The notes under the pieces were generated by a model that had not been told where the DNA came from, searched no databases, and saw nothing but the letters and a program-made list of their open reading frames with translations. Below are positions 1-64,000 of a stretch of DNA of 64,000 nucleotides, in pieces. A program made the position numbers and the translations under genes. Within the stretch, counting starts at the first letter, position 1. Every line of letters begins with the position of its first letter. Origin of the DNA: a virus; IMG/VR virus record IMGVR_UViG_3300021197_000933, positions 2,670 through 66,669 of that record, one strand, 5' to 3'.

Positions 1-3000
1 CCGCCAGCGTGTAAAACGCAACCATATTCGCCATATGCCGCATACCTGCGTTGATCGTAGAGTCAGGGAAGAACACTTCGGTGTACCCGTGGGGATCACC
101 GCCACTCTTAGAAGCCGCGCGAATAGCACTGTAATAGTCACGCGTCGCCTTCTCTTTAAGCGAGAACGGTATCAAAACACCATCACGAGGACGCAAGTAT
201 GATGCCCGCTCAGACTTAGACGGTAGGGGTCGAACAAACTCTGAGAACGGTGCTGTTGATCTAGAGAACAGCTTCTTGCCGACGGCACTGTCAAACTCGT
301 ATCGAGAGCCTTGTACGACGTCCATCTGACGACCACGGAGCCACATGTTCATTCCGACGCGCACATCTTTAGGGACGTTACTGCCGTACTGATTGTAGAT
401 CTCATCCTTCAGCTTCATGTAGTCTTGATACAATCCGTCAGGTCCTGACTCTTGCAACGCGTCTGTGTCGACACCAAACTCGTCGGACACTGAGGACCAC
501 ATGATCTCAGTGAGAGCATCAGCGCCGCGACTGGTACCACGACGGATGACACCCATCCTGTAGACACCCGCAGGGCTAAACAGTGTGTCGAAGAACTGCC
601 GGTTCGCGTTCTTCTGGAAAGCCCAGAACGGAAGCGCAAGGCTGACAAGCCAGTGGCGATCCATCTTCGTCATACTACCCGCATAGTCATACAGAGCATC
701 AATGGTAAAACGAGCCGCCACTCGAGGCTCCATGCCCGTCTCCATCAAGGAAATCATAGCACCTAAACGCTCACGTTCTCCCCACGCCTCAGATGTGTCA
801 GCCACAACTTGAGTCAAGAAGTCATTAGCGCTCTCCGCAAAGTCTTTTGCTCGTGACATCGACCCACCCTGAGCTTTTATAGCCTGGGTGTTGGTGTCAA
901 TCATTGATCGACCCGCGCGCTGTACGGAGTTGGTCAGCTGGGTTGTGTCGAAACTCGCAAAGATACCCTCTTGAACTGCGACGTCCCTGATCTCTTTGTG
1001 CGAGTAGACGTTGCCGCCGACCCTGAAGAATCCCTTTTCGCCCTCTAAGATGGGGTTGACCTTGATGTGGTACTTAGACTTGGCGAACCAATCAGCGAGC
1101 TGGTCGCCTCCCTTCTGAAGGGTCTTACGCAACTTCTCAGCTGCGTCAGGCTCCAGCACTTTTGCTCTCGTCAGAGTGTCTATCGCACGGGCCAGACCCG
1201 GAAGCACCATTACATCTTGAGTAGCCAGCCTAAGTGTCGATGCAACTGCAGGCTGGAATCCGTTGATCATCGCCATCTGAGCAAAGTGATCAATCGTATT
1301 CATGAGGAAGTAACGCTGACGGAGCATGATGCCACCGCGTGTCATTCTTAGCTTGTTGTACCGAAGGATAGCACCTTGTATCCCCTTGATGTTGTCTTCT
1401 GCGCTAACGACATCAGGGTCGATACCACGAGCCAGGGTTTGAGACAGATTGTCTCGAGCTGACTTAGGGATGTAAAAGCTACCTCCCAGTAGCTCGTCCT
1501 CGACAAAACTCTCGCTCATACCGAATCGAGAAACCAGCTTCTTAACTGCGGGTACAGCTTCAGACGGTATGTCCTCTCCGTTAACCCACTTAACCATGTT
1601 AACGTAAGTGTCTTTGTCTACAGCCAATCCGAGTTGAGACCACAGCTTACGAGCTCGATCAGCGTGCCCGTGCGTTCCAATCAGAACCGCTATACGCATA
1701 GCAGAAGCTCTGTCGTAGAGCTCAGTTACGTCACCGATTAGTCCTTCCAGCTGAGCGCGAGCACTACCCGCAAACTTCTCACCGCCTCGCCGACTGTGGC
1801 CCATGTGGTACAAAACCGTTTCGGTAAACTGTACCCAGTCTTTAGGTACGGGGTTGTCCATTTTGGCGGTACCAGGTGCTACTGCCTCGAGCATCGCGCG
1901 AAGAAACTCAGGAGCTGAGGTCGATCGGAATACGCTGTTAAATGCCACCTCTGCGTCAACCTTAGAGCCCTCTTTACCCGCCGTCACAACGTTACCAAAG
2001 CTAAACGCCTCTAATGATCCACCATCTGCTGTGTGCTGAACAAGGTCGATCAAGTGCTGCATGTTGGGGTTGTTCTGCGACATGGTCGAAAAGAACTTAT
2101 TTATCTGCGAAAACACAGAGGTAGCAGAGTCGTGACCTGATGTGAGAACATCACGTCCACCCTTCACATACGTCACGTTCTTACCCGTCAAGAAGTCCAG
2201 CAAGTTTGCAGTGCCCTCAGGGGTGGTGGCCTCTCCCACCAAGCGGATACTTTCAGCTGTACCCTGCTTTACCTGACGAGTTGCCGTCTCGATGCTGTTT
2301 CGTATGACGGGATGTAACCCCTGTAAGCCCTTCTCAAGAACAACATCCCCGCCTATGAACGAGCTTTTAACTATCGCTCTAATCCGATTAGACGCGCCGT
2401 CGCCTCTCAGAAGCTGCTCAACACGCTGTGATGGAGACAGACCCCTGACCGCGTTGTTAAACGAGGTTGTCGCAGCTCCAGCTCCGTACGAGATCGATGC
2501 GAGAGCGATGTCGGCTCGCATCTTGTTGCCTAAGTCAACAAGGTCTTGAGAAGAGAACTCAGACCCACCTAAGCTACCGTACTCGGAGAATACAGACCCC
2601 TCGAGCTTGATAGACCCAGTATCCTCAAACTGCTTGATCAGCGTCTCGTAGTCTGCGCCATCAATACCTAAACGCCGCGCTTCTTCAGATATAGACTTGA
2701 TAAGATTGAACGTGTCGTCATCGGGACCAACCAGCGTCTTCTTTAACATCCTTGTAATGCGAGGTAGCAACGGCTCATCCGGCTGAGCTACCACTAAGAG
2801 GTTGTCAAACACCTGCTTCATCTCAGGAGTCACCTTAGCGCTGGGTGACAAGTACCGAATAGCCTGAGTCATGAACTGCTTCATGCTCTCGAATGCTGAC
2901 CTCAAGTCATCGACGGGAGGATCGCCGTCCTTAATGTACTGCTCAAATGCTTCTGCAAAGAACTCCTCTGCTTTGCGTACTTCGTCAGGCTCGCCAATAA

Positions 3001-6000
3001 AACGCCCGGCACGCACAGTTACATCAGCACCGAGAGACTTGACCCACCCACCGACCTTCTCAAAGTCTTCCGCATCGAGGTCACGTCGGAGAATGTGGCC
3101 CATCTCATGAATCAGAGTAGTGAAGTTAGGCTGCTCGAGCGCGTAGATAATGGCCTTACCATCTTCCAAGAACTCAGTAGCACCCTTGGCCAGGTCGTCA
3201 CCGGTACCCCCCTCAAAGTCCCGGCCAGTCTGATACAGAACGCGCGGGTCGGTCGGGTCATAGGTGCCGATGTTAAACGGAGACTTGATTTGTTCGCTTT
3301 TGAATGGAATGTAAACATCACTGACAATGTCGCTTGCGGGGTCATCCTTCACATTCTTGAAGATTACGCCATCGTGACCAGCACGACGGGCTTTAGCAAA
3401 CTCACCGGCTATGTCATCAATGCTTGAATCGAGCGGGGTAAAAAACGCCGTGGGGTCAAACTCGATAACCCGTGGATTTTTTATACTCAGGTACATAGGC
3501 ATGACATTTGCACCAGAAGTTATGGTGCGGGAGCCTCCTGTATCCGGGGAGATGTCGACTCCCCTACGTCGAGCCTCTTTGAACTCTCTCCCCCCGTATG
3601 ATTCCGCGTATGTGCTTGCGACTTCGGGGCGACTCGTAAAGTAAAAACCCTCTGCTGAGTCTACGTCACGAGTGGCCTCACTAAGAAACTTCTTATCAAA
3701 CGCGTCAAAGTCACCAGTAGTCCCGTGGTAAACCACCAACGGCTCACCCGCCTCATCGACTACCTTGGAGTCACCAAACCACGTCTTGAACTCAGGCGTG
3801 TCGGTCTTAGCGGCGACGGGCTCGGCTGCTTTCTTAAGCGAGTCAGCCTCAGCCACATACTGGCGTACCATAGCGCCGTCAGGAGCTCGAACCATCTTGC
3901 GAACAAGAGGAACGCCCTCAGAGATCAAACGCTCATAGACAGCAACCGCATCTCTACTGGGAGAAACATCACTGGCAAAGCCAAAGCCCTTATCACGAGC
4001 GTACTCCAAGGCGTTTCGATAAAGGTCAGCGCCAACACCACGTCCCCTCAGCTCCTCAGGAATGCTTACAGCATCAACAGAAAGCGCACCGTCCACAACC
4101 CTAAAGGTAAGGCCCTCACCGCCAGCTGCGCGAACAGCATCAGTGGTCAGCTCTACCAGACCCTCACCGATCTCCTTGAACTCAACCCCAAGCTGACGCT
4201 GTACACCCTGGAAGAATACCTCTGCGCCTTCACCTGTCGCGTCTAGCTGGTCACGGGCTAATGCCGGGGTAAGTCGCTCGGTGGAAGGTCGGGACCGACT
4301 GAGTCCAAGTTTACGACTTTCTTCTGGCTGTCGTACGCTGATTCGTAGAGTAACTCCATAATCTTCTCGGGCGGCAAGCTCGATAAGTCGTCGGTTGGCT
4401 TCTTCGGTGTAGGCGACTGCCCAGTCTCGGTTTGTAAACCCTGTTTTGTCTTTGGCTGCTTGGATTCTGGCACGGTTTGCTTTCCTTCTTGAGGGTCCGA
4501 GTACAAAACTACCGACGTCTTGCTTCCAAGCCCCGGTTTTTGCGAAGCTAGCGTTTCTTATTCTACCAGACTGGTCTAAGCTGTCAACTAGATCGTCGGT
4601 CATGTTGAGCTTGGTATTGATAGCTAACTCGCCCCAGCCGTCAGGGGCTTCGATTTTAATCATCGTTCCGTCAGGCCAAACAACACGCATCTCGTTGAGG
4701 TTGTTGTACGGCATAAACCCTAAGTCAGCTGTGCCGCCTGAGAACCAAGAGTAGTTCGGGTGGTTATGCGTAAACTGGGTGAACTTACCTAAAGAAAGTA
4801 CCCTAAACTCATCCGCCGTGAACGGTACTGACTTCTTAGTTCCCTTCGATCGGAAGAAAGAAACACCGTCAACCCAACCCGCACCATACTCAAAGTTGTA
4901 GCCGCCAATGGCCTGATCGACTGAGTCGACGTCCATACCAATGTTGATAGGCCCCACTTGGAGCGCGTGACCAATCTCTGTGTCTTCAGCTGAGCGTACG
5001 ATGACGCCATCATCGACTAACTTTTGAAGCGCGGTGCCCGTCACACTTGATAGATCGTCTCCCTCAGAGACAGCCTTACCGGTAGCTTCGTCGATTATCT
5101 TCCAGCTCTGGGGCTCTTCTACCAGAAAGCCCAGCTCTTCCAGTTCATCCAAGGCTTCTTGTATTCGCTGAGGGGGAGGTCTGCCAAGTGCACCATGTAG
5201 AAATGTAGGGTCTATTTTCCAGTCGCCGTAATCACTCCCATGTTTAGGTAGCTTGCCACGGAATAACCCTGGTCTTGCTCTACCGCTTATCAGAGAATAG
5301 ACAAGCTCTATCTCTTCGTCAGAAAAGAGCCGATTACCTGATTTGTCAACGTAATCCTCAAGACCTGCTGCCCTATTGCGCAACCCGTATTCTGGGGCAT
5401 CGTACTTTTTAGCCAGTATCTTGACGAGTTTACCCCTGATCAACTGCGGGTTGCCGACAAGCCTGGCTACTGTCCCACCTACACCGGCAAGTCTGTAGCC
5501 CGCAGGAAGCGCTGCTTGTGCTTGGTAGGCGGGGTGGTAAATATTAGAGAACACATTTCCTGAGTTCTCGAATCCAAACTTCGTAGCAAAGTCGCTCTTA
5601 GACTGGATACCCTCAAGCCGAGACTGCCACCATTGCTCCTTGGGTCGCTTAGTCTTCTGGTGCCATCTGTCAGCGGCTAAGTCAAAGATGCGAGCAGCGT
5701 CAATCGCCTCATCCTTACTTACACCGAAGAACTTAATCGCCTGATCCATAAAGCTGATGCCTTCGTCAGACAGCTCTTGGATCTCCTTGACCTTAGCCAC
5801 AGCCTCAGCAATGATCGGTGAGCTCTTTACACCCATCTCTCCGTGAATCAGAGATCGATCGAACGCATGAGCAATCGCACGGGACTCAATGTTAGTCTTG
5901 ATGGCCTCTTCGGCACGATCTACAAGCTTAGCCATTGTCTCAAAGTCACCGGCTTCCTCGATAGCTTCGCGTGCCACTACCAGCATCGTATCGGTCAGGC

Positions 6001-8119
6001 CAACGTCGTCGGCTGAACCATAGACGCTGTCGAATAGTTTCTTGCCGTCTTCACCCAAGCCTGAAAGAGCTTGGTCGGCGGCTTTTCGTACATTTTTTAC
6101 CCAGTCCACAGGGTGACGCGCCAGAAGTGTGTAGTCTTCCAACGCTTTTGACACGGCACGTGCCGCATCAGGCGAAAGCTTTCTTATGTCGTCCGTGAGC
6201 TCGATCAGAACTCGCGCAGGGTTACCCTCTCCGACCATGGCTTTACGTACGAAGCGAGCGTAGATGGCGCTGTCTTTGGCGTTGATAAGAGCACGCATCT
6301 TACCTACTTCGTCGAGCTGGTCACCGTAGTTGTAGACGCGACGGTACTCAATACCAGCAGCCTCTTGGAAGCTACCTTCTTTGACATTAGCGCCACCCTG
6401 TCGAGCCTGCCTACGGCGAACTGAGGGGTGAAGGTTCATGCGCTCATCACCAAGACGACCAGGAAGGCTGTCAGCCAGCTTGTTACCCTCCTTAGTCGCC
6501 AAGATATCCGGGTTGTCTCTACCGAGCCGTCGAGCCGCGTCAAAGTCAGACTGGTCGACTCGATCCATCGCGACCCCTGCCTTTTGGCGTATTTCAGCAG
6601 CAGCCTCCCCGCCTTCAGCGAGAACCTTTTTCTCTGCGGGAGTGATAACGGAAGGCGCTAACGCATCTATCTGATCAGCAATCGCGATGCCCTCATCTAC
6701 CAACGAGCCGTCACCTCGAGCAAGACCCTCAGCCAGTTTCGTCGCCGCCTGCTCGTGTAAGTCAGCAATCTGAGTCAGCTTTTTTGCGTTAACAAACTTA
6801 CCCAGTCGTATAGCTCCCTGCTTGTACGCACTGGCAGCGCCAAAGGTCAAGTCGGGCATAAGCACCGACCCTAAGAATCCAGCAAAGCCCAAGCTGACTT
6901 TAGCTGCCGTATTCGTGCTGGCTAAGTCTGAGTCAACTGCCGCCTCGAATAGGTTCCTGCGCTTAGCCACACCACGCAGCATTCTCTGACCCAGATCCGC
7001 ATGGTCCTCAGTAAATGCCCCCACGAGGGCTGACTGAATCAAGTCGTTGATCTCAAAGCCCCATTGGAGACTTCCCTGGGATCTGAGAATAGGCTTGCTG
7101 TCTCTATCCAGACCTACAATCTCTACCGTGGGTAAGAACGCCTCGCCCCAGCTGACGTCATCCTTAGGCTTGCCGTCTTCACCCACAGACCCTGGGTCAC
7201 GGTATCGAACAAACGCGGGTGCCGTCCACATCCCGATTGTCTTCCACGTTGCAATCTCTTTTTTCGCCCGTGACGACGCTCGTGTGTACGCTTCTTCGTA
7301 CCGAGAATGGTCGCGTGTAATCCCCATGTCTTTGAGAATGTTCTCTGCACGTTTCGGGACGTACTGCTCTGCGCCCTGCTCCGCGTCTTTGTACTTGTCG
7401 CGTAGCTCAATCATCCGCATCATGCGCTTGTCGCCCTTCTTGGCAAGCTCTTCAAACGCGCTGTTAAGCGCCACCAACTCGCTATGCTGGCGGTCCCCAG
7501 GCTGCGTCATGTTCTTGACGTCTTCAGAGTCAGTACCGAAGAACCCTGCGACACTCTCTGTGTCAACCTTAGAATCCTCGTTCGGCAACAGTAGCTCAAG
7601 AGGGGTCTCTCCCGTCTTCTCTACGGTGCGGCCAATCTTAGCCTGAGCTCGGGCCTTGCCCAGCTGCATGATAGTTTCGCCACGTAAGGCAGTCTCACGC
7701 TGCTTCTCAGTCGTACCCGCAAGTGTGCGTGACTTAAGGCCCTCTATAATCTCGACTCTATCCTTACCCTCTCTCAGCTCAGAGAGGATCTTAGAAGGCT
7801 CGACCTGGAGCGTGTCAAGTTGCTTACCAAACTCTTCCTTAGTAAGACCTGATCGCTTACCATATCTGTCGATTGCTTTATCAAGAGTTTGTTTATCGAA
7901 AGACGGATCCGATCTGGTGCTGTGCGATTCTATATCGATCGAGCGGACGAAGTCACCTACGTCTAAGTCTCCGACCATGTAGGGGTCGGTCATCTTCTTT
8001 ACGACTGACGGGTCTAACTTCTTCAAGTACTTCGCGGGTATCTTAGCTTCCTGCGGCGCCTCAACCTCTTCGGCATCTGACGTCTTTTGATCAGCTGGAT
8101 TAGGTGTAGGCTCAGCCAT
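1..8119 (-). CDS. Giant (>2,700 aa, 3'-truncated) polyvalent/internal virion protein with JAB, ART-PolyVal-like and zincin metallopeptidase domains
   Basis: ATG at 8119 (MAEPTPNPADQ). Hand-translated segments at 7.6-8.1 kb, 4.2-5.0 kb, 3.0-3.8 kb and 2-40 are all in one open frame. It is absent from the ORF track, which fits an ORF with no stop inside the window. Motifs: THNHPNYSWFSGGTAD, FKTWFGDSKVVDEAGEPLVVYHGT..GFYFT, LIHEMGH..EEFFAEAF. Confidence 0.9.
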   Translation of the reverse strand, partial: MAEPTPNPADQKTSDAEEVEAPQEAKIPAKYLKKLDPSVVKKMTDPYMVGDLDVGDFVRSIDIESHSTRSDPSFDKQTLDKAIDRYGKRSGLTKEEFGKQLDTLQVEPSKILSELREGKDRVEIIEGLKSRTLAGTTEKQRETALRGETIMQLGKARAQAKIGRTVEKTGETPLELLLPNEDSKVDTESVAGFFGTDSEDVKNMTQPGDRQHSELVALNSAFEELAKKGDKRMMRMIELRDKYKDAEQGAEQYVPKRAENILKDMGITRDHSRYEEAYTRASSRAKKEIATWKTIGMWTAPAFVRYRDPGSVGEDGKPKDDVSWGEAFLPTVEIVGLDRDSKPILRSQGSLQWGFEINDLIQSALVGAFTEDHADLGQRMLRGVAKRRNLFEAAVDSDLASTNTAAKVSLGFAGFLGSVLMPDLTFGAASAYKQGAIRLGKFVNAKKLTQIADLHEQAATKLAEGLARGDGSLVDEGIAIADQIDALAPSVITPAEKKVLAEGGEAAAEIRQKAGVAMDRVDQSDFDAARRLGRDNPDILATKEGNKLADSLPGRLGDERMNLHPSVRRRQARQGGANVKEGSFQEAAGIEYRRVYNYGDQLDEVGKMRALINAKDSAIYARFVRKAMVGEGNPARVLIELTDDIRKLSPDAARAVSKALEDYTLLARHPVDWVKNVRKAADQALSGLGEDGKKLFDSVYGSADDVGLTDTMLVVAREAIEEAGDFETMAKLVDRAEEAIKTNIESRAIAHAFDRSLIHGEMGVKSSPIIAEAVAKVKEIQELSDEGISFMDQAIKFFGVSKDEAIDAARIFDLAADRWHQKTKRPKEQWWQSRLEGIQSKSDFATKFGFENSGNVFSNIYHPAYQAQAALPAGYRLAGVGGTVARLVGNPQLIRGKLVKILAKKYDAPEYGLRNRAAGLEDYVDKSGNRLFSDEEIELVYSLISGRARPGLFRGKLPKHGSDYGDWKIDPTFLHGALGRPPPQRIQEALDELEELGFLVEEPQSWKIIDEATGKAVSEGDDLSSVTGTALQKLVDDGVIVRSAEDTEIGHALQVGPINIGMDVDSVDQAIGGYNFEYGAGWVDGVSFFRSKGTKKSVPFTADEFRVLSLGKFTQFTHNHPNYSWFSGGTADLGFMPYNNLNEMRVVWPDGTMIKIEAPDGWGELAINTKLNMTDDLVDSLDQSGRIRNASFAKTGAWKQDVGSFVLGPSRRKANRARIQAAKDKTGFTNRDWAVAYTEEANRRLIELAAREDYGVTLRISVRQPEESRKLGLSRSRPSTERLTPALARDQLDATGEGAEVFFQGVQRQLGVEFKEIGEGLVELTTDAVRAAGGEGLTFRVVDGALSVDAVSIPEELRGRGVGADLYRNALEYARDKGFGFASDVSPSRDAVAVYERLISEGVPLVRKMVRAPDGAMVRQYVAEADSLKKAAEPVAAKTDTPEFKTWFGDSKVVDEAGEPLVVYHGTTGDFDAFDKKFLSEATRDVDSAEGFYFTSRPEVASTYAESYGGREFKEARRRGVDISPDTGGSRTITSGANVMPMYLSIKNPRVIEFDPTAFFTPLDSSIDDIAGEFAKARRAGHDGVIFKNVKDDPASDIVSDVYIPFKSEQIKSPFNIGTYDPTDPRVLYQTGRDFEGGTGDDLAKGATEFLEDGKAIIYALEQPNFTTLIHEMGHILRRDLDAEDFEKVGGWVKSLGADVTVRAGRFIGEPDEVRKAEEFFAEAFEQYIKDGDPPVDDLRSAFESMKQFMTQAIRYLSPSAKVTPEMKQVFDNLLVVAQPDEPLLPRITRMLKKTLVGPDDDTFNLIKSISEEARRLGIDGADYETLIKQFEDTGSIKLEGSVFSEYGSLGGSEFSSQDLVDLGNKMRADIALASISYGAGAATTSFNNAVRGLSPSQRVEQLLRGDGASNRIRAIVKSSFIGGDVVLEKGLQGLHPVIRNSIETATRQVKQGTAESIRLVGEATTPEGTANLLDFLTGKNVTYVKGGRDVLTSGHDSATSVFSQINKFFSTMSQNNPNMQHLIDLVQHTADGGSLEAFSFGNVVTAGKEGSKVDAEVAFNSVFRSTSAPEFLRAMLEAVAPGTAKMDNPVPKDWVQFTETVLYHMGHSRRGGEKFAGSARAQLEGLIGDVTELYDRASAMRIAVLIGTHGHADRARKLWSQLGLAVDKDTYVNMVKWVNGEDIPSEAVPAVKKLVSRFGMSESFVEDELLGGSFYIPKSARDNLSQTLARGIDPDVVSAEDNIKGIQGAILRYNKLRMTRGGIMLRQRYFLMNTIDHFAQMAMINGFQPAVASTLRLATQDVMVLPGLARAIDTLTRAKVLEPDAAEKLRKTLQKGGDQLADWFAKSKYHIKVNPILEGEKGFFRVGGNVYSHKEIRDVAVQEGIFASFDTTQLTNSVQRAGRSMIDTNTQAIKAQGGSMSRAKDFAESANDFLTQVVADTSEAWGERERLGAMISLMETGMEPRVAARFTIDALYDYAGSMTKMDRHWLVSLALPFWAFQKNANRQFFDTLFSPAGVYRMGVIRRGTSRGADALTEIMWSSVSDEFGVDTDALQESGPDGLYQDYMKLKDEIYNQYGSNVPKDVRVGMNMWLRGRQMDVVQGSRYEFDSAVGKKLFSRSTAPFSEFVRPLPSKSERASYLRPRDGVLIPFSLKEKATRDYYSAIRAASKSGGDPHGYTEVFFPDSTINAGMRHMANMVAFYTLA
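4258..4473 (-). CDS. Possible nested out-of-frame small protein (71 aa) inside the giant ORF
   Basis: GTG at 4473 preceded by AAGAAGGAAAG. Protein-like sequence DDLSSLPPEKIMELLYESAY. Lies directly after the JAB domain. Confidence 0.35.
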   Translation of the reverse strand: MPESKQPKTKQGLQTETGQSPTPKKPTDDLSSLPPEKIMELLYESAYDSQKKVVNLDSVGPDLPPSDLPRH

Positions 8120-8127
8120 GCTTAGTC

Positions 8128-9096
8128 CTAAGTGTCAGTCTTTATAGGTGAGGTCAAGGCTAACGCATTATCAGTTGTGTCACGTTGTTTTTGCACATGC
8201 TCTGCTATGCGCTTCAAATAGCCAAGTTGGGTCTTTTCGGCGTTTATCTTAGCCAACAAGTCCTGAGACTTTTCGCGGCTCCCCTCAAAATTTATCGGCT
8301 CATCGGACCCCGCTGCAGTCTCAAGTATGTCGGGTATGAGCGCCCTTACATCACCGATATGAAACTCTTTTCGGTCCTTCGGAGCAACACTACTTCTCAA
8401 AGACGGGAGCAAACCCGAGTTTTCTGGGTCTGTAAACCTCCCGCCGTATCCCATAAACGGGGTGTTCCTAAACTGCGTTTCTAGCTTTTTAACCCGAGCT
8501 TCTTTAGCCTCGACGGCTCCCATAGCCCCCGTATCGTCGGGGTTATCGGGGTCACCTTTCAGAGATTTGTCGAGTGAATCAAGCTTCTTCGTGAGCCTAG
8601 CAAACGCCGCTTCTTTAGTACTGTAGGTACCGAATCTGGGCGAGTTAGGGTTTGTCGCCTTTACAGGTTTTGTGCCTGTACTTGGTAATATAAACCCTGC
8701 GGGCTTGATCTCTGTATCGACCCTCATCGGTCTGAGCTCGCCCTTGTTGATACGCAAGCTACCTGCACTTTCAGTGGGCTCTGGAATCGTAAAGGGTTCG
8801 TCGCTACCAGGTGTTCGAGTCTCACCCGTAACCGACCGTACTTCTCTACTGGGTAGCCTCTTACCTGACGCGTTTAGCTTGCGCTGCTCTTCTTCCGTTA
8901 GAGGTTTGCCCTTAGGCGGGGCCGTAGTCGTAGGCGGGGGCGGGGCGTTACCCCTACCTTTACCTTTACCTTTACCTTTACCTTTACCACCCGTGCCCGT
9001 TTCCTCGTCGGTGTCCTCGTCGGTGTCGGTGGGGGTCGGCTTTACCGCTACCTCTACCGGATCATCAAACATGGAGTCGTCTGCTCTTTTCGCCAT
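8128..9096 (-). CDS. Putative internal virion/ejection protein with low-complexity N-terminus
   Basis: 322-aa ORF coupled to the upstream gene, between the tail genes and the giant protein. Confidence 0.6.
   Translation of the reverse strand: MAKRADDSMFDDPVEVAVKPTPTDTDEDTDEETGTGGKGKGKGKGKGRGNAPPPPTTTAPPKGKPLTEEEQRKLNASGKRLPSREVRSVTGETRTPGSDEPFTIPEPTESAGSLRINKGELRPMRVDTEIKPAGFILPSTGTKPVKATNPNSPRFGTYSTKEAAFARLTKKLDSLDKSLKGDPDNPDDTGAMGAVEAKEARVKKLETQFRNTPFMGYGGRFTDPENSGLLPSLRSSVAPKDRKEFHIGDVRALIPDILETAAGSDEPINFEGSREKSQDLLAKINAEKTQLGYLKRIAEHVQKQRDTTDNALALTSPIKTDT
8955..8988. repeat. (TACCTT)x5.7 coding microsatellite (Gly-Lys repeat)
   Basis: Seen directly; encodes GKGKGKGKGKG. Confidence 0.9.
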
Positions 9097-11711
9097 TACG
9101 GACTGTCCTCTTCGTCAGACCTACCAGAATCTGGGGCCTGTGTTGCATCTTTCCCCTTCTTCTTTTTCTTGTCTTCGGGGTTGGGGTTTGTAGACTTCTT
9201 CGATTCGTCAGACTTCTCTGTCTTGACTGTACTCGCCGCCTTAACCTCGCCCGCTGTGTTGAGATCAGTCTTACCGTTAGCGTTCTCCGGTGTAGGTGAC
9301 CGGGGCTCACCTTTCTTCTTTGCGGCTGCAGCTGCGGCGGCAGAGTTAGCGGGAGGTGCACTACGACCATAAGATGACGTACCTCCGGGGTCCGTGGCTA
9401 CATCCTGCACACCACCCTCTTCGAGACTGAACTCTCCGGGTAAGGGCGCTTTCGACCGATCCTTTACGGCAGCTGCTGCTTTAGCTGCTTGAGCTGGAGG
9501 CTTAGGCTCACCTGCGTCCGCTGCTTCTTGTGCAAGAAGCTCCCGCATGAACTTCGCGTCACCCTTCTGGACTCGGTAATCAGGAAGGCGATCACCCACA
9601 AAGGTATCAGTGACGCCCTTAGGGATGATCCGCTTTTCACCGCTTCCCTCGTAGTGGGTTTGCTCCCGTGCTTTCTTCGTCGCAACGGCAGATACGGGTA
9701 GAGCCCCGCTGGGACCTCTCTCAGTGTCTATTCCCTGACCTGGCTTAGGATCGGGGTAAGTACCCTTGTATCGCTCAGGAATCTCAGAGTCTCTGAACGT
9801 GATCCCCATTGATGTGTACGTTCGACCCTTAATCAACTCTCGCGGCTTGTCGGTAGTCTCGACACCCTGACTAGAAAGGAACTGCTTACGTCCTTGCTGG
9901 AGCAGCTTCTCAGTCTCTTCAGGGCTACCAGAGTACCCCAGGGCACCCACTGTAGACACGAGCTCGTCAGAGAATGGACGCGACTTTACCTTCATGTCGC
10001 TGTACATCAAGACGCTTTCTTCTTCTACCTTCTCGCCGTCATCGCGAGTAAACGACTTGTATTTAGTCGCCACTTGGGAGGGTAGATCCATCACCTTGCC
10101 GATAACAGCAGGGTCATCTACCTTAGTCAGAGCTTGAGTGTTGTGGTCGTAAGCAAAGACAACATCACCAAACCGGACATAAGCTTGCCGCTCTTTCTTA
10201 TCGATTACAAAGCGCCCGACTTCTACGTCAGCCTGAGCATTGGCCCTGTCGTATTCCGCCTTACTCATGTAGCCTTCATCTTGGTCGAGGCTACGAGTAG
10301 CGTACACACCCTCAGCTACTTCCTCTGAAGGTCGGGTTGCGGTAAGGTCACCCGTGGCTTCCAGCTGCTTAAAAGCATCCGCCATCTTGCGCCGACGTAC
10401 AGGTGACCCCAAGGCAGCACGCCCACCAGGTAGCTTCATCACGACGTCGACAATGCCGATCTGATCCTTGTCAAATACCTTAGTGCCGCCACTGAGCGGC
10501 AAGATACGAATCTGACCTTCTCGATCGCTGGCGTGTACGGGTTGACGGAAGCCACGGCCAATGATGTTGCCGTCCTTGTCACTGATCTGAACGATCTCAT
10601 CCGTAGTCTGATTGAGCATCAGTCCGTAGTCGCCCGGCTGCTTAGCTGACTCAGAGAACCACTGCCCAACTGCCTTCTCGTCATTCGGGCCAGGCATGTA
10701 CTTCCCGGCTTCCGTTTTGTAGCCAACCGCAATGCCGCGATCATCAGCCCACCGCTGGAACTTCTCCGTCTTTACAAGTGACTTCCAGTTCTTCGACTCT
10801 CCGCCCAGCTCGCCCATCAGCCGCGTTACTTCACCTTCAACCTTCTGGATAAGGGAATCCCTCTCCATCAGGTCCTGTTCTGCTTCCGCCACCTCAATGG
10901 GGTCGATCTCAGCCTTCGCACCTAAGTCGACATTGACTGACTTAAATTTCTCTCGAGCATCAGCAAATACGTTGTCAGCCTCTTCTTGGTTTCCCTGCGC
11001 GAGACTCTTTTCAGCCTTAGCTAACAGCCCCTTTACCTGATCAAACCCATCCAAGGCAGTGGTCATCGACTCCTTGCCCTTCTGGTACTTCTCAATCATA
11101 CCGCCAGGGCCGATTAACCTGGTTCTCGTGTTGGTCTGAATCCGGTTTCCGAGCTCCGTTAGTATGGCCTCGCCGTTTTCGTCGTACTGAACATTACCCT
11201 GCTTGTCTACTTGGACGACGGGCAGCGCCCTGTTCATTTCACTAAATGTCGAGACAAACCGTGGCGAGTCCATGCTTATGGGTATCGCACTGTTAGCGAT
11301 AGATCCGGCTACCGTTCCCCACGCTATAGCGGGGGGACGGTTGATAGCCGCGGCCCTAAACGCACCGATTATTTTAGGGTAAGCGTTCGTAGTGTCTGCA
11401 TGGTAGTCAGTCCAGCTCTTTAGAGCCGTCTCCGTGAGACTGTACATCCCCTTGAGATTTTCCTTCTCAAGACCACCTTCAATCTTATCCGCTTCAGTCT
11501 GGAACTTCATCAGAGCCGCTACTCGGCGCTGATTAGCGTTAATCGTTGCAATCTTCTGTTTAGCGTATGTCGACCGCTTAGACTTTCTCTCAGACTGAAG
11601 AAAGTCGGCGTAAACATTTATTAACTGACGAGTCTCGCTCTTTTTATCTGTAGGTAGGCTTTCTGTAGCTGCACTGTACGCCTGAAACTCGCCCCATGAA
11701 TTACGTGCCAT
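9096..11711 (-). CDS. Putative internal virion/ejection protein (~870 aa)
   Basis: Long helical ORF, likely start MARNSWG at 11711; podovirus ejection-protein position. Confidence 0.6.
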   Translation of the reverse strand: MARNSWGEFQAYSAATESLPTDKKSETRQLINVYADFLQSERKSKRSTYAKQKIATINANQRRVAALMKFQTEADKIEGGLEKENLKGMYSLTETALKSWTDYHADTTNAYPKIIGAFRAAAINRPPAIAWGTVAGSIANSAIPISMDSPRFVSTFSEMNRALPVVQVDKQGNVQYDENGEAILTELGNRIQTNTRTRLIGPGGMIEKYQKGKESMTTALDGFDQVKGLLAKAEKSLAQGNQEEADNVFADAREKFKSVNVDLGAKAEIDPIEVAEAEQDLMERDSLIQKVEGEVTRLMGELGGESKNWKSLVKTEKFQRWADDRGIAVGYKTEAGKYMPGPNDEKAVGQWFSESAKQPGDYGLMLNQTTDEIVQISDKDGNIIGRGFRQPVHASDREGQIRILPLSGGTKVFDKDQIGIVDVVMKLPGGRAALGSPVRRRKMADAFKQLEATGDLTATRPSEEVAEGVYATRSLDQDEGYMSKAEYDRANAQADVEVGRFVIDKKERQAYVRFGDVVFAYDHNTQALTKVDDPAVIGKVMDLPSQVATKYKSFTRDDGEKVEEESVLMYSDMKVKSRPFSDELVSTVGALGYSGSPEETEKLLQQGRKQFLSSQGVETTDKPRELIKGRTYTSMGITFRDSEIPERYKGTYPDPKPGQGIDTERGPSGALPVSAVATKKAREQTHYEGSGEKRIIPKGVTDTFVGDRLPDYRVQKGDAKFMRELLAQEAADAGEPKPPAQAAKAAAAVKDRSKAPLPGEFSLEEGGVQDVATDPGGTSSYGRSAPPANSAAAAAAAKKKGEPRSPTPENANGKTDLNTAGEVKAASTVKTEKSDESKKSTNPNPEDKKKKKGKDATQAPDSGRSDEEDSP

Positions 11712-11718
11712 CTTATTT

Positions 11719-12321
11719 CTACCCCTTCTTCGGTTCTTCATCAGTAGCGTCAGCTACGTCTTCTGCTTTCTGCTTCGCGGCCATGTCTTTCTGAGCCTTA
11801 AACTTAGCGGCTGCGCCGAAGAGTTCTCCGGCTGCGGCTCCGTACGCGTCTGTCTTAGTCACTGTAGGAGCTACCGGGTCTGCCTGCTCTACAAGCCCTT
11901 GACCCTGCATGAAGCTGAGCTTCTGCCGATCAATGTTCGCCCCTGATATAGCATCTTCTACACCCTGAAGACCCTTGTTCCTCTGACCCGAAAGTATCTT
12001 GAGTGCCGCGAGCTGAGAGCCTCCACGAGGACCACCAGCCATACCTCTACGTACGTCTGCTTCAAGCCCTCTAGTAGCTCCATAAGTGCTCTGCGCGGCT
12101 CCTGCCCGCATCCTTTCAGCCTCACCCTTAGAGATGCCCTCTGGATTAAGCATCTTACCGAAGCCAGTATCTTGGATACCCTTCTGCTCTTTGTACAGCT
12201 TCTTCTGCTGCTTCGCCGTATCGAGATTCTTCTTTAGAGTAAAGGCCCCCTTCGTGATGCGGCCAACCGCTTCGAGGGGGTTACCCCCACTGCCTCCCTT
12301 CAGAAAGTCAAACATGCCCAT
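11719..12321 (-). CDS. Putative small ejection (pilot-like) protein
   Basis: Gly/Ala/Gln-rich ~200 aa; GGAGGA SD before ATG 12321; first gene after the tail block. Confidence 0.55.
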   Translation of the reverse strand: MGMFDFLKGGSGGNPLEAVGRITKGAFTLKKNLDTAKQQKKLYKEQKGIQDTGFGKMLNPEGISKGEAERMRAGAAQSTYGATRGLEADVRRGMAGGPRGGSQLAALKILSGQRNKGLQGVEDAISGANIDRQKLSFMQGQGLVEQADPVAPTVTKTDAYGAAAGELFGAAAKFKAQKDMAAKQKAEDVADATDEEPKKG

Positions 12322-12349
12322 GGGGTTATCCTCCGTCGATCTCAATCAT

Positions 12350-13228
12350 CTATAGAAACGTGACTACACGCGCACCGCGTACCCCAAAGTCAGCCTTCGC
12401 GTTTAACATCATATGATGTTTACGTAGAGACTTCGAGTACTTTAAGTAAGCGTATCGTGCTTGATGCTCGTAGGGGTTAGACCGAGTCAGAAACACCTTC
12501 AGTGCCAGCTCGTGCCACCCTCTTTTAATGCCGTGTGTAGCGCTCGTGTACGACAAACCTGGTGTCAGCATCAAGTGATGATGCCTCTGCACAGCTGAGT
12601 GAGCTTCAGTCTGAACCCAGCGACGATAAGGTTTCTGGTACCGGTAGAACTTGTGAAAACCCCCATCTTCGGAGGGCTTACCCGCAAGATTACATGCAGG
12701 CCAAGAGCAGTTTGGAGGTGACTCTCTATAAGTGTTGTCGATGCTCACACCGTCGTAAAAAGCCTGCGTCACAACGTGAAGATTAGATGTAACGTCTTCG
12801 TCCCTAAAGATGTCTGTTTGCCCCTCAGCCACAAACCAAGCATTGTGAGACATAAAGAACGACCACTGCAAAAATCCCACAGTGACATCGTAAGGCTGGT
12901 ACCACCTAATACCGGCCCCGCCTACAGTCTTAAACTGCCGATCTTGGTTAGCGGGAGACGTCCACTGCTTCGAGTTTCCTCCAATCGCGTCACCATAAAA
13001 AGCAGTGGGCTCAAGGCAAGTCTCGCCTCGAGTTAGTACGGCTTGGTCGGGCATAATCATGTGCCGTTTAATCTGAAACTCAGACGACGTAGATGCACCA
13101 CTCAAACGATCAGTAGTGATCGCTCCAGCATTGACGCTGTTCTGTACTTTTAAGATGTTGCCATTGTGGTCACTCGCATCAAAAGGAGAGCCATCTACGT
13201 AGCTATAGTCGAGTATGACTGAAGACAT
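12350..13228 (-). CDS. Virion/tail-associated hypothetical protein
   Basis: 292-aa ORF in the tail operon. Confidence 0.6.
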   Translation of the reverse strand: MSSVILDYSYVDGSPFDASDHNGNILKVQNSVNAGAITTDRLSGASTSSEFQIKRHMIMPDQAVLTRGETCLEPTAFYGDAIGGNSKQWTSPANQDRQFKTVGGAGIRWYQPYDVTVGFLQWSFFMSHNAWFVAEGQTDIFRDEDVTSNLHVVTQAFYDGVSIDNTYRESPPNCSWPACNLAGKPSEDGGFHKFYRYQKPYRRWVQTEAHSAVQRHHHLMLTPGLSYTSATHGIKRGWHELALKVFLTRSNPYEHQARYAYLKYSKSLRKHHMMLNAKADFGVRGARVVTFL

Positions 13229-13233
13229 AAAGA

Positions 13234-15477
13234 CTAATCCTTCTTACGCTTAAGATTGAGCATCGACATACTGCATATACCAAACTCAAGCATAGGTGCC
13301 TGTATTGTGTACTCTCTGGGGAAACCAAAACGCATACCCGTCTCGAGCTCTTTTGGTTTCCCCCTACTCCAGAAGTAATCCTGCCACGTGTCAGACCCGC
13401 CATGTTCCGTACATGCAGTGCTTGTAGAAAACACGCCGATGTCGCCTATCTCCCATGAGGGGCTACTATCACCTGTAGTGGTGCTGGGGGGCGCAAACAT
13501 AGTGCTGCCATCAAGAACAAACATCAGACTGGCATGAATACCGTCGTTCCATTTCTTCGCACCGTCGTAGAGATTCCTTCTATCTTTACCGCCTTTCTGG
13601 GCTTCTTCATAGCCTGCATCAAAGTCTTCAGCCTCCAGCTCGTCTGGTAAGACGAGACTGAGGTTGTAGTTGAGATTACGACCCTGCCAATTGTGCCCAT
13701 TAAAATGAACGCGTGACGCTCGATCGAATCGCCATGTCTTATCTTTAGAGGTGTCGTTAATCTTCGTGTTGTACTCTCGATGACCGATGCACAGATTAGC
13801 TATCGAATCTAACAAGCGTTCTTTCATGGGTACGTTGCCGCGAGGTACGATCCTCGTAATATCAACGTCGGCAAACACGAGCAACAAGCTGGAAGATGTC
13901 ATTTCTGGACTGGAGTTAGACACCATCATCAAGTCCCCCTTCAGAGACTGAAGCATCCTCCAACCTACGTTATTCGCCAGAGTCGGTGAGTCAGAAGAGT
14001 TGATCCCGCCTAAGTCCATACCATGAAGAGTCTCGTAAGTGTCCCAGCCCCAATAGTTGTCGTTCTGACCGGATCCACCAGGAAGAACTGTAAACGACGG
14101 TCGGTCTGCAGTTACAGTCTTACGTGCGTATGCTTGAACAATACTTGTTAAGTGCTCTTGTCGTATCGAGTTGGGTTTAATAGCGACCGCAGGTATGTCG
14201 TTACAGAATGCCTCTAAAGTTTGAGTCGGTAAGTTCATGCTAAGAGGATCTTCCGTCGAGAACGGCTCCAATGATCTTGCACTTAAAGACTGCTGAGAAG
14301 ACTGGTCACGAGGAATCTCAACCACAGAAAGCTGTCGGTTAAAGACAGCAACAACGTCATTCGGAAGATCAAGGTCAGATTCAGCCGCGTTCAGTCTACG
14401 GGCAACTATCTCAATCTTATGAGAACCAGAGCCAGCGCGAACAACAGTGCTAAGGCGAGTACCAAAGATCTCAGGGCCTATGCCAGCTGCACGAACATCA
14501 GGTTGGCGTGTGCCCGGCATCTTCTGATTTATACTGCCGCCACTTGGCGTCGAGTAACCCGCATCGTAGTCGTCGGTGTGCACTGCATCGTCGTCCATTA
14601 GACGGGTGGTTATGTGCCTTGCGCCCAGAGGTGTTCGCGAGTGTGTGTTTCGCTTCCCAGTGATGGTGTCTTCCATTATCTGACCATCCACTCGAAGCGC
14701 AAACTGGATGTCAGCTGGGCTCCATCCCATCGATACGTGGTGATGCCCTGCTCTGTTAGGGTTTTGTATCTCCATCGCAACTGGGGGTACAAACCTTACG
14801 TTGTTATCGCGGTGCGCATACAGACCCAGTGCTTCAGGATCGAGAGCCGGGTTCTCTCCGAGACCTAGTGATGCAGGCATCATCGCGGGATCGATGAACT
14901 CGTCGACCGTAACTCCAAACCCGTTTCTAAAGTACTGAACAAACGCGTTGATCCAGAGGTCTACCTCTCCTACCGAAGACGTCTCGACGTATCCGTCAAC
15001 CTGAACAGTTGTAGGTCGAGCCGCCCCCGTTATTGGATCAGATGGCAGCTGCTTCTTTACACCGTCACCTAAAGGGACCCATCCCCCGCCCTTACCGATG
15101 ATTCTCACATTCTCCTGGCAGTAGTCTACAACCTTAAGGGTTTCGTCCTTAAGGGAGTAGGCGGCGTCCAAACTCTCTGAAGTAGCGTCTCCGTCTCCGT
15201 CACCCACAACTTTGTTTAAGAAGTTAGGCTGAATCGAAGCAGCAGCTTCATCCGGTGAATGGTTTAAGTAAGGGTGCGATATGATCTCTACGTAGTGATG
15301 CGTGACGTGTGCATCCTCATGAGTCTTTGCGTTCGCTACGAAGTCAGCCGCATTTAAGTTGTGCGCGTCAATGTTGCCTGCAAACAAGTCAGTGTAAGGC
15401 TGAAAGTCTTGGTTCATCTCTACGGGATCTAAGACATCACCTGTACGCAGGAATCGTTTACGGAAGACTGAAGGCAT
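13234..15477 (-). CDS. Tail-associated hypothetical protein
   Basis: 747-aa beta-rich ORF after the nozzle gene; N-terminus GDVLDPVEMNQDF resembles fibre/spike attachment segments. Confidence 0.55.
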   Translation of the reverse strand: MPSVFRKRFLRTGDVLDPVEMNQDFQPYTDLFAGNIDAHNLNAADFVANAKTHEDAHVTHHYVEIISHPYLNHSPDEAAASIQPNFLNKVVGDGDGDATSESLDAAYSLKDETLKVVDYCQENVRIIGKGGGWVPLGDGVKKQLPSDPITGAARPTTVQVDGYVETSSVGEVDLWINAFVQYFRNGFGVTVDEFIDPAMMPASLGLGENPALDPEALGLYAHRDNNVRFVPPVAMEIQNPNRAGHHHVSMGWSPADIQFALRVDGQIMEDTITGKRNTHSRTPLGARHITTRLMDDDAVHTDDYDAGYSTPSGGSINQKMPGTRQPDVRAAGIGPEIFGTRLSTVVRAGSGSHKIEIVARRLNAAESDLDLPNDVVAVFNRQLSVVEIPRDQSSQQSLSARSLEPFSTEDPLSMNLPTQTLEAFCNDIPAVAIKPNSIRQEHLTSIVQAYARKTVTADRPSFTVLPGGSGQNDNYWGWDTYETLHGMDLGGINSSDSPTLANNVGWRMLQSLKGDLMMVSNSSPEMTSSSLLLVFADVDITRIVPRGNVPMKERLLDSIANLCIGHREYNTKINDTSKDKTWRFDRASRVHFNGHNWQGRNLNYNLSLVLPDELEAEDFDAGYEEAQKGGKDRRNLYDGAKKWNDGIHASLMFVLDGSTMFAPPSTTTGDSSPSWEIGDIGVFSTSTACTEHGGSDTWQDYFWSRGKPKELETGMRFGFPREYTIQAPMLEFGICSMSMLNLKRKKD

Positions 15478-15483
15478 AAGGTA

Positions 15484-17739
15484 CTACTTATCTGCTCGGA
15501 AGGGGATGCGACCTCGAGGGCTACCAGAAGAAGCCACACTGGTCTCAAAGGCGAAAGAAACTATCTCTAAGCGAGGTACGTTGTCAGTTTCGTCGTACGT
15601 GGGCGTCTGCTCCACTTCAATCTCAAAGCACCAAGTACTGACGTTCTCAAGCCCTGCGGGCACCTGGCGCCAGAATAGACGCGGAGTATGGAACTGAGAA
15701 GACTCATTCAGAGCTGACCCGACTACGTCCTTTACGATGTCAGACTCGTCGTCCACACCGACTAACCGTAGGTCATTCATTTCGTGGATTACTTTCTCGG
15801 AGCCGTTCTTAAAGAAACGAATCGTGGCTACCCCTTCCCACGCGTCCACCATACCAATGAATAGCGAGCGGACATGAACCGGGGTCAGTCCTGCCTCGTC
15901 TGCCCTAAACCATGTAGATCGGTAGGTTACTGTGCGGGGCGGTGGCGTATACAGCGGGTCGCCCGTTTCTCGATCGAGCACTAACAGCTGGGTCAGTGGC
16001 TCATCAAACATGGCACCAAAAGCAGCTGACGTCTTTGATAGGTTTTCCTCGTTGATGCGACCGTAGCCCAAGCCCACAGGGTCACGCGTACCAGGATTGC
16101 CGATAGCCCCGTTAGCCGAAGCATGAGCTGTGTAGTCTAAGCACAACGCCAGTAGGTGTTGACTGAAGTCGTCAGTCCTGCACATGTCGGCGATGTGCAG
16201 ATTGAGCTCTTGGCGCCTCCAGTACTGGCCATCAAAACACAGCATCAGCGTGTTTAACGGTGACCCTGCTCGTGCCAGTGCGCAACGATACTCGTTTGTA
16301 CGTGCATCTACTTCAGCCGTCGCTAATGCAAGCCGTCCCCGATTGATGTCGTTTCTCATCAACCGATCAATAGGCTGGCTAACTCGAGCAATCTGACCGT
16401 CAGGCCCCATACCGTAGAACCCGTCACGTCCGAGCCACACTAAGAGACCGCTGGGTAGCGCTTTGATACTGTTAGGAGCCACGCACCCGATACCCTGGGA
16501 CAAAGGCCGAGGCATACCAAAGTCTTCCAGCGAGTAGACGCTGCTCTCAGTAAACGCAAGGAGCACTCCCGCATGGGAAGCGATACCCGTCACCTCGCTT
16601 CCACCACTATCGGGGAAGATAAAGTCTAACTTATTAAACGTACCGGGGAACCCTACTTGAGATCGACGCACGATACCGGGGTCACCGTCAGTGTTTGCAA
16701 TCACCAATCGCCCCTGGTGCGTACACATCAGCTTGAACACTGGTACCCGTATGGTCTCTTCCCACATAGGACCTAAACCAGAGTCCGGTGTGTTATCCGC
16801 AAACTCGGCGTCACCTCGGCCAGGTAAGCGAACAAGCAGCTGGGGGTCGACACCTACACTACGTGTGTCAGGCGTCCTGTATAAGCGAACAGCTACACAG
16901 TGGTCGGGAGCCTCACTGTAGAGCGATACGTGGAACTGACGCATAAGATTACTGAGCTCGACGCCGGTCTCTCTTGAAGAACCCCCTGGGCGGAACGGAT
17001 CTGCGTTAGCCGCACTGGTTTGCACAGGGTTACTGGGCACAGAGAACTCAGAGAGATCTCCGTGTATGTCTTCGTACTGCACGTAGTAGTACCAAATACC
17101 TGCTCGAACAGCGCCGGTCTCTCCATCAAGGGAGTCTGCGGCTGTTCCGATGTTACCCTGCCATGAGTATCCATACGTGTTGGGGTAGCTCGTCGCTGAC
17201 TGAGAGTACCCTGCAGGTGACGGACCAAATGCTGAAGGCGCTGACGGCTGACGGTCAAACCCCAGAGGGGTAACCATGCCATCATACGTGAACACTCGAG
17301 CTCTATCCGTACCGTTAGCCCAGATTACTTTGTCGTTGATAACCACCCACTGATCCGGGAACCGTGGGTTTGGGTTGTCTGATAAGTTGAAGACATATGA
17401 CCGCCACTGCGCGCCTGACCAATAGGGGTAGCTAAACGAGCTCTCCCCGTGCCATCCCTCGTAGCGAAAGATGCGGGTGCCCGTACGCGCATAAATGCAG
17501 GGTGCGGCCCCACTCATCAACGATGCGTGAAACACAGAGTAGGGGTTGAACTGGTTGAACTTACCCGACTGGACCCCACGCGCATATGCACAGGGGCCGA
17601 CCAGCGACTTCAGCGTACCCTCAGGAGTAAGCTCAAGGTTCTGTACTTTTTGCGCCAACGAGCTGGGAGAATACTGCCGAAGCGATTCTCCTGGAGGGAT
17701 GACAAAAAAGTCTAGTTCTTGCTGGGTCGGCCCCGACAT
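15484..17739 (-). CDS. Tail nozzle / tail tubular protein B-like (P22 gp10 / T7 gp12 class)
   Basis: 751 aa with beta-propeller-like motifs (HQGRLVIA, IGCVAPNSI, LVWLGRDGFY, RVSQPI); synteny. Confidence 0.75.
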   Translation of the reverse strand: MSGPTQQELDFFVIPPGESLRQYSPSSLAQKVQNLELTPEGTLKSLVGPCAYARGVQSGKFNQFNPYSVFHASLMSGAAPCIYARTGTRIFRYEGWHGESSFSYPYWSGAQWRSYVFNLSDNPNPRFPDQWVVINDKVIWANGTDRARVFTYDGMVTPLGFDRQPSAPSAFGPSPAGYSQSATSYPNTYGYSWQGNIGTAADSLDGETGAVRAGIWYYYVQYEDIHGDLSEFSVPSNPVQTSAANADPFRPGGSSRETGVELSNLMRQFHVSLYSEAPDHCVAVRLYRTPDTRSVGVDPQLLVRLPGRGDAEFADNTPDSGLGPMWEETIRVPVFKLMCTHQGRLVIANTDGDPGIVRRSQVGFPGTFNKLDFIFPDSGGSEVTGIASHAGVLLAFTESSVYSLEDFGMPRPLSQGIGCVAPNSIKALPSGLLVWLGRDGFYGMGPDGQIARVSQPIDRLMRNDINRGRLALATAEVDARTNEYRCALARAGSPLNTLMLCFDGQYWRRQELNLHIADMCRTDDFSQHLLALCLDYTAHASANGAIGNPGTRDPVGLGYGRINEENLSKTSAAFGAMFDEPLTQLLVLDRETGDPLYTPPPRTVTYRSTWFRADEAGLTPVHVRSLFIGMVDAWEGVATIRFFKNGSEKVIHEMNDLRLVGVDDESDIVKDVVGSALNESSQFHTPRLFWRQVPAGLENVSTWCFEIEVEQTPTYDETDNVPRLEIVSFAFETSVASSGSPRGRIPFRADK

Positions 17740-17758
17740 ATTCGCACCTCAGACACTG

Positions 17759-18265
17759 TTATAGCTGGATGCCTTGATCAAACGACTTGTCCTTCCACAC
17801 TTGAGAAAGCACGGCCTGAACATCAGACAGCGCCTTCAAACGCACGTCTGACTTAAGAACTCGTGACCGCCAAGAAAAGTACTTCTCGTTCTCCCAAGGC
17901 TCAGGCACCTCGACGATAACGTCGGGGTTGGTGTCCTCAGGCGCTGTGGCTATCTCCACATCGACTTCTTCAGGTAGGGTAGGTCCGTACCAAGATGTAG
18001 TCTCCGGGTGGAAGATCCACTCCTTCGGCATCCAATCTGACTTGCCTCTAGCTTCAGTGTCACCTGATATGAACTCAATACCGTTCTTCGCGATAACAGT
18101 GGCGGACCAGCTCTTTGTGCTGTCTCTTTCAGCACAAGTAACGCTCAGTACGACTGCTTCTTCGTAACGGCCATTCAAGCTAATCCGAGACATATGAGAT
18201 CCAAGCTCAGGTCGGGGAAGTGCCAGTGGCGACTTGTATTGGGTTAGGTTCTTTAGCTTCTTCAC
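17759..18265 (-). CDS. Hypothetical protein
   Basis: 168-aa ORF, GTG start with GAGG SD. Confidence 0.7.
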   Translation of the reverse strand: MKKLKNLTQYKSPLALPRPELGSHMSRISLNGRYEEAVVLSVTCAERDSTKSWSATVIAKNGIEFISGDTEARGKSDWMPKEWIFHPETTSWYGPTLPEEVDVEIATAPEDTNPDVIVEVPEPWENEKYFSWRSRVLKSDVRLKALSDVQAVLSQVWKDKSFDQGIQL

Positions 18266-18286
18266 GGTAACCTCTTAGGTGGGTGT

Positions 18287-20110
18287 TTATTCGCTGGTCG
18301 AGCCAAATGTCCCGTAGCGATGCCGTGCAGAGTATCCGAACATAGGTACGGGCTCCACAACTCGGCCAGGATTAGCGTATCTCTCTCGATACCTCCGGGC
18401 GAGCTCAGTATACCTATCTAAGTGAAGCTGCGCTCCTTGTTGGTCAACTCCGTCGATCAAACAAAGGTAGTAAAGAGACAACTCAATCAATGCAGGTACT
18501 GCGTCTCTCTGAATCGGAGCAGTGTCTTGGTTGTCGATATACTTGCGCGGAAGTCGTAGTACACGAAAGTCCAGCTCGTAACGAGCATCTTGATGAGGGT
18601 AGACCTTGTAAGCGTAGTACCCAGTCGAGTGACGAAGGGGACGATGGTAGTCATACAGCTGGTCACCATTCCAAACGATGCGAGCGCCCGTCTTCTGAGT
18701 CGACCTTCGGTGGTCAGTTGTACCAAACGGTGACAGTGTCAGTTGGTCAAACGTAGGCTCGACCTCGCACAAAAAGTAATAGCGAGGTGTCGTCTCAGTA
18801 TCATAAGACGGAGAGTCATTGTTACTATCCAACTGAGCGATGTAGTACCGAATGCGGTAACCGCTTCGACCATCTCTGAGGGATGGCGTTGTGAACTTGT
18901 CAGGATGGTCGGGTACCTTACCTGCGAACCCTAACTGAGCCCCAATGTTAGTCGCGGCGAGTACCAGAGCTCGTCGACTAACAGAACCTGGAGGGAGTGG
19001 AGTTCCGCCGCCTTCATCAGGATACTTTGTTTGCCGCGCCAGAGTATCGACCGTGTTCTTAATCGTGGTGATAGGCGAAGGTGCACTTTCCCAGAGAGGG
19101 TCGTTTATACCCGATCGCGCGTTAACGCCCGTCGATAGCGTCCCGCCATACGACTCAAATGCCCAGTTAAGCTTATGAGTGCTGTCGTTAACGACTTCAG
19201 TCGCATCGGGCTGGACCAGCGGGGATTGCTGCCACTCCTTGTCTCTGCGACCCATTACGTAGGTGTAGCAAACACCCCATTCACCTGTAGAGTAAGCCGT
19301 CTCCGGCGTTGAGTGCCCCCATAACTGAGACTCGCTGGCAGCTTGATCAGCGTCGTCGTCAAACACACCCATCAGATGCTCTGTAGGAACAACAAGCTCT
19401 TTGACCTCAGGCGCCTCTGTCGGAGCGGGTAACTGGAAGTGACGACCTCTCCATAAACGATAAGGGCGACCCGTGCTGGTCCCTCTATGGTCAATCATAT
19501 CTTGTCGATACGCACCCGCAGTATCGACAGCCCACACCTGCTGACGCGTAGAATCAAACACCTTCGCCGGCTCAAGTACCTGCATGACATCGTCACGTAG
19601 GAAGAACTCCGGCTGATGAAGCCTGAAGTCCATACGATTGCTCGTGGAGATAGTACCTGAAGGATCCGTCCAGGGTCGGTCTATTGTCGCGTAGTACTTA
19701 GTTACACCGCTGTCTGTAATCTTAAAGAACTCGAGGCATTGACGGCGATGTACCACAGATGTCGAGTCGGTAAACTCGATGTGCATAAGGCCATCCCACG
19801 TACCATCAATCGTGGGTAACCAGCTCGTGACACTACTTGAGCCCAACGCTGTGCCTGAAGTGTCGAAGAACTGAAGCACTCGTAGGTCAGTCGTACCCAG
19901 TACCGTAGCTTTCTCGGTAGTCCCCTTGACGTCAGGTAGCAGAGCAATGTGCGCCTCGTCAGGAATCAGAGCTTGGGGCACGTCTCCCGCGAGTCTATCC
20001 AGCGAGGTATTAAGTGCCTCACGAATACGGTCGTCAAGAGTTTTACCGCTGCTGTCCCACGAGCGGAAGTTAAGCAGCCGTTGGCGAAGCGCGCCGAGAG
20101 ATACGTCCAC
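18287..20110 (-). CDS. Head-tail adaptor (tail tubular protein A-like) with large internal insertion
   Basis: Adaptor-like helical N-terminus (LGALRQRL..IREALN) and C-terminus (VYPHQDARYELDF..LIELSLYYL); follows the capsid genes. Confidence 0.6.
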   Translation of the reverse strand: MDVSLGALRQRLLNFRSWDSSGKTLDDRIREALNTSLDRLAGDVPQALIPDEAHIALLPDVKGTTEKATVLGTTDLRVLQFFDTSGTALGSSSVTSWLPTIDGTWDGLMHIEFTDSTSVVHRRQCLEFFKITDSGVTKYYATIDRPWTDPSGTISTSNRMDFRLHQPEFFLRDDVMQVLEPAKVFDSTRQQVWAVDTAGAYRQDMIDHRGTSTGRPYRLWRGRHFQLPAPTEAPEVKELVVPTEHLMGVFDDDADQAASESQLWGHSTPETAYSTGEWGVCYTYVMGRRDKEWQQSPLVQPDATEVVNDSTHKLNWAFESYGGTLSTGVNARSGINDPLWESAPSPITTIKNTVDTLARQTKYPDEGGGTPLPPGSVSRRALVLAATNIGAQLGFAGKVPDHPDKFTTPSLRDGRSGYRIRYYIAQLDSNNDSPSYDTETTPRYYFLCEVEPTFDQLTLSPFGTTDHRRSTQKTGARIVWNGDQLYDYHRPLRHSTGYYAYKVYPHQDARYELDFRVLRLPRKYIDNQDTAPIQRDAVPALIELSLYYLCLIDGVDQQGAQLHLDRYTELARRYRERYANPGRVVEPVPMFGYSARHRYGTFGSTSE

Positions 20111-20128
20111 AGGACCTCCTAAATACGA

Positions 20129-20158
20129 GAGGGGCGTAACCCGAAAGCTACGCCCCTC
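20129..20158 (-). terminator. Hairpin terminator after capsid/cement genes
   Basis: GAGGGGCGTA / TACGCCCCTC 10-bp stem with a weak U-tail on the minus strand. Confidence 0.7.
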
Positions 20159-20180
20159 AAGTGTATCACGATGCTACTTC

Positions 20181-20735
20181 CTAAGAAGGAATATCGATCC
20201 GTGCAATGACGTAACCGGCACCGTAAGCTGCGCTGCTAGACTCGGTCTCAAGAGCGATACCGATGGCCTGCAAAGGTACACCCGCGCCATTCGCGATAGT
20301 GTCCACTTCACCAGCTGTGTTGTCTCCGTCCGAAGCCAAAAGGTCACCTGCGGCGACCCCTGCTTCAGCTTCAACAACGCAAGCACCCTTGCAGATGATC
20401 CAGCCAAACTTACCCGATGCGATGGCGTGATCGGCTACGCCGAGCAAGTCATAGATCATTGTCTCACTGGCGGCATCTTCAGCGGCCTTGAATGGAGTAG
20501 TGTCAGCGTTACGCTTGCACAAAGAACCCGCTGCAATAAGAGCAGCAGCCTCAACAAACACCCAAGTACGAGTACCGGAAAGCATAAGCTTCTCGGCATC
20601 GGTAAGAGTGGTCGTAGTGCTTACACCCGATCCATTCGCAGCAACTTCGTCTGCAGACTGAACATACTTAGTACCCAGCTCGTAAACAGCTGAGTCATAA
20701 GTAGTAGACAATGCGTCTGTTTTAACAGTTCCCAT
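20181..20735 (-). CDS. Capsid cement/decoration-like protein
   Basis: 184 aa, Ala/Gly-rich (GVADHAIASGKFGWI..IGIALE), immediately after the MCP. Confidence 0.65.
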   Translation of the reverse strand: MGTVKTDALSTTYDSAVYELGTKYVQSADEVAANGSGVSTTTTLTDAEKLMLSGTRTWVFVEAAALIAAGSLCKRNADTTPFKAAEDAASETMIYDLLGVADHAIASGKFGWIICKGACVVEAEAGVAAGDLLASDGDNTAGEVDTIANGAGVPLQAIGIALETESSSAAYGAGYVIARIDIPS

Positions 20736-20747
20736 GATTTACCTTCC

Positions 20748-21842
20748 TTACGCCGTAGCGGTAGTACCAGCGGTACCAGTTACAGCGCCCTGAGCAGGGA
20801 GCTTGGTGCAGATCATGTTTCCTTGCATAGCAAACAGAGCAGTAACTACGTCCTGGTCACCGACACGTTCCTTGAACTCAGAGATGTTCGGAGCTTCGAG
20901 CATCGGGAATTCAATGTAGTCAGTGTTGAGGAAGTAAGAAACTCCGTCAGCTGCAGCGGTACCTGAGAACGCAGAGTCATCCTTGTCGAGATCGATCGAC
21001 GAGTGGACCTTGGCCAAACCGAGCTCGAGAGCCATGGTGTTGGTCTTGTCCGTCTTGTCGTCTACAAGACTGATGCGTACGTTGTTCTGCAGACGGTTCT
21101 GATCATACAGAGTGTATGTATCGTCGTCCATGATCACAAGGTCAGGACCCTTACCAGGACCACCCGCGTAGTGCGAACACTTACGGTAGATCCGACGGAG
21201 GGGGTGAAGACCGTTAGCAGAGAATCCTGCAGTCGATGTCACATCTTCAAACTGGTTGAAGTGAGAAATCGTGCTGCTCTTTGCTACGCCCTGAACTTCT
21301 TGTGCGTCTGATGTCTGCTCTGCGATTGTACGGAAGTCAATGAGACCATGGGTCACACCGGTTCCGATACCGTCAGAAACAGCACCATTAAGAGTCAGGA
21401 ATCCCTTGAGCTCAGAAGTAGTGAACACAAGACCACGGCTGACACCAGTGAGGAAGTACTTGTTCAAGTCTGCCTTCACCGCTTCCATAGTGGTTTGTGG
21501 GTACTCTTCGATAAGACGAATGACAGCCAGCTTACCGCTGTTCTGGTTCATCTCACGCTTAGGAATGTTAACAGCGACAACAACACGGTGAGGTTCAACT
21601 TGGAACCGGTTGATTTGTTGACGACGTGTCATGTTCAGTAGCTCATCACCGACGTAAACGCCGACACCACGAGCAGGTGCACCACCGGCGAAGGAACGCT
21701 CAATACGAGTTCCTCCCTCCATGGGCATACGTGCCTTAGTTGTCAACGCCTCGAACAGTTCATTGCTACGAACAAATGAGTTCACTAGAGGTCCACGGAG
21801 ATCCGCAAACGTAGTGTTCAATAGTTCTGTACTAATGGACAT
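20748..21842 (-). CDS. Major capsid protein (HK97 fold)
   Basis: 364 aa with typical motifs (GGTRIE, LKGFLTL, GPDLVIM, SYFLNTDYI, QGNMIC). Confidence 0.85.
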   Translation of the reverse strand: MSISTELLNTTFADLRGPLVNSFVRSNELFEALTTKARMPMEGGTRIERSFAGGAPARGVGVYVGDELLNMTRRQQINRFQVEPHRVVVAVNIPKREMNQNSGKLAVIRLIEEYPQTTMEAVKADLNKYFLTGVSRGLVFTTSELKGFLTLNGAVSDGIGTGVTHGLIDFRTIAEQTSDAQEVQGVAKSSTISHFNQFEDVTSTAGFSANGLHPLRRIYRKCSHYAGGPGKGPDLVIMDDDTYTLYDQNRLQNNVRISLVDDKTDKTNTMALELGLAKVHSSIDLDKDDSAFSGTAAADGVSYFLNTDYIEFPMLEAPNISEFKERVGDQDVVTALFAMQGNMICTKLPAQGAVTGTAGTTATA

Positions 21843-21854
21843 TTTTGGCCTTTG

Positions 21855-21970
21855 GCTGCGAGACTATACTTAATCTGCAACCGAGATAATATAGATTAGG
21901 GATTTGCGTCTCGCCTGCCCGGAGTGACCTCGTCGGACCTTTCGGCTGCCCGACACACTAATTGGGTGCG
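21855..21970 (-). promoter_or_regulatory. Structured 5' leader of the MCP gene
   Basis: Stems GCGAGAC/GTCTCGC (21858-64, 21908-14) and TAATCT/AGATTA, plus hairpin GUCGG-GCAG-CC-GAAA-GG-U-CCGAC (21932-54). Confidence 0.5.
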
Positions 21971-22051
21971 TATCTCATGTATACATTACAAAGTCTAACC
22001 GTGCAACCTTAAGGCCCTACCATACCACTTGTCATCAAACATGATACCCTC

Positions 22052-23710
22052 ATGAATATGGCAAACGCTCAACGCAAGACGACCAAGAGACAATCCGGTG
22101 CCCGGTACGCTGATGTACCAGGGATACATGCCGGTAAAGTCCGTGCACTATTCTCAACACCTGATGCGTTTGTATCGATGTGTCAGATCGTCAGAGAAGA
22201 CGAAACTATAGGCTACATGGAGCCTACGTTTACCCAGAGGAAGGTTCTCGAAGCTTACGAGAACAACCAATGGATAATGGTAAACAAGTTCCGGCAAGCC
22301 AAGATAACTACCGTCTCCGTCATGCTCCTCCTAAGAGACTGCATGTTCTTAGAGGGAGTCAAGGGCCTCCTGATTGCGGAGCGTCAAGATACCGCTGAAG
22401 ATATCTTCGAGCGTATTCTCTTTGCCTACCAGAGACTTCCAGCTGATGTCCGAATGCCTCTCGCACCGGGGCGAAAGGCCGGAGCTACTCAAATGCAGTT
22501 TATTCATGGAGGCGGCATCAAGGTCCTAACTGCAGGCGGGCGTTCTCCCGCTATTGGTAGATCCATCGATCGCCTCGTCATCACAGAGTTTGGTGAAGCG
22601 CAGTGGCAAAAGAAAGCAGCCATCAACATATTCCCCACCGTTAACAAAAGACCAAACGCCAAAGTCATCTTAGAGTCAACGCCAGGTCGGGCAGGTTCCC
22701 ACCATGAGCAAATGTGGCAGTCAGCGCTAGAAGGAAACAGTAGGTTCACCCCAGTGTTCCTCGAATGGTGGAGAGACGAAAGCTGCCGTATCAAGGCAAA
22801 GGGCACCGACTTTAAGCCCGACGAGATCGAGTACCAGCAGAAACACGATGATATGGGATTGGGTAGCCTTACGTTTAGGCAGAGAGCTCTGGGCACAGAG
22901 TTTGTGGGAGACTCGCGTCTTTTCTCGTCTAAGTACCCGTCTGACCCGTACGACGGCTGGCTGGGATCTACCAACCCCGTCATGCCCGCTGAGCTTCTTA
23001 AGCCTGCGTTGGCTGCTGCCGATCCTGACCCTAAGCTCAGTATGTGCGGCATCTACGAGATTGACGCGCCTATCCCAGAGACGAAATACTTGATTACAGC
23101 TGACCCTGCAGGCTTCGGGTCTACCGGTGACAAGTCAGCCTTGACTGTGTGGGACACCTTTGAGCGAAAGGAAGTGGCTTTCTGGGAGGGGCGAGAAGCA
23201 CCTGACCGATTCTCTAAGCGACTACAGAGAGCCCAGAAGCGATACAACATGGGACTGCTCGCAGTCGAGTCAAACGCTACTGCCTGTATCGCCATCCTTA
23301 AAGAGAACGGAGCGCAGAATCTCTTGTGGACAAACCACAATCACCCAGGCTGGTACGCTACTAACAAAAGACTGCAAGAAGCAGAGGCCCTGCTCGTACG
23401 TATGCTACGGCACGAAGAGATAATACTGCGGAGTAAGGGGCTATTGCACCAGCTCCTGAACTATGATGGCACACGAAAGAAGAGAACAAAGGGCCTCGAC
23501 GGCGCTACTCATCACTTCGACCGCGCTCGAACAGCTGTAATGGCAGCAGACATTCTCTCGCGTCGGCATTTCGTTAAGGGCGCAACCGAGATACAGTCAC
23601 CACGGACACCGGGACAAGTCACAATCGGTGACTTAGACAGGCATAAGAGCTACAAAAAGCAAGTTGCAAAGAGTCCGTTCAACCCTATACCACGAGACAG
23701 GAGCTGGTAA
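22052..23710 (+). CDS. terL: Terminase large subunit
   Basis: ATPase motifs KFRQAKITT, LVITEFG, LESTPG; nuclease motifs ITADPAG, AVESN, HFDRA. Confidence 0.93.
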   Translation: MNMANAQRKTTKRQSGARYADVPGIHAGKVRALFSTPDAFVSMCQIVREDETIGYMEPTFTQRKVLEAYENNQWIMVNKFRQAKITTVSVMLLLRDCMFLEGVKGLLIAERQDTAEDIFERILFAYQRLPADVRMPLAPGRKAGATQMQFIHGGGIKVLTAGGRSPAIGRSIDRLVITEFGEAQWQKKAAINIFPTVNKRPNAKVILESTPGRAGSHHEQMWQSALEGNSRFTPVFLEWWRDESCRIKAKGTDFKPDEIEYQQKHDDMGLGSLTFRQRALGTEFVGDSRLFSSKYPSDPYDGWLGSTNPVMPAELLKPALAAADPDPKLSMCGIYEIDAPIPETKYLITADPAGFGSTGDKSALTVWDTFERKEVAFWEGREAPDRFSKRLQRAQKRYNMGLLAVESNATACIAILKENGAQNLLWTNHNHPGWYATNKRLQEAEALLVRMLRHEEIILRSKGLLHQLLNYDGTRKKRTKGLDGATHHFDRARTAVMAADILSRRHFVKGATEIQSPRTPGQVTIGDLDRHKSYKKQVAKSPFNPIPRDRSW

Positions 23711-23862
23711 TGGCTACAAAAAAGAAAGAGACATCAATCGAAAAGATGATGCGCGAGATGAAGATAGAAGGCGCAAAGCTTGACGCTGAGAATAAGGCCG
23801 AGAAAGACAAGAAAGACGCGAAAGCCATTGAGGCCGTCATCAAGTCCGATACCACCAAATAA
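23710..23862 (+). CDS. Small charged hypothetical protein (50 aa)
   Basis: TAATG-coupled to terL; MATKKKETSIEKMMREM...DTTK*. Confidence 0.65.
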   Translation: MATKKKETSIEKMMREMKIEGAKLDAENKAEKDKKDAKAIEAVIKSDTTK

Positions 23863-23884
23863 AATAGTCCCCGGAGATAGCGGC

Positions 23885-25627
23885 ATGGCACCTAAGCTCA
23901 ACTCGCTAATCAAGCGCCATCGTGCGTTCTACGATCAAAGCGAACGGAAACAGTTCGAGAAGGCACGTCGGTTTTACCGTGGTGACTTCTTTCGCTTCTC
24001 CGACTCAGACCTGGGCGGGGCGTCTCGTCACTACCTGTGTAGCAAGAACCTCATCTACGCTATCGCAGACACCGCTATCTCTGCGCTTATCGGCCCGCAC
24101 CCGCAAGTCGCGGCGATGCCGAGAACACCCCAGTCGGATGAGGCATCTCCATCCGTCACAGGGCTACTCGAGTACATCTTTGAGAAGAACCGGATGCGGC
24201 GCCGTGCGGCTACCGCTCTTATCGATGCCGTCTTGTGTAAGCGCGGCATCTTCAAGACTGGGTGGAACGCAGCGGAGGATCGGCCCGTTACTCGAGTAAT
24301 CGACCCCTCTGCCGTCTTCTTTGATATGACCGTGCGCGACGTAGAAGACATCCGTTACTGGCTTGAAGCTACTGTGGTGCCTTGGACGGAGTTCCAAGCT
24401 CGAGTGAAGCAGGGTCGGTACAAAGGCGAAAACGTCTCTCAGATTACGCCTGACAGGTACCCTAAGTGGCTGTCTACAGGTATGCAGAACGATAAGGGCT
24501 CAGGCGTCAAAGACGCGTTCCAGTGGGTCACTATCTGGGAGTACTACGATCGCGAAAGCGGAAAGGTGCAGCACTACAACCAGCAAGCAGACGCTGTGTT
24601 GTTTGAAGACAAGATCGACTACATCCCATACAGCATGTTCAGCCTGAACCACTCTGGCGTAGACTGCTTGGGCCTCAGTGAGGTCCAGCTCGTTCTCGAC
24701 CAACAAGAAACAGTCAACGACTTGCTCACCCACATGAAGCAGATTGTCTACTTGATGATCCCTCGTATCATGTACGACTCCGGTCGCTTGACTGAGGAAG
24801 ACCTCAATAAGGCAGTCGAGGCATCGGCTGGATCGTTTGTCGGGATTAGCCCACAGAACAGCGAAGCACTTCGGTCACTCGGTAGTCTCTTCTACGAGAT
24901 GCCTATGCCCGACACTCCCGTCGGTATCAAAGAGTTCATCGCACGAGAAGAAGACGACGCGGCGTTTATCTCTGCTCTGGCTGAAGCAGCGCGTGGTCAA
25001 GTCACCGGAGCTCGTACAGCTACCGAGATGGCTATCATCGATGCCCAAATGCGGACACGACTCGCTACCCGTGAGGGTCACGTACATGACGCACTTGAGG
25101 ATGTAGCCTCTAAGTCTTTCTACCTGTGCCAAAAGTACATGAAGAAAGAGAAGATGGTCCGTATTGCCGGTGACCGTAAGTGGACGCAGGTAGACCTTAA
25201 GAGCATCCAAGACCTCGAGATCGGGTTCAAGATGGTCAGCTACAACCCAATCCGACAGAACCCAAGTGTTCTTGCTGAGACGTTGATGCAGATGCTGCCA
25301 TTCCTCTCTCAAGACCCGAACGTCGATACACGCCGTCTGACCGAGGAGGTCCTTTCAGGCCTCGGTCTTCCTGCCCGTATCTTGATGCCAGAAGAAGATG
25401 TCGCTGCGGCGCAACAAGAAGCAATGATGGCGGCACAGTCGCAGTCTCTTGGCGGGGCCGCTGCAGGTCAACCGGCCATGGAAGCGCAGCAACAAGCCGA
25501 GGCAGAGGCGGCTATGGCGGATCTTCCGCCTGAGCTACTCGCGGCACTGGTGGGAGGTGAAGGCGGTTCGCCTGAAGAGGCACTCGCAGCTGGCGGAGGC
25601 GCGCCCATCAGAGAAGGACAAGCGTAA
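23885..25627 (+). CDS. Portal protein
   Basis: ~580 aa after terL; motifs GIFKTGW, RVIDPSAVFFD, TATEMAI; GGAG SD before ATG 23885. Confidence 0.9.
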   Translation: MAPKLNSLIKRHRAFYDQSERKQFEKARRFYRGDFFRFSDSDLGGASRHYLCSKNLIYAIADTAISALIGPHPQVAAMPRTPQSDEASPSVTGLLEYIFEKNRMRRRAATALIDAVLCKRGIFKTGWNAAEDRPVTRVIDPSAVFFDMTVRDVEDIRYWLEATVVPWTEFQARVKQGRYKGENVSQITPDRYPKWLSTGMQNDKGSGVKDAFQWVTIWEYYDRESGKVQHYNQQADAVLFEDKIDYIPYSMFSLNHSGVDCLGLSEVQLVLDQQETVNDLLTHMKQIVYLMIPRIMYDSGRLTEEDLNKAVEASAGSFVGISPQNSEALRSLGSLFYEMPMPDTPVGIKEFIAREEDDAAFISALAEAARGQVTGARTATEMAIIDAQMRTRLATREGHVHDALEDVASKSFYLCQKYMKKEKMVRIAGDRKWTQVDLKSIQDLEIGFKMVSYNPIRQNPSVLAETLMQMLPFLSQDPNVDTRRLTEEVLSGLGLPARILMPEEDVAAAQQEAMMAAQSQSLGGAAAGQPAMEAQQQAEAEAAMADLPPELLAALVGGEGGSPEEALAAGGGAPIREGQA

Positions 25628-25935
25628 TGGCACTGTCGAAACGAGACAAAGTGCGGAAGATGATGCTCATAAAGAAGCATAGGCTTGAAGGCGTCAACAA
25701 ACCTAAGCGCACACCGAAACACCCGACAAAGAGTCACATTGTACTCGCCCAGGAAGGCGACAAGATCAAACTCATCCGGTTTGGTGAACAAGGTGCCAGT
25801 ACCGCAGGTGACCCCAAGAAGGGTGAGTCTGACCGCATGAAGAAGAAGCGCGCAAGCTTCAAGGCACGGCACGCCAAGAATATCGCAAAGGGTAAGCTGA
25901 GCGCTGCTTACTGGGCCGATAAGGTGAAGTGGTAG
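25627..25935 (+). CDS. Small basic phage protein (IRFG..G / FKARH / SAAYW family)
   Basis: Recognised conserved motif set of small basic aquatic-phage proteins. Confidence 0.75.
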   Translation: MALSKRDKVRKMMLIKKHRLEGVNKPKRTPKHPTKSHIVLAQEGDKIKLIRFGEQGASTAGDPKKGESDRMKKKRASFKARHAKNIAKGKLSAAYWADKVKW

Positions 25936-26204
25936 TGGCTAAGTCTCGATCCGATAAAGCGCGTGAAGTCGTTAAAGCTAACAAAAGTAAGCGCAAGCCT
26001 CTAAGCGAATCCACCAAGAAGACACTCCGCGAGAAGGCCAAGAAGTCTGGTATCTCATACGGGAAACTCGCAAAAGTCTACCGCCGAGGTCAGGGGGCGT
26101 ACTTGTCTTCCGGGTCTCGCGGTGTCTCAATGGCGGCATGGGCGATGGGACGAGTCAACAGCTACATCGGCGGGTCTAAGAAACACGACACGGACTTGAG
26201 GTAG
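25929..26204 (+). CDS. Small basic protein, DUF5824-like
   Basis: KSGISYGKLAKVYRRGQGAY..SGSR..WAMGRVNS motif. Confidence 0.7.
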   Translation: MVVAKSRSDKAREVVKANKSKRKPLSESTKKTLREKAKKSGISYGKLAKVYRRGQGAYLSSGSRGVSMAAWAMGRVNSYIGGSKKHDTDLR

Positions 26205-26206
26205 TC

Positions 26207-26419
26207 ATGGCTCAACGAGAACAGGAATACCACCACGTCGACAAAAAGACGGATGAAGGCGTACCGTCAAAGTACGTAGCTCACGCTAAGGGTAAGAAGG
26301 CAAAAGACACGGCAGCCAAAGAGATTATCGCTACCGGCGAAGCATATCGAAGTGGCAAGGACATAGACATAAAGGCAGTTGAAGCTGCGAGAACTAAGCG
26401 TAAATCTACGCAATCATAG
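26207..26419 (+). CDS. Small basic hypothetical protein
   Basis: 70 aa, GVPSKYV motif, GAGG SD. Confidence 0.65.
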   Translation: MAQREQEYHHVDKKTDEGVPSKYVAHAKGKKAKDTAAKEIIATGEAYRSGKDIDIKAVEAARTKRKSTQS

Positions 26420-26428
26420 GAGTCAGAC

Positions 26429-26521
26429 ATGCCCGGTTACCACACAGGCGGAAAGAAGAACTACAGCGCAAAGCAAGCTGCTGCTATGGCCTACAAGAAG
26501 TCTAAGAAGAAAAAGTCGTAG
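26429..26521 (+). CDS. Very small Lys-rich protein (30 aa)
   Basis: AGGAG SD; MPGYHTGGKKNYSAKQAAAMAYKKSKKKKS*. Confidence 0.6.
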   Translation: MPGYHTGGKKNYSAKQAAAMAYKKSKKKKS

Positions 26522-26605
26522 TCCTCAAACGTAACAATCTGACCAAAAGCGTTATCATAAGTAGCGAAACCAAAACAAAGCCACGACCAGAAAGAGAGGT
26601 ACATC

Positions 26606-26953
26606 ATGGCATTAGTATTCCCCCAAGACGTTAGCACCCGTAAAGAGCTCAAGGACTGGCTACTCGAAGACGTAGCAGAAAGCAGGCTCGAGATCATAGA
26701 AAGCAAGAGCTCCGACTTCGGCAAGACCTTGTGGGTAGCTACACGCCCTGAACGCCCGAACCCACGCATGGTAGAAAACCAAGCACGCATTCTGTGCTTC
26801 CGCATGGAGAAGAGCGACGACGCCTGGGGCTACACTGAGTACGAAGAAGGGATGGCACCGTTTGTTGACTGCCCCGTATCTCTGTTTGATGCAGCTGGAC
26901 CGGCACCTACACTGCTTGCTGAGAAGTGGCGTAAGCGGGTACTCGCCAAGTGA
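26606..26953 (+). CDS. DUF6927-like hypothetical protein
   Basis: WGYTEYEEGMAPFVDCP..WRKRV motif. Confidence 0.6.
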   Translation: MALVFPQDVSTRKELKDWLLEDVAESRLEIIESKSSDFGKTLWVATRPERPNPRMVENQARILCFRMEKSDDAWGYTEYEEGMAPFVDCPVSLFDAAGPAPTLLAEKWRKRVLAK

Positions 26954-27414
26954 GCTTCATGATCAACAACTTAGAGTGCACAGGATGCGACCTCTTTGAT
27001 GTGGAAGTCTTCTACCGCCGATCCGAGGGGCCACCCGATTGCCCTGACTGCGGAAGCGAGAGGAAGATGAGCTTCAAGGGGCTGCGCTATGCCATCCACG
27101 GCCAAGGACCAGGTTCGTTTGTCCCAGTAAACTTCGGCGTACTCGGTAAAGCTGAGACGCGAGAGGATTATGACCGTTGTATTAAAACGATCGAAGATCG
27201 ATTCCCAGGTCATCGAGTGCAGATTGAAGGCGAGAATCCGCAGAAACACCAACAGCGGACAGACGAGAGACTGCATAAGCAATGGGAGCGCCGTAAGGCG
27301 CGAGGCAATGACGCGAAGATGGTTAAAGAGCTTGCTACTGAGCGGCGCACTATCCGCAAAGAGAAGGCTGCTGCGACTAAAGTCGGTAAAACTACGGACG
27401 TGAAAAGTGCCTGA
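26950..27414 (+). CDS. FmdB-like zinc-ribbon protein
   Basis: CxxC..CPxCG. Confidence 0.7.
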   Translation: MSFMINNLECTGCDLFDVEVFYRRSEGPPDCPDCGSERKMSFKGLRYAIHGQGPGSFVPVNFGVLGKAETREDYDRCIKTIEDRFPGHRVQIEGENPQKHQQRTDERLHKQWERRKARGNDAKMVKELATERRTIRKEKAAATKVGKTTDVKSA

Positions 27415-27661
27415 CCCATCAACTCGAAACAAAATAAACGACATCGAACTTGTCGAGTACGCCCAGATGCTGTCTAAATCGAACAACCGAACGCTTCGGT
27501 ACATAAAAGACGATAGCCGAACTGATGGATCTTTCTACGAGGACATGTCTTCTGGAGAGCGTCAGTGTGTACCTAAGAAGTTTCTTCGATCAATCGGTCT
27601 CGACGCAGCATTTGAACTTGTTGTGCTTGACCCCAATGAACTCATTCCCTCAACTAAATAG
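27407..27661 (+). CDS. Hypothetical protein
   Basis: 84-aa coupled ORF. Confidence 0.6.
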   Translation: MPDPSTRNKINDIELVEYAQMLSKSNNRTLRYIKDDSRTDGSFYEDMSSGERQCVPKKFLRSIGLDAAFELVVLDPNELIPSTK

Positions 27662-27678
27662 TCGCTAAGGAGACTCCC

Positions 27679-28233
27679 ATGCCCGTAGATCCTAACACCG
27701 GTAACCGCCTGCCCTACGAGGGTGAACCTGGATACGAAGAGGCTAAGAAGAAGTTCCCTGAACTTTACGCAGCTGAAGAAGGCGGGGACGAAGAGGAGAT
27801 GCCTGGCGACGAAGGCCCAGCTGACGCTGAAGAACAGCCCGAGGTCCCCGAAGATGTGGACGCTGAGAGAGACCTCAAGCCACTCATGGATGAAGCTGAC
27901 GCAATAATGGACGCAGAGGACGCGGAAGGCGCTGAGGCCGAAGAGAGCCCCGAGGAAGAGCCCGAAGAAGCGCCCGCAGAAGAAGAAGCACCCGAAGCTG
28001 GTGATGTCGGACCTCTCATGGAGACTCTTGGCATGTCACAAGAGCGCGCCGAAGAGATGCTGATGGCGGCTAAAGCTATTCCTCAGTATGCGGAGATGGG
28101 CTCAGAAGAACTCGCGGAGTTGTTGTCTAGTGACTTCCAAGTACTTATGGAACTTGAGCGGGCAGCGGCTGACTTGTCGAAGCCCGAAATGCCTGAAGAC
28201 GCGATGATGCAACCTCAAGCACCAATGGCTTAA
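27679..28233 (+). CDS. Highly acidic hypothetical (head morphogenesis) protein
   Basis: 184 aa, E/D/P-rich, AAGGAG SD. Confidence 0.7.
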   Translation: MPVDPNTGNRLPYEGEPGYEEAKKKFPELYAAEEGGDEEEMPGDEGPADAEEQPEVPEDVDAERDLKPLMDEADAIMDAEDAEGAEAEESPEEEPEEAPAEEEAPEAGDVGPLMETLGMSQERAEEMLMAAKAIPQYAEMGSEELAELLSSDFQVLMELERAAADLSKPEMPEDAMMQPQAPMA

Positions 28234-28259
28234 TCACGACTACTCATGTAGGAGAGCAC

Positions 28260-29228
28260 ATGTACCACAGTCACGAAGACTCAGAAGCAACCGAGACCAC
28301 CGAAACCGACACTACCCCTGTAGATGTTGAGGTCGATGACTCGGCTGCGGCTGACGAACCCGTAGAAGCAGCAGAACCCGTAGAAGCAGCCGCCGAGGCA
28401 GAACCTGAAGAGTCGATACCTGAAGTGTTCGACTGGAATGGGGAGGTCAACGGACTCAGAGACAGCGATTGGTTTAACGGCCTCGAAGACAACTTGAAGC
28501 AGTCACTGCTCAAGGGGTTTGAGACTAAGTACAATAACTGGCAGAGAGGCTACACCGACAAGTTCTCAGATATGTCGAAGACTCGCAAGAGACTGGACGC
28601 GCGCGAGAAAGACGTCAGAGAGCAAGAAGCACGCGTACAACGCTGGCTTAACGGTGACGTCGACCCCATGGTCGAGAAGCAAAAAGAGATCGATGAGCTC
28701 AAGCTAAAGCACCAAGCTACGATCGACACTCTCAAGCAAGAGTACGCAGACACTACCGAGAAAGCAGCAACTGCCTCTCAGTCTGAGCTCCAAGAGATCA
28801 TCAAAGAGCGCGAAGAGCTGCGTCAACGATTCCAGCAGATCGAAGACGCTAAGATGCAAGCCGAGAAAGTCGAGCTCGATAGTGCCGTCGAAGAGTTTGA
28901 GAGCTGGGTAAAGACGTCGGCACCTGAAGTCTACGACAACCCTAAAGCTTTCGACGCCCTCTGCGCACTGTGCATCGCTGAGATTGACCCTCACAAGGCA
29001 CTCAGCATGGTCAAGTCAGAGTACGGAGCACCGCCACCACCACCCGAGCCCGCACCAGAGCCAGAGCCCGAGCCAGAACCCGTACCCGACAGTATGGACA
29101 TGATGAGCATGGGTGCAGGTAGCAGCGGGACCGAAGCGGGTGAGCATCGATCCCTTGAAGACATCATGGATCAAATGAGACGTGCCGCACAACTGGATGC
29201 AACTACCGTAATGGGTGTTAAGGGATAG
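28260..29228 (+). CDS. Capsid scaffolding protein
   Basis: Acidic N-terminus, WQRGYTDKF motif, long coiled coil, C-terminal helix. Confidence 0.75.
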   Translation: MYHSHEDSEATETTETDTTPVDVEVDDSAAADEPVEAAEPVEAAAEAEPEESIPEVFDWNGEVNGLRDSDWFNGLEDNLKQSLLKGFETKYNNWQRGYTDKFSDMSKTRKRLDAREKDVREQEARVQRWLNGDVDPMVEKQKEIDELKLKHQATIDTLKQEYADTTEKAATASQSELQEIIKEREELRQRFQQIEDAKMQAEKVELDSAVEEFESWVKTSAPEVYDNPKAFDALCALCIAEIDPHKALSMVKSEYGAPPPPPEPAPEPEPEPEPVPDSMDMMSMGAGSSGTEAGEHRSLEDIMDQMRRAAQLDATTVMGVKG

Positions 29229-29252
29229 TACGTCTATTCCCCCTGTAGCCGT

Positions 29253-29345
29253 AAAAATGGCCCCACCTGGTACACCCATACCAAGTGGGGCCGCACTTTG
29301 TAGGAGAGAGCGTTGGGTGAACCAACCCTACAAAATGCAACTGTG
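29253..29345 (-). ncRNA. Candidate small structured RNA or 3'UTR ending in an intrinsic terminator
   Basis: Two hairpins (29259-92, 29293-338) whose mismatches are G-U only on the minus strand, followed by a U5 tail. Confidence 0.45.
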
Positions 29346-29376
29346 GGGTTGATGTACCAGTAACACCTATACGGAG

Positions 29377-29943
29377 TCAGACCTTTTTTACCGGCTTCGC
29401 ATCAAGGTCTTTGACCACCGGTCGCGCAGCGCCACCGGACAAAGGATCTACAGGCTTTTTGGGTATCTTAGGTGCTACCGTAGTCGCTGCTGCTTGCCTA
29501 ACCGAGTCACGACGAGCCTGGCGGTGAGCATCGGCATCAGCGAAATCAGTCGCTACAACCCCATCGTCACCTACCGTCTTAGTCGGTGAGGACCCACCGG
29601 ATACTGTAGCTGTAGAGGTCGACGGCATAAAAGAACTAAGACCTTCGATGATGTTATCAAAGTTCGATTTTTTAGGTTGCTCTTTGGGTTTCTTACTAGT
29701 CTTGCCCGCTTGAGCGTCGTCCAGTTTATCACTCAACGCCTGATACTTCTCATCTTCCGCCGCAGCTACCGCGGCGTCGTGTTTTTTCTTCTTTATATTT
29801 GCGATCTCTTGGCCGAGCGCTTGGTTATCAGATCGTCTCTGCTGAGCCGCCGCAGCTGCCCTCTGTGTTCGTTGCTGCACAACGCTGTCTAAGTTCTGCT
29901 GCATACGATCAAGAGATGACATCGGCTTGCTTTCTTGCGACAT
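29377..29943 (-). CDS. Low-complexity hypothetical protein
   Basis: 188-aa ORF directly after the DUF2589-like pair. Confidence 0.65.
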   Translation of the reverse strand: MSQESKPMSSLDRMQQNLDSVVQQRTQRAAAAAQQRRSDNQALGQEIANIKKKKHDAAVAAAEDEKYQALSDKLDDAQAGKTSKKPKEQPKKSNFDNIIEGLSSFMPSTSTATVSGGSSPTKTVGDDGVVATDFADADAHRQARRDSVRQAAATTVAPKIPKKPVDPLSGGAARPVVKDLDAKPVKKV

Positions 29944-29945
29944 AA

Positions 29946-30548
29946 CTACTTCTTAGCAGGAGCAGGTACACCCTGGGTAGGCGCGATTGCATCGTTAAGC
30001 ATATCCAGCACCTTCATGAGGCCTTCTGGGGGGCCGTCGTCGCGAGCCACTACCTTCACGTCGTACTTGGCGCTGTTGTCGCTCTTACGGCTGTTCTCGC
30101 TGTGGTTAGCCACTGATCCGTGCACAGTCACTTCGCAGCTAAAGAGCCCGGCGTTGTACTTGGCCTTAGCTGTGAGGTCTGCCTTACTGTCTGATGTGGT
30201 CTTGCTGGAAGTAGACGACTTCACTTCCATGGTGAAGCGGACCTCGGCTTCCTTTACAGACAAGCTCGGTGTATTGATGATTGCGAGCAGTGGGACCTGC
30301 AGGTCAACCTTCTCCATCTTGGTGGTACCATCAGCATCCTGAACCGGCTTGTTGAAGCTGAAGTCCACGGTGCGTGCACTCATGTTACCGCCGCCAGCGT
30401 CGTTCAGGCCGACATCCTTGATGAAGTCGCTAGATGCTTTGGCAAGCAGTGTCTGGGCTGTACAAGCAGCCTTCAGGGGCCCCCCGATGAGCTGGTCCAT
30501 TGGAAGACCGCCGAACTGGGATGACATGTTTACGAGCTGGTCTGGCAT
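29946..30548 (-). CDS. DUF2589-like protein (long form)
   Basis: FGGLPMDQLIGGPLKAA..VPLLAI..PSL..FTMEVK..PPEGLMKVLDML. Confidence 0.85.
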   Translation of the reverse strand: MPDQLVNMSSQFGGLPMDQLIGGPLKAACTAQTLLAKASSDFIKDVGLNDAGGGNMSARTVDFSFNKPVQDADGTTKMEKVDLQVPLLAIINTPSLSVKEAEVRFTMEVKSSTSSKTTSDSKADLTAKAKYNAGLFSCEVTVHGSVANHSENSRKSDNSAKYDVKVVARDDGPPEGLMKVLDMLNDAIAPTQGVPAPAKK

Positions 30549-30557
30549 GATGGACTC

Positions 30558-31049
30558 CTATGGAAGCAGCTTGATTAGCTGATCATCGATTCTTGCATAA
30601 CCTTCCGGGGGCGCACTGCCCTTGAAAACCAACTTGAGTTTAGCAGTGTTACTCTGTTTATGGAACCAAGAAGAGTTACCGCCAGGCCGTATCATAAGTT
30701 TGCCCTTGGTTTTATCCGACTCAAGACCCGAGATCTCTACCGACATCTCAACTTCGAGACGGTCAACACTGAGACTTTGACCCGTCGTAAGTGACTGAAG
30801 TGGTACAGGTATGTCCGTGTCTACAAGCTTTCCTTCCTGCCAGGTCGGTACGCGCATCGTCACCATGCGGGGGGAGTACACGTCTCTACCCGCTTCATCC
30901 TTGACTGGGTCCCCCTTGTCGTCCACCTTGAGCTCCCAGAACTCCTGCTTCATGATCGAGTCCAGCTCATGACGCTCTGCGATGTCAGTCGCGGCTAAGA
31001 CAGCAGATTGTATGGAATGGACGATATCGTCTAATGAATGTTCAGCCAT
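30558..31049 (-). CDS. DUF2589-like protein (short form)
   Basis: LDDIVHSIQSAV..VPLQSL..LEVEMSV..FKGSAPPEGYARI. Confidence 0.75.
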   Translation of the reverse strand: MAEHSLDDIVHSIQSAVLAATDIAERHELDSIMKQEFWELKVDDKGDPVKDEAGRDVYSPRMVTMRVPTWQEGKLVDTDIPVPLQSLTTGQSLSVDRLEVEMSVEISGLESDKTKGKLMIRPGGNSSWFHKQSNTAKLKLVFKGSAPPEGYARIDDQLIKLLP

Positions 31050-31086
31050 GCGTTCTCCGAGTTATGATTGGGTGACGGTACTCTCA

Positions 31087-31506
31087 ATGCGAAGTTTCTT
31101 CAAGGCGTATAAGGACATCCTGGTCTACCACGACTATGGACCCCTGCTTCTGTTCTGGAACATCGCAGACTTGGCTAACAACCGCGTACTTTGGATGAGC
31201 TACGGTGAAGCCCTGGATGGGGGCAACGAGTGGGCCTACTTTCAGTACGCACTGTACTTTGTAGTCGCCTTGGGTATGTTGTTCAGCCTGCCCAACATTC
31301 GGTCCTGCTCCCGCTTCGTTGGCGTCTACTTGATGCTGTACATCTTCTCGACCACCAAGTTCATCATGAGTGTGATGGCTGACCCCGAGTTCGCCTTCGG
31401 TGACGTCGGGCGTAGCTTGGTAGTGACCGCAGTCTACTTTACCCTGTGGGTTTGGATATACGTTAAAATGCGTGTGGAAATAATGCATAAGGATCTTCGT
31501 GGATAA
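31087..31506 (+). CDS. Multi-pass (about 4 TM) membrane protein
   Basis: Hydrophobic segments; likely start ATG 31087. Confidence 0.7.
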   Translation: MRSFFKAYKDILVYHDYGPLLLFWNIADLANNRVLWMSYGEALDGGNEWAYFQYALYFVVALGMLFSLPNIRSCSRFVGVYLMLYIFSTTKFIMSVMADPEFAFGDVGRSLVVTAVYFTLWVWIYVKMRVEIMHKDLRG

Positions 31507-31804
31507 GCCGACCACCACTGCTGCAATCGTAGCTGCCGTTACAGGTGTGTTCAGTGCGGGTGCGTTCAAGTTCTATGAGTTCATGATCCGGCAGAAACGT
31601 GAAGTTCAGCAGGAAGAAAAGGCCGAGCAAGCCTTATACCGTGACGACCTCATAAAGCGAGTCGAAAAGTTAGAACAAGAGCGAGACGAGCACTTACAAC
31701 AGATCATCGACTTGATGACGGAAGTTGCCGGGCTCAAGGTAGAAGTGGACTACGTCAAGCGAGAGAATGAAATGCTCAAGCTCAAGATCGACTCAATGAG
31801 ATGA
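31499..31804 (+). CDS. N-terminal TM plus coiled-coil protein
   Basis: AAIVAAVTGVFSAGAF followed by heptad repeats. Confidence 0.75.
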   Translation: MDKPTTTAAIVAAVTGVFSAGAFKFYEFMIRQKREVQQEEKAEQALYRDDLIKRVEKLEQERDEHLQQIIDLMTEVAGLKVEVDYVKRENEMLKLKIDSMR

Positions 31805-32089
31805 GTGCTCTATAGGATCGTAAGGTGCGCTGTTATCTTTATCGGCGGCGTTTACCGCCAAGATAATAATCGTTGTCGTGATGGCTAAGCCCACGAGTGA
31901 CCCCCAGAAACCAGCGCTTGAGTCCCAACGGAACTCCCCACTACGAGCCTGATCGAGATCAGCCGTAGGCTTGAGCGCTAATCCCGTAGACGCTTCAAGC
32001 TTATCGAGCCTGTGCGTAGGATTAAACTCTGCTGCTGACGCAGTCGAGAAAACCGACAACGCTACCGCAGCTATAATAAGTTTAGTCAT
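31793..32089 (-). CDS. Exported membrane-anchored small protein
   Basis: Signal peptide ending ASA, plus a C-terminal TM helix. Confidence 0.6.
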   Translation of the reverse strand: MTKLIIAAVALSVFSTASAAEFNPTHRLDKLEASTGLALKPTADLDQARSGEFRWDSSAGFWGSLVGLAITTTIIILAVNAADKDNSAPYDPIEHSSH

Positions 32090-32107
32090 TGTGGTAAGAA
32101 TGTAGCA

Positions 32108-32623
32108 CTACGCTTCGTTCTTGCTCTTTACGCGATCAAATGCGGCTTGAGCATCAGCGCCCATCTTTACCTGGTTACCCTTCTTAGCCATCTCTTCACC
32201 GCTGCGGCCTTCGCCCTCGCGAACTCCGCCTGCCATCATACGACCCTCTTCTGCGCGAGTTTCTTGATCGGCAAGCATCGTATCCATCGTATCCGACTCT
32301 TCTGAGCGAAGATCATCGACGGGCTGAGACTCCATGAGCTCTGCCATGATTGCCTCATGCGCAGGATGGCCTGCTCTCAATGTAACGCCTACACCACGAT
32401 CCTTAGGAGCACCTACGATCTTGATACCGCCGTCAGCCGAGACCTCGTACTGATAACCACCGGCACCCTCATACTGACCTTCAGCGACTGAAGGAGCTGG
32501 CTCAGGCTCAGGCTTGTCGTGACCCTTACCCACAAAGTAAGGAAACGCATTCTCGCCCTGGGCCGCGATCTTCATGTTGTGAATCATCATTCCAGGATCG
32601 TCTTCGACGGGATCATACTTCAT
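32108..32623 (-). CDS. Hypothetical protein
   Basis: 171 aa, GAGG SD. Confidence 0.7.
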   Translation of the reverse strand: MKYDPVEDDPGMMIHNMKIAAQGENAFPYFVGKGHDKPEPEPAPSVAEGQYEGAGGYQYEVSADGGIKIVGAPKDRGVGVTLRAGHPAHEAIMAELMESQPVDDLRSEESDTMDTMLADQETRAEEGRMMAGGVREGEGRSGEEMAKKGNQVKMGADAQAAFDRVKSKNEA

Positions 32624-32669
32624 GGGTACCTCTCAGTTACGTCACTATAGCACGTGTACGGTAACGTGC

Positions 32670-32855
32670 CTAACCGCCCTTTAATCCGTAGTTGTCTCTT
32701 GCCCAACCCGGACCCTTCAAACTGAAGTTCGTCGCCGCAATCTGACGTTTCATCTGCTTAGCGCACTTCTCACAGTCAGGATGCGCAGCCTCAAAAGCCT
32801 GCAGCTTCTCAACGGTTTCTTCGCAGACTTCGCATTTGTACACATACAGAGGCAT
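32670..32855 (-). CDS. FmdB family zinc-ribbon protein
   Basis: MPLYVYKCEVC..CEKC..FSLKGPGW. Confidence 0.85.
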   Translation of the reverse strand: MPLYVYKCEVCEETVEKLQAFEAAHPDCEKCAKQMKRQIAATNFSLKGPGWARDNYGLKGG

Positions 32856-32857
32856 AA

Positions 32858-33214
32858 CTACTCCTCCACCGCTCTATCTTGTAGAGCCTCAGAGAGAAAG
32901 GTCTGCGCTTCTTCAAGGCTAATGTCCTCAAAGTTAAAGCAGCCAACAACAGGAGTTCCAGGTCCGACGTAGGCGCCCTCACAGTTATAGTCAAAGTGCT
33001 CCAGAGCTTCCTCCTGCGTCATCCCCTGAGCTTCAAGAACAGCAATGCAAAGGTCACGGTCATAAACAGCAACCATGCCAAAGTCAGTGCGGGAGACAGC
33101 GCCAACTAAGGCGTCGTCAAAGCCATCCATCAGCAAAGCCTTAGGATTCCAAGACTGTATCCAAGCTTTAATCTGGTCGGGGTGCGTAGCGCCCCGGATC
33201 GTTTGTTCATTCAT
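32858..33214 (-). CDS. Conserved phage hypothetical protein
   Basis: DGFDDALVG..VYD..EEALEHFDYN..GAYVGPGTP motif. Confidence 0.8.
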   Translation of the reverse strand: MNEQTIRGATHPDQIKAWIQSWNPKALLMDGFDDALVGAVSRTDFGMVAVYDRDLCIAVLEAQGMTQEEALEHFDYNCEGAYVGPGTPVVGCFNFEDISLEEAQTFLSEALQDRAVEE

Positions 33215-33222
33215 GTCTCATC

Positions 33223-33813
33223 CTATTCGGTACTACCGAGGTAGTCGTGCGGTATCATGTGACCTGGCCCGTAAGGCGTGTCTTGTATCAAGAGCTTCTT
33301 GCCGTTCTTGTCGATACCTGGGTATAAAAGGCCGTTATGGAGACCAGGGTCTTGGCACCAGTAGAACGAGATGATCTCCTTCCCTGCCTTACCTGTGTAG
33401 CGACTCCAGCCCTGCTTGAGGTAATGATCGTGCATCTCCTCGTGACCCGAAGGTACAGACGCTGATGTCCATAAGTCCCACCCATCAGGCTTCTTGATGA
33501 ACCCATCATCGTCGTACACGACGTCTAAGTCAGGCTTGGTGGGCTTCTCCACCGGCTTGGCCTCAGCCGGTGCAGACTTTGCGACCGGTGCAGGTGCAGG
33601 TTTCTCGTGAGCTACAATCTCTGTACCCTCGGTGTATTGCTGCTCCATGAGCCGAATACCACGTAGCAGAGCAATCCGTGACACTAAGTGCCTGCTCACA
33701 CGTGTACCCAGCTCCTGAACAGCCACAGAGTTAGACACCGGCTCAATCAACTTGTCGATTCGCTTGAGAAGCTCAGGTTCGAGATTCAAGCGAAGTGTTC
33801 CATCCTTTGACAT
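33223..33813 (-). CDS. Hypothetical protein, possible N-terminal ribbon-helix-helix
   Basis: AGGAGAG SD before ATG 33813; LRLNLEPELLKRIDKL. Confidence 0.6.
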   Translation of the reverse strand: MSKDGTLRLNLEPELLKRIDKLIEPVSNSVAVQELGTRVSRHLVSRIALLRGIRLMEQQYTEGTEIVAHEKPAPAPVAKSAPAEAKPVEKPTKPDLDVVYDDDGFIKKPDGWDLWTSASVPSGHEEMHDHYLKQGWSRYTGKAGKEIISFYWCQDPGLHNGLLYPGIDKNGKKLLIQDTPYGPGHMIPHDYLGSTE

Positions 33814-34169
33814 ACGCTCTCCTGTAGTCGCGATGAGTATAACGGGTCTGAGGGTATGCCGCAATGGTAAGGTGTTTTGAAAAATACCTCCGGTCCGGGA
33901 AACGCTCTTCCGGTAGGGACCCATATACACACAGATGCGGGGGGTGGGGGGTCACGTCGCCCGGCCGACCTGGCGGAGGGGCGGACCTGGCACAGGCGCG
34001 CCGGTACCTCTGGGGGGATGGCGGTATCACTGTGGAGAGAGACCTCTCCTCTCCGCGCGGGGAGGATCGATCCGGTGAGGCTGACTAGCTCAGCGACTCT
34101 GCCACTGGGCTCAGAGTGTCGGCGCTGACTGGCTCAGCTAGCGATCGCCTCAGTATCAGCGGAGGATCA

Positions 34170-34200
34170 GACAGCTGGCGGACAGCTGGCGGACAGCTGG
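34170..34200. repeat. Tandem 11-bp repeat GACAGCTGGCG x~3
   Basis: Seen directly in non-coding DNA. Confidence 0.85.
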
Positions 34201-34382
34201 AGGGCGATGCCTATTGCGAGCCTCTGAAGGGGTCTACACTGCGTTTTGATCGTCTGCCTATGTCATGACACCATGGTATAGGGTAAACGGCAGCCTGCGC
34301 GAATTCGATGTTTTGAGCACGGCCTAACCACTGGACGTCTCTACATATTGACTTTAATCACGGAATGATTGAGCATTTGTGC

Positions 34383-34411
34383 TTTACACCACAGCGGTAA
34401 CCCTGTAAGAT
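34383..34411 (+). promoter_or_regulatory. Sigma70-like promoter
   Basis: TTTACA-17-TAAGAT. Confidence 0.6.
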
Positions 34412-34463
34412 CAGGCTTGAGCACTGAAGCTCACCGGGCCTCGAGCCCACTGGAAAAACGACT

Positions 34464-35429
34464 ATGCGAACAAACCTCGCAACCACGACAGCCATCCGTT
34501 CACTCATCACCCCTCAGGCTGACTACCGAGTCAACCCAGCGCTGAGACGGGCCAACCCTGCACCACCACCAGTCCATGCGTCGAAGACGCTCTGTCTGGT
34601 TGGCTCCTCTGCCAAGCACGCCACCTATGAGGAGGTCTGCGCGGTGATCCCCACCAGAGAGAACACGTACCATGAGAAGACGGGCAACAGCGTCTACAAG
34701 GTGGTCGAATACGCGACTCCGATCGACGGGCTCCGCGACCATGTCAGTGACGCCCTCGGTAGTGATCCCGTCTATGAGACCTACGCCCTCAGTAAGGACG
34801 GGCAGCAAATGTACGGCCGCATAGCGTGGGACTCTGGTGTCATGGGCGCCATGATCGAAGTGGTCTTCCGGTCGAGCTACAACGGCACGATCTGTGTGGA
34901 GTGGGGAATCGGCCAAGGCACCTTCATTTGCGCGAACGGCATGATCAGCGCCGATCAGATCATGAAGATCAAGCACACTCACAATGTGATCGAGCGCTTC
35001 ACCGAGTCGCTGACAGACGGTACCTACGGTGTAGCCGAGCGGATCGAGCAAGCCCGTAAGCGTCTCGACTGGGTCGATGGGCTTCGTGAGATCCCGATGT
35101 CTGACGACCTGTTCAACGCCTTTGTAGGCGTGCTCCAGGGTAGGACAGTGGGTACCAGCCAGAAGGCCATGCTGACCCCTCACAGGGCCTCTGCTGCGCG
35201 CAAGTACTGGGGAGCGTGTCACGCTGGTCAACTGCATGACGATCACGGACAGCGCAACCTGTACAGCGGCTATCAGGCGCTGACTGGGGCCAACCACCTC
35301 AGCACCCCGCGCAACTTCCTGCAGGATGGCGCTGGTGTGGACTTCATGGTCGAGGCCGTGGAAGCGTCAGGCGGGAGCTTGACGGGCATCCCAGCGTTCT
35401 CATTCGACATCACCGAATACGACGCATAA
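34464..35429 (+). CDS. DUF932/DUF945-like early protein
   Basis: DGQQMYG..SSYNG..FICANGM..KHT motifs. Confidence 0.75.
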   Translation: MRTNLATTTAIRSLITPQADYRVNPALRRANPAPPPVHASKTLCLVGSSAKHATYEEVCAVIPTRENTYHEKTGNSVYKVVEYATPIDGLRDHVSDALGSDPVYETYALSKDGQQMYGRIAWDSGVMGAMIEVVFRSSYNGTICVEWGIGQGTFICANGMISADQIMKIKHTHNVIERFTESLTDGTYGVAERIEQARKRLDWVDGLREIPMSDDLFNAFVGVLQGRTVGTSQKAMLTPHRASAARKYWGACHAGQLHDDHGQRNLYSGYQALTGANHLSTPRNFLQDGAGVDFMVEAVEASGGSLTGIPAFSFDITEYDA

Positions 35430-35437
35430 GCACAGCG

Positions 35438-35473
35438 AGATCGGGGCGGGCTCAGTGTCCGCCCCGTGATCTC
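35438..35473 (+). other. Intergenic hairpin (processing/attenuation site?)
   Basis: GAGATC-GGGGCGG..CCGCCCC-GATCTC stem with no U-tail. Confidence 0.5.
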
Positions 35474-35515
35474 TGCACTTAGGCAGAAACCAACCAACAA
35501 CTGAGAGAAAACGAC

Positions 35516-36004
35516 ATGAAAGTAACCGACATCAACCCCGCTATTGCCGCTGCCCTCCTGAAGGCACCCCACGCCTCAGGTGGTGGGAGCACCCTCAAAG
35601 ATGCGGCCAAGGGCCTCAGCGCTGGCGTGCACTACATCACGGGCGTGGTCGAGATCGCTGGTCATATCCGCAAGAGTGACCCGCCCACGGCCTACCTCAA
35701 GAACACGGTAGACAAGAAGGCCATGGCCAACGTGCTCAACTGGGCGCTCCAGAGGATGAGCGAGACCGAGTACAATGCTCTGATCCGTCAGCTAGACCTG
35801 ATCATGGCAGGCGAGGAGCGCAACCACGCTCACCCCTTGCGCGTGGTCGAGGTCGTCAAGGCGTTGACCAAGAGCACCACCGTACAGCCTCAGGGCTCAG
35901 TGACATGGGCGGGTACCATGACCATCGATGACCTCAACGTGTTCGAGGAGACCCTCGAGGACATCACCGCCACCGGGCTCACCCTCTGCAAAGGGGGTGA
36001 GTGA
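35516..36004 (+). CDS. Hypothetical early protein
   Basis: 162 aa, ends GGE*. Confidence 0.75.
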   Translation: MKVTDINPAIAAALLKAPHASGGGSTLKDAAKGLSAGVHYITGVVEIAGHIRKSDPPTAYLKNTVDKKAMANVLNWALQRMSETEYNALIRQLDLIMAGEERNHAHPLRVVEVVKALTKSTTVQPQGSVTWAGTMTIDDLNVFEETLEDITATGLTLCKGGE

Positions 36005-36267
36005 TGGGACCGCGGCCAACACTGAACACGCTACAGAATGAACAGCTACGCCTCTACGTGGACGCTGTGATCGAGACCAGGAAGCTTGTCGACAACCCGC
36101 CCGAGGACGTTGACGCAGTGATGGGAGGGGCCCGGGCGGATTATGCTCTGTCCTACTGGTCTCGCCGCGCTGATGCTGAGGAGCACAGGCGGAACATGTA
36201 TCACGCCTTTGTGAGCTCACTCGAGTGGGCGGCTGACAGTGCAAGTGAGGTGACCCATGGGTCTTGA
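36001..36267 (+). CDS. Hypothetical early protein
   Basis: Coupled through GTGATG. Confidence 0.7.
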   Translation: MMGPRPTLNTLQNEQLRLYVDAVIETRKLVDNPPEDVDAVMGGARADYALSYWSRRADAEEHRRNMYHAFVSSLEWAADSASEVTHGS

Positions 36268-36463
36268 TGCACTGCTCATGTCGACGGGGCTGCTGGGATG
36301 CAGCGTGGTTTACCTCAGGCTGTGGCTGTGTCCCGTGCGGGTCAAGATGATCCGGCGGGACTGGGCACGGCTCCGGTGCGAGTGGCGGGGTGACAAGTAC
36401 ACTCCACCGCCCGGACAGCGGAGGCTCGGGCGCACACTGCTCAGCCAGCTCGTTGGCCGATAG
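36257..36463 (+). CDS. Small hypothetical protein with hydrophobic N-terminus
   Basis: GAGGTG SD. Confidence 0.55.
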   Translation: MGLDALLMSTGLLGCSVVYLRLWLCPVRVKMIRRDWARLRCEWRGDKYTPPPGQRRLGRTLLSQLVGR

Positions 36464-36553
36464 CTATGTCCGCAGGGGAGGACGGGTTTCGTTCTCTCCT
36501 GTGAACCCTCAACGCGTCAAGGCGGGACGCGCAACATGAACATGGAAACGACT

Positions 36554-36763
36554 ATGGATTACGACTTAGCAGACGGGCCACGCAGCAGAGTGCACGTGGC
36601 GAATAACGAGCGCTCTCACTTCGTCCGCATCAACGGGACACGGATCGAGGCAGCACTCGACGAGAACAGCAGACGCCGACGAGAGAAGGCGGAGATGGGC
36701 TTCGGGTACGGGCGGATGTGTGATGACAACCACGGCATAGACAGAGACACCTCAGTCGAGTAG
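36554..36763 (+). CDS. Hypothetical early protein
   Basis: GGAAACGACTATG start motif. Confidence 0.6.
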   Translation: MDYDLADGPRSRVHVANNERSHFVRINGTRIEAALDENSRRRREKAEMGFGYGRMCDDNHGIDRDTSVE

Positions 36764-36781
36764 CACAGACGCTGTGCAATC

Positions 36782-36811
36782 AAGGGTCACCCTCAACGGG
36801 GTGGCCCTTTT
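36782..36811 (+). terminator. Intrinsic terminator
   Basis: AAGGGTCACCC..GGGTGGCCCTTTT. Confidence 0.75.
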
Positions 36812-36829
36812 GCGTGTCACCAGGTCGAC

Positions 36830-37030
36830 CCGCTGAGCGCCAGCTGAGCCAGCCCCACCAGCTGAGCCGGGCCGGAGTGTCAGACGGTGCCGGGGTAGCG
36901 GGGTATCGATGCCGGGATGCCGGGCCGGAGCTGCGGAGGTGATGCCGGGCCGGGGTGCCGGGGTGTGCCGGGGTGAGCGGGGCGACGCCGGAGATGAAGC
37001 CGGGCGCCGCCGGGGAGCTCACGCCGGGGA
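36830..37030. repeat. Strand-polarised GCTGAGC then GCCGG(G) motif array
   Basis: About 14 GCCGG copies counted by eye, all in one orientation. Confidence 0.75.
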
Positions 37031-37195
37031 GTTGTCAATGTCGTACGGGATGCCGAGCGGTTTGAGTTGCTCATTCACAATGCGAATCACGTCCTCGAGG
37101 CGACCGACGGTGGCCCAACTGACGCAGGTGTGGCACTCAGGTGAGGTGAACACCTGAGCCACGAAGCTACTGCCGATGATGATGAAGCGTACCAT
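37019..37195 (-). CDS. Small hypothetical protein
   Basis: TGATG-coupled, GGAGG SD. Confidence 0.55.
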   Translation of the reverse strand: MVRFIIIGSSFVAQVFTSPECHTCVSWATVGRLEDVIRIVNEQLKPLGIPYDIDNSPA

Positions 37196-37404
37196 CAGTG
37201 CCTCCCCGCCAGAGAGAGACCCGGTGTGAGCAAGCACCGGAGGAGCTCCCCTACCTCGGGGTCACCGTCGGGATTGAACCGGGCCTGCGCTTCCTCCAGG
37301 CTCACGCCCTCGAGCTGCGCGACGGCAGCCCGGAGGTTGAGGTGTCGGGCCTCGGGCCCGGTGTCGTGTCGTGCTTCAGTTGTACCGATGATCTTGCGAT
37401 TCAT
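37195..37404 (-). CDS. Small hypothetical protein
   Basis: ATGA-coupled, GGAGGT SD. Confidence 0.65.
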   Translation of the reverse strand: MNRKIIGTTEARHDTGPEARHLNLRAAVAQLEGVSLEEAQARFNPDGDPEVGELLRCLLTPGLSLAGRH

Positions 37405-37967
37405 GATGCACCTCCCGAGACAAAGGGACGAGCGAACCAAAGACGCTTCATCTCAGCGAGCTGTTCGCACACACGATCTGCGGCTGCGTTCAGATCCATC
37501 CCGAGAATGAGGGGGACCTCTACGGTGAACGATATCTCACTGTCCCCCATGTTGACACCGCGCGAACCATCCCAAGTGATGGTAGTGGAAGACTCACAGA
37601 GCCATTCCCTTCCTTCCTCGCACGTATACGTGTCTTCTAAACGGTACTCTATAATGCTGCGAACTTCAGCGAAGCATGGTCGATCGATGCCAAAGGTGTA
37701 CTCCCCGTTCTCACAGATGACTGAGCTGATGCCTTGAGCACCCAGCACCTTGAGCGCAGCTGAAGCGTGGTCGTAGAGTCGAGCTCCCTCGCGCCAGTCT
37801 TGAGCCCACTCAGGTCGAGTGTCGCTGTCGTAAGCGTTGCCCGTGTACATTACGGCCAGCAACAGGCGAACGATGAGCTCCCTGTCGCGGATAATATCGG
37901 CCCCCTGTGTGGGGTTGTCCAGAAACGCGAGCTGATCGCGCCAGTTGTTTGTGTCGTTGGTGGTCAT
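37401..37967 (-). CDS. Hypothetical acidic early protein
   Basis: 188 aa, GAGGTAAACGACATG start. Confidence 0.75.
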   Translation of the reverse strand: MTTNDTNNWRDQLAFLDNPTQGADIIRDRELIVRLLLAVMYTGNAYDSDTRPEWAQDWREGARLYDHASAALKVLGAQGISSVICENGEYTFGIDRPCFAEVRSIIEYRLEDTYTCEEGREWLCESSTTITWDGSRGVNMGDSEISFTVEVPLILGMDLNAAADRVCEQLAEMKRLWFARPFVSGGAS

Positions 37968-38087
37968 GTCGTTTACCTCATGTGGGTTGCGCCCCGGCCA
38001 ACTGCCTGAGCTACGCTCATAGTACCGCCTCGGTATAGGTAAAGTCTACCCCTTCGCAGACTCTTGACATTTACTTGACATCTCCGT

Positions 38088-38300
38088 GGCTCAGCTGGCC
38101 CAGCCACTCAGCCACTCAGACCATGGCCGGGATGCTGAGGCGGGGACCTGGTCATAGCCGGGCCGGAGTCTCATCGCCGGGCCGGAGGGCAGCTGTCGGT
38201 GAAGCGTGTGCGCATGGCCGGGCCGGCGGAGAAGAGGACGGCAACGGAGGGCAGGCGGACGGCAGCAGGGCAGGACCGCAGGGCAGCAGGACCGCAGGCT
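38088..38300. repeat. CTCAG / GCCGGGCCGG / GCAGG motif array
   Basis: Seen directly between divergent units. Confidence 0.65.
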
Positions 38301-38345
38301 AAACGCAAGATGGCGAGGCGGTTTGATCTTTCTTGCGGGTTACGC

Positions 38346-38374
38346 TTGACGTACCTAAACCGCTCTGGTATAAC
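38346..38374 (+). promoter_or_regulatory. Sigma70-like promoter
   Basis: TTGACG-17-TATAAC with an upstream TG. Confidence 0.6.
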
Positions 38375-38411
38375 TGCAGGGAGACACACAAGATCTCAAA
38401 GGAAAAACGAC

Positions 38412-38615
38412 ATGACAAAACGCAATCCGAAGATGGATCCCAAGAGCTACCTGACGGTGACATGGACCTGCCCTACTGACGGACTGGTCACCCGAGGTTT
38501 CGACGACACAAGACACGGCAAGATCCGAGCGTCTTGGTGCTGTGACTGGCTCGATGAAGAAGGCATTCAGTATCAGACAAACTTCAACCGCAAGCCCAGC
38601 GAGGTGACAGCATGA
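38412..38615 (+). CDS. Small hypothetical early protein
   Basis: AGGAAAAACGACATG start (MTKRNPKMDPK). Confidence 0.7.
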   Translation: MTKRNPKMDPKSYLTVTWTCPTDGLVTRGFDDTRHGKIRASWCCDWLDEEGIQYQTNFNRKPSEVTA

Positions 38616-39292
38616 GTCGGCGATTCAAGATGCTCTGGGTGGGACGATCCAAGAACGACAAGACCGGCGATATCCCTCAAGGGTACGTAGGCGAGGACAA
38701 GGAACAGACCGAGGCATCATGCGACGGCTGCCCCATGCGCAAGGGCGGGTGCTATCACTGGCTCGGAGCTCGACGCGCACAAGCCAGCATGCAGCGTGCC
38801 TATGTCAATAAGCCTGAGCGGTACTCACTTGCACACGCACTCGGCGAGTCAAGGCGGACCGCCCGCTACGCACGTGGGGCGGTGGGCGGTGACCCATGGG
38901 TATTCACCAGCGAAGAGGTCATAGAGTGGTACCGTCAAGCACGAGGAGCGGGGCTCAAGGGGCTGTTGCTCTACACGCACTTTGCTGCGGACAAGGGTGC
39001 CCACCTTAAGGGCTTGGCTATGGCCTCGGTCCACTCGCTCGATGAGGCGGACGATAGGATCCGCGAGGGCTGGCGGGCTGCAATGGTCTCCGACTTCAGA
39101 GCTCCAGGGTCCAAGCGCTCGACGCTCAAGCACCTACCTGAATGGAAAGGTGAGAAGTTCATCACGCCTGACGGGAACGAGGGTACGCCCTGCCCAGCAC
39201 AATACAAGGCGGTAGACTGCAACGCTTGCGGACTGTGCGACGCGCAGCGTGAAGGCAAGCCCGCTCCCCTAATCATCTTCTTCCAGCACTGA
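38612..39292 (+). CDS. Cys-rich radical-SAM-like phage protein (gp88/DUF7227-like)
   Basis: NDKTG..SCDGCPMRKGGCY..GD..YTH..MASV..CPAQ..CNACGLC. Confidence 0.7.
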   Translation: MSRRFKMLWVGRSKNDKTGDIPQGYVGEDKEQTEASCDGCPMRKGGCYHWLGARRAQASMQRAYVNKPERYSLAHALGESRRTARYARGAVGGDPWVFTSEEVIEWYRQARGAGLKGLLLYTHFAADKGAHLKGLAMASVHSLDEADDRIREGWRAAMVSDFRAPGSKRSTLKHLPEWKGEKFITPDGNEGTPCPAQYKAVDCNACGLCDAQREGKPAPLIIFFQH

Positions 39293-39300
39293 GGTACCCC

Positions 39301-39639
39301 ATGCCATGGATCAGACAATACATCGCACCCGAGACGGCCTGCCTAATCGAGCAGACGGACTTGCATACTGGCGAGGTGACCACGTTCACGGTGTACCGCA
39401 CGTACATCGACGACGACTTCACCCAGCCGTCGCCCTACCGATTCACTCTGGATCGAGAAGAGCGATGGTCGTGTGAGTTCGACATTAGAAAGTGGCCCAC
39501 ATACAACCCCGACTTGGCGCCGAGGCAGGTGATACAGGGCGCCGTTGATCGGGGATGGGTGGAGCTCGACGGCATCTCGTTCTGGACGCTGGTCGACGGG
39601 AAGCCTGGACCCTGGGAGGTTGACGCCGTAGCCCGTTAG
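39301..39639 (+). CDS. Hypothetical protein
   Basis: 112 aa, GAGGT SD. Confidence 0.7.
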   Translation: MPWIRQYIAPETACLIEQTDLHTGEVTTFTVYRTYIDDDFTQPSPYRFTLDREERWSCEFDIRKWPTYNPDLAPRQVIQGAVDRGWVELDGISFWTLVDGKPGPWEVDAVAR

Positions 39640-39649
39640 CGGTTACTCT
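39620..39649 (+). promoter_or_regulatory. Sigma70-like promoter for the candidate sRNA
   Basis: TTGACG-18-TACTCT with no plus-strand gene downstream. Confidence 0.55.
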
Positions 39650-39654
39650 CGAGG

Positions 39655-39758
39655 TGACACCGGGGACGGGTCAATTAAACAGTCAGTCATATGGTCGCAA
39701 GACCAGCGCCCGATCGGTAGGTTTAGTCGTTTTCCTCTGCCGGTCGGGCGCTCTGTTT
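39655..39758 (+). ncRNA. Candidate trans-acting antisense small RNA
   Basis: Promoter, GNRA hairpin (39692-705), and a 16-17 bp stem with G-U pairs only on the plus strand; the 14-nt loop is antisense to early-gene RBSs. Confidence 0.6.
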
Positions 39759-40008
39759 AGTAGCCGGAGCTCGCGCGCTTAGCCTTACTGCGACTGGCGA
39801 ATAGCGCGGGCTCGTCTTCCTGGTCCTCGAGCTGGTAGATCTTGGAGCTCGCCGAGCCCGACTGATCCTCGTCAGCTGAGGTGAATGAGATCGCCACTTG
39901 ATCCATGTTGCCGCGGATGGCCACGTGAGCTGGTGCACGCCAGACGCGCCGGCTCTTGCTCTTGCCGGTCTCGACGTTGTATTGAATCGAGAGGAGCTGC
40001 CGGGTCAT
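39757..40008 (-). CDS. Hypothetical protein
   Basis: TAATG-coupled, AGGAG SD. Confidence 0.6.
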   Translation of the reverse strand: MTRQLLSIQYNVETGKSKSRRVWRAPAHVAIRGNMDQVAISFTSADEDQSGSASSKIYQLEDQEDEPALFASRSKAKRASSGY

Positions 40009-40346
40009 TAGTCGAGCTCCTTCTTGCCGCCGTGGTTGTCAGAGTCATCGTGCGAGTCATCTTGCACATAGCTCATGAGCCTATCGGCTTGACCCTTGTG
40101 CATCTCAGATGCTTTGTAGAGCTCCTCGGCGATCTGCTTCATGTCATCGGCATGGCCGGCGGGTGACGAGGCCGGTGTAGACTTAGCCTCAGCCGGGGCC
40201 GGGCCGCATGGGCCGCCGGCGTCAAGTCCCTCGGCGTGGAGCATCTGCTTCCGAGCCTGTTGATAGCCCATGCCGGGGTCAATGATAGATGGACCGGCTA
40301 TTCGGCGCTTCACAACTATGAAGGAGGGCTCGTCGGATGAGTGCAT
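40008..40346 (-). CDS. Hypothetical protein
   Basis: 112 aa; IAEELYKASEMHKGQADRL motif. Confidence 0.65.
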   Translation of the reverse strand: MHSSDEPSFIVVKRRIAGPSIIDPGMGYQQARKQMLHAEGLDAGGPCGPAPAEAKSTPASSPAGHADDMKQIAEELYKASEMHKGQADRLMSYVQDDSHDDSDNHGGKKELD

Positions 40347-40379
40347 GTCGGATCTCCATTTACCTAATGAGCGTATCAG

Positions 40380-40913
40380 TTATTTAGACTGAGCACCAGC
40401 AACTATCCGAGCCAGCCTCTCGTCAAAGTCTACATCAATGCTTACTGCCACCGTGGCTTGGTCAGTTGAAGCAGCTGGTGTAATGCCACAGCGATCAAGG
40501 ATTGCCTCACTCGCCTTCACTCGGTCGCGCGGGGCAGCTGCGAGGTCTGTTGCCACGTCAAGAAGAGAGCTCAAAGCAGCCTCAGCGGCCTCCTCTAAGC
40601 CCTCACCAAGTACCGACCGCCTCCGTTCCTGGCCCGCCGCGATGGCGGACTGACCATCGGGGTCAGTGGACCAGCCCCACACGGTGGACGGCCTCACTCC
40701 AAGTCGACGAGCGGTTGATCTAACTGTGTGCCCAGCCTCCAGAAGTCTATACGCAAGTGCCTGAGTCTCTGGTTCATCTGAGAATCGGACTTGCTCAGCC
40801 AGCATTGCAGCTACCTCAGCTTCTCCAGCGGGCACAATGGTTGTTGGAACTACATGCAGAGCTGAGTTCGCAGGTGAAACCACTGATTCATTTGTGTCGT
40901 CATCGCTATCCAT
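40380..40913 (-). CDS. Putative terminase small subunit (HTH)
   Basis: HTH TVRSTARRLGVRPSTVWGW plus RVKASEAILDRCG; likely start ATG 40913. Confidence 0.6.
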   Translation of the reverse strand: MDSDDDTNESVVSPANSALHVVPTTIVPAGEAEVAAMLAEQVRFSDEPETQALAYRLLEAGHTVRSTARRLGVRPSTVWGWSTDPDGQSAIAAGQERRRSVLGEGLEEAAEAALSSLLDVATDLAAAPRDRVKASEAILDRCGITPAASTDQATVAVSIDVDFDERLARIVAGAQSK

Positions 40914-40950
40914 ACCCCATCCTACCACCCGACTTGCTCGACGTCCATCG

Positions 40951-41215
40951 TGTAACAATGTAACCTTGGTGTAACCACTCAGTGTTACGCGAGAACCAAG
41001 GTTAAACGTACCATATAAAAAGTGTAACAATGTAACACTGTTTCAACAGTACACCTTATAGGGGTGTGATAAAAGCCTATACGTGTATACGTGTATACGT
41101 GTAGGTTCTACGTATGTATACACCCTCTCCAGACAGCGTTACATTGTTACACTTTTGATAACCCGCTTACAAACTGGACTCTCGCGTAACACTACAAAGT
41201 TACGTGCTGTTACAA
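40951..41215. repeat. Nested inverted repeats with GTAAC/GTTAC iterons (putative origin or packaging site)
   Basis: 14-bp perfect IR (40981-94 / 41180-93) and 30-bp IR with 3 mismatches (41014-43 / 41131-60) share centre 41087; (TATACGTG)x3 at the centre. Confidence 0.85.
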
Positions 41216-41301
41216 CCACTGTGATTCTTACGATAAGCCAGCTTCAACCTGGTCAATGGAGGGTTACACTTTCAAGTTGCGTAATGGTGTAGACTTTCAA
41301 C

Positions 41302-41610
41302 TCACCTCCGACCTGTCATCGCACGCAGGAGGTTGTTCGCAGACTCACGACTCATGTCAGCTCTCGCCTTCTCCTCGTCCGTCTCAGCTGGTGCAGGGTT
41401 TTGCAACTCCCAGTCGCTCACGTCATGAAGTCGCACCTTCCACCAGCCACTACGAGGCTTGAAGTTTCCGATGGGATTCTGACGCTCCCACTTATCTATG
41501 AACTCAGAGCGACGTGCGCTCCAAGCTTCTCGGTCTGTAGCAGTACTCATCGACCACCTCCTTGGTAGGTACCCTCCCCTATCGGTATGGATTGAGAGCG
41601 TCAAGGACAT
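41302..41610 (-). CDS. Hypothetical protein
   Basis: 102-aa ORF; start uncertain. Confidence 0.45.
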   Translation of the reverse strand: MSLTLSIHTDRGGYLPRRWSMSTATDREAWSARRSEFIDKWERQNPIGNFKPRSGWWKVRLHDVSDWELQNPAPAETDEEKARADMSRESANNLLRAMTGRR

Positions 41611-41684
41611 TTCTTTCTCTATCTCAGGACCTCAACGATTACAGGCACTTACAAAGTTTCTTCAATAAATCGTACACCCAGGTG

Positions 41685-41717
41685 TTGACGCACCGGTATG
41701 GCTCCCTTAGTTAGTCT
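41685..41717 (+). promoter_or_regulatory. Probable promoter of the early cassette array
   Basis: TTGACG followed by the shared CACCGGTA motif; -10 element weak. Confidence 0.45.
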
Positions 41718-41758
41718 GCGAGGGTAGCAAACCGCTGTCCTCCAACAAGGAAAACACA

Positions 41759-42208
41759 ATGGCTTCACTGATACACATAGACGACAACGAGAACTGCACG
41801 TTCTCTCACTCATGCGACGCATGTTCTGAGTGGGTACGCGAAGGCGAGCACTGCGGCAACGACGGCCAGTACCTCTGCCCTGACTGCTACAGCAAGCAGA
41901 CCGCAGACGAGCGGTACATCCACGACTGGCTGATTGTCCTCGTGGACTTCGACTGGACGCCCGACGTACTGGTCGCCATCCACAAGGACGTAGCTACGAT
42001 GAAGACGGTCGATGCTGCTGACCACTCAGTGCCCGACCCTGAGGACAACATCTCTCGCTTCGGCCCTGGCACCTGCGCTCACTCGCTGGCGATGGACGAC
42101 ATCGATGGCCTGCACGCTGACGTGAACGCCGTCTACTGCTTGATCGATAGCGGACTCATCGACGGCAAGCGCGCCCTCAAGATGTTCCGCAACGGAGGTG
42201 CAGCATGA
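41759..42208 (+). CDS. Zn-finger-containing acidic hypothetical protein
   Basis: CxxC..CxxC; AAGGA SD. Confidence 0.75.
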   Translation: MASLIHIDDNENCTFSHSCDACSEWVREGEHCGNDGQYLCPDCYSKQTADERYIHDWLIVLVDFDWTPDVLVAIHKDVATMKTVDAADHSVPDPEDNISRFGPGTCAHSLAMDDIDGLHADVNAVYCLIDSGLIDGKRALKMFRNGGAA

Positions 42209-42603
42209 GAGTCGAAGTCTACTGGAACCTACGCAGGCACCTCTGGTCGGTACGCTGCACCAAGACGGGCCGAGTCATCAACCACTCCAAGTACCTGCGT
42301 CTCAAAGACGTGACGTGGGTAGTGCAGCCCGGTGGCCGTGCCCGCGTCCTCGAGCAGCAGCGCAAGAACGTTCACGCCTTCGCTCGCGGCACACTGGTTC
42401 AGGACATGTCAACATGGAGCAGCTTCTCAAACTGGGATGGCGTGCGCTCAATCAAGTACAACCCGTACAAGTACACGTCATTCGTTTACTGCGACAATGA
42501 GAACTCCATCAAGGAAAGCATATGCGCAGTGCTGTCAACCAAGTACCACGTGACCGGTGACAGGGTCACACCGACGGTACTCGTCTACGGAGGTGCAGCA
42601 TGA
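42205..42603 (+). CDS. Conserved phage protein
   Basis: VYWNL..WSV..GRV..GRARV..RKNVHAF..YNPYK motif. Confidence 0.8.
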   Translation: MRVEVYWNLRRHLWSVRCTKTGRVINHSKYLRLKDVTWVVQPGGRARVLEQQRKNVHAFARGTLVQDMSTWSSFSNWDGVRSIKYNPYKYTSFVYCDNENSIKESICAVLSTKYHVTGDRVTPTVLVYGGAA

Positions 42604-43175
42604 GAGTGCTCGTAGCCTGCGAATACAGCGGCAGAGTCCGCGATGCATTCAGAGCTCTGGGGCACGACGCCATGTCGTGTGACCTGCTCCCGACTGACGT
42701 GCCCGGACCTCACTACCAAGGCTCAGTGCTCGACGTCATCAACGACGGCTGGGACCTGATGATTGCGCACCCACCGTGCACGTTCATCTCCAAGGCAGGG
42801 GTGCGCTGGTTGCACAGTGACCCTACTCGCTGGGCCAAGCTTGACGAGTCGTGTGAGTTCTTCAATGCGCTGCTCGACTGCGACATCCCCAAGTACTGCA
42901 TCGAGAACCCCATCCCACATCGCTACGCCATTGAGCGACTCAAGGGTAGGAAGTACACACAGATCGTACATCCTTGGCAGCACGGTCACGGTGAGACTAA
43001 GGCCACCTGCCTCTGGCTCAAGGGCCTGCCCAACCTGACGCCCACCAACATCGTGGACGGACGGGAGCAGCGGATGCTCAAGCTGCCGCCGAGTCCAGAC
43101 CGCTGGAAGATACGGTCGACCACCTACCACGGCATCGCACACGCGATGGCTCAGCAGTGGGGAGGTGCCGCATGA
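42600..43175 (+). CDS. Short DNA cytosine methyltransferase-like protein
   Basis: MRVLVACEYSG..HPPC..IENP..RSTTYHGIAHAMAQQW. Confidence 0.85.
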   Translation: MRVLVACEYSGRVRDAFRALGHDAMSCDLLPTDVPGPHYQGSVLDVINDGWDLMIAHPPCTFISKAGVRWLHSDPTRWAKLDESCEFFNALLDCDIPKYCIENPIPHRYAIERLKGRKYTQIVHPWQHGHGETKATCLWLKGLPNLTPTNIVDGREQRMLKLPPSPDRWKIRSTTYHGIAHAMAQQWGGAA

Positions 43176-43360
43176 GCGGCGTGCTTGACGACCCACGGCT
43201 ACAGCGGCGGAAGATCCCATGGTCCTCGCTCTTGGCCGAAGGGGTGGACCCTAAAGAAGTGATGCACCAAGCGCAGAGAAGACGCGACTGGCGCGTCGCC
43301 GAGTCAGCCCGAAGATGCTGGCACCGTGTTCGAGACCAACAAAACCGAGGTGAGAAATGA
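43172..43360 (+). CDS. Small hypothetical protein
   Basis: ATGA-coupled with GGAGGT SD. Confidence 0.65.
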   Translation: MSGVLDDPRLQRRKIPWSSLLAEGVDPKEVMHQAQRRRDWRVAESARRCWHRVRDQQNRGEK

Positions 43361-43608
43361 ACCTGCCATCTGACTGGGGCATGTACTACACAACATGCGA
43401 ACGCTGCGACCGTGAGTATCACTTGAGCGGCACCACCGTGTGCGCCTGCGCACCCTGCAACGTTGACGACTGCGACACCACCGTCAACACGGACGAGACC
43501 TACACCTGTGTCAGCTGCGAGGATGCAGCAACCAACCACGAGCAAACCGAGGATGCGATGGACGCACTCTCAGCTCAACTCCAAGATGCCGACGGAGGCA
43601 CCAAATGA
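43357..43608 (+). CDS. Small Cys-rich protein
   Basis: Multiple CxxC; coupled. Confidence 0.7.
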   Translation: MNLPSDWGMYYTTCERCDREYHLSGTTVCACAPCNVDDCDTTVNTDETYTCVSCEDAATNHEQTEDAMDALSAQLQDADGGTK

Positions 43609-44138
43609 ACGACGTATTTAAGATCACAATCAACGCGATAATCACGCCACACGACATCGAGGCACACCCAGACACGTGGACGAAGGATGATTTTCTCGGC
43701 CACCTGGTGGCATCGCCGGAGCTGGTGCGCAGTGTCGAAGTGACTGAGCTGGTGCCGAAGGCAGAAGCACAGCCAGTGGTCAAGCTCGAAGTGGTGCCGG
43801 AGCTACAGCCACAGCCGGAGCCGGAGCCGGAGCCGCAGCCAGCAATCGCAAGGCCCGTGGCTGTTTCGGCAAAGCCAAAGCAATCGAAGTACCTCAGCCG
43901 CAGAACGCACCGGCTTCGCGTGACCGATGGAGTCCCCTTAATCGAGTACTGCTACACAAGCTACGACTACCGCGATGGTGCCTACCGCTTAGAGATTGCG
44001 CTACCAACCACGCACGAGAACAAGGACTGCGTCTGGCTGACTCGCGAAGAGGCTGCCCGGATCAAGAACCGCATCATGGAAGCCCGTGCCGAGCGGTTGG
44101 CCAAGCAGCAGCTCAAGCGCAACGCGGGAGGTGAGTGA
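43605..44138 (+). CDS. Hypothetical protein with Pro-Glu linker
   Basis: 177 aa, ends GGE*. Confidence 0.75.
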   Translation: MNDVFKITINAIITPHDIEAHPDTWTKDDFLGHLVASPELVRSVEVTELVPKAEAQPVVKLEVVPELQPQPEPEPEPQPAIARPVAVSAKPKQSKYLSRRTHRLRVTDGVPLIEYCYTSYDYRDGAYRLEIALPTTHENKDCVWLTREEAARIKNRIMEARAERLAKQQLKRNAGGE

Positions 44139-44332
44139 TGCCCAAGCAAGAACTAACCATTGAACACCTACGCGACCAAGCCTTCATTGTACGGGGTGAG
44201 GAGTGGATTGAGGTCAACATTGTCAATGGAGCCCTGGTTGTCACAGCCAACTCCAATCTTAAAAGCGAACACGATGTACCCGTCTGCACCATTGATGCAG
44301 ATGGGAACATCACAATCAAAGGAGGTGAGTGA
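44135..44332 (+). CDS. Small cassette gene
   Basis: Flanked by GGAGGTGAGTGATG junctions. Confidence 0.75.
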   Translation: MMPKQELTIEHLRDQAFIVRGEEWIEVNIVNGALVVTANSNLKSEHDVPVCTIDADGNITIKGGE

Positions 44333-44571
44333 TGGACATGACCGCACGCGCGACTGACATTCAGCTCATACTGACACGACGAGAGTTCAACCTGGTGACC
44401 AAAGCACTGACGGGTAAGCTCAGCCCAGAGCCTCACCCCAAGTGTAGCGATGACGATGTACCTGACGCATACAACCTCGGGCAGCGCCTGATGGAGAAGC
44501 GCATCCGGTGTGCCGAGTACGAGGTAGAGCTGCTCGAGAAAGCCTTAGAGAAAGCAAAGGGAGGTGAGTGA
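44329..44571 (+). CDS. Small cassette gene
   Basis: Flanked by GGAGGTGAGTGATG junctions. Confidence 0.75.
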   Translation: MMDMTARATDIQLILTRREFNLVTKALTGKLSPEPHPKCSDDDVPDAYNLGQRLMEKRIRCAEYEVELLEKALEKAKGGE

Positions 44572-44852
44572 TGAAGTACCACTACGACAGCAAATGGAAC
44601 GACGAGCCTCAGATTCACGGGTGCTGGTTCATTGACACTGACGGTGTGACCGCTCTGCAATGGACCTGCACGAATGGAGCCAGCGGCGACATACTCCTGT
44701 CGGATGGTCGTGTGATCAAAGAGCGGCAGTACACTGGTCGTGCATTTGCATCGCACCCAGACCAGAACCCCAACATCGGGAAGGACTTAGACGGAGTCTA
44801 CTTCTCGGTACACAACAATCAGAGCTTCAAGACTGATGAAGGAGGTGAGTGA
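44568..44852 (+). CDS. Small cassette gene
   Basis: Flanked by GGAGGTGAGTGATG junctions. Confidence 0.75.
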   Translation: MMKYHYDSKWNDEPQIHGCWFIDTDGVTALQWTCTNGASGDILLSDGRVIKERQYTGRAFASHPDQNPNIGKDLDGVYFSVHNNQSFKTDEGGE

Positions 44853-45148
44853 TGAGGATCTACCAAGTATATCGATGGGATCACACCGACGGACCAACGG
44901 TTCGCTTCTACGCCAACAAAGCAGAGGCTACACGAGCAGCCAAAACCTTCGTAAAAGAAACCGACAATGACGGGGAGATAGAAGTATCCGTACTCGAACT
45001 GCCCACAAAGAAGTCGGAACTAATCTTCGCATTGAACTCGATAGACGCAACAAATGCGCACTACAGCGCCACACTGGTTGCATCGTATGACTCAGAGGAA
45101 GCACCTCTCCCCATCTTTGAAAACTTCTATAGCGATGGAGGTGAGTGA
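44849..45148 (+). CDS. Small cassette gene
   Basis: Flanked by GGAGGTGAGTGATG junctions. Confidence 0.75.
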   Translation: MMRIYQVYRWDHTDGPTVRFYANKAEATRAAKTFVKETDNDGEIEVSVLELPTKKSELIFALNSIDATNAHYSATLVASYDSEEAPLPIFENFYSDGGE

Positions 45149-45384
45149 TGCCGCTGGATTCTACTAAACGGTACTGCAAATCGTGCGGTGACCGTAAACG
45201 ATTGACGTGGCCGAAAGGCGATCCCGTGTGCTGCACCATGACCTGTGCGGCTAATAAGTTTCTGATCTATGACGCAACTGCGAGCAATGAATGGGACGGG
45301 TCACACTGCACAAACTGTGGATCGTTGGAAGAACACTACGTCGGAGACTGGTGCGACCACGAAGTCGATGAAGGAGAAGAGTGA
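45145..45384 (+). CDS. Small Cys-rich cassette gene
   Basis: CxxC motifs; junction repeats. Confidence 0.7.
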   Translation: MMPLDSTKRYCKSCGDRKRLTWPKGDPVCCTMTCAANKFLIYDATASNEWDGSHCTNCGSLEEHYVGDWCDHEVDEGEE

Positions 45385-45950
45385 TGTACCAAACCATACT
45401 GATGGACCCGCCATGGTACGAGACTGGCGGGGGTAGAATCAAGCGCGGAGCTGACCGGCACTACCCGCTGGTCAAGACTCCTGACCTACCTCGAGTGATC
45501 ATGCAGGCGCCCACCTGGAAGCCAGCTCGTGACTGCCACTTGTACATGTGGGCTACTGCGAACCACTTGGCTGATGCGATCTGGCTCATGGGTGCGCTGG
45601 GCTTCAAGTACAAGACCAACGTCGTGTGGACCAAGGAAGGTCGGAAGGGCCTGGGTCAGTATTTCCGTGGTCAACATGAGCTCCTGCTCTTTGGAGTCAG
45701 GGGCAAGGGCTACAACGTGAGGACCGACGACAAGACGATTGGCTCGTGGATTCACGCGCCCAGAGGTAAGCACAGCCATAAGCCTACTGAGTTCTATGAG
45801 CTGATTGAGGCTCGCAGCGAGGGTCCGTACCTTGAGATGTTCGCCCGCTCTGAACGAGAAGGCTGGAGTTCTTGGGGCGATGAGGTGACACCGTCATCAC
45901 AAGTTAGTACCCTGATTGTAAACGCACAAAACCAATGGAGTCAGACATGA
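45381..45950 (+). CDS. MT-A70 family N6-adenine methyltransferase
   Basis: DPPW, LYMW, GLGQYFRGQHE, HSHKP, LEMFAR. Confidence 0.92.
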   Translation: MMYQTILMDPPWYETGGGRIKRGADRHYPLVKTPDLPRVIMQAPTWKPARDCHLYMWATANHLADAIWLMGALGFKYKTNVVWTKEGRKGLGQYFRGQHELLLFGVRGKGYNVRTDDKTIGSWIHAPRGKHSHKPTEFYELIEARSEGPYLEMFARSEREGWSSWGDEVTPSSQVSTLIVNAQNQWSQT

Positions 45951-46321
45951 CTGACGATCAAAAGCAAAGAGCAACCCAAGACATCAGCGAGATGCGTAAG
46001 CGCACCAACATGTGCATCGCTGAGCTGGAGTACGTGACCAACGCCATCGGCGAACTACAAGACAAGATGACTGACTGGCTGGAGAAGCAAGTAGATGTAT
46101 ACCTCTGCGTGACTGCCGACGAAGCACTCGCAGACAAGAACGATCCGCTCGATGAGTACGTCATTGTGATGGAGGTAGAGGGCGAGGAGCTCGTCAGCTT
46201 TACCGACGTTGATGCAGGCGACCTGGTCGACACGCTATCCATCTGGGCCATCCGTCACTTGATCATCAGCTGCGGCAACTACAATGCCAAGATGGAACTA
46301 CCCAAACCCGCTGAGGCATAG
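45947..46321 (+). CDS. Acidic hypothetical protein
   Basis: ATGA-coupled, GGAG SD. Confidence 0.7.
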   Translation: MTDDQKQRATQDISEMRKRTNMCIAELEYVTNAIGELQDKMTDWLEKQVDVYLCVTADEALADKNDPLDEYVIVMEVEGEELVSFTDVDAGDLVDTLSIWAIRHLIISCGNYNAKMELPKPAEA

Positions 46322-46323
46322 TC

Positions 46324-46527
46324 ATGGAGTTCGCAATCTCATGGACAATGGCAAGCGGCAAGCCCACCTACGAGGGTAGGTGCGTAGACTGTAACTGCCT
46401 GATCGGCCCTTGGTTCTCATTGAAAGCTGCCAAGAAGGGTATGACATCGCACCACAAACGGTGCGACGCCTGCCACCACAAACACGTATTCAGTCCCCCA
46501 GGCAAGTCTCCATCGCTTCACGACTGA
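46324..46527 (+). CDS. Small Zn-finger-like protein
   Basis: CxxC..HH..CxxC; GAGG SD. Confidence 0.55.
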   Translation: MEFAISWTMASGKPTYEGRCVDCNCLIGPWFSLKAAKKGMTSHHKRCDACHHKHVFSPPGKSPSLHD

Positions 46528-48598
46528 TGCAATAGCAGCGCATGATGGCACCCTCGATACGAACAGGGCGACTGCGCCGACTCTTACCGTCTGGGCTAAC
46601 GACAATCCAATTGCGTTCAGCCCAGCGGTTTAGTATCTCAGCTGGGTGATGGCCTAAGTTCTTCAGTACCTCTCTCATTGTGAGCGTAGTGATCTGAATC
46701 TCTGCCCAGTCTTGGTCCTTGCTCCATCGACCCGCCCACCCGTGCATGGGTACGCGAGTGTGACCATGGCCCGACATCTCGTGCCTACCGTGGAACCGGA
46801 CAGCGTTAGCTGCGCACCACGAGAGCATGTCTTGGAATGCAGCGAGCGGACGGTCAGCGTCACGACCCGCAGCTTCTTGGCACTCGATGAGGAAGGCGAA
46901 TGGGTCCTCTTGGCAGGGAGTCATACCAAGCTGCATAGTGATTCCCGCAGCTATCTCCAGTGCTGCCAAGTGAGCAGCGTGCCTACGCGCCACAGCACTG
47001 GTCGCAATGTGAGCGTACTTGTCACGTGCTTCCTTGTACACAGCTCTGATCTCATCATGCCTTGGCTGGTTGGCTACAAGATACTCGATGACTCTGCGAC
47101 CGAGGTGGCCATGGTTGTTGGCCAAGATGGCCTGCGTTTCTTCGCTGACCTGGCCGCCGATGTCTGGGTTAGATCCGAGCGGCTTACCCTTGAGCGATAG
47201 CACTCGAGCTCGAGTACCTGCGTCTTCACTGAAGTCGGTAGCTGCACCTTCACCTGTACTGATGAGGATGGACTGCCATGAGTCAGTGTAGCGGGTACCC
47301 TCGACGGCACCACGACCACGACCTTGACCTTGGCAGAAGTCGTAGATGACATCGCGCACGATCCCGTTGTGCTTCGCTCTCTTGGTCTCGTCGAGAAGTA
47401 GCGGGAGGTTCTGTAGGTACCCAGCTGTGCGCTCGATCCATACCTTGGTAGCGTCCCACGAGTACATAGCCGTCGGGTAGTTCTCACTCGGCTTGCCCCA
47501 CACTGACGCAGCAAAGCGCAGTGCCGTAGTCTTTCCACCACTGGTCTCACCACTGAAGTCAACCACGAACCCAGGCAACCTGAGTAGCTTCATCAGTGGT
47601 GCAGCTACACTGGCGTAGATGGCCACGTGCATGTGCGGGTAAGGACTCACGAGAGACGCAGCCTCAAGCCAGCCCTCCCACGTACCAGTCATCATCCAGC
47701 CTTTCGACATAGACTCGAAGCCGGCAGGGGGTGTCAGCACCAGCTGCTCATCGGACTCGTCAGCTGTAGCGTAGTAGCTCTCCGGCAGGAGGAACCCACC
47801 GCCGGGCTGCCAGCCCATGCGTGGAGTAGACCTGAGTGACGATAGCCGGTGCCTGTTCTCAGCTTCAAAGTCCGCCAAGTAAGACACGAGGTTAGCCAAG
47901 TTCATGCTGCTGACGGGTGCTTCCAGGTCAGCCAGACCAATGAGCTTACTCGTATCCATCAGGGTACGGCGCGACACCACCCGGCTACACCAGCCGGCAG
48001 GGCCTCTCCAGATAGCCTGTAGCTTCGCTTCGCCAGTCAGTACGTCGCTGGTCCTGCCCGCAATAAAGAAGGGAGCAGCAGCGATCCTCGTGCGAACAAG
48101 GTCACCTTCAGGAGAAGCCGAAAGCCGGTAGACACCAGCAGCATCAATAGCAAAGCCGCGAGGAGGTACCAGTAAGGCAAGGATGTCGGGAGACACGATC
48201 GTTGCAGGAGGCCCAGCGTTAGCAAAGCAGGCGCTCAACGTCAGGTTGTTCGAGAGGTTCTCTTCAATCTCATCCAGCAAGTCGTCTGATCGACGACGCA
48301 CCAGCGAGTCAGAGAGGTTCCGTATCGCAGACTTGAGGTTGCGCGAGCGTGTCCGCTGCCCTCGAATAGATCCTATTGTGATCAGGAGTGTTTCAACAGT
48401 GTCGTTATCTGACTGCCAGCTCTCTGCGAGGCTGGTCATTACGTTAGGATCTTGAATGCTGATCCATGCTGCACGTTGTGCAGACGAGTCACCCTCTCTG
48501 AGGGATGCAAGAAGTCTATTCAGTATGTCGATTCCGGGGCTCTGCTGCTGCGCTGCTGACCCGGTTGATCGTTCTTCAACCGAGTTGTCATTGTCCAT
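46490..48598 (-). CDS. DUF927 (Cch-like) replicative helicase
   Basis: Walker A GETSGGKTT, LPLLLDE, GQGRGRG, ISTGE, GTRARV, NHGHLG. Confidence 0.88.
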   Translation of the reverse strand: MDNDNSVEERSTGSAAQQQSPGIDILNRLLASLREGDSSAQRAAWISIQDPNVMTSLAESWQSDNDTVETLLITIGSIRGQRTRSRNLKSAIRNLSDSLVRRRSDDLLDEIEENLSNNLTLSACFANAGPPATIVSPDILALLVPPRGFAIDAAGVYRLSASPEGDLVRTRIAAAPFFIAGRTSDVLTGEAKLQAIWRGPAGWCSRVVSRRTLMDTSKLIGLADLEAPVSSMNLANLVSYLADFEAENRHRLSSLRSTPRMGWQPGGGFLLPESYYATADESDEQLVLTPPAGFESMSKGWMMTGTWEGWLEAASLVSPYPHMHVAIYASVAAPLMKLLRLPGFVVDFSGETSGGKTTALRFAASVWGKPSENYPTAMYSWDATKVWIERTAGYLQNLPLLLDETKRAKHNGIVRDVIYDFCQGQGRGRGAVEGTRYTDSWQSILISTGEGAATDFSEDAGTRARVLSLKGKPLGSNPDIGGQVSEETQAILANNHGHLGRRVIEYLVANQPRHDEIRAVYKEARDKYAHIATSAVARRHAAHLAALEIAAGITMQLGMTPCQEDPFAFLIECQEAAGRDADRPLAAFQDMLSWCAANAVRFHGRHEMSGHGHTRVPMHGWAGRWSKDQDWAEIQITTLTMREVLKNLGHHPAEILNRWAERNWIVVSPDGKSRRSRPVRIEGAIMRCYCISREAMETCLGD

Positions 48599-48676
48599 TG
48601 TTCCACCATGGTAAGAGTCATTTATTAAACAGTCGTGTCGTGACCAGGTGCCCTCAGTAGGGTACCCAGCTCAGCT

Positions 48677-48706
48677 AATGTATCGACCCGCAACAATGCG
48701 TGTCAA
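48677..48706 (-). promoter_or_regulatory. Sigma70-like promoter of the helicase gene
   Basis: TTGACA-18-TACATT. Confidence 0.7.
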
Positions 48707-48715
48707 ACCGAAGAT

Positions 48716-48756
48716 CAAAGGGTGGCACAATCGTTTCTTGTGACGGTGCCACCCCT
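48716..48756 (-). terminator. Intrinsic terminator
   Basis: GGGTGGCAC/GTGCCACCC stem with a short U-tail on the minus strand. Confidence 0.6.
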
Positions 48757-48760
48757 CTCG

Positions 48761-48991
48761 CTAAGATTCCTTACGTGTCCAACCTTCTGACAAGTCAGAC
48801 ATAGGAATCTCGATAGTGTTGGTTGTCACTGCGCACTTAGGGCAATGACGCACCCGAGCTACCCAATCAGGTGTGTACCAGGATACCGTCTCTCGAGCTT
48901 GCCGAATCAGTGAAGGAGAGGCTGTCTCCTTTGAGTCAGCGTGCCGAGTGTTGGTCACCTTGGTAGGTCCGCCGCATTCAAAGCACTTCAT
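48761..48991 (-). CDS. NrdR-N-like zinc-ribbon protein
   Basis: MKCFECGGPTKVTNTR..RVRHCPKC..TIE. Confidence 0.75.
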   Translation of the reverse strand: MKCFECGGPTKVTNTRHADSKETASPSLIRQARETVSWYTPDWVARVRHCPKCAVTTNTIEIPMSDLSEGWTRKES

Positions 48992-51003
48992 TTGGTAGGG
49001 CTCGGAGGAGTTGGAAGGTTCAGCACCTTGCCGCCCTTATTAAGAGAGTACCCACCATCGTCATCGATTGTGATGTCCGCAGGCTTGAGCTTCTTCTTAA
49101 TGATGGCAGCTGCTGTTTCTCTGGTCATCACACTGATCTGACCCGAAGAGTACCCCATCATCTCGATGGCCACTGCGCTTGCAGTTGTGACTACACTCTT
49201 AGACTTGGGTCGACGAATGACGTCGTCATTCCGAATGTCGTCTGTGTGCTCAGGCTCGTCGTCTACTAAAGGAGCCAGCCATGACGCAGACTCTTTGTCC
49301 ATGTCGATGATTGTCCATCCCGCAGGAGCTCTACCCGTAGGCCGGATGGTACTGGCCATGATGACCTGACCCTCGAAGTTACGGAAGCTGCGCATCACTG
49401 AGCTCAGTGTCTTACCATCCCATGCACGATCCTCAGGGATCAAGATGGCAGGCTCACGAGCAGACGCGCCCATGCTGACAACAGCCATCGAGATCGCTGT
49501 CGTTACCGTCGCCCACTCTGCACCAGACAATGCCTCATGCAAGATGCCGCCGCGGCGTAGGCCCATAGCGAACGTAGACTTCGAGCTGGCTTCGTCGTAC
49601 AAGACAAACTCAAAGTCCCAGCCTTCAGGCAAGTGACTGCATACAATCTTTACGAACAGCTCAGACTGGGTCTGCAAGATGGTCGACATCGCTTCATCGC
49701 ACACCTTCTTTAGTGACTTATACCTCGCGGTGTCTACTTCCAGGTGGGTGATCAACTCCTTCGATGAGACGATCTGATCCCACTTAGACTTCAAGATCAT
49801 CGTGTTGTTCAAGGCCAGAGATGCAGCACCCAAACGATCACGTGCGTCTTCGAGAGACAGACCCGCATCCGTACGAGACGGAGTGTTAGCCAGCTCGACC
49901 AGCTTTCTCTTTGCGTGGTCGTACCTTTCTTGGCAAGCGTCACGGCCTGCTTGGCTAAGGCGTAGTGCCTCGATCATCTGAGCGTTTGCTGTATCAATAG
50001 CGTCGAGCTGGTTGGCGAAGAAGCCATGGCAGCTGAGCAGATGGTCTGAACCTACGGCACTACTACACGTAGGGCACTGCTCGATAGCCTCGGACACAGC
50101 CCACTCGAGTGAGTCATAGCCGGACTTCAAGTACGCAGGAGCGTCCTTCATCTTACTTCTGTGGTCAGCAATCTGGTTGTCCATGTGCTGCATGTCTGAT
50201 GTGAGACTATCCATCTCAGCTTCACACTCAGCCATCCGACTCTGACGTAGAGACTCGGGCATCCCATTGGCGCACGCAGCGGCAGCTTCCAGTAATCCCT
50301 GGGCGTTCTTCACTGCTTGCTCGAGACGCTCGACGTCTTCTTCCGTAGGAGCTGAGTCAGTGTGTGCATCGATTAGCTCACCCACTACGATCTCTGCGCC
50401 ACGTCGTTGCTTCGCCAGGTCACGGCTCTGCTTGGCCGCGTAGTCGTTGATGGCAATCAGCGCGTCTACATTGCTCAGGTTCTTGCCGAGGTGATCCCAC
50501 AGGTCAGTGAACTTGCCATGCAAGTCTGAAGGAATGTACGCGTAGACGTCTTCCTTTGATACGCTGCCGCCTATCCATCCGAGGAAAGCTTTACGCCGGG
50601 TAGCTGCTGAGCCTGACAACGCTGCCTTAACCGCACGGTGCGTGAGCACTTGTGGACCTGGGCCTGTGTGCGATGGCCGCTTGTTCTTACCTTCGACCTT
50701 CTCTACTCTGAACGTACCTGCTTCATCATCAGAGAATCGGGCGGTAGTGTGCAGAGAGTTACCGCGACAGAGAGACATGAGAAGATCTGCATCCTTCACG
50801 TCATTGCGACCGACCACATCATCAACTGAGCCAGACACAGCCAGCTCAACAGATTGAATGATGCTGCTCTTGTGGCTGGTGTTTGTTCCGACCAGCAGAG
50901 TGTAACGGCCTAAGTCTACAGACCAGGCATCGCCGTTAGGCTTGGGTGACTTAAGGTTACTGTGAACAGACTTCACATACGGACGTGTTTGTTTCTTAGA
51001 CAT
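48988..51003 (-). CDS. SMC/Rad50(SbcC)-like ATPase
   Basis: P-loop GTNTSHKS, coiled coil with CPTC zinc hook, LSGAE signature. Confidence 0.85.
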   Translation of the reverse strand: MSKKQTRPYVKSVHSNLKSPKPNGDAWSVDLGRYTLLVGTNTSHKSSIIQSVELAVSGSVDDVVGRNDVKDADLLMSLCRGNSLHTTARFSDDEAGTFRVEKVEGKNKRPSHTGPGPQVLTHRAVKAALSGSAATRRKAFLGWIGGSVSKEDVYAYIPSDLHGKFTDLWDHLGKNLSNVDALIAINDYAAKQSRDLAKQRRGAEIVVGELIDAHTDSAPTEEDVERLEQAVKNAQGLLEAAAACANGMPESLRQSRMAECEAEMDSLTSDMQHMDNQIADHRSKMKDAPAYLKSGYDSLEWAVSEAIEQCPTCSSAVGSDHLLSCHGFFANQLDAIDTANAQMIEALRLSQAGRDACQERYDHAKRKLVELANTPSRTDAGLSLEDARDRLGAASLALNNTMILKSKWDQIVSSKELITHLEVDTARYKSLKKVCDEAMSTILQTQSELFVKIVCSHLPEGWDFEFVLYDEASSKSTFAMGLRRGGILHEALSGAEWATVTTAISMAVVSMGASAREPAILIPEDRAWDGKTLSSVMRSFRNFEGQVIMASTIRPTGRAPAGWTIIDMDKESASWLAPLVDDEPEHTDDIRNDDVIRRPKSKSVVTTASAVAIEMMGYSSGQISVMTRETAAAIIKKKLKPADITIDDDGGYSLNKGGKVLNLPTPPSPTK

Positions 51004-51070
51004 AGTGTCTCCGGGGTTGATAGCGCTACCGTTTAGTCAGTCAGACACGGTAGCTTTAGTTGTCGTGGAA

Positions 51071-51099
51071 AGTGTATGGTACTAATACCGCTGCGTCAA
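51071..51099 (-). promoter_or_regulatory. Sigma70-like promoter
   Basis: TTGACG-17-TACACT. Confidence 0.75.
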
Positions 51100-51112
51100 G
51101 GATTGAGAAGAC

Positions 51113-51544
51113 TCACTCAGCGACTGTAAGTGTCACCCAAGAAGTCCAATCGTCTGATTCTTTAGCTGCTAAGCCAGTTATAGACTTGAACGATTCTGAC
51201 TCAGGGCACCAGGCAAAGACATGCTTCTTCGCATCGAGGAACCACTCCAGCAGTTGGGCAGTAGCCTTACCTACAGAGAGGGACTCTTGAGTAAAGTCAA
51301 CGGGTACAATGATTCCGTGGAACAAGTGACCACCTGTGTAAGACTTACCCACTGCGACATCGCGACACCAAGCAGCCCAGCCTCCGAGTGCGGCTGCACG
51401 TGACTTGTAATCGTCGCGCCCTGCAACCACCTCAGCCTGCCAAACGTCATCCGTCATGTGGCCTGCGAGCTGGGCACACCAGCGGTCAATGTCTTCGTCC
51501 TCGTCTTTCTTAGAGTGGGCGAGAAACCAACGAGACTTGTTCAT
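51113..51544 (-). CDS. Small Rossmannoid protein, TIR or nucleoside-deoxyribosyltransferase-like
   Basis: WFLAHSKKD first strand; VGKATAQLLEWFLDAKKHVFAW helix-strand. Confidence 0.5.
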   Translation of the reverse strand: MNKSRWFLAHSKKDEDEDIDRWCAQLAGHMTDDVWQAEVVAGRDDYKSRAAALGGWAAWCRDVAVGKSYTGGHLFHGIIVPVDFTQESLSVGKATAQLLEWFLDAKKHVFAWCPESESFKSITGLAAKESDDWTSWVTLTVAE

Positions 51545-54289
51545 CTATACGTCCTTCAATGTTCTACCGACGTCAGCCTCTGCGGTCATCGCAACAGGCC
51601 ATCCGGGTATCTTGATTGTCATTGCTTCTTCCATTGTGCGCTTCATCTTCTCTATCTCAGGGGGAAGGGGCTCACCCTTGACGGGTGCCCACATAGGATC
51701 AAAGCCCTTGGGCAGCGGAGCCTGTACACAGATAGAGTCATGGCATTGATGAATCATGCCCGTACCTGGTCCGGCATACTCGAACGGAAAGGCGTCTCTT
51801 ACTTGAGCTTCAGCCAACCGCATGGTTGATCCCTCGGCTGCAAGGATAGGAAAGTTCACTACCTCTTGAAGCTTGCCGTCACTGAGAGGCCCACTGCGCC
51901 TACCCATGATGGGCTCCGCCATGTAGCCCTGCCTCTCGTATACCTTCTTCATCGTGGCCCAAGCGCTCTCCCACTCAGGCTCACTGGTCTTCCACGTCTC
52001 GTGCATGACTCGTACTTCTCTAAGTGTCATGCCCACATACGGCAGCTTGGCATCGTCAGTCTCTGTTGATGTCAGTACCTGCCAAACTGTAGCGGGGTCG
52101 GCTGCATATGCTGATGCGTATCTAAGTGTCTTACACACGTCACGCATAGACTTAGCGTCACCACCAGGAGGCTTGCTGTATAGGCTGAAGCCGTCGTCAC
52201 CCCAGCCACTTGCCTGCTCGAATCGATCACCGAATACGTTGTGAGCCAGCGTGTTGTGGGGATCCTTACCTTCCTCGAAGCACTCCATCAGTAGAGGTAT
52301 CTTCCAGTAGTTAGCGATGATCCGTAGGTGTGCCTGGTCAAGGTCAGCACCGATGAGGATGTAGCCTGGGGGAGCTGCGAAGATTGTCTTCAGTGGCCCT
52401 TGGCCTTTACGGTTACCGATGTTCTGTAGGTTGGGTCCAGAGCATGAGAGGCGCGCGACGCTGGTGACATGGGCATTCCATGATGGCCTCACCCTGCCGT
52501 CTTCCCAGACCACACCCTTCTTAGGGTCGATGTCTCTGCGGTTGAGAGGTATCAGCACCGTACCGAGGATCTTATTCTTCTCTCTGCGATACAGCCTGAG
52601 CTCACGGATGAATGCCTCTTGTTCCTCTGATAGGTTCCCACTTGCAATGTGAGCGCGCAACACAGAGTCACCTGTACCAGGTGCGCCTGTGTCAGTGTAG
52701 AAGTCTTTAGCGTCCATCTGAGGAGGGATACCGAGCTTCCACTTACTGTAGAACAGGTCTCTGATCTGATCGTAGCTGCCGGGGTTGATGCCTGAAGCGA
52801 AGTCGTCGAGTCGTTTAGCTCTCTGCTTTACGGACAAAGTAAACCGAGCCTCTAAGTCAAACCGCTTCTTCTGGTCGACCCATACACCATTCTTGTGCAT
52901 CTCAACACACATCACTTGGGTCTCGTGGTCGACCTCGTTGAGATTCCACGGCCTCTCTATCGGCCAAGAGTCAGGCTTGATGTTGTCTTTGATGGGGTTG
53001 AAGGCACCTGCATTAGTCGCCGCCTTTATTAGGGGAAGCGTGATCCTTGCGTTTACTACTGTGTCAATGATGTTGTATCTAAGAAGCTCGTCATCATCCG
53101 TACTACCTGTAGCGATACTCGAACCCTTCTCAGTTGTCTCCCATCGTTCAACGTCGGTGAGGATAGACCCGATAGTCTTTAGTCCCTTCGGTAAGTCAGG
53201 AGCTCTGAACCGAGCTGGGAAGAGCGTGTCTACCAGCGGGTAGGGGTTCACACCTAAGTGGTTCTCGATCACCATCCGGTCATAGCTACCAGCGTTGTGA
53301 CCCACCCACACACGACCGTCAGTAAAAGCAGCGCGCAGTATATCTTTGATGCGCCACTCCTCTCCCTGCGTGTAAAAGCGTGTACGCCCATCAGCACTCA
53401 GCAAACTAATGCCCACTGCCTGAGAGTTCTTCACAGGGTTCTTCGCCGTCACACGTCCGCGCTCATCCAAGTCAGGGGTAGCGATAGCTATCGTGCGGAG
53501 CTTGCACTCCATGGGCTCAATGCCATCAGTCTCTACATCGTAAGCCCAGAAAGGAGAGGGCTGCTTCAGCCATTCCTCCAGCTCCTGAGGAGAGGGTCGC
53601 CACAAAGAATCGGGCTGAGTCCAGTCGAGCGTGTCCGAGAACCAGCGGAAAGCTTTACCCATGTCAGCGTGCAAGACGTGACGCCAACTGGGCGAGCGTA
53701 AAATAAACGACGGGTGCAGCGTAGGTAGCAAGCGGTGAGCCGTCTCATCGTCCTCGTTAGTCACGCCCCAGTCTTCAGTGATCCGCATAGGACCACCTCT
53801 GGTTGAGTGGATGCTGCTACCGACACCAGTCAGCGAGTTAGTCGCGAGCTTACCGAGCGTAACAATAGAAGGGTAGCGTGAGGCAACGTTCAGCAGCCGA
53901 GGCCGGCAGCACGTAAGAGGGTGAGGTACTGCCTCTTGCCCTGCCTTCACACGCTTGCGATTGAGCTTGTCTACAGCTTTGTCCAAGCGACGCAGAGCTC
54001 CTGAGGCTTGACCTGGTAGGTGACATGCGATCACATGGTCGAGGTCTACATCGGTTCGGCGGTGACCACACGCAGCTAATGCTCGGTTCCACTCACCACC
54101 TGACCTACCCACTAAAGCTCTACCATGCTGAACTTCTTCAGGGTCAGGGCTCTCAGCTACAGCGAGGACGGTTGCACCCTTGTGCACCTCACACCCCACT
54201 GGCTTCCAGTCATCTTTACGGAGAGCTCCCTTAGGACCCAACGGGCACACATCGCATCGTGCTCCAAGTGTTGTCGGGTCAAAGGGCAT
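51545..54289 (-). CDS. polA: DNA polymerase family A with N-terminal family-4 UDG-like domain and 3'-5' exonuclease
   Basis: UDG: CDVCPL, AESPDPEE, LHPSFILR. Exo: DVETDG, GHNAGSYD, YNIID. Pol: RLSCSGPNLQN, ADLDQAHLR, RDVCKTLRYASAY, CHDS. Confidence 0.93.
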   Translation of the reverse strand: MPFDPTTLGARCDVCPLGPKGALRKDDWKPVGCEVHKGATVLAVAESPDPEEVQHGRALVGRSGGEWNRALAACGHRRTDVDLDHVIACHLPGQASGALRRLDKAVDKLNRKRVKAGQEAVPHPLTCCRPRLLNVASRYPSIVTLGKLATNSLTGVGSSIHSTRGGPMRITEDWGVTNEDDETAHRLLPTLHPSFILRSPSWRHVLHADMGKAFRWFSDTLDWTQPDSLWRPSPQELEEWLKQPSPFWAYDVETDGIEPMECKLRTIAIATPDLDERGRVTAKNPVKNSQAVGISLLSADGRTRFYTQGEEWRIKDILRAAFTDGRVWVGHNAGSYDRMVIENHLGVNPYPLVDTLFPARFRAPDLPKGLKTIGSILTDVERWETTEKGSSIATGSTDDDELLRYNIIDTVVNARITLPLIKAATNAGAFNPIKDNIKPDSWPIERPWNLNEVDHETQVMCVEMHKNGVWVDQKKRFDLEARFTLSVKQRAKRLDDFASGINPGSYDQIRDLFYSKWKLGIPPQMDAKDFYTDTGAPGTGDSVLRAHIASGNLSEEQEAFIRELRLYRREKNKILGTVLIPLNRRDIDPKKGVVWEDGRVRPSWNAHVTSVARLSCSGPNLQNIGNRKGQGPLKTIFAAPPGYILIGADLDQAHLRIIANYWKIPLLMECFEEGKDPHNTLAHNVFGDRFEQASGWGDDGFSLYSKPPGGDAKSMRDVCKTLRYASAYAADPATVWQVLTSTETDDAKLPYVGMTLREVRVMHETWKTSEPEWESAWATMKKVYERQGYMAEPIMGRRSGPLSDGKLQEVVNFPILAAEGSTMRLAEAQVRDAFPFEYAGPGTGMIHQCHDSICVQAPLPKGFDPMWAPVKGEPLPPEIEKMKRTMEEAMTIKIPGWPVAMTAEADVGRTLKDV

Positions 54290-54383
54290 TCGTTCTCCGG
54301 GTTGAGGTCAAGGCATCTATTCAACCATCCACATGCCTTCCTGCTGGACTTCTTAGGTGTCAAACCAACACCCTGGTCTATAT

Positions 54384-54422
54384 AAAAGCCGTCGCCACCG
54401 GACCTCGTGGCAGCGACGACTT
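54384..54422 (-). terminator. Intrinsic terminator after the SSB-like gene
   Basis: AAGCCGTCGC..GCGACGACTT stem with a U-tail on the minus strand. Confidence 0.6.
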
Positions 54423-54433
54423 AGTCTGCAGCG

Positions 54434-55015
54434 CTAGCTGACGATACCTTGCGCCACGCTTGGGGCAGGCGGAAGGACAGCGCCAGTGGAGGGTGCAACT
54501 CCGTTAGTCACTGCAGGTGGTACAGGGGCGCTTGTAGCGGTCTGAACCGGTGCACCAGAGTCTTTACGAGCTTCGTAAGTAGACTTGTTAAGCCAGCCCT
54601 TGATCTCGTTGTAAGAACCTTGGACACCCTTCTGACCAGGAACAAACTCAACGTAGCCCTTACGACCGTGGTTGCTGGAGTGGATGAACCACTCGTCGGT
54701 CACGTTACCTGAGTCAAGAGTTTCACCATCGTATCCAAGAGACTCGAGGATAGTGCGCAGGTTAGCAAGCTGACCACGCAGTTGGTTCTCATTAAGACCC
54801 GCGAGCTGGTTACCGTTGTCGTCGTAGGGCAAGTTTACGAATGCGAACATTGTAAACCCGTCGTCGAACTGAAGGTGGAAGCGACGCTTACCAGGCTTGT
54901 CGTTAGGGTGAGTCTCGATCTTTACGATAGAGACGGGGTAGAATCCAGCGTCAGGTGCGCCAGCTCCGAAACTACGGACGCCCTTGAAGGCCCCCGGAGG
55001 GATGTTGATAGCCAT
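54434..55015 (-). CDS. Putative single-stranded DNA-binding protein (DUF669-like)
   Basis: PDAGFYPVSI..YNEIKGW with a Pro-rich tail; follows the AAA gene. Confidence 0.65.
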   Translation of the reverse strand: MAINIPPGAFKGVRSFGAGAPDAGFYPVSIVKIETHPNDKPGKRRFHLQFDDGFTMFAFVNLPYDDNGNQLAGLNENQLRGQLANLRTILESLGYDGETLDSGNVTDEWFIHSSNHGRKGYVEFVPGQKGVQGSYNEIKGWLNKSTYEARKDSGAPVQTATSAPVPPAVTNGVAPSTGAVLPPAPSVAQGIVS

Positions 55016-55079
55016 GATAGGCTCCATTGTTGTTGTTGTATGGTGGACGCGAGGTCCGAGGTCCAGACGACGGATGCCG

Positions 55080-56063
55080 TCAGGAAGAGGGAGGTGGTGG
55101 TGGTAATGACGCACTCGAAGTAGTCGGTGCATCAGGTTCAGGCTCAAAGTTGAATAGGCTTCGGGACTGCTGTTTAGCAAGTACCCCTCTTGCAATACCA
55201 TCTTGGCAAGCCCAGCGCAAGTGAAGGGTGTCATAATCGTACCCAGATATGGCGCTGTCAATCGCTTCTATCACAGGTACGTCTTGCATTATAGCATCAG
55301 CTACACGATCTGCAACTTCATCCTGCCACTCTAAGCCACTAACTCTACCGAGATGGTAGTTGGACTTACTCGCCCGAAGTATCTCACGTAAGTTACCGGG
55401 CGTCTTTTTAGCGCAGACTCCAGTACGATCCCCAGTAATCCACTCAGGATCAGTAGGGTCACAGTAGTACGCACCTGGAAACCACGGGTCAGGGTATGAC
55501 GGATCAATCATGGCGCGTACGTTGATGTCACACCAAGAGGGTAGAGTCTTCACTTGGTTACGTGATGGAACGTCAGGACCACCAGGGCAGAAGTGACCGT
55601 CTGCATTAGAACCTGGCATCCTCTCGTGGAAGTTCATAGCCATGTGCACGCCCAAGTGACGAGCTAATCCTGCGAGCTCAAGCAAGTGGCGGTCCAGCTG
55701 CTGGTACTGATAGAACTTATCCTTACGACCGGAGCGGCCCATAGGTGCTTCTTCCATCCACTTAAGCATAGACATCTTACAGAGATGGCTGGCATCGTCG
55801 ATAACAACAGCCCCGCACTGAGACTCCAAGTCGGTCTCGCTGAGCTCCCTGAGCAGTGCGATTAAATCAGGTAAAGTCTGTGGTGGGTCTGCATAGACTG
55901 ACGGAGTGAACCCCAGCTCGTTCTGCGCGACTAAGCACAGGGCTGAGGGCACACCAATAAACAGTGCATTAGGAAACGCAGCGAGCATGTCGCTGGTCTT
56001 CCGTTTCTTCGGTTGCCCATAGACCGTAATCATAACGGTAGGCAACCCATCTTCATGGGTCAT
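55080..56063 (-). CDS. AAA_24/Sak4-like ATPase
   Basis: VYGQPKKRKT, VVIDDAS, NFHE; start ATG 56063. Confidence 0.75.
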   Translation of the reverse strand: MTHEDGLPTVMITVYGQPKKRKTSDMLAAFPNALFIGVPSALCLVAQNELGFTPSVYADPPQTLPDLIALLRELSETDLESQCGAVVIDDASHLCKMSMLKWMEEAPMGRSGRKDKFYQYQQLDRHLLELAGLARHLGVHMAMNFHERMPGSNADGHFCPGGPDVPSRNQVKTLPSWCDINVRAMIDPSYPDPWFPGAYYCDPTDPEWITGDRTGVCAKKTPGNLREILRASKSNYHLGRVSGLEWQDEVADRVADAIMQDVPVIEAIDSAISGYDYDTLHLRWACQDGIARGVLAKQQSRSLFNFEPEPDAPTTSSASLPPPPPSS

Positions 56064-56118
56064 AGTATTCTCCGGGGTTAGGATCTCAAACAGTCGACAA
56101 ACAAAATAACAGAGGCGC

Positions 56119-57102
56119 TCAGTATTTGCCAGCTTCTCCGTAGAAGCAGAGCTTAATACCGGCACAAGCACCATACCTACCTACGCAGGCAGTCTCGTGC
56201 TGAACCTTAGGCCATGACCAGTGATCGGGATTGTCGATGTCCAGTCGGGCTAAACTGTGCTCCGCTCTCCAGAGCATCTCTGCAAAGTGGTGATCACGAT
56301 GAGGAGTCGGTGGGACCATAGGCCGAGCGATGCGCCAGGGGCCTTGTGTCTGAATGAGGTTCAACGCGACGCCGCCGAAGCTCTTTCCGTAAAGCTGTTT
56401 GCCCATGATTCTGAACGCGGCGAAGCCACCATCGATGGCGTATGCGTCAACGCTGCGGTTGGGCTGCACTCGAGCTTGGTGCTTGTGATCCCAGATGAAC
56501 GCTCGCCCTGACCGATCTCTTGTGGACATATCCATTCTACGAGTAAGCGAGACTGCATGTCCGTGATCAGGATGGCCTGGTACGTTGAGCGGAGACGGTC
56601 TGATTATGCCTCCGTCGCACGCCTTGATCTTAGCCACGTCAGGTCGGAAGTCTTGGTCTTGAGGGTCAGTCACCCACAAGCCCCACTCACCGTTCTTCTC
56701 ACCGAGTACCGCTGTGACTTGATGCTCCACTGCGAGGATGCGACCAGGTGACTCAGGGAACTGAGAGAGGTAGCGCCTGAATGTCTCAATCATTCGGTCG
56801 ATAAACTCGTGACCACCATTAGCCTCACAGTAAGCGTGTATGGCTTCTTCGGGATCCATGAGCATGTCAGGGTCGTCAATCCACTTGTCGTCTACCCAGC
56901 AGCCACCCTGCTTAGCGCCATAGATAGCGTGCAGGTGTGCTTGCATGACGTGACCCATACTCCCACGCGTAAGTGCGTCAGCTGGGATCATCTGCATGTT
57001 CAGCCTCTCGCCGTAGGCAAAGAGCTGCGGGCACTTAAAGAAGGTACCGATTCGTGACCAGCCGCGAGCAGACCTACCCGCATCGATAAGTATCTTACTC
57101 AT
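56119..57102 (-). CDS. PD-(D/E)XK Cas4/RecB-like exonuclease
   Basis: CPQ..GSMGH..VE..RMD..DHK..C-x6-C-x5-C. Confidence 0.8.
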   Translation of the reverse strand: MSKILIDAGRSARGWSRIGTFFKCPQLFAYGERLNMQMIPADALTRGSMGHVMQAHLHAIYGAKQGGCWVDDKWIDDPDMLMDPEEAIHAYCEANGGHEFIDRMIETFRRYLSQFPESPGRILAVEHQVTAVLGEKNGEWGLWVTDPQDQDFRPDVAKIKACDGGIIRPSPLNVPGHPDHGHAVSLTRRMDMSTRDRSGRAFIWDHKHQARVQPNRSVDAYAIDGGFAAFRIMGKQLYGKSFGGVALNLIQTQGPWRIARPMVPPTPHRDHHFAEMLWRAEHSLARLDIDNPDHWSWPKVQHETACVGRYGACAGIKLCFYGEAGKY

Positions 57103-57105
57103 CAC

Positions 57106-57303
57106 TCACCTCCTTGTTCTTGCGATTGTTGTTTCGATGACAGAGAGCAGATCGATGAGGCGCTCCTTTTCTATCTCTTCACATTTACCAATCATCCTTA
57201 TTGACTCTTCGTCGGGGTATTCAAGAGCGGCATGAACTGCAATCTGATGGTCGATGACAGCGTTACGAAAAGATTTGATGTGTGCTTTGATCAGGTCCAT
57301 CAC
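57106..57303 (-). CDS. Small cassette gene
   Basis: Flanked by GGAGGTGAGTGATG junctions. Confidence 0.7.
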   Translation of the reverse strand: MMDLIKAHIKSFRNAVIDHQIAVHAALEYPDEESIRMIGKCEEIEKERLIDLLSVIETTIARTRR

Positions 57304-57494
57304 TCACCTCCATCCCACTTGTCACTTTCAGGGCCGCGCGGTCGTCCGTATTGCGCGCACTCATCTTCCGTCAGCGCGTAGCCGGCCTTTCCGGTCAGGC
57401 AGACGGGATGATGTCGATACCCGTCACGGCAGGTCATCATCTCTTGGGTGCGGTAAATCCGTTTCCCGCATGATTTGCAGATGTCATCCATCAC
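57300..57494 (-). CDS. Small Cys/His cassette gene
   Basis: CxxC..HxxC; ends GGE*. Confidence 0.7.
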   Translation of the reverse strand: MMDDICKSCGKRIYRTQEMMTCRDGYRHHPVCLTGKAGYALTEDECAQYGRPRGPESDKWDGGE

Positions 57495-57739
57495 TCACCT
57501 CCCGTGTGTTGAGACCAGTGCATGTTGTGCTCGTACATCAAGTCGCCCCACTTGTCCGTAGCCTCGGCCCACTTGTCGTCGTCTTCGTTCCATGACTCTG
57601 TGAGTGACTGGAACAAGAAGTCATAGACTCGTTTGGTGTTCATTTTGTTAGTAGTATCTTTAACATTGATGAACTCGCCAATCAGTAGCTTGAACAAACG
57701 TTCTCGATTCTTTTTGGTGTTGTCATAGAGAAGCATCAC
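57491..57739 (-). CDS. Small cassette gene
   Basis: AT-richer; ends GGE*. Confidence 0.7.
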   Translation of the reverse strand: MMLLYDNTKKNRERLFKLLIGEFINVKDTTNKMNTKRVYDFLFQSLTESWNEDDDKWAEATDKWGDLMYEHNMHWSQHTGGE

Positions 57740-59670
57740 TTGTCTCCCAGTTTTGAGATGATGGAGTCCAAGATAGACCCCTTGTCCTCTGTGCCACGGA
57801 GCTTCTCTCCAAGACCCTCCAGCTCATCCGCCTTCAGGAACGATTCGATGGGACCAAACTTATCGACCAGGATGTCCACCACACGAGTGTCATAGGTACC
57901 CTCTGCGACGATCACCTTGAGAAGAGTAGGGCTACCACCGAGTCTATCGAAGCGACCCTTCCACTGAACGAAGTCACCCGGCTTCCACGGCAGCATGGCA
58001 AAGATAGCGAGGTCTGCAGTCTGCATACCATCGACACCAGTACCAACACTCTGACCTGTAGCAATCAGGCAGCACGGTCCAGTTGACTCTCTGAATGAGT
58101 CAATCATCTCGTCCCTCTCGGACTCAGGTATTCCGCCGTGGGCCACCCAGACTGGCACGCTCCCCTGTGCCTCATCTCCACGGGTGACCTCACGACGGAT
58201 GGCGTGTGCCCACAAGTCGGTCTCTCTTCTCCGAGCTGTGAACACAACAACCTTACCCCCTCCCTTCAAACCCTCGAGTGCTTCCTCCGTCACGTACTTA
58301 CGCTTCTTAGAGCAAGCCTCTGCTAATCTCGCTTCGACTACTCGCTCTCGAGCAGGAGCTCCATCAGCCTTTACTTCTTTGACCAGTCCTTTGATCGCTT
58401 GCCCAAAGGTCTTGTCGTCACTCCATCGCTCAGCCCTGTTCAGCTGAGAGTTACTCAAGTACACCACCTGCACGCGCGTATCCGGCAAGGACGAATGGCT
58501 TTCAGAGTAAGGCACTTCGTGCACAAGAAAAGAACAGCGAGCTTTCAGCTCGTCCATATTGCTATGACCAGAGTCATCAAGGCCACCGTATTGCCCAGGG
58601 CGGGCGTCACAGTAGCGCATAGCAAAGCGCGAAAAGCTATGGCTAAAGCCCCCAGGTGCCAGAAGGTCCAGCTGCGACCACAGCCTCCGTGGTCGGCCAT
58701 CGTCCAGAGGCGTAGCAGTAAGGCCAATGCGTCGTTCCAAAGACGGCAGTCTACTGATATCCATAACAGCAACAGCACGTGTCTCCCGACTTACCTTAGA
58801 GTCCACACGGCTGCTTGCCGCAGTCTTCCTTCTCTCGAAGGACACGCCACCGTCAGCTTCCTGAATAGCCGTCCATCGCTTGCGGCTGCCATGAGTATGG
58901 ATCTCGTCAAGGATCAGCGTCGTCGGCTGCACGCTACGTGCCGCATCCATGTTGTCTGCCAGCGACTCTGCCCCGATAATGACAAAGGGACGTGTGCGTT
59001 CTTGACCACACTTGTCCAAGTATTCCTGCAGTGTACCGTCCTTCTTCCGTCTCTCTGACACCGGGCGGATGCGGAAGGGCTTGATAAAGGTGTACTCCTG
59101 CACCTGAGACCACCAGACGTGACGGGCTTTAGCCGGAGCTACGACGAGTACTGGCCCCGGTTGAGCCAGTGCTGACATGATTGCACCCAGTGTCTTGCCA
59201 CTACCGCAGGCCCAGACGTTCATAGACCAGGGCCTACGGGTGCACCACGCCACGTTCATGTACTGGTAGGGTGTCGCTATCTCGAGCACATGTGGCTTGA
59301 GCTCGCCCCTATTTACGGCGTGACCTGATAACTCTATGCCCTTTAGGCACAGGGCTTGTCGGCTACCTTCTTGGTTGGACCAACCACCAATCCCGTCGGT
59401 GAAGTGAGGCGAAGACGTAAAGCTGGCATCGAACGATAAGAGTACGGACTCTGCGAGCCACGCACCGTGTATAGGGGTCATGACTACGCACTGAGCAATC
59501 TCCGTGTTTCCTTCTTCAATCAGCTTCGACAAACGCACACGCCTACTGTTACGTACCAAACCATAGACGAGAGTGCCTGGCACCTCCGTCTCCAGAGCTG
59601 GAAGTGTAGACACTAAACCAGGTTGATCTTCCGTAGTCACGGTGTATCGATAGTGAGGTTGTTCCCACAT
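57736..59670 (-). CDS. SNF2-like superfamily 2 helicase
   Basis: CGSGKT, LILDEIH, LTATP, QWKGRFDRLG. Confidence 0.92.
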   Translation of the reverse strand: MWEQPHYRYTVTTEDQPGLVSTLPALETEVPGTLVYGLVRNSRRVRLSKLIEEGNTEIAQCVVMTPIHGAWLAESVLLSFDASFTSSPHFTDGIGGWSNQEGSRQALCLKGIELSGHAVNRGELKPHVLEIATPYQYMNVAWCTRRPWSMNVWACGSGKTLGAIMSALAQPGPVLVVAPAKARHVWWSQVQEYTFIKPFRIRPVSERRKKDGTLQEYLDKCGQERTRPFVIIGAESLADNMDAARSVQPTTLILDEIHTHGSRKRWTAIQEADGGVSFERRKTAASSRVDSKVSRETRAVAVMDISRLPSLERRIGLTATPLDDGRPRRLWSQLDLLAPGGFSHSFSRFAMRYCDARPGQYGGLDDSGHSNMDELKARCSFLVHEVPYSESHSSLPDTRVQVVYLSNSQLNRAERWSDDKTFGQAIKGLVKEVKADGAPARERVVEARLAEACSKKRKYVTEEALEGLKGGGKVVVFTARRRETDLWAHAIRREVTRGDEAQGSVPVWVAHGGIPESERDEMIDSFRESTGPCCLIATGQSVGTGVDGMQTADLAIFAMLPWKPGDFVQWKGRFDRLGGSPTLLKVIVAEGTYDTRVVDILVDKFGPIESFLKADELEGLGEKLRGTEDKGSILDSIISKLGDK

Positions 59671-59695
59671 GGTGTCGTTCTCCTTGGATGACGTG

Positions 59696-59724
59696 ATTCT
59701 ATACAGGGTCTACCACTGCGTCAA
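59696..59724 (-). promoter_or_regulatory. Sigma70-like promoter of the replication operon
   Basis: TTGACG-17-TAGAAT. Confidence 0.8.
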
Positions 59725-59780
59725 GAGCATAGTTGCACATTAACGAAAAATGGGCTACCGTTGTGGTCTAAGGAGAAACC

Positions 59781-60095
59781 ATGCCTGACACCGCATTTAT
59801 TCGATTCTTGTTTCAACACCGCACTGCCCGGAGCTGGTCTATATCAGAGATGGCAAGACGCTCAGGGTTATCTCAACCTGAGGTCAGTCGCATCGAGTCC
59901 GGCAAAAGGTTGCCCACAATCAGGCACGTCAAGGGTGTAGCTGAAGCGTTCTCTCAGGCTCCGGTAAAGGGAGCGCATGAGCCATCTGACTACGCAGACT
60001 GGCTTGTCCGTCTGGTGGACATGGCCGAGAGAGCTCGTCAAGCTGCGCGTGTCGGCCCTGGTAGGTGGGCGAAAAGGTCGCAAGTAGAGGCGTGA
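59781..60095 (+). CDS. XRE-family HTH transcriptional regulator
   Basis: SISEMARRSGLSQPEVSRIESGKRLP; AAGGAG SD. Confidence 0.9.
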   Translation: MPDTAFIRFLFQHRTARSWSISEMARRSGLSQPEVSRIESGKRLPTIRHVKGVAEAFSQAPVKGAHEPSDYADWLVRLVDMAERARQAARVGPGRWAKRSQVEA

Positions 60096-60213
60096 GTAGT
60101 TAAAGCTCTCGCGTTGCTACGCAACATGATCCGCTATCTTGTGGTGGGAACTAAGCTGTGAGCTCTTGGATTGGCTGAGTGCTTACGGTACAACATAAGT
60201 GGATTGAACCTGG

Positions 60214-60252
60214 CCCCGCTTGAGCGTAACAACTCAAGTGGGGTATTCTTTT
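60214..60252 (+). terminator. Intrinsic terminator
   Basis: CCCCGCTTGAG/CTCAAGTGGGG stem plus TATTCTTTT. Confidence 0.75.
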
Positions 60253-60563
60253 TACGAAGTAGACTTCTCGAGTAGGCGCTCTAACTTCGACACGATGTCG
60301 TTGTGTACTCTCGTTCGAGTAATGAGAAAGTCTTTGGACTGAGAGTCTTCCCTATCTCGGTACTCTTTAATGACCTTATCGTACCGCTCACGCATCTTCT
60401 CAGATCGCTCACCGTACTCTTTACGGATCTCGTCAAGCTGATCCTGGAAGCCCTCTACAAGCTTGTCCAGTCGCTTCTGCATCGTAAAGAACTGATACAC
60501 CAAGAACGCAGCGAAGACACCGAGGTGCCCATCAGCTAACAGAGAATCGACTAAAGCTTCCAC
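60252..60563 (-). CDS. Holin-like TM plus coiled-coil protein
   Basis: One N-terminal TM; adjacent to the endolysin candidate. Confidence 0.55.
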   Translation of the reverse strand: MEALVDSLLADGHLGVFAAFLVYQFFTMQKRLDKLVEGFQDQLDEIRKEYGERSEKMRERYDKVIKEYRDREDSQSKDFLITRTRVHNDIVSKLERLLEKSTS

Positions 60564-61135
60564 TATACAGGCTCTTCAATAAGCGTGTACGTAAAGCTAT
60601 TCCCCCACTTACTCTTAGCTGCATAGCAGATACTCATGAACTCCTCGAAGTCGGCACTGTGGCTGAAGACTTGGCACCCAGCTGACCACTTGTCTACTTG
60701 GGTCGAGGAAGACCCTGCTTTATGTATGTTGATTCCGAAATAACCTTCAGTAATAGACTGTACGTCAAGGTCAATAACATCGTCTTTATTGCTATCACGA
60801 TAAGTCTTGACCGTACCGTTTCTCTGACAGAGCGCATCGTATCTCCCCTGGTGCTTGTCGATCTTCCATACAGACCGATACTGACCAGGTACAAGGATAG
60901 CAGTACCCTTTACGTTGCTGGGATTCTCTAGCCAGTATCTACCCGGCTCAGTAGTACACTCCCAAGTTCGGGTAATCCATCCCTGCTCGTCCTTATAGAC
61001 TACACAGATACGGTCATCAAAGCTGTTTGCCTTGTGATCCTTGCTACGAATACCAATGATGTTCAGGTTGTACTCACCTGACTCAAACACAGCGTGGCCG
61101 AGAGAGTCGACGTAGTCTAATAGTACGGGTCTCAT
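60563..61135 (-). CDS. Putative endolysin, L,D-transpeptidase (YkuD-like) fold
   Basis: GINIHKAG..VDKWSAGCQV His/Cys motif. Confidence 0.75.
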   Translation of the reverse strand: MRPVLLDYVDSLGHAVFESGEYNLNIIGIRSKDHKANSFDDRICVVYKDEQGWITRTWECTTEPGRYWLENPSNVKGTAILVPGQYRSVWKIDKHQGRYDALCQRNGTVKTYRDSNKDDVIDLDVQSITEGYFGINIHKAGSSSTQVDKWSAGCQVFSHSADFEEFMSICYAAKSKWGNSFTYTLIEEPV

Positions 61136-61422
61136 CGGCTGCAGTTCGCGTTTGTAGCTTGGCAGATAGCGGCCTGGTTGATTGCTTGCTGTTGCTGCAT
61201 CTCCAACATCTTGGCCACGATGTCTTCCATCTTGTCGAGTCGTGTCTCTACGCCCTCGATCTTAAGGTCTACGACATCCTGCTTACCTGACTTGGCTTCA
61301 AGCACGGTGACTCGTTTGTCCAGCTCTTCCGTCTCTTGGGCAGCTGAATCGAGAGAAGCAAAGCAAATGCCTGCAGCGAAAACTACCGTCATGCCCGGCA
61401 TCGCAAAGTCTTTAAGCGTCAT
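61132..61422 (-). CDS. Membrane-anchored coiled-coil protein
   Basis: Hydrophobic N-terminus plus heptads. Confidence 0.65.
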   Translation of the reverse strand: MTLKDFAMPGMTVVFAAGICFASLDSAAQETEELDKRVTVLEAKSGKQDVVDLKIEGVETRLDKMEDIVAKMLEMQQQQAINQAAICQATNANCSR

Positions 61423-61859
61423 TGTCCTGCCCCCGCACTGTAGTGGTACGTCGCACCTATCCCAGCTGTGACGATGCCGACGATTACTATAGTCTCTATC
61501 CTACCAAGCCAGCGCTGTGTACCGGGTCTCTCAAGCCAGGGCTTTGGCTTAAGTTCCAGGTCTAACCTATCTTTATACCAGTCTCGTTCTCGAGAGAGCT
61601 CAGCTGTGTCGATTTGGTAACGAGTGCTAATGTTGGTCGCCCACACTTCAGTCGCAAGTAGGTCAGCGTAGTCGGACAATGGTACAGCGACGGCAGAACA
61701 ATCTGAGATTGATACACCAATGGTCAGCTCAGGGGGAAACTTCTTACCCTTATTGATCGGGATCACTTGCGTGCACTGACCCGCCACAGGTTCAGGTACT
61801 ACAGGCCGAGCTGGGATATCCGTTGCAAACGCTGCCGACATGAGCAAAAGGAGAGTCAT
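61419..61859 (-). CDS. Exported, C-terminally anchored protein (spanin-like)
   Basis: Signal-like N-terminus and C-terminal TM. Confidence 0.55.
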   Translation of the reverse strand: MTLLLLMSAAFATDIPARPVVPEPVAGQCTQVIPINKGKKFPPELTIGVSISDCSAVAVPLSDYADLLATEVWATNISTRYQIDTAELSRERDWYKDRLDLELKPKPWLERPGTQRWLGRIETIVIVGIVTAGIGATYHYSAGAGQ

Positions 61860-62098
61860 CGCTTTCTCTCATTGCCGAGGCGCGCCAGGTCGTCCGCAGC
61901 TGAGTCGCCTTGTACTGCCTTCGTGAGAGCTTTGATGTTGTCGTCGAACTCTTTCTGTGCGACTTCGCGTGCCACCTCCGCTGCTTTGTTAGGGGGAGGC
62001 TTTGACTTTGTGCCTTTCTTTGCGTCCTTCTTGATACCAAATATAGTCGCCACAATAGCGGCCATAGCGACGAGGGCGATTGTAACAGTATCAACCAT
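61856..62098 (-). CDS. N-terminal TM protein (i-spanin-like)
   Basis: GGAGGAG SD; TM followed by a helical segment. Confidence 0.55.
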   Translation of the reverse strand: MVDTVTIALVAMAAIVATIFGIKKDAKKGTKSKPPPNKAAEVAREVAQKEFDDNIKALTKAVQGDSAADDLARLGNERKR

Positions 62099-62106
62099 TG
62101 CTCCTC

Positions 62107-62475
62107 CTAAGACGCGATCATGTCGATGCGAACAGCGTTTGTTGGTGCTGTGTTGTTGGCTACAGGCGCCAGCTGAGTGCACCAAATAGAGACGCCCGCT
62201 GCATAAGCAAGGCCTGTGTTGAACACGTATGACGTCACTATTCCTGCTTTACCCTTGAACATCCAATCGGGGGTTTGGTTAACACCGACATCTGACCCGT
62301 GATCTTTGATCTTCAAGTAGACATCGGTAGTGTTCTTGGTGTTGTCGATATCAAGCATATAGATAGTACCGGACGAGTTGGCCGTTACATTCGCGTATCC
62401 CGTACCGTCAATACCAGACGCGGAGATAAGGATACCCCCGATCTCCGTAATAGATGTCCGTGTGGTTGCGCCCAT
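62107..62475 (-). CDS. Small beta-sandwich virion protein, paralog 4
   Basis: Shared YxK..P..GL motif. Confidence 0.75.
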   Translation of the reverse strand: MGATTRTSITEIGGILISASGIDGTGYANVTANSSGTIYMLDIDNTKNTTDVYLKIKDHGSDVGVNQTPDWMFKGKAGIVTSYVFNTGLAYAAGVSIWCTQLAPVANNTAPTNAVRIDMIAS

Positions 62476-62482
62476 GAGTTCC

Positions 62483-62851
62483 TCAGCTACAAGTTAAGTG
62501 AACGCCTGTAGATGACTGAGGGTTGCCTGTACCTATGGGGTCAGCAACTCCGGTCACACTCACAGACAAGGAGTCGTACTCCAACCCATAGGGTATTTGG
62601 AACGTCTTAGTAGCAGCTGCTGCCACCTTAAGTACAAGGCAGGGATACGTTGTACCTAAGGTGGGTGCAAGCGTGTCGTAGATCTTGACATAGACTGCGT
62701 TAGACGCGTCTTTGCTGTTGTCTACTCGCACAGCAAACAGTCGACCAGGATTACCCGTAACATTCGGAGCAATCGCAGCTGAGGTTACCGCGCTATCAAC
62801 GACAACCTTAAAGCGTACAGCACTACCGTGCTTGGTCGATGTCAGTGCCAT
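62483..62851 (-). CDS. Small beta-sandwich virion protein, paralog 3
   Basis: Shared motif. Confidence 0.75.
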   Translation of the reverse strand: MALTSTKHGSAVRFKVVVDSAVTSAAIAPNVTGNPGRLFAVRVDNSKDASNAVYVKIYDTLAPTLGTTYPCLVLKVAAAATKTFQIPYGLEYDSLSVSVTGVADPIGTGNPQSSTGVHLTCS

Positions 62852-62854
62852 CTA

Positions 62855-63052
62855 CTACTTCTTTCCCATGCCAATAGCAGCCATCGCTTTCTCAGCAGAA
62901 TCGCCAGCAATGTAGGCAAGGCCCAAGTAAAGCCACTGGGCAGACTCCAAGCGGCCAGCAACAAGCAAGCCAGTACCAAGAGCAAGAACAGCAAGTCGAC
63001 GCCAAGAGACGCGCTTCTGAGAACAAAAGAGAGAGTTGATAAAGTCTTTCAT
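62855..63052 (-). CDS. Two-TM holin-like protein
   Basis: SWRRLAVLALGTGLLV..WLYLGLAYIAGD. Confidence 0.7.
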   Translation of the reverse strand: MKDFINSLFCSQKRVSWRRLAVLALGTGLLVAGRLESAQWLYLGLAYIAGDSAEKAMAAIGMGKK

Positions 63053-63060
63053 GACTTCTC

Positions 63061-63429
63061 CTATGATAAGAGGAACTTTGCAGCAAGCGTACCTACAACT
63101 GCTGCTTGTGTTGATCCGTTAGCACGAGTAGACGTACCCCAGTAGCGTAGTCCAGCTGCAAGGGCGTTTCCATCCGCCGCTACGTACTCAATCGATGTCC
63201 CCGCTGGGACGGGAAAAATGTAGTCAGGGTTGTTGCTGTCGGGCGCGCCAGATGTGGCATCCCACGCTTTAATGTAAGAAACTGCGGTAGTTGCTGTACC
63301 CTCACCTTTTATACAGAAGAGTGTGGTCGCGCCTGAGTTAGCCTGAACCCCGCTTGCGTCAGTTACTGCGCTATCTGATACGAGTGTGTCGGCAAGCGCA
63401 GCTGCGACATTTCCAATAGTAACGGCCAT
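63061..63429 (-). CDS. Small beta-sandwich virion protein, paralog 2
   Basis: Shared motif. Confidence 0.75.
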   Translation of the reverse strand: MAVTIGNVAAALADTLVSDSAVTDASGVQANSGATTLFCIKGEGTATTAVSYIKAWDATSGAPDSNNPDYIFPVPAGTSIEYVAADGNALAAGLRYWGTSTRANGSTQAAVVGTLAAKFLLS

Positions 63430-63438
63430 GATAGACTC

Positions 63439-63816
63439 CTATGATGTGAGCAGTGTAACAGTCACACCCGCAGAGTTGCTGAGTGTAGGTGAAGTGGTGT
63501 TGTTATCGGTGGGGCCAGTAACACACCAGAAACTCAGCTTAGTAAAAGACAAGCCATCGGGTATCGCCCATTGTTTTGTCTCAGCTGCGTTAACTCGAAT
63601 CATCATTTCGGGTAATGTAGTCCCAACCGTAACTGACGACTCAGAGATGGTCAGCTTAACGTAGCTGTTTGAGCTCGAAGCGTTGACGACTTTAATCGAG
63701 TAAAGACTCCCAGGTTCTGAAGTCACGTCAATGTTTGGTGTCGAGTTAGTGATCGTCTGTTTAACGATCTTGTACTTCAAGACCGTAGCGTCAAATTGAG
63801 CTGCAGAAAGTGCCAT
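63439..63816 (-). CDS. Small beta-sandwich virion protein, paralog 1
   Basis: Shared motif. Confidence 0.75.
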   Translation of the reverse strand: MALSAAQFDATVLKYKIVKQTITNSTPNIDVTSEPGSLYSIKVVNASSSNSYVKLTISESSVTVGTTLPEMMIRVNAAETKQWAIPDGLSFTKLSFWCVTGPTDNNTTSPTLSNSAGVTVTLLTS

Positions 63817-63825
63817 GAGTTCTCC

Positions 63826-64000
63826 TTAGAGAGGTAAGTATACGTCGGCGGCGATACACTCACCGTCTTTAGAGCCTACGTTAGTCGCCCGAAGTGACCA
63901 GGAATCTCCACCATCAGTGCTGCTCAGCACATCTCCGGTGTCGCAGACGGCAACGTAGGTAACGCCATCTGTCGCGAGTCCAAAGACGTTTCCGTGAGAG
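63826..64000 (-). CDS. C-terminus of an Asp-box (BNR) beta-propeller protein, 5'-truncated
   Basis: Hand translation ..LSSTDGGDSWSLRA..VYLPL*. Confidence 0.7.
   Translation of the reverse strand, partial: SHGNVFGLATDGVTYVAVCDTGDVLSSTDGGDSWSLRATNVGSKDGECIAADVYLPL

Follow-up and report, generated by a model that had tools for sequence, protein, structure and literature searches.

To our knowledge, nearly all characterised phage sRNAs have been described in temperate phages whose hosts are model organisms, and their roles are in immunity or in the control of host genes. In the CopA/CopT system of R1 and with RNA I of ColE1, loop-initiated pairing with the leader of a replication gene gives negative feedback on replication; these RNAs are cis-encoded and fully complementary to their targets. 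The CI RNA, the immunity factor of satellite phage P4, is described in PMC4825925 as a small antisense RNA that pairs with two separate sites in an untranslated leader and blocks the phage's own replication genes. The c4 RNA of P1 and P7 is described in PMC12197685 as an antisense RNA, about 77 nt long and acting in trans, whose loop sequences bind around the ribosome binding site (RBS) of a phage mRNA and block its translation. The same source describes VpdS, PreS and DicF as phage-encoded, terminator-ended, trans-acting RNAs with several targets, VpdS of vibriophage VP882 affecting both phage and host mRNAs (PMC12197685).

The 64,000 nt of phage DNA analysed here (the window; positions 2,670 to 66,669 of IMG/VR record IMGVR_UViG_3300021197_000933) contain an element that would encode a plus-strand non-coding sRNA of about 105 nt, pairing with the phage's own replication mRNAs as a feedback regulator. 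We give this reading a probability of roughly 0.7. The element would belong to a new sRNA family, conserved among a group of uncultured marine phages, whose most likely effect is the repression of replication genes. Literature searches gave no description of this RNA, and neither did Rfam. A search of the whole window against Rfam gave no family at the gathering score. With E values up to 10, the hits were at chance level and confined to mir-341 and to rdlD, which scored 18 bits where its threshold is 50.

A first-pass annotation of this DNA had stated that nothing similar was known, which is overstated, as P4 CI RNA and P1 c4 RNA work alike. As in P4, the leader with which the sRNA is predicted to pair belongs to a gene for a replicative helicase, and the two separate antisense contacts on phage genes that mark c4 and CI recur here in a linker and a loop. 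This is a likeness in working and not membership: the element has no sequence or Rfam relationship to CI, no homology to c4 and no match to the Rfam C4 family. P4 CI is processed from the transcript that bears its targets, acts by premature transcription termination and belongs to the lysogenic state, whereas the sRNA here has its own predicted promoter and targets 9-20 kb away on the other strand. At least one of its sites covers a Shine-Dalgarno sequence, and no integrase or resolvase was found in the 94%-complete genome (PF00589 and PF00239 are absent). While c4 controls an antirepressor for immunity in a temperate plasmid-prophage, the predicted targets here are replication genes. VpdS, PreS and DicF belong to temperate phages or prophages of cultured hosts, are Hfq-dependent and have experimental support; the sRNA here, in contrast, is predicted from sequence, and its supported targets are replication genes of the phage itself. 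With CopA and RNA I it would share negative feedback on replication through leader pairing, but it is trans-encoded, its helices are short and partly wobble-paired, and it has more than one target. The coordinates of the features are listed in Table 1.

Table 1. Predicted features of the sRNA element and of its candidate targets, in positions of the window.
Feature	Positions	Strand	Details
Candidate sRNA element	39620-39762	+	Convergent gap between ORFs 39301-39639(+) and 39757-40008(-)
sRNA promoter (predicted)	39620-39649	+	-35 TTGACG 39620-25, 18-nt spacer, -10 TACTCT 39644-49
Predicted sRNA, ~105 nt	39656-39762	+	Inferred ends
Hairpin 1 (UGAC-A-CCG GGGA CGG-GUCA)	39655-39673	+	Predicted fold
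Linker, seed 1 (predicted)	39674-39692	+	Complementary to helicase and 671-aa leaders
Hairpin 2, GNRA loop (GGUC GCAA GACC)	39693-39704	+	Predicted fold
Hairpin 3	39705-39752	+	17-bp stem 39705-21/39736-52, 14-nt loop UUUAGUCGUUUUCC 39722-35
3' tail CUGUUUAGUA	39753-39762	+	Weakly U-rich in window phage
Linker target site GACUGUUUAAU, DUF927/Cch helicase leader	48624-48634	-	-36 to -26 from ATG at 48598
Helicase promoter TTGACA-18-TACATT (predicted)	48677-48706	-	sRNA promoter class
Linker target site UGACUGACU, leader hairpin loop of 671-aa gene (start 51003)	51035-51043	-	Complementarity
671-aa gene promoter TTGACG-17-TACACT (predicted)	51071-51099	-	Promoter-class match
Loop target AGGAGAACGAC covering SNF2 Shine-Dalgarno (start 59670)	59674-59684	-	11 bp including one G-U
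SNF2 promoter TTGACG-17-TAGAAT (predicted)	59696-59724	-	Promoter-class match
Candidate loop target, RBS GGAAAAACGACU of DUF932 gene	34452-34463	+	Start-region complementarity
Candidate sites similar to DUF932 RBS	35507-15, 36544-52, 38403-11, 37968-76(-)		Complementarity

The element consists of a promoter-like site and three hairpins, with a terminator-like 17-bp stem and without a conserved ORF. All the features that the first-pass annotation had listed for it, including every start-region string that it named, are present where it had placed them. The family comprises ten members: the window and 9 of 28 helicase-anchored loci, recovered with a covariance model and a promoter search. All of the elements lie downstream of the helicase gene and on the strand opposite to it. 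In the window the covariance model matches 39653-39762 with 112.6 bits; it gave no match at seven helicase loci with at least 8.5 kb of downstream sequence. The element (39620-39762, 143 nt) shows no difference in a 97.6%-identical strain, against 51 differences over 2157 nt (2.4%), and none in three strain contigs. A DNA search of the 'phages' database with 39000-40400 gave no match, and hits of the PolA and helicase proteins were confined to distant phages (22-29% identity). In exact-pattern scans of IMG/VR, which returned 47, 11 and 8 stretches, the only true homologue each time was the contig of the closest relative (G001); hairpins sharing the loop word in loci L029 and L045 were judged chance matches. 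The neighbouring 83-aa protein found a near-identical cluster only, and of the 29 loci that anchor protein A2 brought up in a metagenome scan, two carry the element (L078, near-identical, and L079, which is G001).

The predicted promoter belongs to a small class in this genome. The pattern TTGAC[AG]-N17/18-TAnnnT occurs four times in the whole window against a shuffle mean of 1.5, and the four matches precede the sRNA element, the DUF927 helicase gene, the 671-aa gene and the SNF2 gene. The class is found on the same four units in G001 and in G002, which represents a third lineage. With the looser pattern TTGACN-N17/18-TAnnnT as a regular expression the site was recovered at the same place in seven of the ten family members, and near-matches were seen by eye in the remaining three. 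The promoter-like block stands at a fixed distance from the RNA in three different coding and non-coding contexts: the TAG within the conserved block closes a different ORF in G001, and in G002 the block is situated in non-coding DNA. A generic sigma-70 promoter scan did not call the site, because its -10 agrees with TATAAT at just 3 of 6 positions.

The predicted RNA (39656-39762) has a minimum free energy of -52.5 kcal/mol and a z-score of -7.4 against shuffles, and the plus strand of 39620-39775 also folds far better than shuffles (z -3.75). The folding z-scores obtained are -7.4, -6.1 and -4.05. The shape of hairpin 1 is also present in G001 and G002, its inner CCG/CGG being replaced by GGG/CCC in G002. 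Hairpin 2 shows a U-A to C-G and a G-C to G-U change in G001; other family members have a tetraloop hairpin at this position, and clade B is without it. The linker core GUCAGUC, between these two hairpins, is kept in 10 of 10 members. The 5' seed, which had been annotated as unpaired, is partly paired in the predicted fold with the RNA's own 3' tail (AUUAAACAG with CUGUUUAGU). Alignments of the window, G001 and G002 carry 1-2 nt indels at several places that are not multiples of three; the element is therefore non-coding, and the 42-aa ORF at 39654-39782 is not kept. A small minus-strand ORF after the hairpin was rejected, as it is not conserved in G001.

Hairpin 3 covaries. Over ten sequences 91.1% of cells are paired, with none of 500 shuffles as good and slid controls at 37-45%; both-side changes occur in 8 pairs (20 cells), these statistics being computed without correction for shared ancestry. 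A three-sequence test gave both-side changes in 6 pairs. A covariance-model alignment (A8) contains two reverse-strand matches and was kept out of the pair counts, and a MAFFT alignment of seven full-length members was structurally inconsistent and was left out of the analysis. The stems hold 119 Watson-Crick pairs, 11 G-U, no A-C and 3 other combinations, which identifies the plus strand as the RNA; the three G-U pairs of the 17-bp stem in the window are likewise present on the plus strand only. Between the window and G001 the loop is identical over 12 nt though 7 of the 17 stem pairs have changed. Hairpin 3 probably terminates transcription, and we propose that it serves both as terminator stem and as seed 2. 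The stem is GC-rich, but in the window only 4 of 8 nt in the tail are U; the tails are U-rich in L120, L121 and L113, two of them with U7. A terminator scan did not call hairpin 3, because its loop is longer than 8 nt.

The first segment of the linker, AUUAAACAGUC (39674-84), matches the helicase leader, and the exact 11-mer GACTGTTTAAT found there (48624-34, minus strand) has two copies in the window, the second being the element itself. In 25 of the 28 helicase loci the helicase match is preceded, at a distance of about 130-260 nt, by a site of the sRNA promoter class. The linker forms a helix of at least 9 bp with the helicase leader at -49 to -20 in eight of the ten genomes. Its sequence differs between genomes, with changes that are compensatory or wobble: from the window to G001, C-G becomes U-A and A-U becomes G-C, and in G002 all five non-Watson-Crick positions are G-U. 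No helicase-leader helix of 8 bp or more was found in L129, and L113 has one far upstream only. The own linker/leader helices of 11, 10 and 18 bp in the window, G001 and G002 gave P values of 0.0015, 0.0045 and below 0.0005 against shuffled leaders, and cross-genome scores were lower than own-genome scores. When the ten linkers were scored against the ten leaders in a 10x10 matrix, the own pairs on the diagonal summed to 263, the off-diagonal mean being 20.4 (P = 5e-5 by permutation of labels, phylogeny not corrected for). Within a single genome, with G-U allowed, 19 helices genome-wide outscore the linker/leader helix. RNAduplex on long sequences gave a background mean of -27, own leaders ranking 37 of 2412, 15 of 452 and 19 of 324; ungapped-helix scoring was adopted in its place, long-duplex energies being non-discriminating.

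A second, overlapping segment of the linker, AGUCAGUCA (39681-89), matches the leader of the 671-aa gene, annotated in the first pass as an SMC ATPase. There the motif TGACTGACT sits in a hairpin loop (51035-43, minus strand), and in G001 this loop motif is invariant while the sequence of its stem is entirely different. The site is missing in clades B and C; as a partner of the linker the leader loop holds in three genomes from two clades.

The loop of hairpin 3 is anti-Shine-Dalgarno-like, and some complementarity to Shine-Dalgarno sequences is expected of any CU-rich loop. This composition inflates the shuffled-loop tests. A duplex scan of the whole window with the loop found many equally good sites inside genes, start codons making up 8 of the top 40. 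The pairing between the loop and the SNF2 ribosome site was present in 3 of 3 genomes checked, with 11, 9 and 8 bp (P = 0.001, 0.018 and 0.014) and with different sequences in G002. In clade B the loop has changed from CC to UU, and the gene upstream of the 671-aa promoter shows the fitting change, GG to AA, in its RBS. For L129 and the members of clade C, the match of the loop is with the start region of the helicase and extends over 7-11 bp (P 0.016-0.09).

The first-pass annotation had also assigned to the loop a regulon of putative early genes sharing one RBS family, and a PolA target. The DUF932-type RBS site is kept in the closest relative only, for two orthologues and with no covariation; in G002 the RBS family is another one and lacks complementarity to the loop of that genome. 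The nearest relative has not kept the PolA site. Neither proposal is supported by the comparison. What the relatives do bear out is a structured RNA on the plus strand, with a conserved promoter of its own and with two regions for binding targets, namely the linker and the terminal loop. Their covarying partners are the SNF2 ribosome site and the leader of the helicase gene; the 671-aa leader loop is a partner in three genomes.

One metatranscriptome contig (run X1, unstranded, depth 2.6) covers 39475-39688 (214 nt). It runs across the proposed promoter and breaks off short of hairpin 2, so that its ends differ from those predicted for the RNA, and it may be DNA carry-over.

Several other readings of the element have to be weighed. 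It lies in a convergent gap and has the GC-rich stem and, weakly in the window phage, the U-rich tail of an intrinsic terminator at the end of convergent units, so that it could be only a bidirectional terminator, the upstream hairpins being incidental and the complementarities due to chance or composition. In G002 the stem adjoins the stop of the convergent gene and is flanked on each side by U-rich runs. The base of the stem is rich in GC, and terminator stems covary too; the inflation of the shuffled-loop tests and the many equal loop matches within genes point the same way. We consider this unlikely. Against it stand a conserved loop of 12-19 nt, the conservation of hairpins 1 and 2 and of the linker core, and a promoter-like block kept at a fixed distance in three contexts. 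Neither the strand asymmetry in G-U over A-C combinations nor the identity of the loop between the window and G001 despite the changed stem fits it, and the changes in the linker are compensatory with a leader 9 kb away.

Those changes could also arise if the minus strand of the element and the leaders carried same-strand copies of a motif bound by a protein as DNA or RNA, such as an operator or iteron (TGACTGACT, GACTGTTTAAT and GGAAAACGAC would be examples), the element being an extra site or decoy. The first-pass annotation had named a (C/U)GAC motif as this alternative. The minus-strand element, the helicase leader and the 671-aa leader do share words in direct orientation, TGAC is repeated several times, L129 has six clustered GAAACGA(C) copies about 1 kb from the element, and identical changes in two copies would mimic covariation. 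However, the differences between copies always keep the pair as G-U (5 of 5 in G002, 4 of 4 in L127, and likewise the 671-aa site of G001), whereas with random divergence of a DNA motif the chance of this would be about one in six at each site. The 671-aa site also lies in a hairpin loop with a covarying stem, each genome has two copies only, and the motifs lack dyad symmetry. A protein-bound motif therefore appears quite unlikely. The RNA might also be real and act mainly on host transcripts, as a protein sponge or structurally, its phage complementarities being secondary; PreS and DicF are described as acting on host genes (PMC12197685). The covariation with the phage's own leaders in several lineages makes this very unlikely.

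In the feedback mechanism that we favour, the sRNA would be transcribed from its own TTGACG-N18-TAnnCT promoter and end at the long GC-rich hairpin, which would also close the convergent gene block. The same promoter type would drive three units of the replication module, encoding the DUF927/Cch helicase, the 671-aa protein and the SNF2 helicase, so that the RNA would be made together with its targets. In the helicase leader the linker would bind some 25-45 nt ahead of the start codon; in some lineages it would also bind the hairpin loop in the 671-aa leader. The pyrimidine-rich terminal loop would bind ribosome sites: in the window phage that of SNF2, in other lineages the start region of the helicase or a neighbouring gene. 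The effect would most likely be translation repression or mRNA destabilisation, and the outcome a delayed negative feedback limiting the synthesis of replication proteins. Comparison between relatives shows the structure, the strand, the conservation of the promoter and the covarying complementarity; the production of the RNA, the sign and timing of regulation and any role of a chaperone we infer, and the first-pass title of master regulator would depend on the same reasoning. A wider version seems doubtful to us: a virulent phage would use a dual-seed sRNA as a timer, made from the promoter class of the replication module, whose linker shuts off the helicase and 671-aa mRNAs and whose loop shuts off SNF2 and a plus-block gene family sharing the RBS word GGAAAAACGAC. 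Two temporal classes would then be turned off at once, and the word would be the address tag of the RNA.

The targets with the best support are two of the phage's own genes, those for the replicative helicase and SNF2, with which the RNA appears to share its promoter type. If the feedback reading is true, the element would clearly exemplify feedback by an RNA on the replication of phage DNA in a setting other than lysogeny control. Pairs of regulator and target would then be readable from metagenomes through intermolecular covariation alone, and the recurrent 'start-associated' ribosome-site words in phage genomes would have a possible function.

The plus strand of the element folds as a small hairpin at the 5' end, then a GNRA hairpin (hairpin 2, 39693-39704) and a stem of 17 bp closed by a 14-nt loop (hairpin 3), with a folding z-score of -7.4 (39656-39762); the strings and coordinates of the first-pass annotation were all correct on re-check. 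The Rfam search returned no matching family. Using the DUF7227 gene as anchor, four IMG/VR contigs were recovered, among them G001 (66,130 bp), which has the element at 74% identity. Another of the four, G002 (73,693 bp), harbors a diverged copy without the GNRA hairpin and with the loop changed to ACCUCUCC, and the sole addition from a metagenome scan was a near-identical strain (L078). The helicase gene as anchor gave 28 loci, and a covariance model made from the first three copies, used along with the promoter regular expression, detected seven more copies (L129, L127, L133, L114, L120, L121, and L113), bringing the family to ten. All copies are located downstream of the helicase and on the strand opposite to it. 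No match was found at E up to 1 in L117, L122, L123, L126, L128, L132, and L134, which have 8.5-10 kb of sequence downstream of the helicase, and in the other non-member helicase loci the sequence stops too early to judge. The two ends of the G001 contig (C1:49-78 and 66000-66029) have 30 bases in common, which suggests a terminal overlap and hence a circular or terminally redundant genome, though the record is classed as linear. Two more distant relatives carry hairpins (L003:6177-6218 and L004:2126-2160) with different stems and the common loop GUGGUGUUCYCC, adjoining the DUF7227 gene or a few genes downstream; these may represent a further terminator or RNA with a conserved loop.

The structured plus-strand RNA that had been proposed is borne out by hairpin 3. 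In the ten-sequence alignment its pairs are formed in 91.1% of cells, both sides have changed in 8 of the 17 pairs (20 cells), and this covariation was equalled by none of 500 shuffles. When the partner was slid by 1-3 columns, pairing fell to 37-45%. The true stems contain 119 Watson-Crick pairs, 11 G-U pairs, three other mismatches, and no A-C. As an A-C on one strand is a G-U on the opposite strand, these counts indicate that the plus-strand RNA is the form under selection. U-rich runs directly 3' of the stem in L120, L121, and L113 (U7 in two of these) suggest that hairpin 3 is a probable terminator for the plus strand. In hairpin 2, U-A is replaced by C-G and G-C by G-U between the window and G001, and different tetraloop hairpins take its position in other members. 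A 97.6%-identical strain differs at 51 positions over 2157 nt, none within 39535-39769, and three strain contigs show no difference across the element.

The promoter class TTGAC[AG]-N17/18-TAnnnT has only four matches on both window strands (shuffle mean 1.5), listed in the table. G001 and G002 carry it at the same four units, and a site lies about 130-260 nt ahead of the helicase match in 25 of the 28 helicase loci. A generic sigma-70 scan did not call the element promoter because its -10 matches at T1, A2, and T6 only. Conservation of the promoter block is not a coding artefact, the coding context being different in the three genomes: the block overlaps the 3' end of ORF 39301-39639 in the window, contains the end of an extra 102-aa ORF (L001:1571-1879) inserted between the orthologue of that ORF and the element in G001, and lies 120 nt past the last ORF in G002. 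The extra ORF and ORF 39301-39639 stop at the same TAG in the block, with similar last residues (EVDAVAR and RVDVLVR), and a gene gain or loss with its junction just 5' of the -35 is suggested.

The window is a 64-kb part of a virus contig of 66,669 bp; no close relative was found among the deposited phages searched, and no recombinase of the tyrosine or serine type was detected in the window phage. On a crude codon-usage gene map, the element sits in a 117-bp gap with convergent ORFs on either side. The neighbor proteins are DUF932, DUF7227, and HTH or small-terminase-like, with function mostly unassigned. The 671-aa protein had no match in Pfam, and its earlier name of SMC-ATPase could not be confirmed. 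The region 34000-40000 has 59-62% G+C against 50-55% in the rest of the contig, and the genes with the ribosome-site word GGAAAAACGAC fall inside it.

Features of the window and loop-complementary SNF2 sites
Feature	Position or site	Strand	Detail
Promoter-class site	39620	+	at the element
Promoter-class site, helicase	108 nt upstream of helicase ATG	-	regular expression
Promoter-class site, 671-aa gene	96 nt upstream of its ATG	-	regular expression
Promoter-class site, SNF2	54 nt upstream of SNF2 ATG	-	regular expression
Plus-strand block	34464-39639	+	final ORF borders gap (codon-usage map)
Minus-strand block	41610 down to 39757	-	final ORF borders gap from other side (codon-usage map)
Replication-gene block	46490 to about 63800	-	DUF927 + Cch-HTH helicase, 671-aa protein, UDG-PolA fusion, SNF2 helicase
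SNF2 site, window	AGGAGAACGAC		11 bp with loop, P 0.001
SNF2 site, G001	GAAAACGAC		9 bp with loop, P 0.018
SNF2 site, G002	AGAGGUCC		8 bp with loop, P 0.014

The complementarity noted between the linker and the helicase leader is exact in the window, where AUUAAACAGUC matches positions -36 to -26 and this 11-mer has two copies only (element and leader). In G001 the linker UUGAAUAGUC and the leader GACUAUUCAA are again the only two exact copies, and the changes from the window are compensatory: at two positions both partners are altered, a C-G pair becoming U-A and an A-U pair becoming G-C. The G002 linker UCAGUCCGAACAAAAGCU pairs with the leader GGUUUUUGUUUGGGUUGA (-43 to -26) through 18 bp (13 Watson-Crick and 5 G-U), and the L127 helix (14 Watson-Crick and 4 G-U) shows more compatible changes. 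Each genome's own pair exceeded cross-genome pairs and shuffled leaders (P 0.0015 for the window, 0.0045 for G001, and <0.0005 for G002). A helix of at least 9 bp at -49 to -20 was present in 8 of the 10 genomes; in L113 it occurs at -82 only, and none of at least 8 bp was found in the L129 leader. The diagonal of the 10x10 linker-leader matrix adds up to 263, compared with 20.4 for the off-diagonal mean; permuting the labels gave P = 5e-5 in a test that ignores shared ancestry. The helices are not outstanding in single-genome scans, and the case for this predicted pairing rests on position and compatible change. The first-pass annotation had called the 5' part unpaired; it does include a linker between hairpins, but in the minimum-energy fold AUUAAACAG of this linker pairs with CUGUUUAGU of the 3' tail, so that the seed may be partly masked by the RNA's own tail. 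In G002 (L124, 12932-13420) the helicase operon (helicase, 181-aa, and 104-aa genes) runs directly into the predicted terminator of the small RNA from the opposite side, so any transcription continuing past the end of the target operon would yield RNA antisense to the operon's own regulator.

The 671-aa gene leader, the other target proposed for the linker, stood in part of the family. In the window, UGACUGACU sits in the loop of a leader hairpin near -40; in G001 the loop word is identical within a completely different stem, the linker variant AGUCAGUUA keeping the pairing through G-U, and L129 has UUGACUGAC at -43, but the site is absent in clades B and C. In clade C loci (L114, L113, L121, and others, about 7100-7160 and 9840-9900), ACCCAAAGC in the 671-aa leader and GCUUUGGGU in the helicase leader of the same genome, both on one strand, are mutually complementary, which could mean that the two mRNAs pair or that the sites form a pair of inverted DNA operators.

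The hairpin-3 loops of all ten members are pyrimidine-rich with an anti-Shine-Dalgarno-like 3' end (UUUCC or CUCUCC-like), and the core GUCGUUU(U)CC occurs in the window, in G001, and also in L129, a distant member with just 53% helicase identity. The proposed SNF2 target was recovered in all three genomes compared, and cross-pairs between the window/G001 group and G002 had scores of just 9-15. The clade B loop additionally matches the RBS of the gene directly upstream of the 671-aa promoter, a loop change of CC to UU between L124 and L127 being mirrored there by GG to AA. A loop match to the helicase start region is seen in clade C members and L129 (7-11 bp, P 0.016-0.09), and in neither clade A nor clade B. 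Six copies of GAAACGA(C), a word to which the loop of the L129 small RNA is complementary, are spread over the two strands of a stretch of about 330 bp (L129:15200-15530) some 1 kb from that RNA, and could be an iteron array.

Whether the loop also controls an early-gene RBS family, as had been proposed, is less clear. In the window, the sequence complementary to the loop turns up as a recurrent RBS word: of 77 start regions, 5 have at least 8 nt in common with that complement (3 of them at least 9), and all five lie within 34.4-41.8 kb. The enrichment (P 0.0015-0.003 against loops shuffled with the UUCCUC end kept) concerns sites that are one sequence family, not independent events. G001 keeps the motif at two orthologous starts and SNF2, with proteins just 58-66% identical, but the site proposed at the PolA start is lost there, and the recurrent word of the G002 plus-block genes, CAGGAnAACC, lacks complementarity to the loop of that genome. 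The window phage has a second word family, GGAGGTGAGTGATG or the GGAGGTGAGTG-ATG junction, at many starts (57100, 57298, 44321-45137, and other sites), and recurrent RBS words therefore need no small RNA as explanation. We put control of this family at roughly one in three.

In one marine metatranscriptome run, a single unstranded 214-nt contig (39475-39688) spans the proposed promoter and ends ahead of hairpin 2. The P4 CI RNA blocks replication genes through two antisense contacts (PMC4825925) and the P1 c4 RNA acts at an RBS with loop-presented antisense sequences (PMC12197685). Both resemble the window RNA in way of working, but it belongs with neither: it has no homology to them, a predicted promoter of its own and targets that lie far away, and lysogeny is not indicated. 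On the simplest reading, the window RNA would be a trans-acting, terminator-ended small RNA, co-expressed with the replication units and binding their leaders once upstream of the ribosome site and once on the Shine-Dalgarno or start codon. From these two predicted contacts, its effect on the replication units would most likely be repression.

What the first reader, a model, noticed from the sequence alone, without database searches (positions are those of the whole stretch)
51545..52480. PolA with His at the steric gate and other non-canonical active-site residues
Seen: motif A reads DLDQAHLR (CAC codon checked) against canonical DYSQIELR, so the near-invariant Glu (E. coli E710, the rNTP steric gate) is His. 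Motif B is RDVCKTLRYASAYA (Tyr762 type, Arg at 761, both Gly to Ala). The region matching NAPMQGTAAD reads NFPILAAEGS (Q849 to L, D854 to S), and TGRLSS reads VARLSC. The catalytic Asps and all three exonuclease motifs are intact. Established: E710 excludes ribonucleotides and Q849 contacts the minor groove. Inference: altered sugar or base specificity, for example modified DNA, rNTP use or self-priming.
Basis: partly seen in the sequence, partly recalled or inferred. Interest (0 to 1): 0.75.

Follow-up and report, generated by a model that had tools for sequence, protein, structure and literature searches.

The report
Phage DNA polymerase with histidine sugar-gate
The DNA polymerase of this uncultured marine phage has replaced four normally fixed residues beside the incoming nucleotide as one linked set, including histidine for the glutamate that keeps RNA building blocks out. 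The same swap recurs in separate branches of a large group of uncultured phages, and its effect on the enzyme has never been measured.

Summary
Window 51545-54289 (-) encodes a 914-aa UDG-like/3'-5' exonuclease/family A polymerase, and His654 (CAC) aligns with Klenow Glu710.

The His is not a lone change. It belongs to a linked set: T666V, E710H, Q849L and A852E (here V611, H654, L816, E819). This set separates 69 His-type from 75 Glu-type rows among the 144 cluster representatives kept, with no mixed state.

On trees built without these columns, the set appears in at least two and probably four separate lineages (AU tests p 0.0001-0.007). A test on the C-terminal part alone is not significant (p 0.085).

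All seven cultured-phage PolAs I checked keep Glu. The catalytic Asps, Arg668, Asn845, Lys758, Tyr766 and the exonuclease motifs are intact. Of 34 natural SNPs, 30 are synonymous.

No nucleotide-modification gene was found in 68 ORFs, and the DNA assembles from ordinary shotgun libraries.

This scan found the same linked set earlier in other genomes. I found no description of it in print.

The parts
51545..54289 (-). Gene for the 914-aa UDG-like / 3'-5' exonuclease / family A DNA polymerase (P0001)
   Evidence: ORF list and translation. Pfam PF00476 scores 84.8 bits against a cut-off of 34.3. PF03167 scores 29.5 against 24.3. PHROG 17 'DNA polymerase', E 3.3e-64. AlphaFold2 model: pLDDT 93.9, pTM 0.90. 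Foldseek best match is Klenow 1kfs/8oo6, TM-score on target 0.79-0.80.
53645..54289 (-). N-terminal family-4 UDG-like domain (about residues 1-215). Four conserved Cys (C12, C15, C89, C128), motif A AESPD (usual GEAPG), motif B HPS (H192).
   Evidence: Pfam PF03167 on residues 38-201. PDB sequence hits to family-4 UDGs 1l9g, 1vk2 and 1ui0. Residue tables by class. C89 and C128 are invariant; C12 and C15 are nearly invariant.
53000..53587 (-). 3'-5' exonuclease domain (about residues 235-430) with Exo I D251/E253, Exo II N332/D337 and Exo III Y405/D409
   Evidence: Pfam PF01612 on residues 235-379, E 0.0016, which is below its cut-off. D251, E253, D337, Y405 and D409 are invariant in 101 aligned sequences, and the by-class table agrees.
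51548..52942 (-). Polymerase domain (about residues 450-914)
   Evidence: Pfam PF00476 on residues 481-858. Klenow alignment over residues 458-691. Foldseek matches.
52457..52459 (-). Val611 (GTC), at the Thr of the TGR motif (Klenow T666). Member of the linked set.
   Evidence: Codon. His-type rows have V/P/I and Glu-type rows have T/S/G, with no overlap. The nested His lineages have V or M.
52328..52330 (-). His654 (CAC), at the steric-gate position (Klenow E710)
   Evidence: Codon. Alignment to Klenow. His in 120 of 120 close homologues. Among the 144 representatives kept: 69 His, 74 Glu, 1 Asp.
51842..51844 (-). Leu816 (CTT), at the minor-groove Gln (Klenow Q849)
   Evidence: Codon. Leu in 120 of 120. 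His-type rows have L64/I5; Glu-type rows have Q72/S1.
51833..51835 (-). Glu819 (GAG), one helix turn after Leu816 (Klenow A852). The relocated carboxylate.
   Evidence: Codon. Glu in 120 of 120. Glu in 69 of 69 His-type rows; G35/A33/C1 in Glu-type rows.
52343..52345 (-). Catalytic Asp649 of motif A (Klenow D705)
   Evidence: Codon. Invariant.
51734..51742 (-). Motif C, H850-D851-S852 (Klenow H881-D882-E883). The Asp is kept and Glu883 is Ser.
   Evidence: Codons. HDS in 120 of 120. Position 852 is S/A/Q in both classes, and N4 gp39 and Serbin read HDA, so this change is not part of the linked set.
52103..52144 (-). Motif B, R716...K720...Y724...Y728 (Klenow R754, K758, F762, Y766)
   Evidence: R716, K720, Y724 and Y728 are present in 120 of 120. 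Tyr at the 762 position predominates in both classes.

Best explanation
This is the replicative DNA polymerase of an uncultured marine tailed phage with a genome of about 67 kb. It is one chain with three domains: a family-4 UDG-like domain, a proofreading exonuclease and a family A polymerase.

Its polymerase pocket uses a different, co-adapted arrangement of the residues that sit under the sugar and minor-groove edge of the incoming nucleotide and the primer-terminal base pair. In ordinary family A enzymes, Glu710, Asn845 and Gln849 hold a water that reads O2/N3 of the incoming base. Glu710 lies under C2' as the steric gate. Glu710, Gln849, Arg668 and Asp882 form one electrostatic cluster.

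Here Glu710 is His654 and Gln849 is Leu816. A new Glu819 stands one turn further along the same helix, and the Thr of the TGR motif is Val611.

Inferred mechanism:
- The carboxylate has moved from the motif A strand to helix Q, where it can still balance Arg613 and orient His654.
- The His ring fills the place under the sugar, so ribonucleotides are still excluded.
- Leu816 and Val611 pack the floor where the Gln and Thr hydrogen bonds used to be. The direct Gln contact to the template minor groove is therefore lost.

The enzyme should still be a dNTP-using, template-dependent, proofreading polymerase. It may differ in mismatch extension or minor-groove checking.

Shown: the residues, their linkage, their recurrence and purifying selection. 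Inferred: the geometry and the retained dNTP selectivity.
For: **Identity and intact machinery.**
- Pfam, PHROG and PDB matches.
- AF2 model with pLDDT 93.9 and a Klenow-like fold.
- D649, D851, R613, N812, R716, K720 and Y728 are conserved in both classes.
- The exonuclease residues are invariant.

**Linkage.**
- Four columns separate His-type from Glu-type rows with zero overlap among 144 representatives of 50%-identity clusters. The 144 are what remained of the best 150 after I dropped 6 gappy rows.
- In 110 rows around a second lineage, 13 of 13 His rows have L/I plus Glu. Of the 97 Glu rows, 95 have Gln and none has the His set.

**Recurrence.**
- With the trait columns left out, a His trio sits inside the Glu clade as sister to a Glu row. 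Support is SH-like 100 by FastTree and SH-aLRT 99 under LG+C20.
- The AU test rejects a single His clade (p 0.0049).
- With more relatives there are three separate His lineages inside the Glu clade. AU tests against joining them give p 0.0003, 0.007 and 0.0001.
- The nested His rows keep their Glu-type neighbours' residues at positions 658, 667, 681, 773 and 799, which lie between the trait sites. This argues against one imported tract.

**Physical neighbourhood, from papers (passages read).**
- In KlenTaq ternary complexes a water bonded to E615, N750 and Q754 reads O2 of the incoming nucleotide, Q754 reads the template minor groove and R573 reads the primer (PMC6125688).
- In Bst, Q797, R615, E658 and D830 lie close together and interact electrostatically (PMC10520511).

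**Selection in nature.** Of 34 SNPs among contigs of four runs from four studies, 30 are synonymous and none falls in the four codons.

**Ordinary DNA.**
- None of 68 ORFs hits a nucleotide-modification family.
- Near-identical DNA is present in about 19 DNA runs of about 10 studies.
Against: - No biochemistry exists for any member, so retained dNTP selectivity is only an inference.
- I could not read coordinates of the model. The His654-Glu819 and Arg613-Glu819 contacts are therefore inferred from sequence spacing and from published canonical structures, not measured.
- The C-terminal part alone does not reject one origin of all His rows (AU p 0.085; starred branches force only one change). 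Spread by recombination of a small palm segment is not strictly excluded.
- The AU groups were named after I saw the trees, and those tests used LG+G4. The mixture-model AU test did not finish.
- Absence of Pfam hits does not exclude unknown modification enzymes, because many window ORFs have no family at all.
- Loss of the conserved Gln849 contact could equally mean a real change in checking, not a neutral re-packing.
Confidence: 0.65

Rival explanations
1. The rebuilt pocket changes substrate choice. The His/Leu/Glu set would let the polymerase accept or prefer a nucleotide or template with an altered minor-groove edge or sugar, as part of a phage DNA modification not yet recognised.
For: - The set removes the Gln that reads the template minor groove and the Glu that holds the water reading O2/N3 of the incoming base (PMC6125688 passages).
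- The set is fixed over very large phage groups and recurs, as expected if it confers a selectable property.
- Related UDG-PolA groups (SPO1-like, SP15-like) serve thymine-modified genomes (PMC13697223, section 15 read).
- Many window ORFs have no known family.
Against: - No thymidylate-synthase homologue, dUTPase, deaminase, PurZ-like or transferase family was found among 68 ORFs, or in the shared gene neighbourhood of 80 His-type and 80 Glu-type loci.
- His-type and Glu-type phages share the same replication module.
- The DNA is assembled from ordinary shotgun libraries in about 10 studies. The hypermodified phages YerA41 and RP13, by contrast, had to be sequenced through RNA-seq, as stated in PMC13697223.
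- Known natural base modifications are mostly in the major groove (recalled).
Confidence: 0.17
2. The sugar gate is loosened. The enzyme would incorporate ribonucleotides or start chains without a primer, making up for the lack of a recognisable primase.
For: - The steric-gate Glu is gone.
- The only 'primase/helicase' candidate (46490-48598) shows DUF927 plus a Cch HTH domain and no recognised primase domain.
- A paper title cited in PMC13697223 reports primer-independent synthesis by the YerA41 UDG-PolA (reference list seen only).
Against: - His is bulkier than Glu, and Tyr724/Tyr728, which assist sugar selection, are kept.
- Glu-type sister phages share the same module, so the missing primase is not specific to the His type.
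- The first 148 residues of the DUF927 protein and many unassigned ORFs could hide a primase.
Confidence: 0.07
3. The linked set arose once and spread by recombination of a short palm segment between co-infecting phages, rather than by repeated independent mutation. This is a rival for the evolutionary claim only.
For: On the C-terminal part alone (266 columns), a tree with all 18 His rows together is not rejected (delta lnL 31.9, p-AU 0.085). Starred branches there force only one change.
Against: - The maximum-likelihood tree of that same part still places the nested His rows among their Glu neighbours, needing 4 changes.
- The full-length tests reject joining (p 0.0049, 0.0003, 0.007, 0.0001).
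- Positions 658, 667, 681, 773 and 799, between the trait sites, keep the Glu-neighbour state in all six nested His rows. At least three separate micro-tracts would therefore be needed.
- Position 611 differs among lineages: V, M and P.
Confidence: 0.12
4. The gene is a decaying or non-catalytic polymerase relic.
For: Near-invariant residues (E710, Q849, E883) are replaced.
Against: - The catalytic Asps and dNTP-binding residues are conserved.
- It is the only polymerase family found in the window.
- 30 of 34 natural SNPs are synonymous.
- The set is conserved over 69 representative clusters.
- The E883 change is shared with N4 gp39.
Confidence: 0.02

Closest known systems
Bacterial DNA polymerase I large fragments (E. 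coli Klenow, KlenTaq, Bst BF)
   Same: - Same fold: Foldseek TM-score on target 0.79-0.82.
- Same catalytic Asps and same TGR arginine.
- Same motif B Lys/Tyr and same Asn845.
- Proofreading exonuclease motifs as in Klenow.
   Different: - Only 16-19% identity.
- T666V, E710H, Q849L and A852E as a linked set.
- E883 is Ser.
- An extra N-terminal UDG-like domain instead of a 5' nuclease.
N4-like UDG-PolA (cluster #17 of Czernecki et al. 2023, PMC10201439; type N4 gp39)
   Same: - N-terminal family-4 UDG-like domain fused to exonuclease and polymerase, about 860-915 aa.
- Motif C reads HD(A/S) rather than HDE.
- A similar replication gene set: helicase, exonuclease, Sak4-like protein and polymerase.
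   Different: - N4 gp39 keeps Glu at the gate: 'GLDFASLEDR'.
- The paper gives Phe at position B3 for the cluster, whereas this enzyme has Tyr.
- The paper says N4-like UDG domains lost their catalytic residues. Here the Glu of motif A, the His of HPS and four Cys remain.
- The family HMM matches N4 gp39 only over residues 505-708, at 52 bits.
SPO1-like and SP15-like UDG-PolAs of phages with thymine-modified DNA (PMC13697223)
   Same: UDG-exonuclease-polymerase architecture, with UDG motifs at least partly kept.
   Different: - No large inserts or C-terminal domain: 914 aa against 1306 aa for YerA41 as given in the paper.
- None of the 5hmU-pathway genes named in the paper was found in the window.
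- The paper's passage treats E710 as the steric gate for these enzymes. I did not see their sequences.
Glu-type sister clade of the same uncultured UDG-PolA superclade (for example P0200, P0314, P0157)
   Same: - 33-44% identity over the full length.
- Same three domains.
- Same gene neighbourhood: helicase, exonuclease, Sak4-like, polymerase, the 143-aa gene and the 671-aa gene.
- Also uncultured: no INPHARED record above 27% identity.
   Different: - The canonical T/S/G-E-Q-G/A set instead of V-H-L-E.
- UDG motif A is closer to GEAPG.
- The 275-aa gene upstream of the polymerase is detected in 79 of 80 His-type loci and 0 of 80 Glu-type loci.

Membership tests
Family A DNA polymerase (Pfam PF00476) | Profile match above the curated cut-off and a Klenow-like fold | tested here: met
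   84.8 bits against a cut-off of 34.3. Foldseek best match is Klenow, probability 1.00, TM-score on target 0.79-0.80.
Family A DNA polymerase (Pfam PF00476) | Catalytic Asp of motif A and Asp of motif C; motif B Arg/Lys/Tyr; Arg of the TGR motif | tested here: met
   D649, D851, R716, K720, Y728 and R613 are each present in 120 of 120 rows and conserved in both classes.
Family A DNA polymerase (Pfam PF00476) | Glu at the steric-gate position (position A2 of Czernecki et al.; Klenow E710) | tested here: not met
   His654. This near-universal feature is absent, while the catalytic features above are met.
Family A DNA polymerase (Pfam PF00476) | Gln of motif 6 reading the minor groove (Klenow Q849) | tested here: not met
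   Leu816 in 120 of 120 rows.
N4-like UDG-PolA (cluster #17, PMC10201439) | [quoted passage not shown] | tested here: met
   PF03167 scores 29.5 bits against a cut-off of 24.3, on residues 38-201.
N4-like UDG-PolA (cluster #17, PMC10201439) | UDG catalytic residues replaced or deleted | tested here: inconclusive
   The query has AESPD in place of GEAPG but keeps Glu46, His192 of HPS and four Cys. Other His-type rows have lost Glu or His: E29/Q13/D9, and His in 38 of 66 rows. Activity was not tested.
N4-like UDG-PolA (cluster #17, PMC10201439) | Phe at motif B position B3, and clustering with N4 gp39 | tested here: not met
   Tyr724 in 120 of 120 rows. The family HMM matches N4 gp39 over residues 505-708 only, at 52 bits. 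tblastn identities to all INPHARED records are at most 27%.
SP15-like / SPO1-like UDG-PolA (PMC13697223) | Large inserts 1 and 2 plus a C-terminal domain (SP15-like); genome with the 5hmU pathway and thymine modification | tested here: not met
   The chain is 914 aa, and the exonuclease and polymerase parts superpose on Klenow at TM-score 0.8. No thymidylate-synthase homologue, dUTPase or deaminase family among 68 ORFs. I made no direct sequence comparison with SPO1 or SP-15.
DpoZ (aminoadenine-incorporating PolA; NCBIfam NF038380, NF038381) | Profile match above the cut-off, and a purZ gene in the genome | tested here: not met
   32.2 bits against a cut-off of 500, and 20.6 against 350. No adenylosuccinate-synthetase family hit among 68 ORFs.

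The most novel reading that the evidence does not exclude
The V-H-L-E set is a second, naturally selected solution for nucleotide checking in family A polymerases, with measurably different behaviour. It might exclude ribonucleotides more strictly, tolerate or require an altered minor-groove edge, or show a different mismatch-extension rule. Phages would have switched to it repeatedly because it pays under some condition, such as a skewed nucleotide pool or a still unknown DNA modification. The pair of states, with almost no intermediates, would be a natural example of an epistatic switch in a textbook enzyme.
Probability: 0.2. Interest if true: 0.8.

Novelty: new variant of a known kind. Interest (0 to 1): 0.62.

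Why it matters
Glu710 and Gln849 are treated as fixed parts of family A polymerases in the texts I read. Czernecki et al. [quoted passage not shown]

This finding shows a large natural group of phage replicases that replaced both, together with two neighbours, more than once and with almost no mixed states.

That gives enzymologists a ready-made reciprocal swap experiment on how the sugar gate and the minor-groove check are built. It also gives polymerase engineers a new scaffold to try.

Finally, it warns annotators that His at this position does not mean a broken gene. If the set changes substrate choice, it could point to an unrecognised property of abundant marine phage DNA.

Tried and rejected
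**Model coordinates.** Structure prediction gave confidence values and secondary structure only, and no file reached the script box. I could not measure any His654-Glu819, Arg613-Glu819 or Leu816-Val611 distance.

**Gene context of the nested His lineage and its Glu sister.** An alignment of Glu-type rows then gave 80 Glu-type loci.

**Host hint.** The search for related loci in genome contigs failed twice for lack of a conserved stretch. A degenerate DNA pattern for the motif found 7 stretches. Only two are real relatives, both contigs of one MAG labelled Myxococcaceae and probably viral contigs binned there. The other five, including two Halomonas salifodinae records, show no similarity by tblastn. 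No host could be named.

**AU test with the mixture model.** On 51 rows it did not finish in three calls. I used fewer rows and LG+G4 instead.

**Expression.** No RNA holder was listed by the look-up of sequencing runs.

**Raw reads.** All runs were Logan contigs, so nothing can be said about base modification from read signal. Run X12 does not cover the His654 and Val611 codons.

**The giant ORF as an N4-type virion RNA polymerase.** There is no PHROG or Pfam hit for that. Instead it carries an ART-PolyVal domain. I dropped the N4-like phage idea at the level of the virion.

**The 143-aa gene after the polymerase.** No Pfam or PHROG family matched. The Atlas gave only TIR-like leads at 0.87-0.88, below the 0.9 lead line.

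**Papers.**
- Searches for the His variant listed no paper that describes it: steric gate / family A / histidine / phage / DNA polymerase, and E710H, E615H, E480H, E658H, Glu710His, Glu615His.
- The search Glu710 / Gln849 / Arg668 / Klenow found nothing.
- PMC9069017 has none of the terms.
- PMC19848 and PMC3040255 are not held.
- I read passages or named sections only, never figures or supplements. The motif logos of Fig. 3 and the supplementary alignments of PMC10201439 and PMC13697223 could bear on whether a His at A2 was ever shown.

**Rows dropped.**
- P0002, identical to the query, from the family alignment.
- 6 of 150 representatives with under 70% of the columns or a gap at position 654.
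- Long intein-bearing rows from alignment A1.


Full report
**What is there.** The minus strand of the window holds one ORF at 51545..54289 encoding 914 aa.

Family and fold matches:
- Pfam finds a family A polymerase domain (PF00476, residues 481-858, 84.8 bits against a cut-off of 34.3).
- It also finds a UDG-superfamily domain (PF03167, residues 38-201, 29.5 against 24.3).
- A 3'-5' exonuclease domain scores below its cut-off (PF01612, residues 235-379).
- PHROG 17 'DNA polymerase' matches at E 3.3e-64.
- All NCBIfam models, including the two DpoZ models, score far below their cut-offs.
- An AlphaFold2 model built on 101 aligned sequences has mean pLDDT 93.9 and pTM 0.90.
- Its best PDB matches are Klenow, Bst and Taq large fragments, with TM-score on the target about 0.8.

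The window is 64 kb of a 66,669-base virus record rated 94% complete. It carries a major head protein, large terminase, portal, helicase, exonuclease and a Sak4-like protein. It is therefore a tailed phage genome.

**The observation.**
- phmmer aligns 'adldqahlri' of the query with 'adysqielri' of Klenow, so His654 stands on Glu710. The codon is CAC at 52328-52330.
- Motif B keeps R716, K720, Y724 (the 762 position) and Y728.
- NFPILAAEGS puts Leu816 on Gln849.
- Motif C reads HDS.

In an alignment of the query with 119 homologues of 56-90% identity, the following are each present in 120 of 120 rows (the copy identical to the query was dropped):
- His654, Leu816 and Glu819
- R613 and D649
- H850-D851-S852

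By contrast, A612 and C616 of 'VARLSC' are minority states (6 and 17 of 120).

**The His is one of four linked changes.** A full HMMER scan of 1.84 billion cluster representatives found 11,440 proteins at E <= 0.001 and 470 at E <= 1e-30. The best 150 (34-65% identity) were returned.

Aligned to the family profile, these 150 split into rows with His and rows with Glu at position 654. I kept 144 rows after dropping 6 gappy ones: 69 His, 74 Glu and 1 Asp.

Four columns separate the two classes with no overlap:

| Query position | Klenow residue | Glu-type rows | His-type rows |
|---|---|---|---|
| 611 | T666, the Thr of TGR | T/S/G | V/P/I |
| 654 | E710 | E (one D) | H |
| 816 | Q849 | Q72, S1 | L64, I5 |
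| 819 | A852 | G35, A33, C1 | E in 69 of 69 |

The E883 position is S/A/Q in both classes, and N4 gp39 and phage Serbin read HDA there. That change is therefore ordinary for phage UDG-PolAs.

**The set recurs.** I built trees without the trait columns.
- A FastTree of the 144 rows puts the Glu rows in one clade (support 100). That clade contains a His trio (P0185, P0222, P0224) as sister to the Glu row P0200 (support 100).
- IQ-TREE with LG+C20 on 51 rows, with all four columns removed, gives the same picture (SH-aLRT 99 and 98).
- An AU test on 26 rows rejects a tree with all His rows together (delta lnL 54.5, p 0.0049).

I then collected 105 further relatives of P0222. Among the 110 rows tabulated:
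- 13 are His-type, all with L/I at 816 and Glu at 819.
- 97 are Glu-type. Of these, 95 have Gln, one has a gap, and one (P0415) has T-E-M-E, a possible intermediate.

A tree of 37 of these rows shows three separate His lineages inside the Glu clade. AU tests reject joining all seven His rows (p 0.0003), the five-row clade with P0321 (p 0.007), and the five-row clade with P0344 (p 0.0001). Counting the main His group, that makes four changes of state.

Caveats:
- The groups were named after the trees were seen.
- These AU tests used LG+G4. The mixture-model AU test did not finish.
- On the C-terminal 266 columns alone, the best tree still needs four changes, but well-supported branches force only one. 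The AU test there does not reject one His clade (p 0.085).

Against spread by one recombination tract: all six nested His rows keep their Glu neighbours' residues at positions 658, 667, 681, 773 and 799, which lie between the trait sites.

**Why these four.** Two papers, of which I read passages, describe the canonical arrangement.
- In KlenTaq ternary complexes, a water bonded to E615, N750 and Q754 reads O2 of the incoming nucleotide. Q754 reads the template base of the terminal pair and R573 reads the primer base (PMC6125688).
- A review of Bst polymerase states that Q797, R615, E658 and D830 lie close together and interact electrostatically. It also states that the incoming sugar sits above E658 (PMC10520511).

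These are the Klenow residues E710, N845, Q849, R668 and D882. The linked columns therefore belong to one known contact cluster.

My inference has three parts:
- The carboxylate has moved from the motif A strand to helix Q, three residues after the old Gln, where it can still pair with Arg613 and orient His654.
- The His ring takes the place under C2'.
- Leu816 and Val611 fill the space of the lost hydrogen-bond partners.

**Is it working, and is the DNA unusual?**
- The catalytic and dNTP-binding residues and the exonuclease motifs are conserved in both classes.
- Contigs of four runs from four studies show 34 differences across the gene. Of these, 30 are synonymous and none lies in the four codons.
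- No other polymerase family was found in the window.
- Among 68 ORFs scanned against Pfam, 15 families were hit. None is a thymidylate synthase, dUTPase, deaminase, PurZ-type or base-transferase family. The only DNA-modifying hit is an MT-A70 methyltransferase.
- Near-identical DNA is held by about 19 DNA runs of about 10 marine studies, so ordinary library methods read this genome.
- His-type and Glu-type phages share the same replication module.

I therefore read the enzyme as a normal replicative DNA polymerase with an alternative pocket (confidence 0.65). Altered specificity remains possible but unsupported.

**Comparison with what is known.**
- UDG-PolA fusions are described. The N4-like cluster #17 has a degenerate UDG domain and Phe at position B3. 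The SPO1-like and SP15-like enzymes have an active UDG domain and belong to thymine-modified phages (PMC10201439, passages; PMC13697223, section 15 and passages).
- This protein shares the architecture but not the defining details of any of them.
- No INPHARED record exceeds 27% identity to it or to two Glu-type relatives.
- N4 gp39 and Serbin keep Glu. So do the five cultured-phage polymerases whose motif A peptide is most like the query's: HJ05, Teagster, CPD4, Strzyga and CRP-125. That makes 7 of 7.
- My text searches found no paper describing a His at this position. I saw no figures or supplements.

**Earlier notes of this scan.** After reaching the linked-set result, I looked up earlier findings. 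At least eight follow-up notes on other genomes report the same His-containing linked set, and several say it arose more than once. They agree with my result and are not independent evidence.

**Verdict.** This is a new variant of a known kind of enzyme. It is of real interest to polymerase enzymology, but no function-level difference has been shown.

Noticed in passing
window 2-8119 (-), running off the window start: A giant ORF of more than 2706 aa. Its C-terminal half carries an ART-PolyVal domain (ADP-ribosyltransferase of polyvalent proteins, PF18760, E 4.7e-21). There is no PHROG or Pfam hit to an N4-type virion RNA polymerase.
   Followed up: partly
window 46490-48598 (-): The protein that PHROG names 'DNA primase/helicase' shows only DUF927 (residues 149-435) and a Cch HTH domain (residues 586-691) in Pfam. 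No TOPRIM or AEP primase domain was recognised anywhere among the ORFs scanned.
   Followed up: partly
window 51113-51544 (-): A 143-aa gene starts directly after the polymerase stop codon. It is detected in 64 of 80 His-type and 22 of 80 Glu-type loci. It has no Pfam or PHROG family. The Atlas gives only weak TIR-like leads at 0.87-0.88.
   Followed up: partly
window 54434-55261 (-): The 275-aa gene just upstream of the polymerase is found by tblastn in 79 of 80 His-type loci and 0 of 80 Glu-type loci. It has no family hit. Its position and its low-complexity tail suggest an SSB-like protein, but that is a guess.
   Followed up: no
protein P0415 (relative of P0222): This is the only row with a mixed state, T-E-M-E. 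Glu is kept at the gate, Met stands at the Q849 position, and the new Glu is already present at the A852 position. It is a possible intermediate of the switch.
   Followed up: no
P0001 residue 727 (window 52109-52111), Klenow I765: All eight Glu-type neighbours tabulated have Gln here. All six nested His rows and the main His rows have A/I/L/M. This may be a fifth, looser member of the linked set.
   Followed up: partly
homologues P0101, P0104, P0113, P0365, P0372, P0376, P0382 and others: Many relatives are 1200-2000 aa long and carry intein or homing-endonuclease families (PF14890, PF14528, PF13392, PF03161) inside the polymerase.
   Followed up: no
L164 and L169 (genome contigs): Two contigs (28.8 kb and 70.0 kb) of one MAG labelled Myxococcaceae encode His-type polymerases 57-62% identical to the query. 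They are probably phage contigs binned into the MAG.
   Followed up: partly
window 45381-45950 (+): An MT-A70 / DNA methyltransferase gene (PHROG 359, E 2.3e-50; Pfam PF05063). It is the only DNA-modifying function recognised in the window.
   Followed up: no
contigs of P0222, P0315, P0331, P0335, P0336: The nested His lineage and its Glu neighbours sit on contigs of 112-180 kb. This polymerase type therefore also serves much larger phages than the 65-75 kb group of the window.
   Followed up: no
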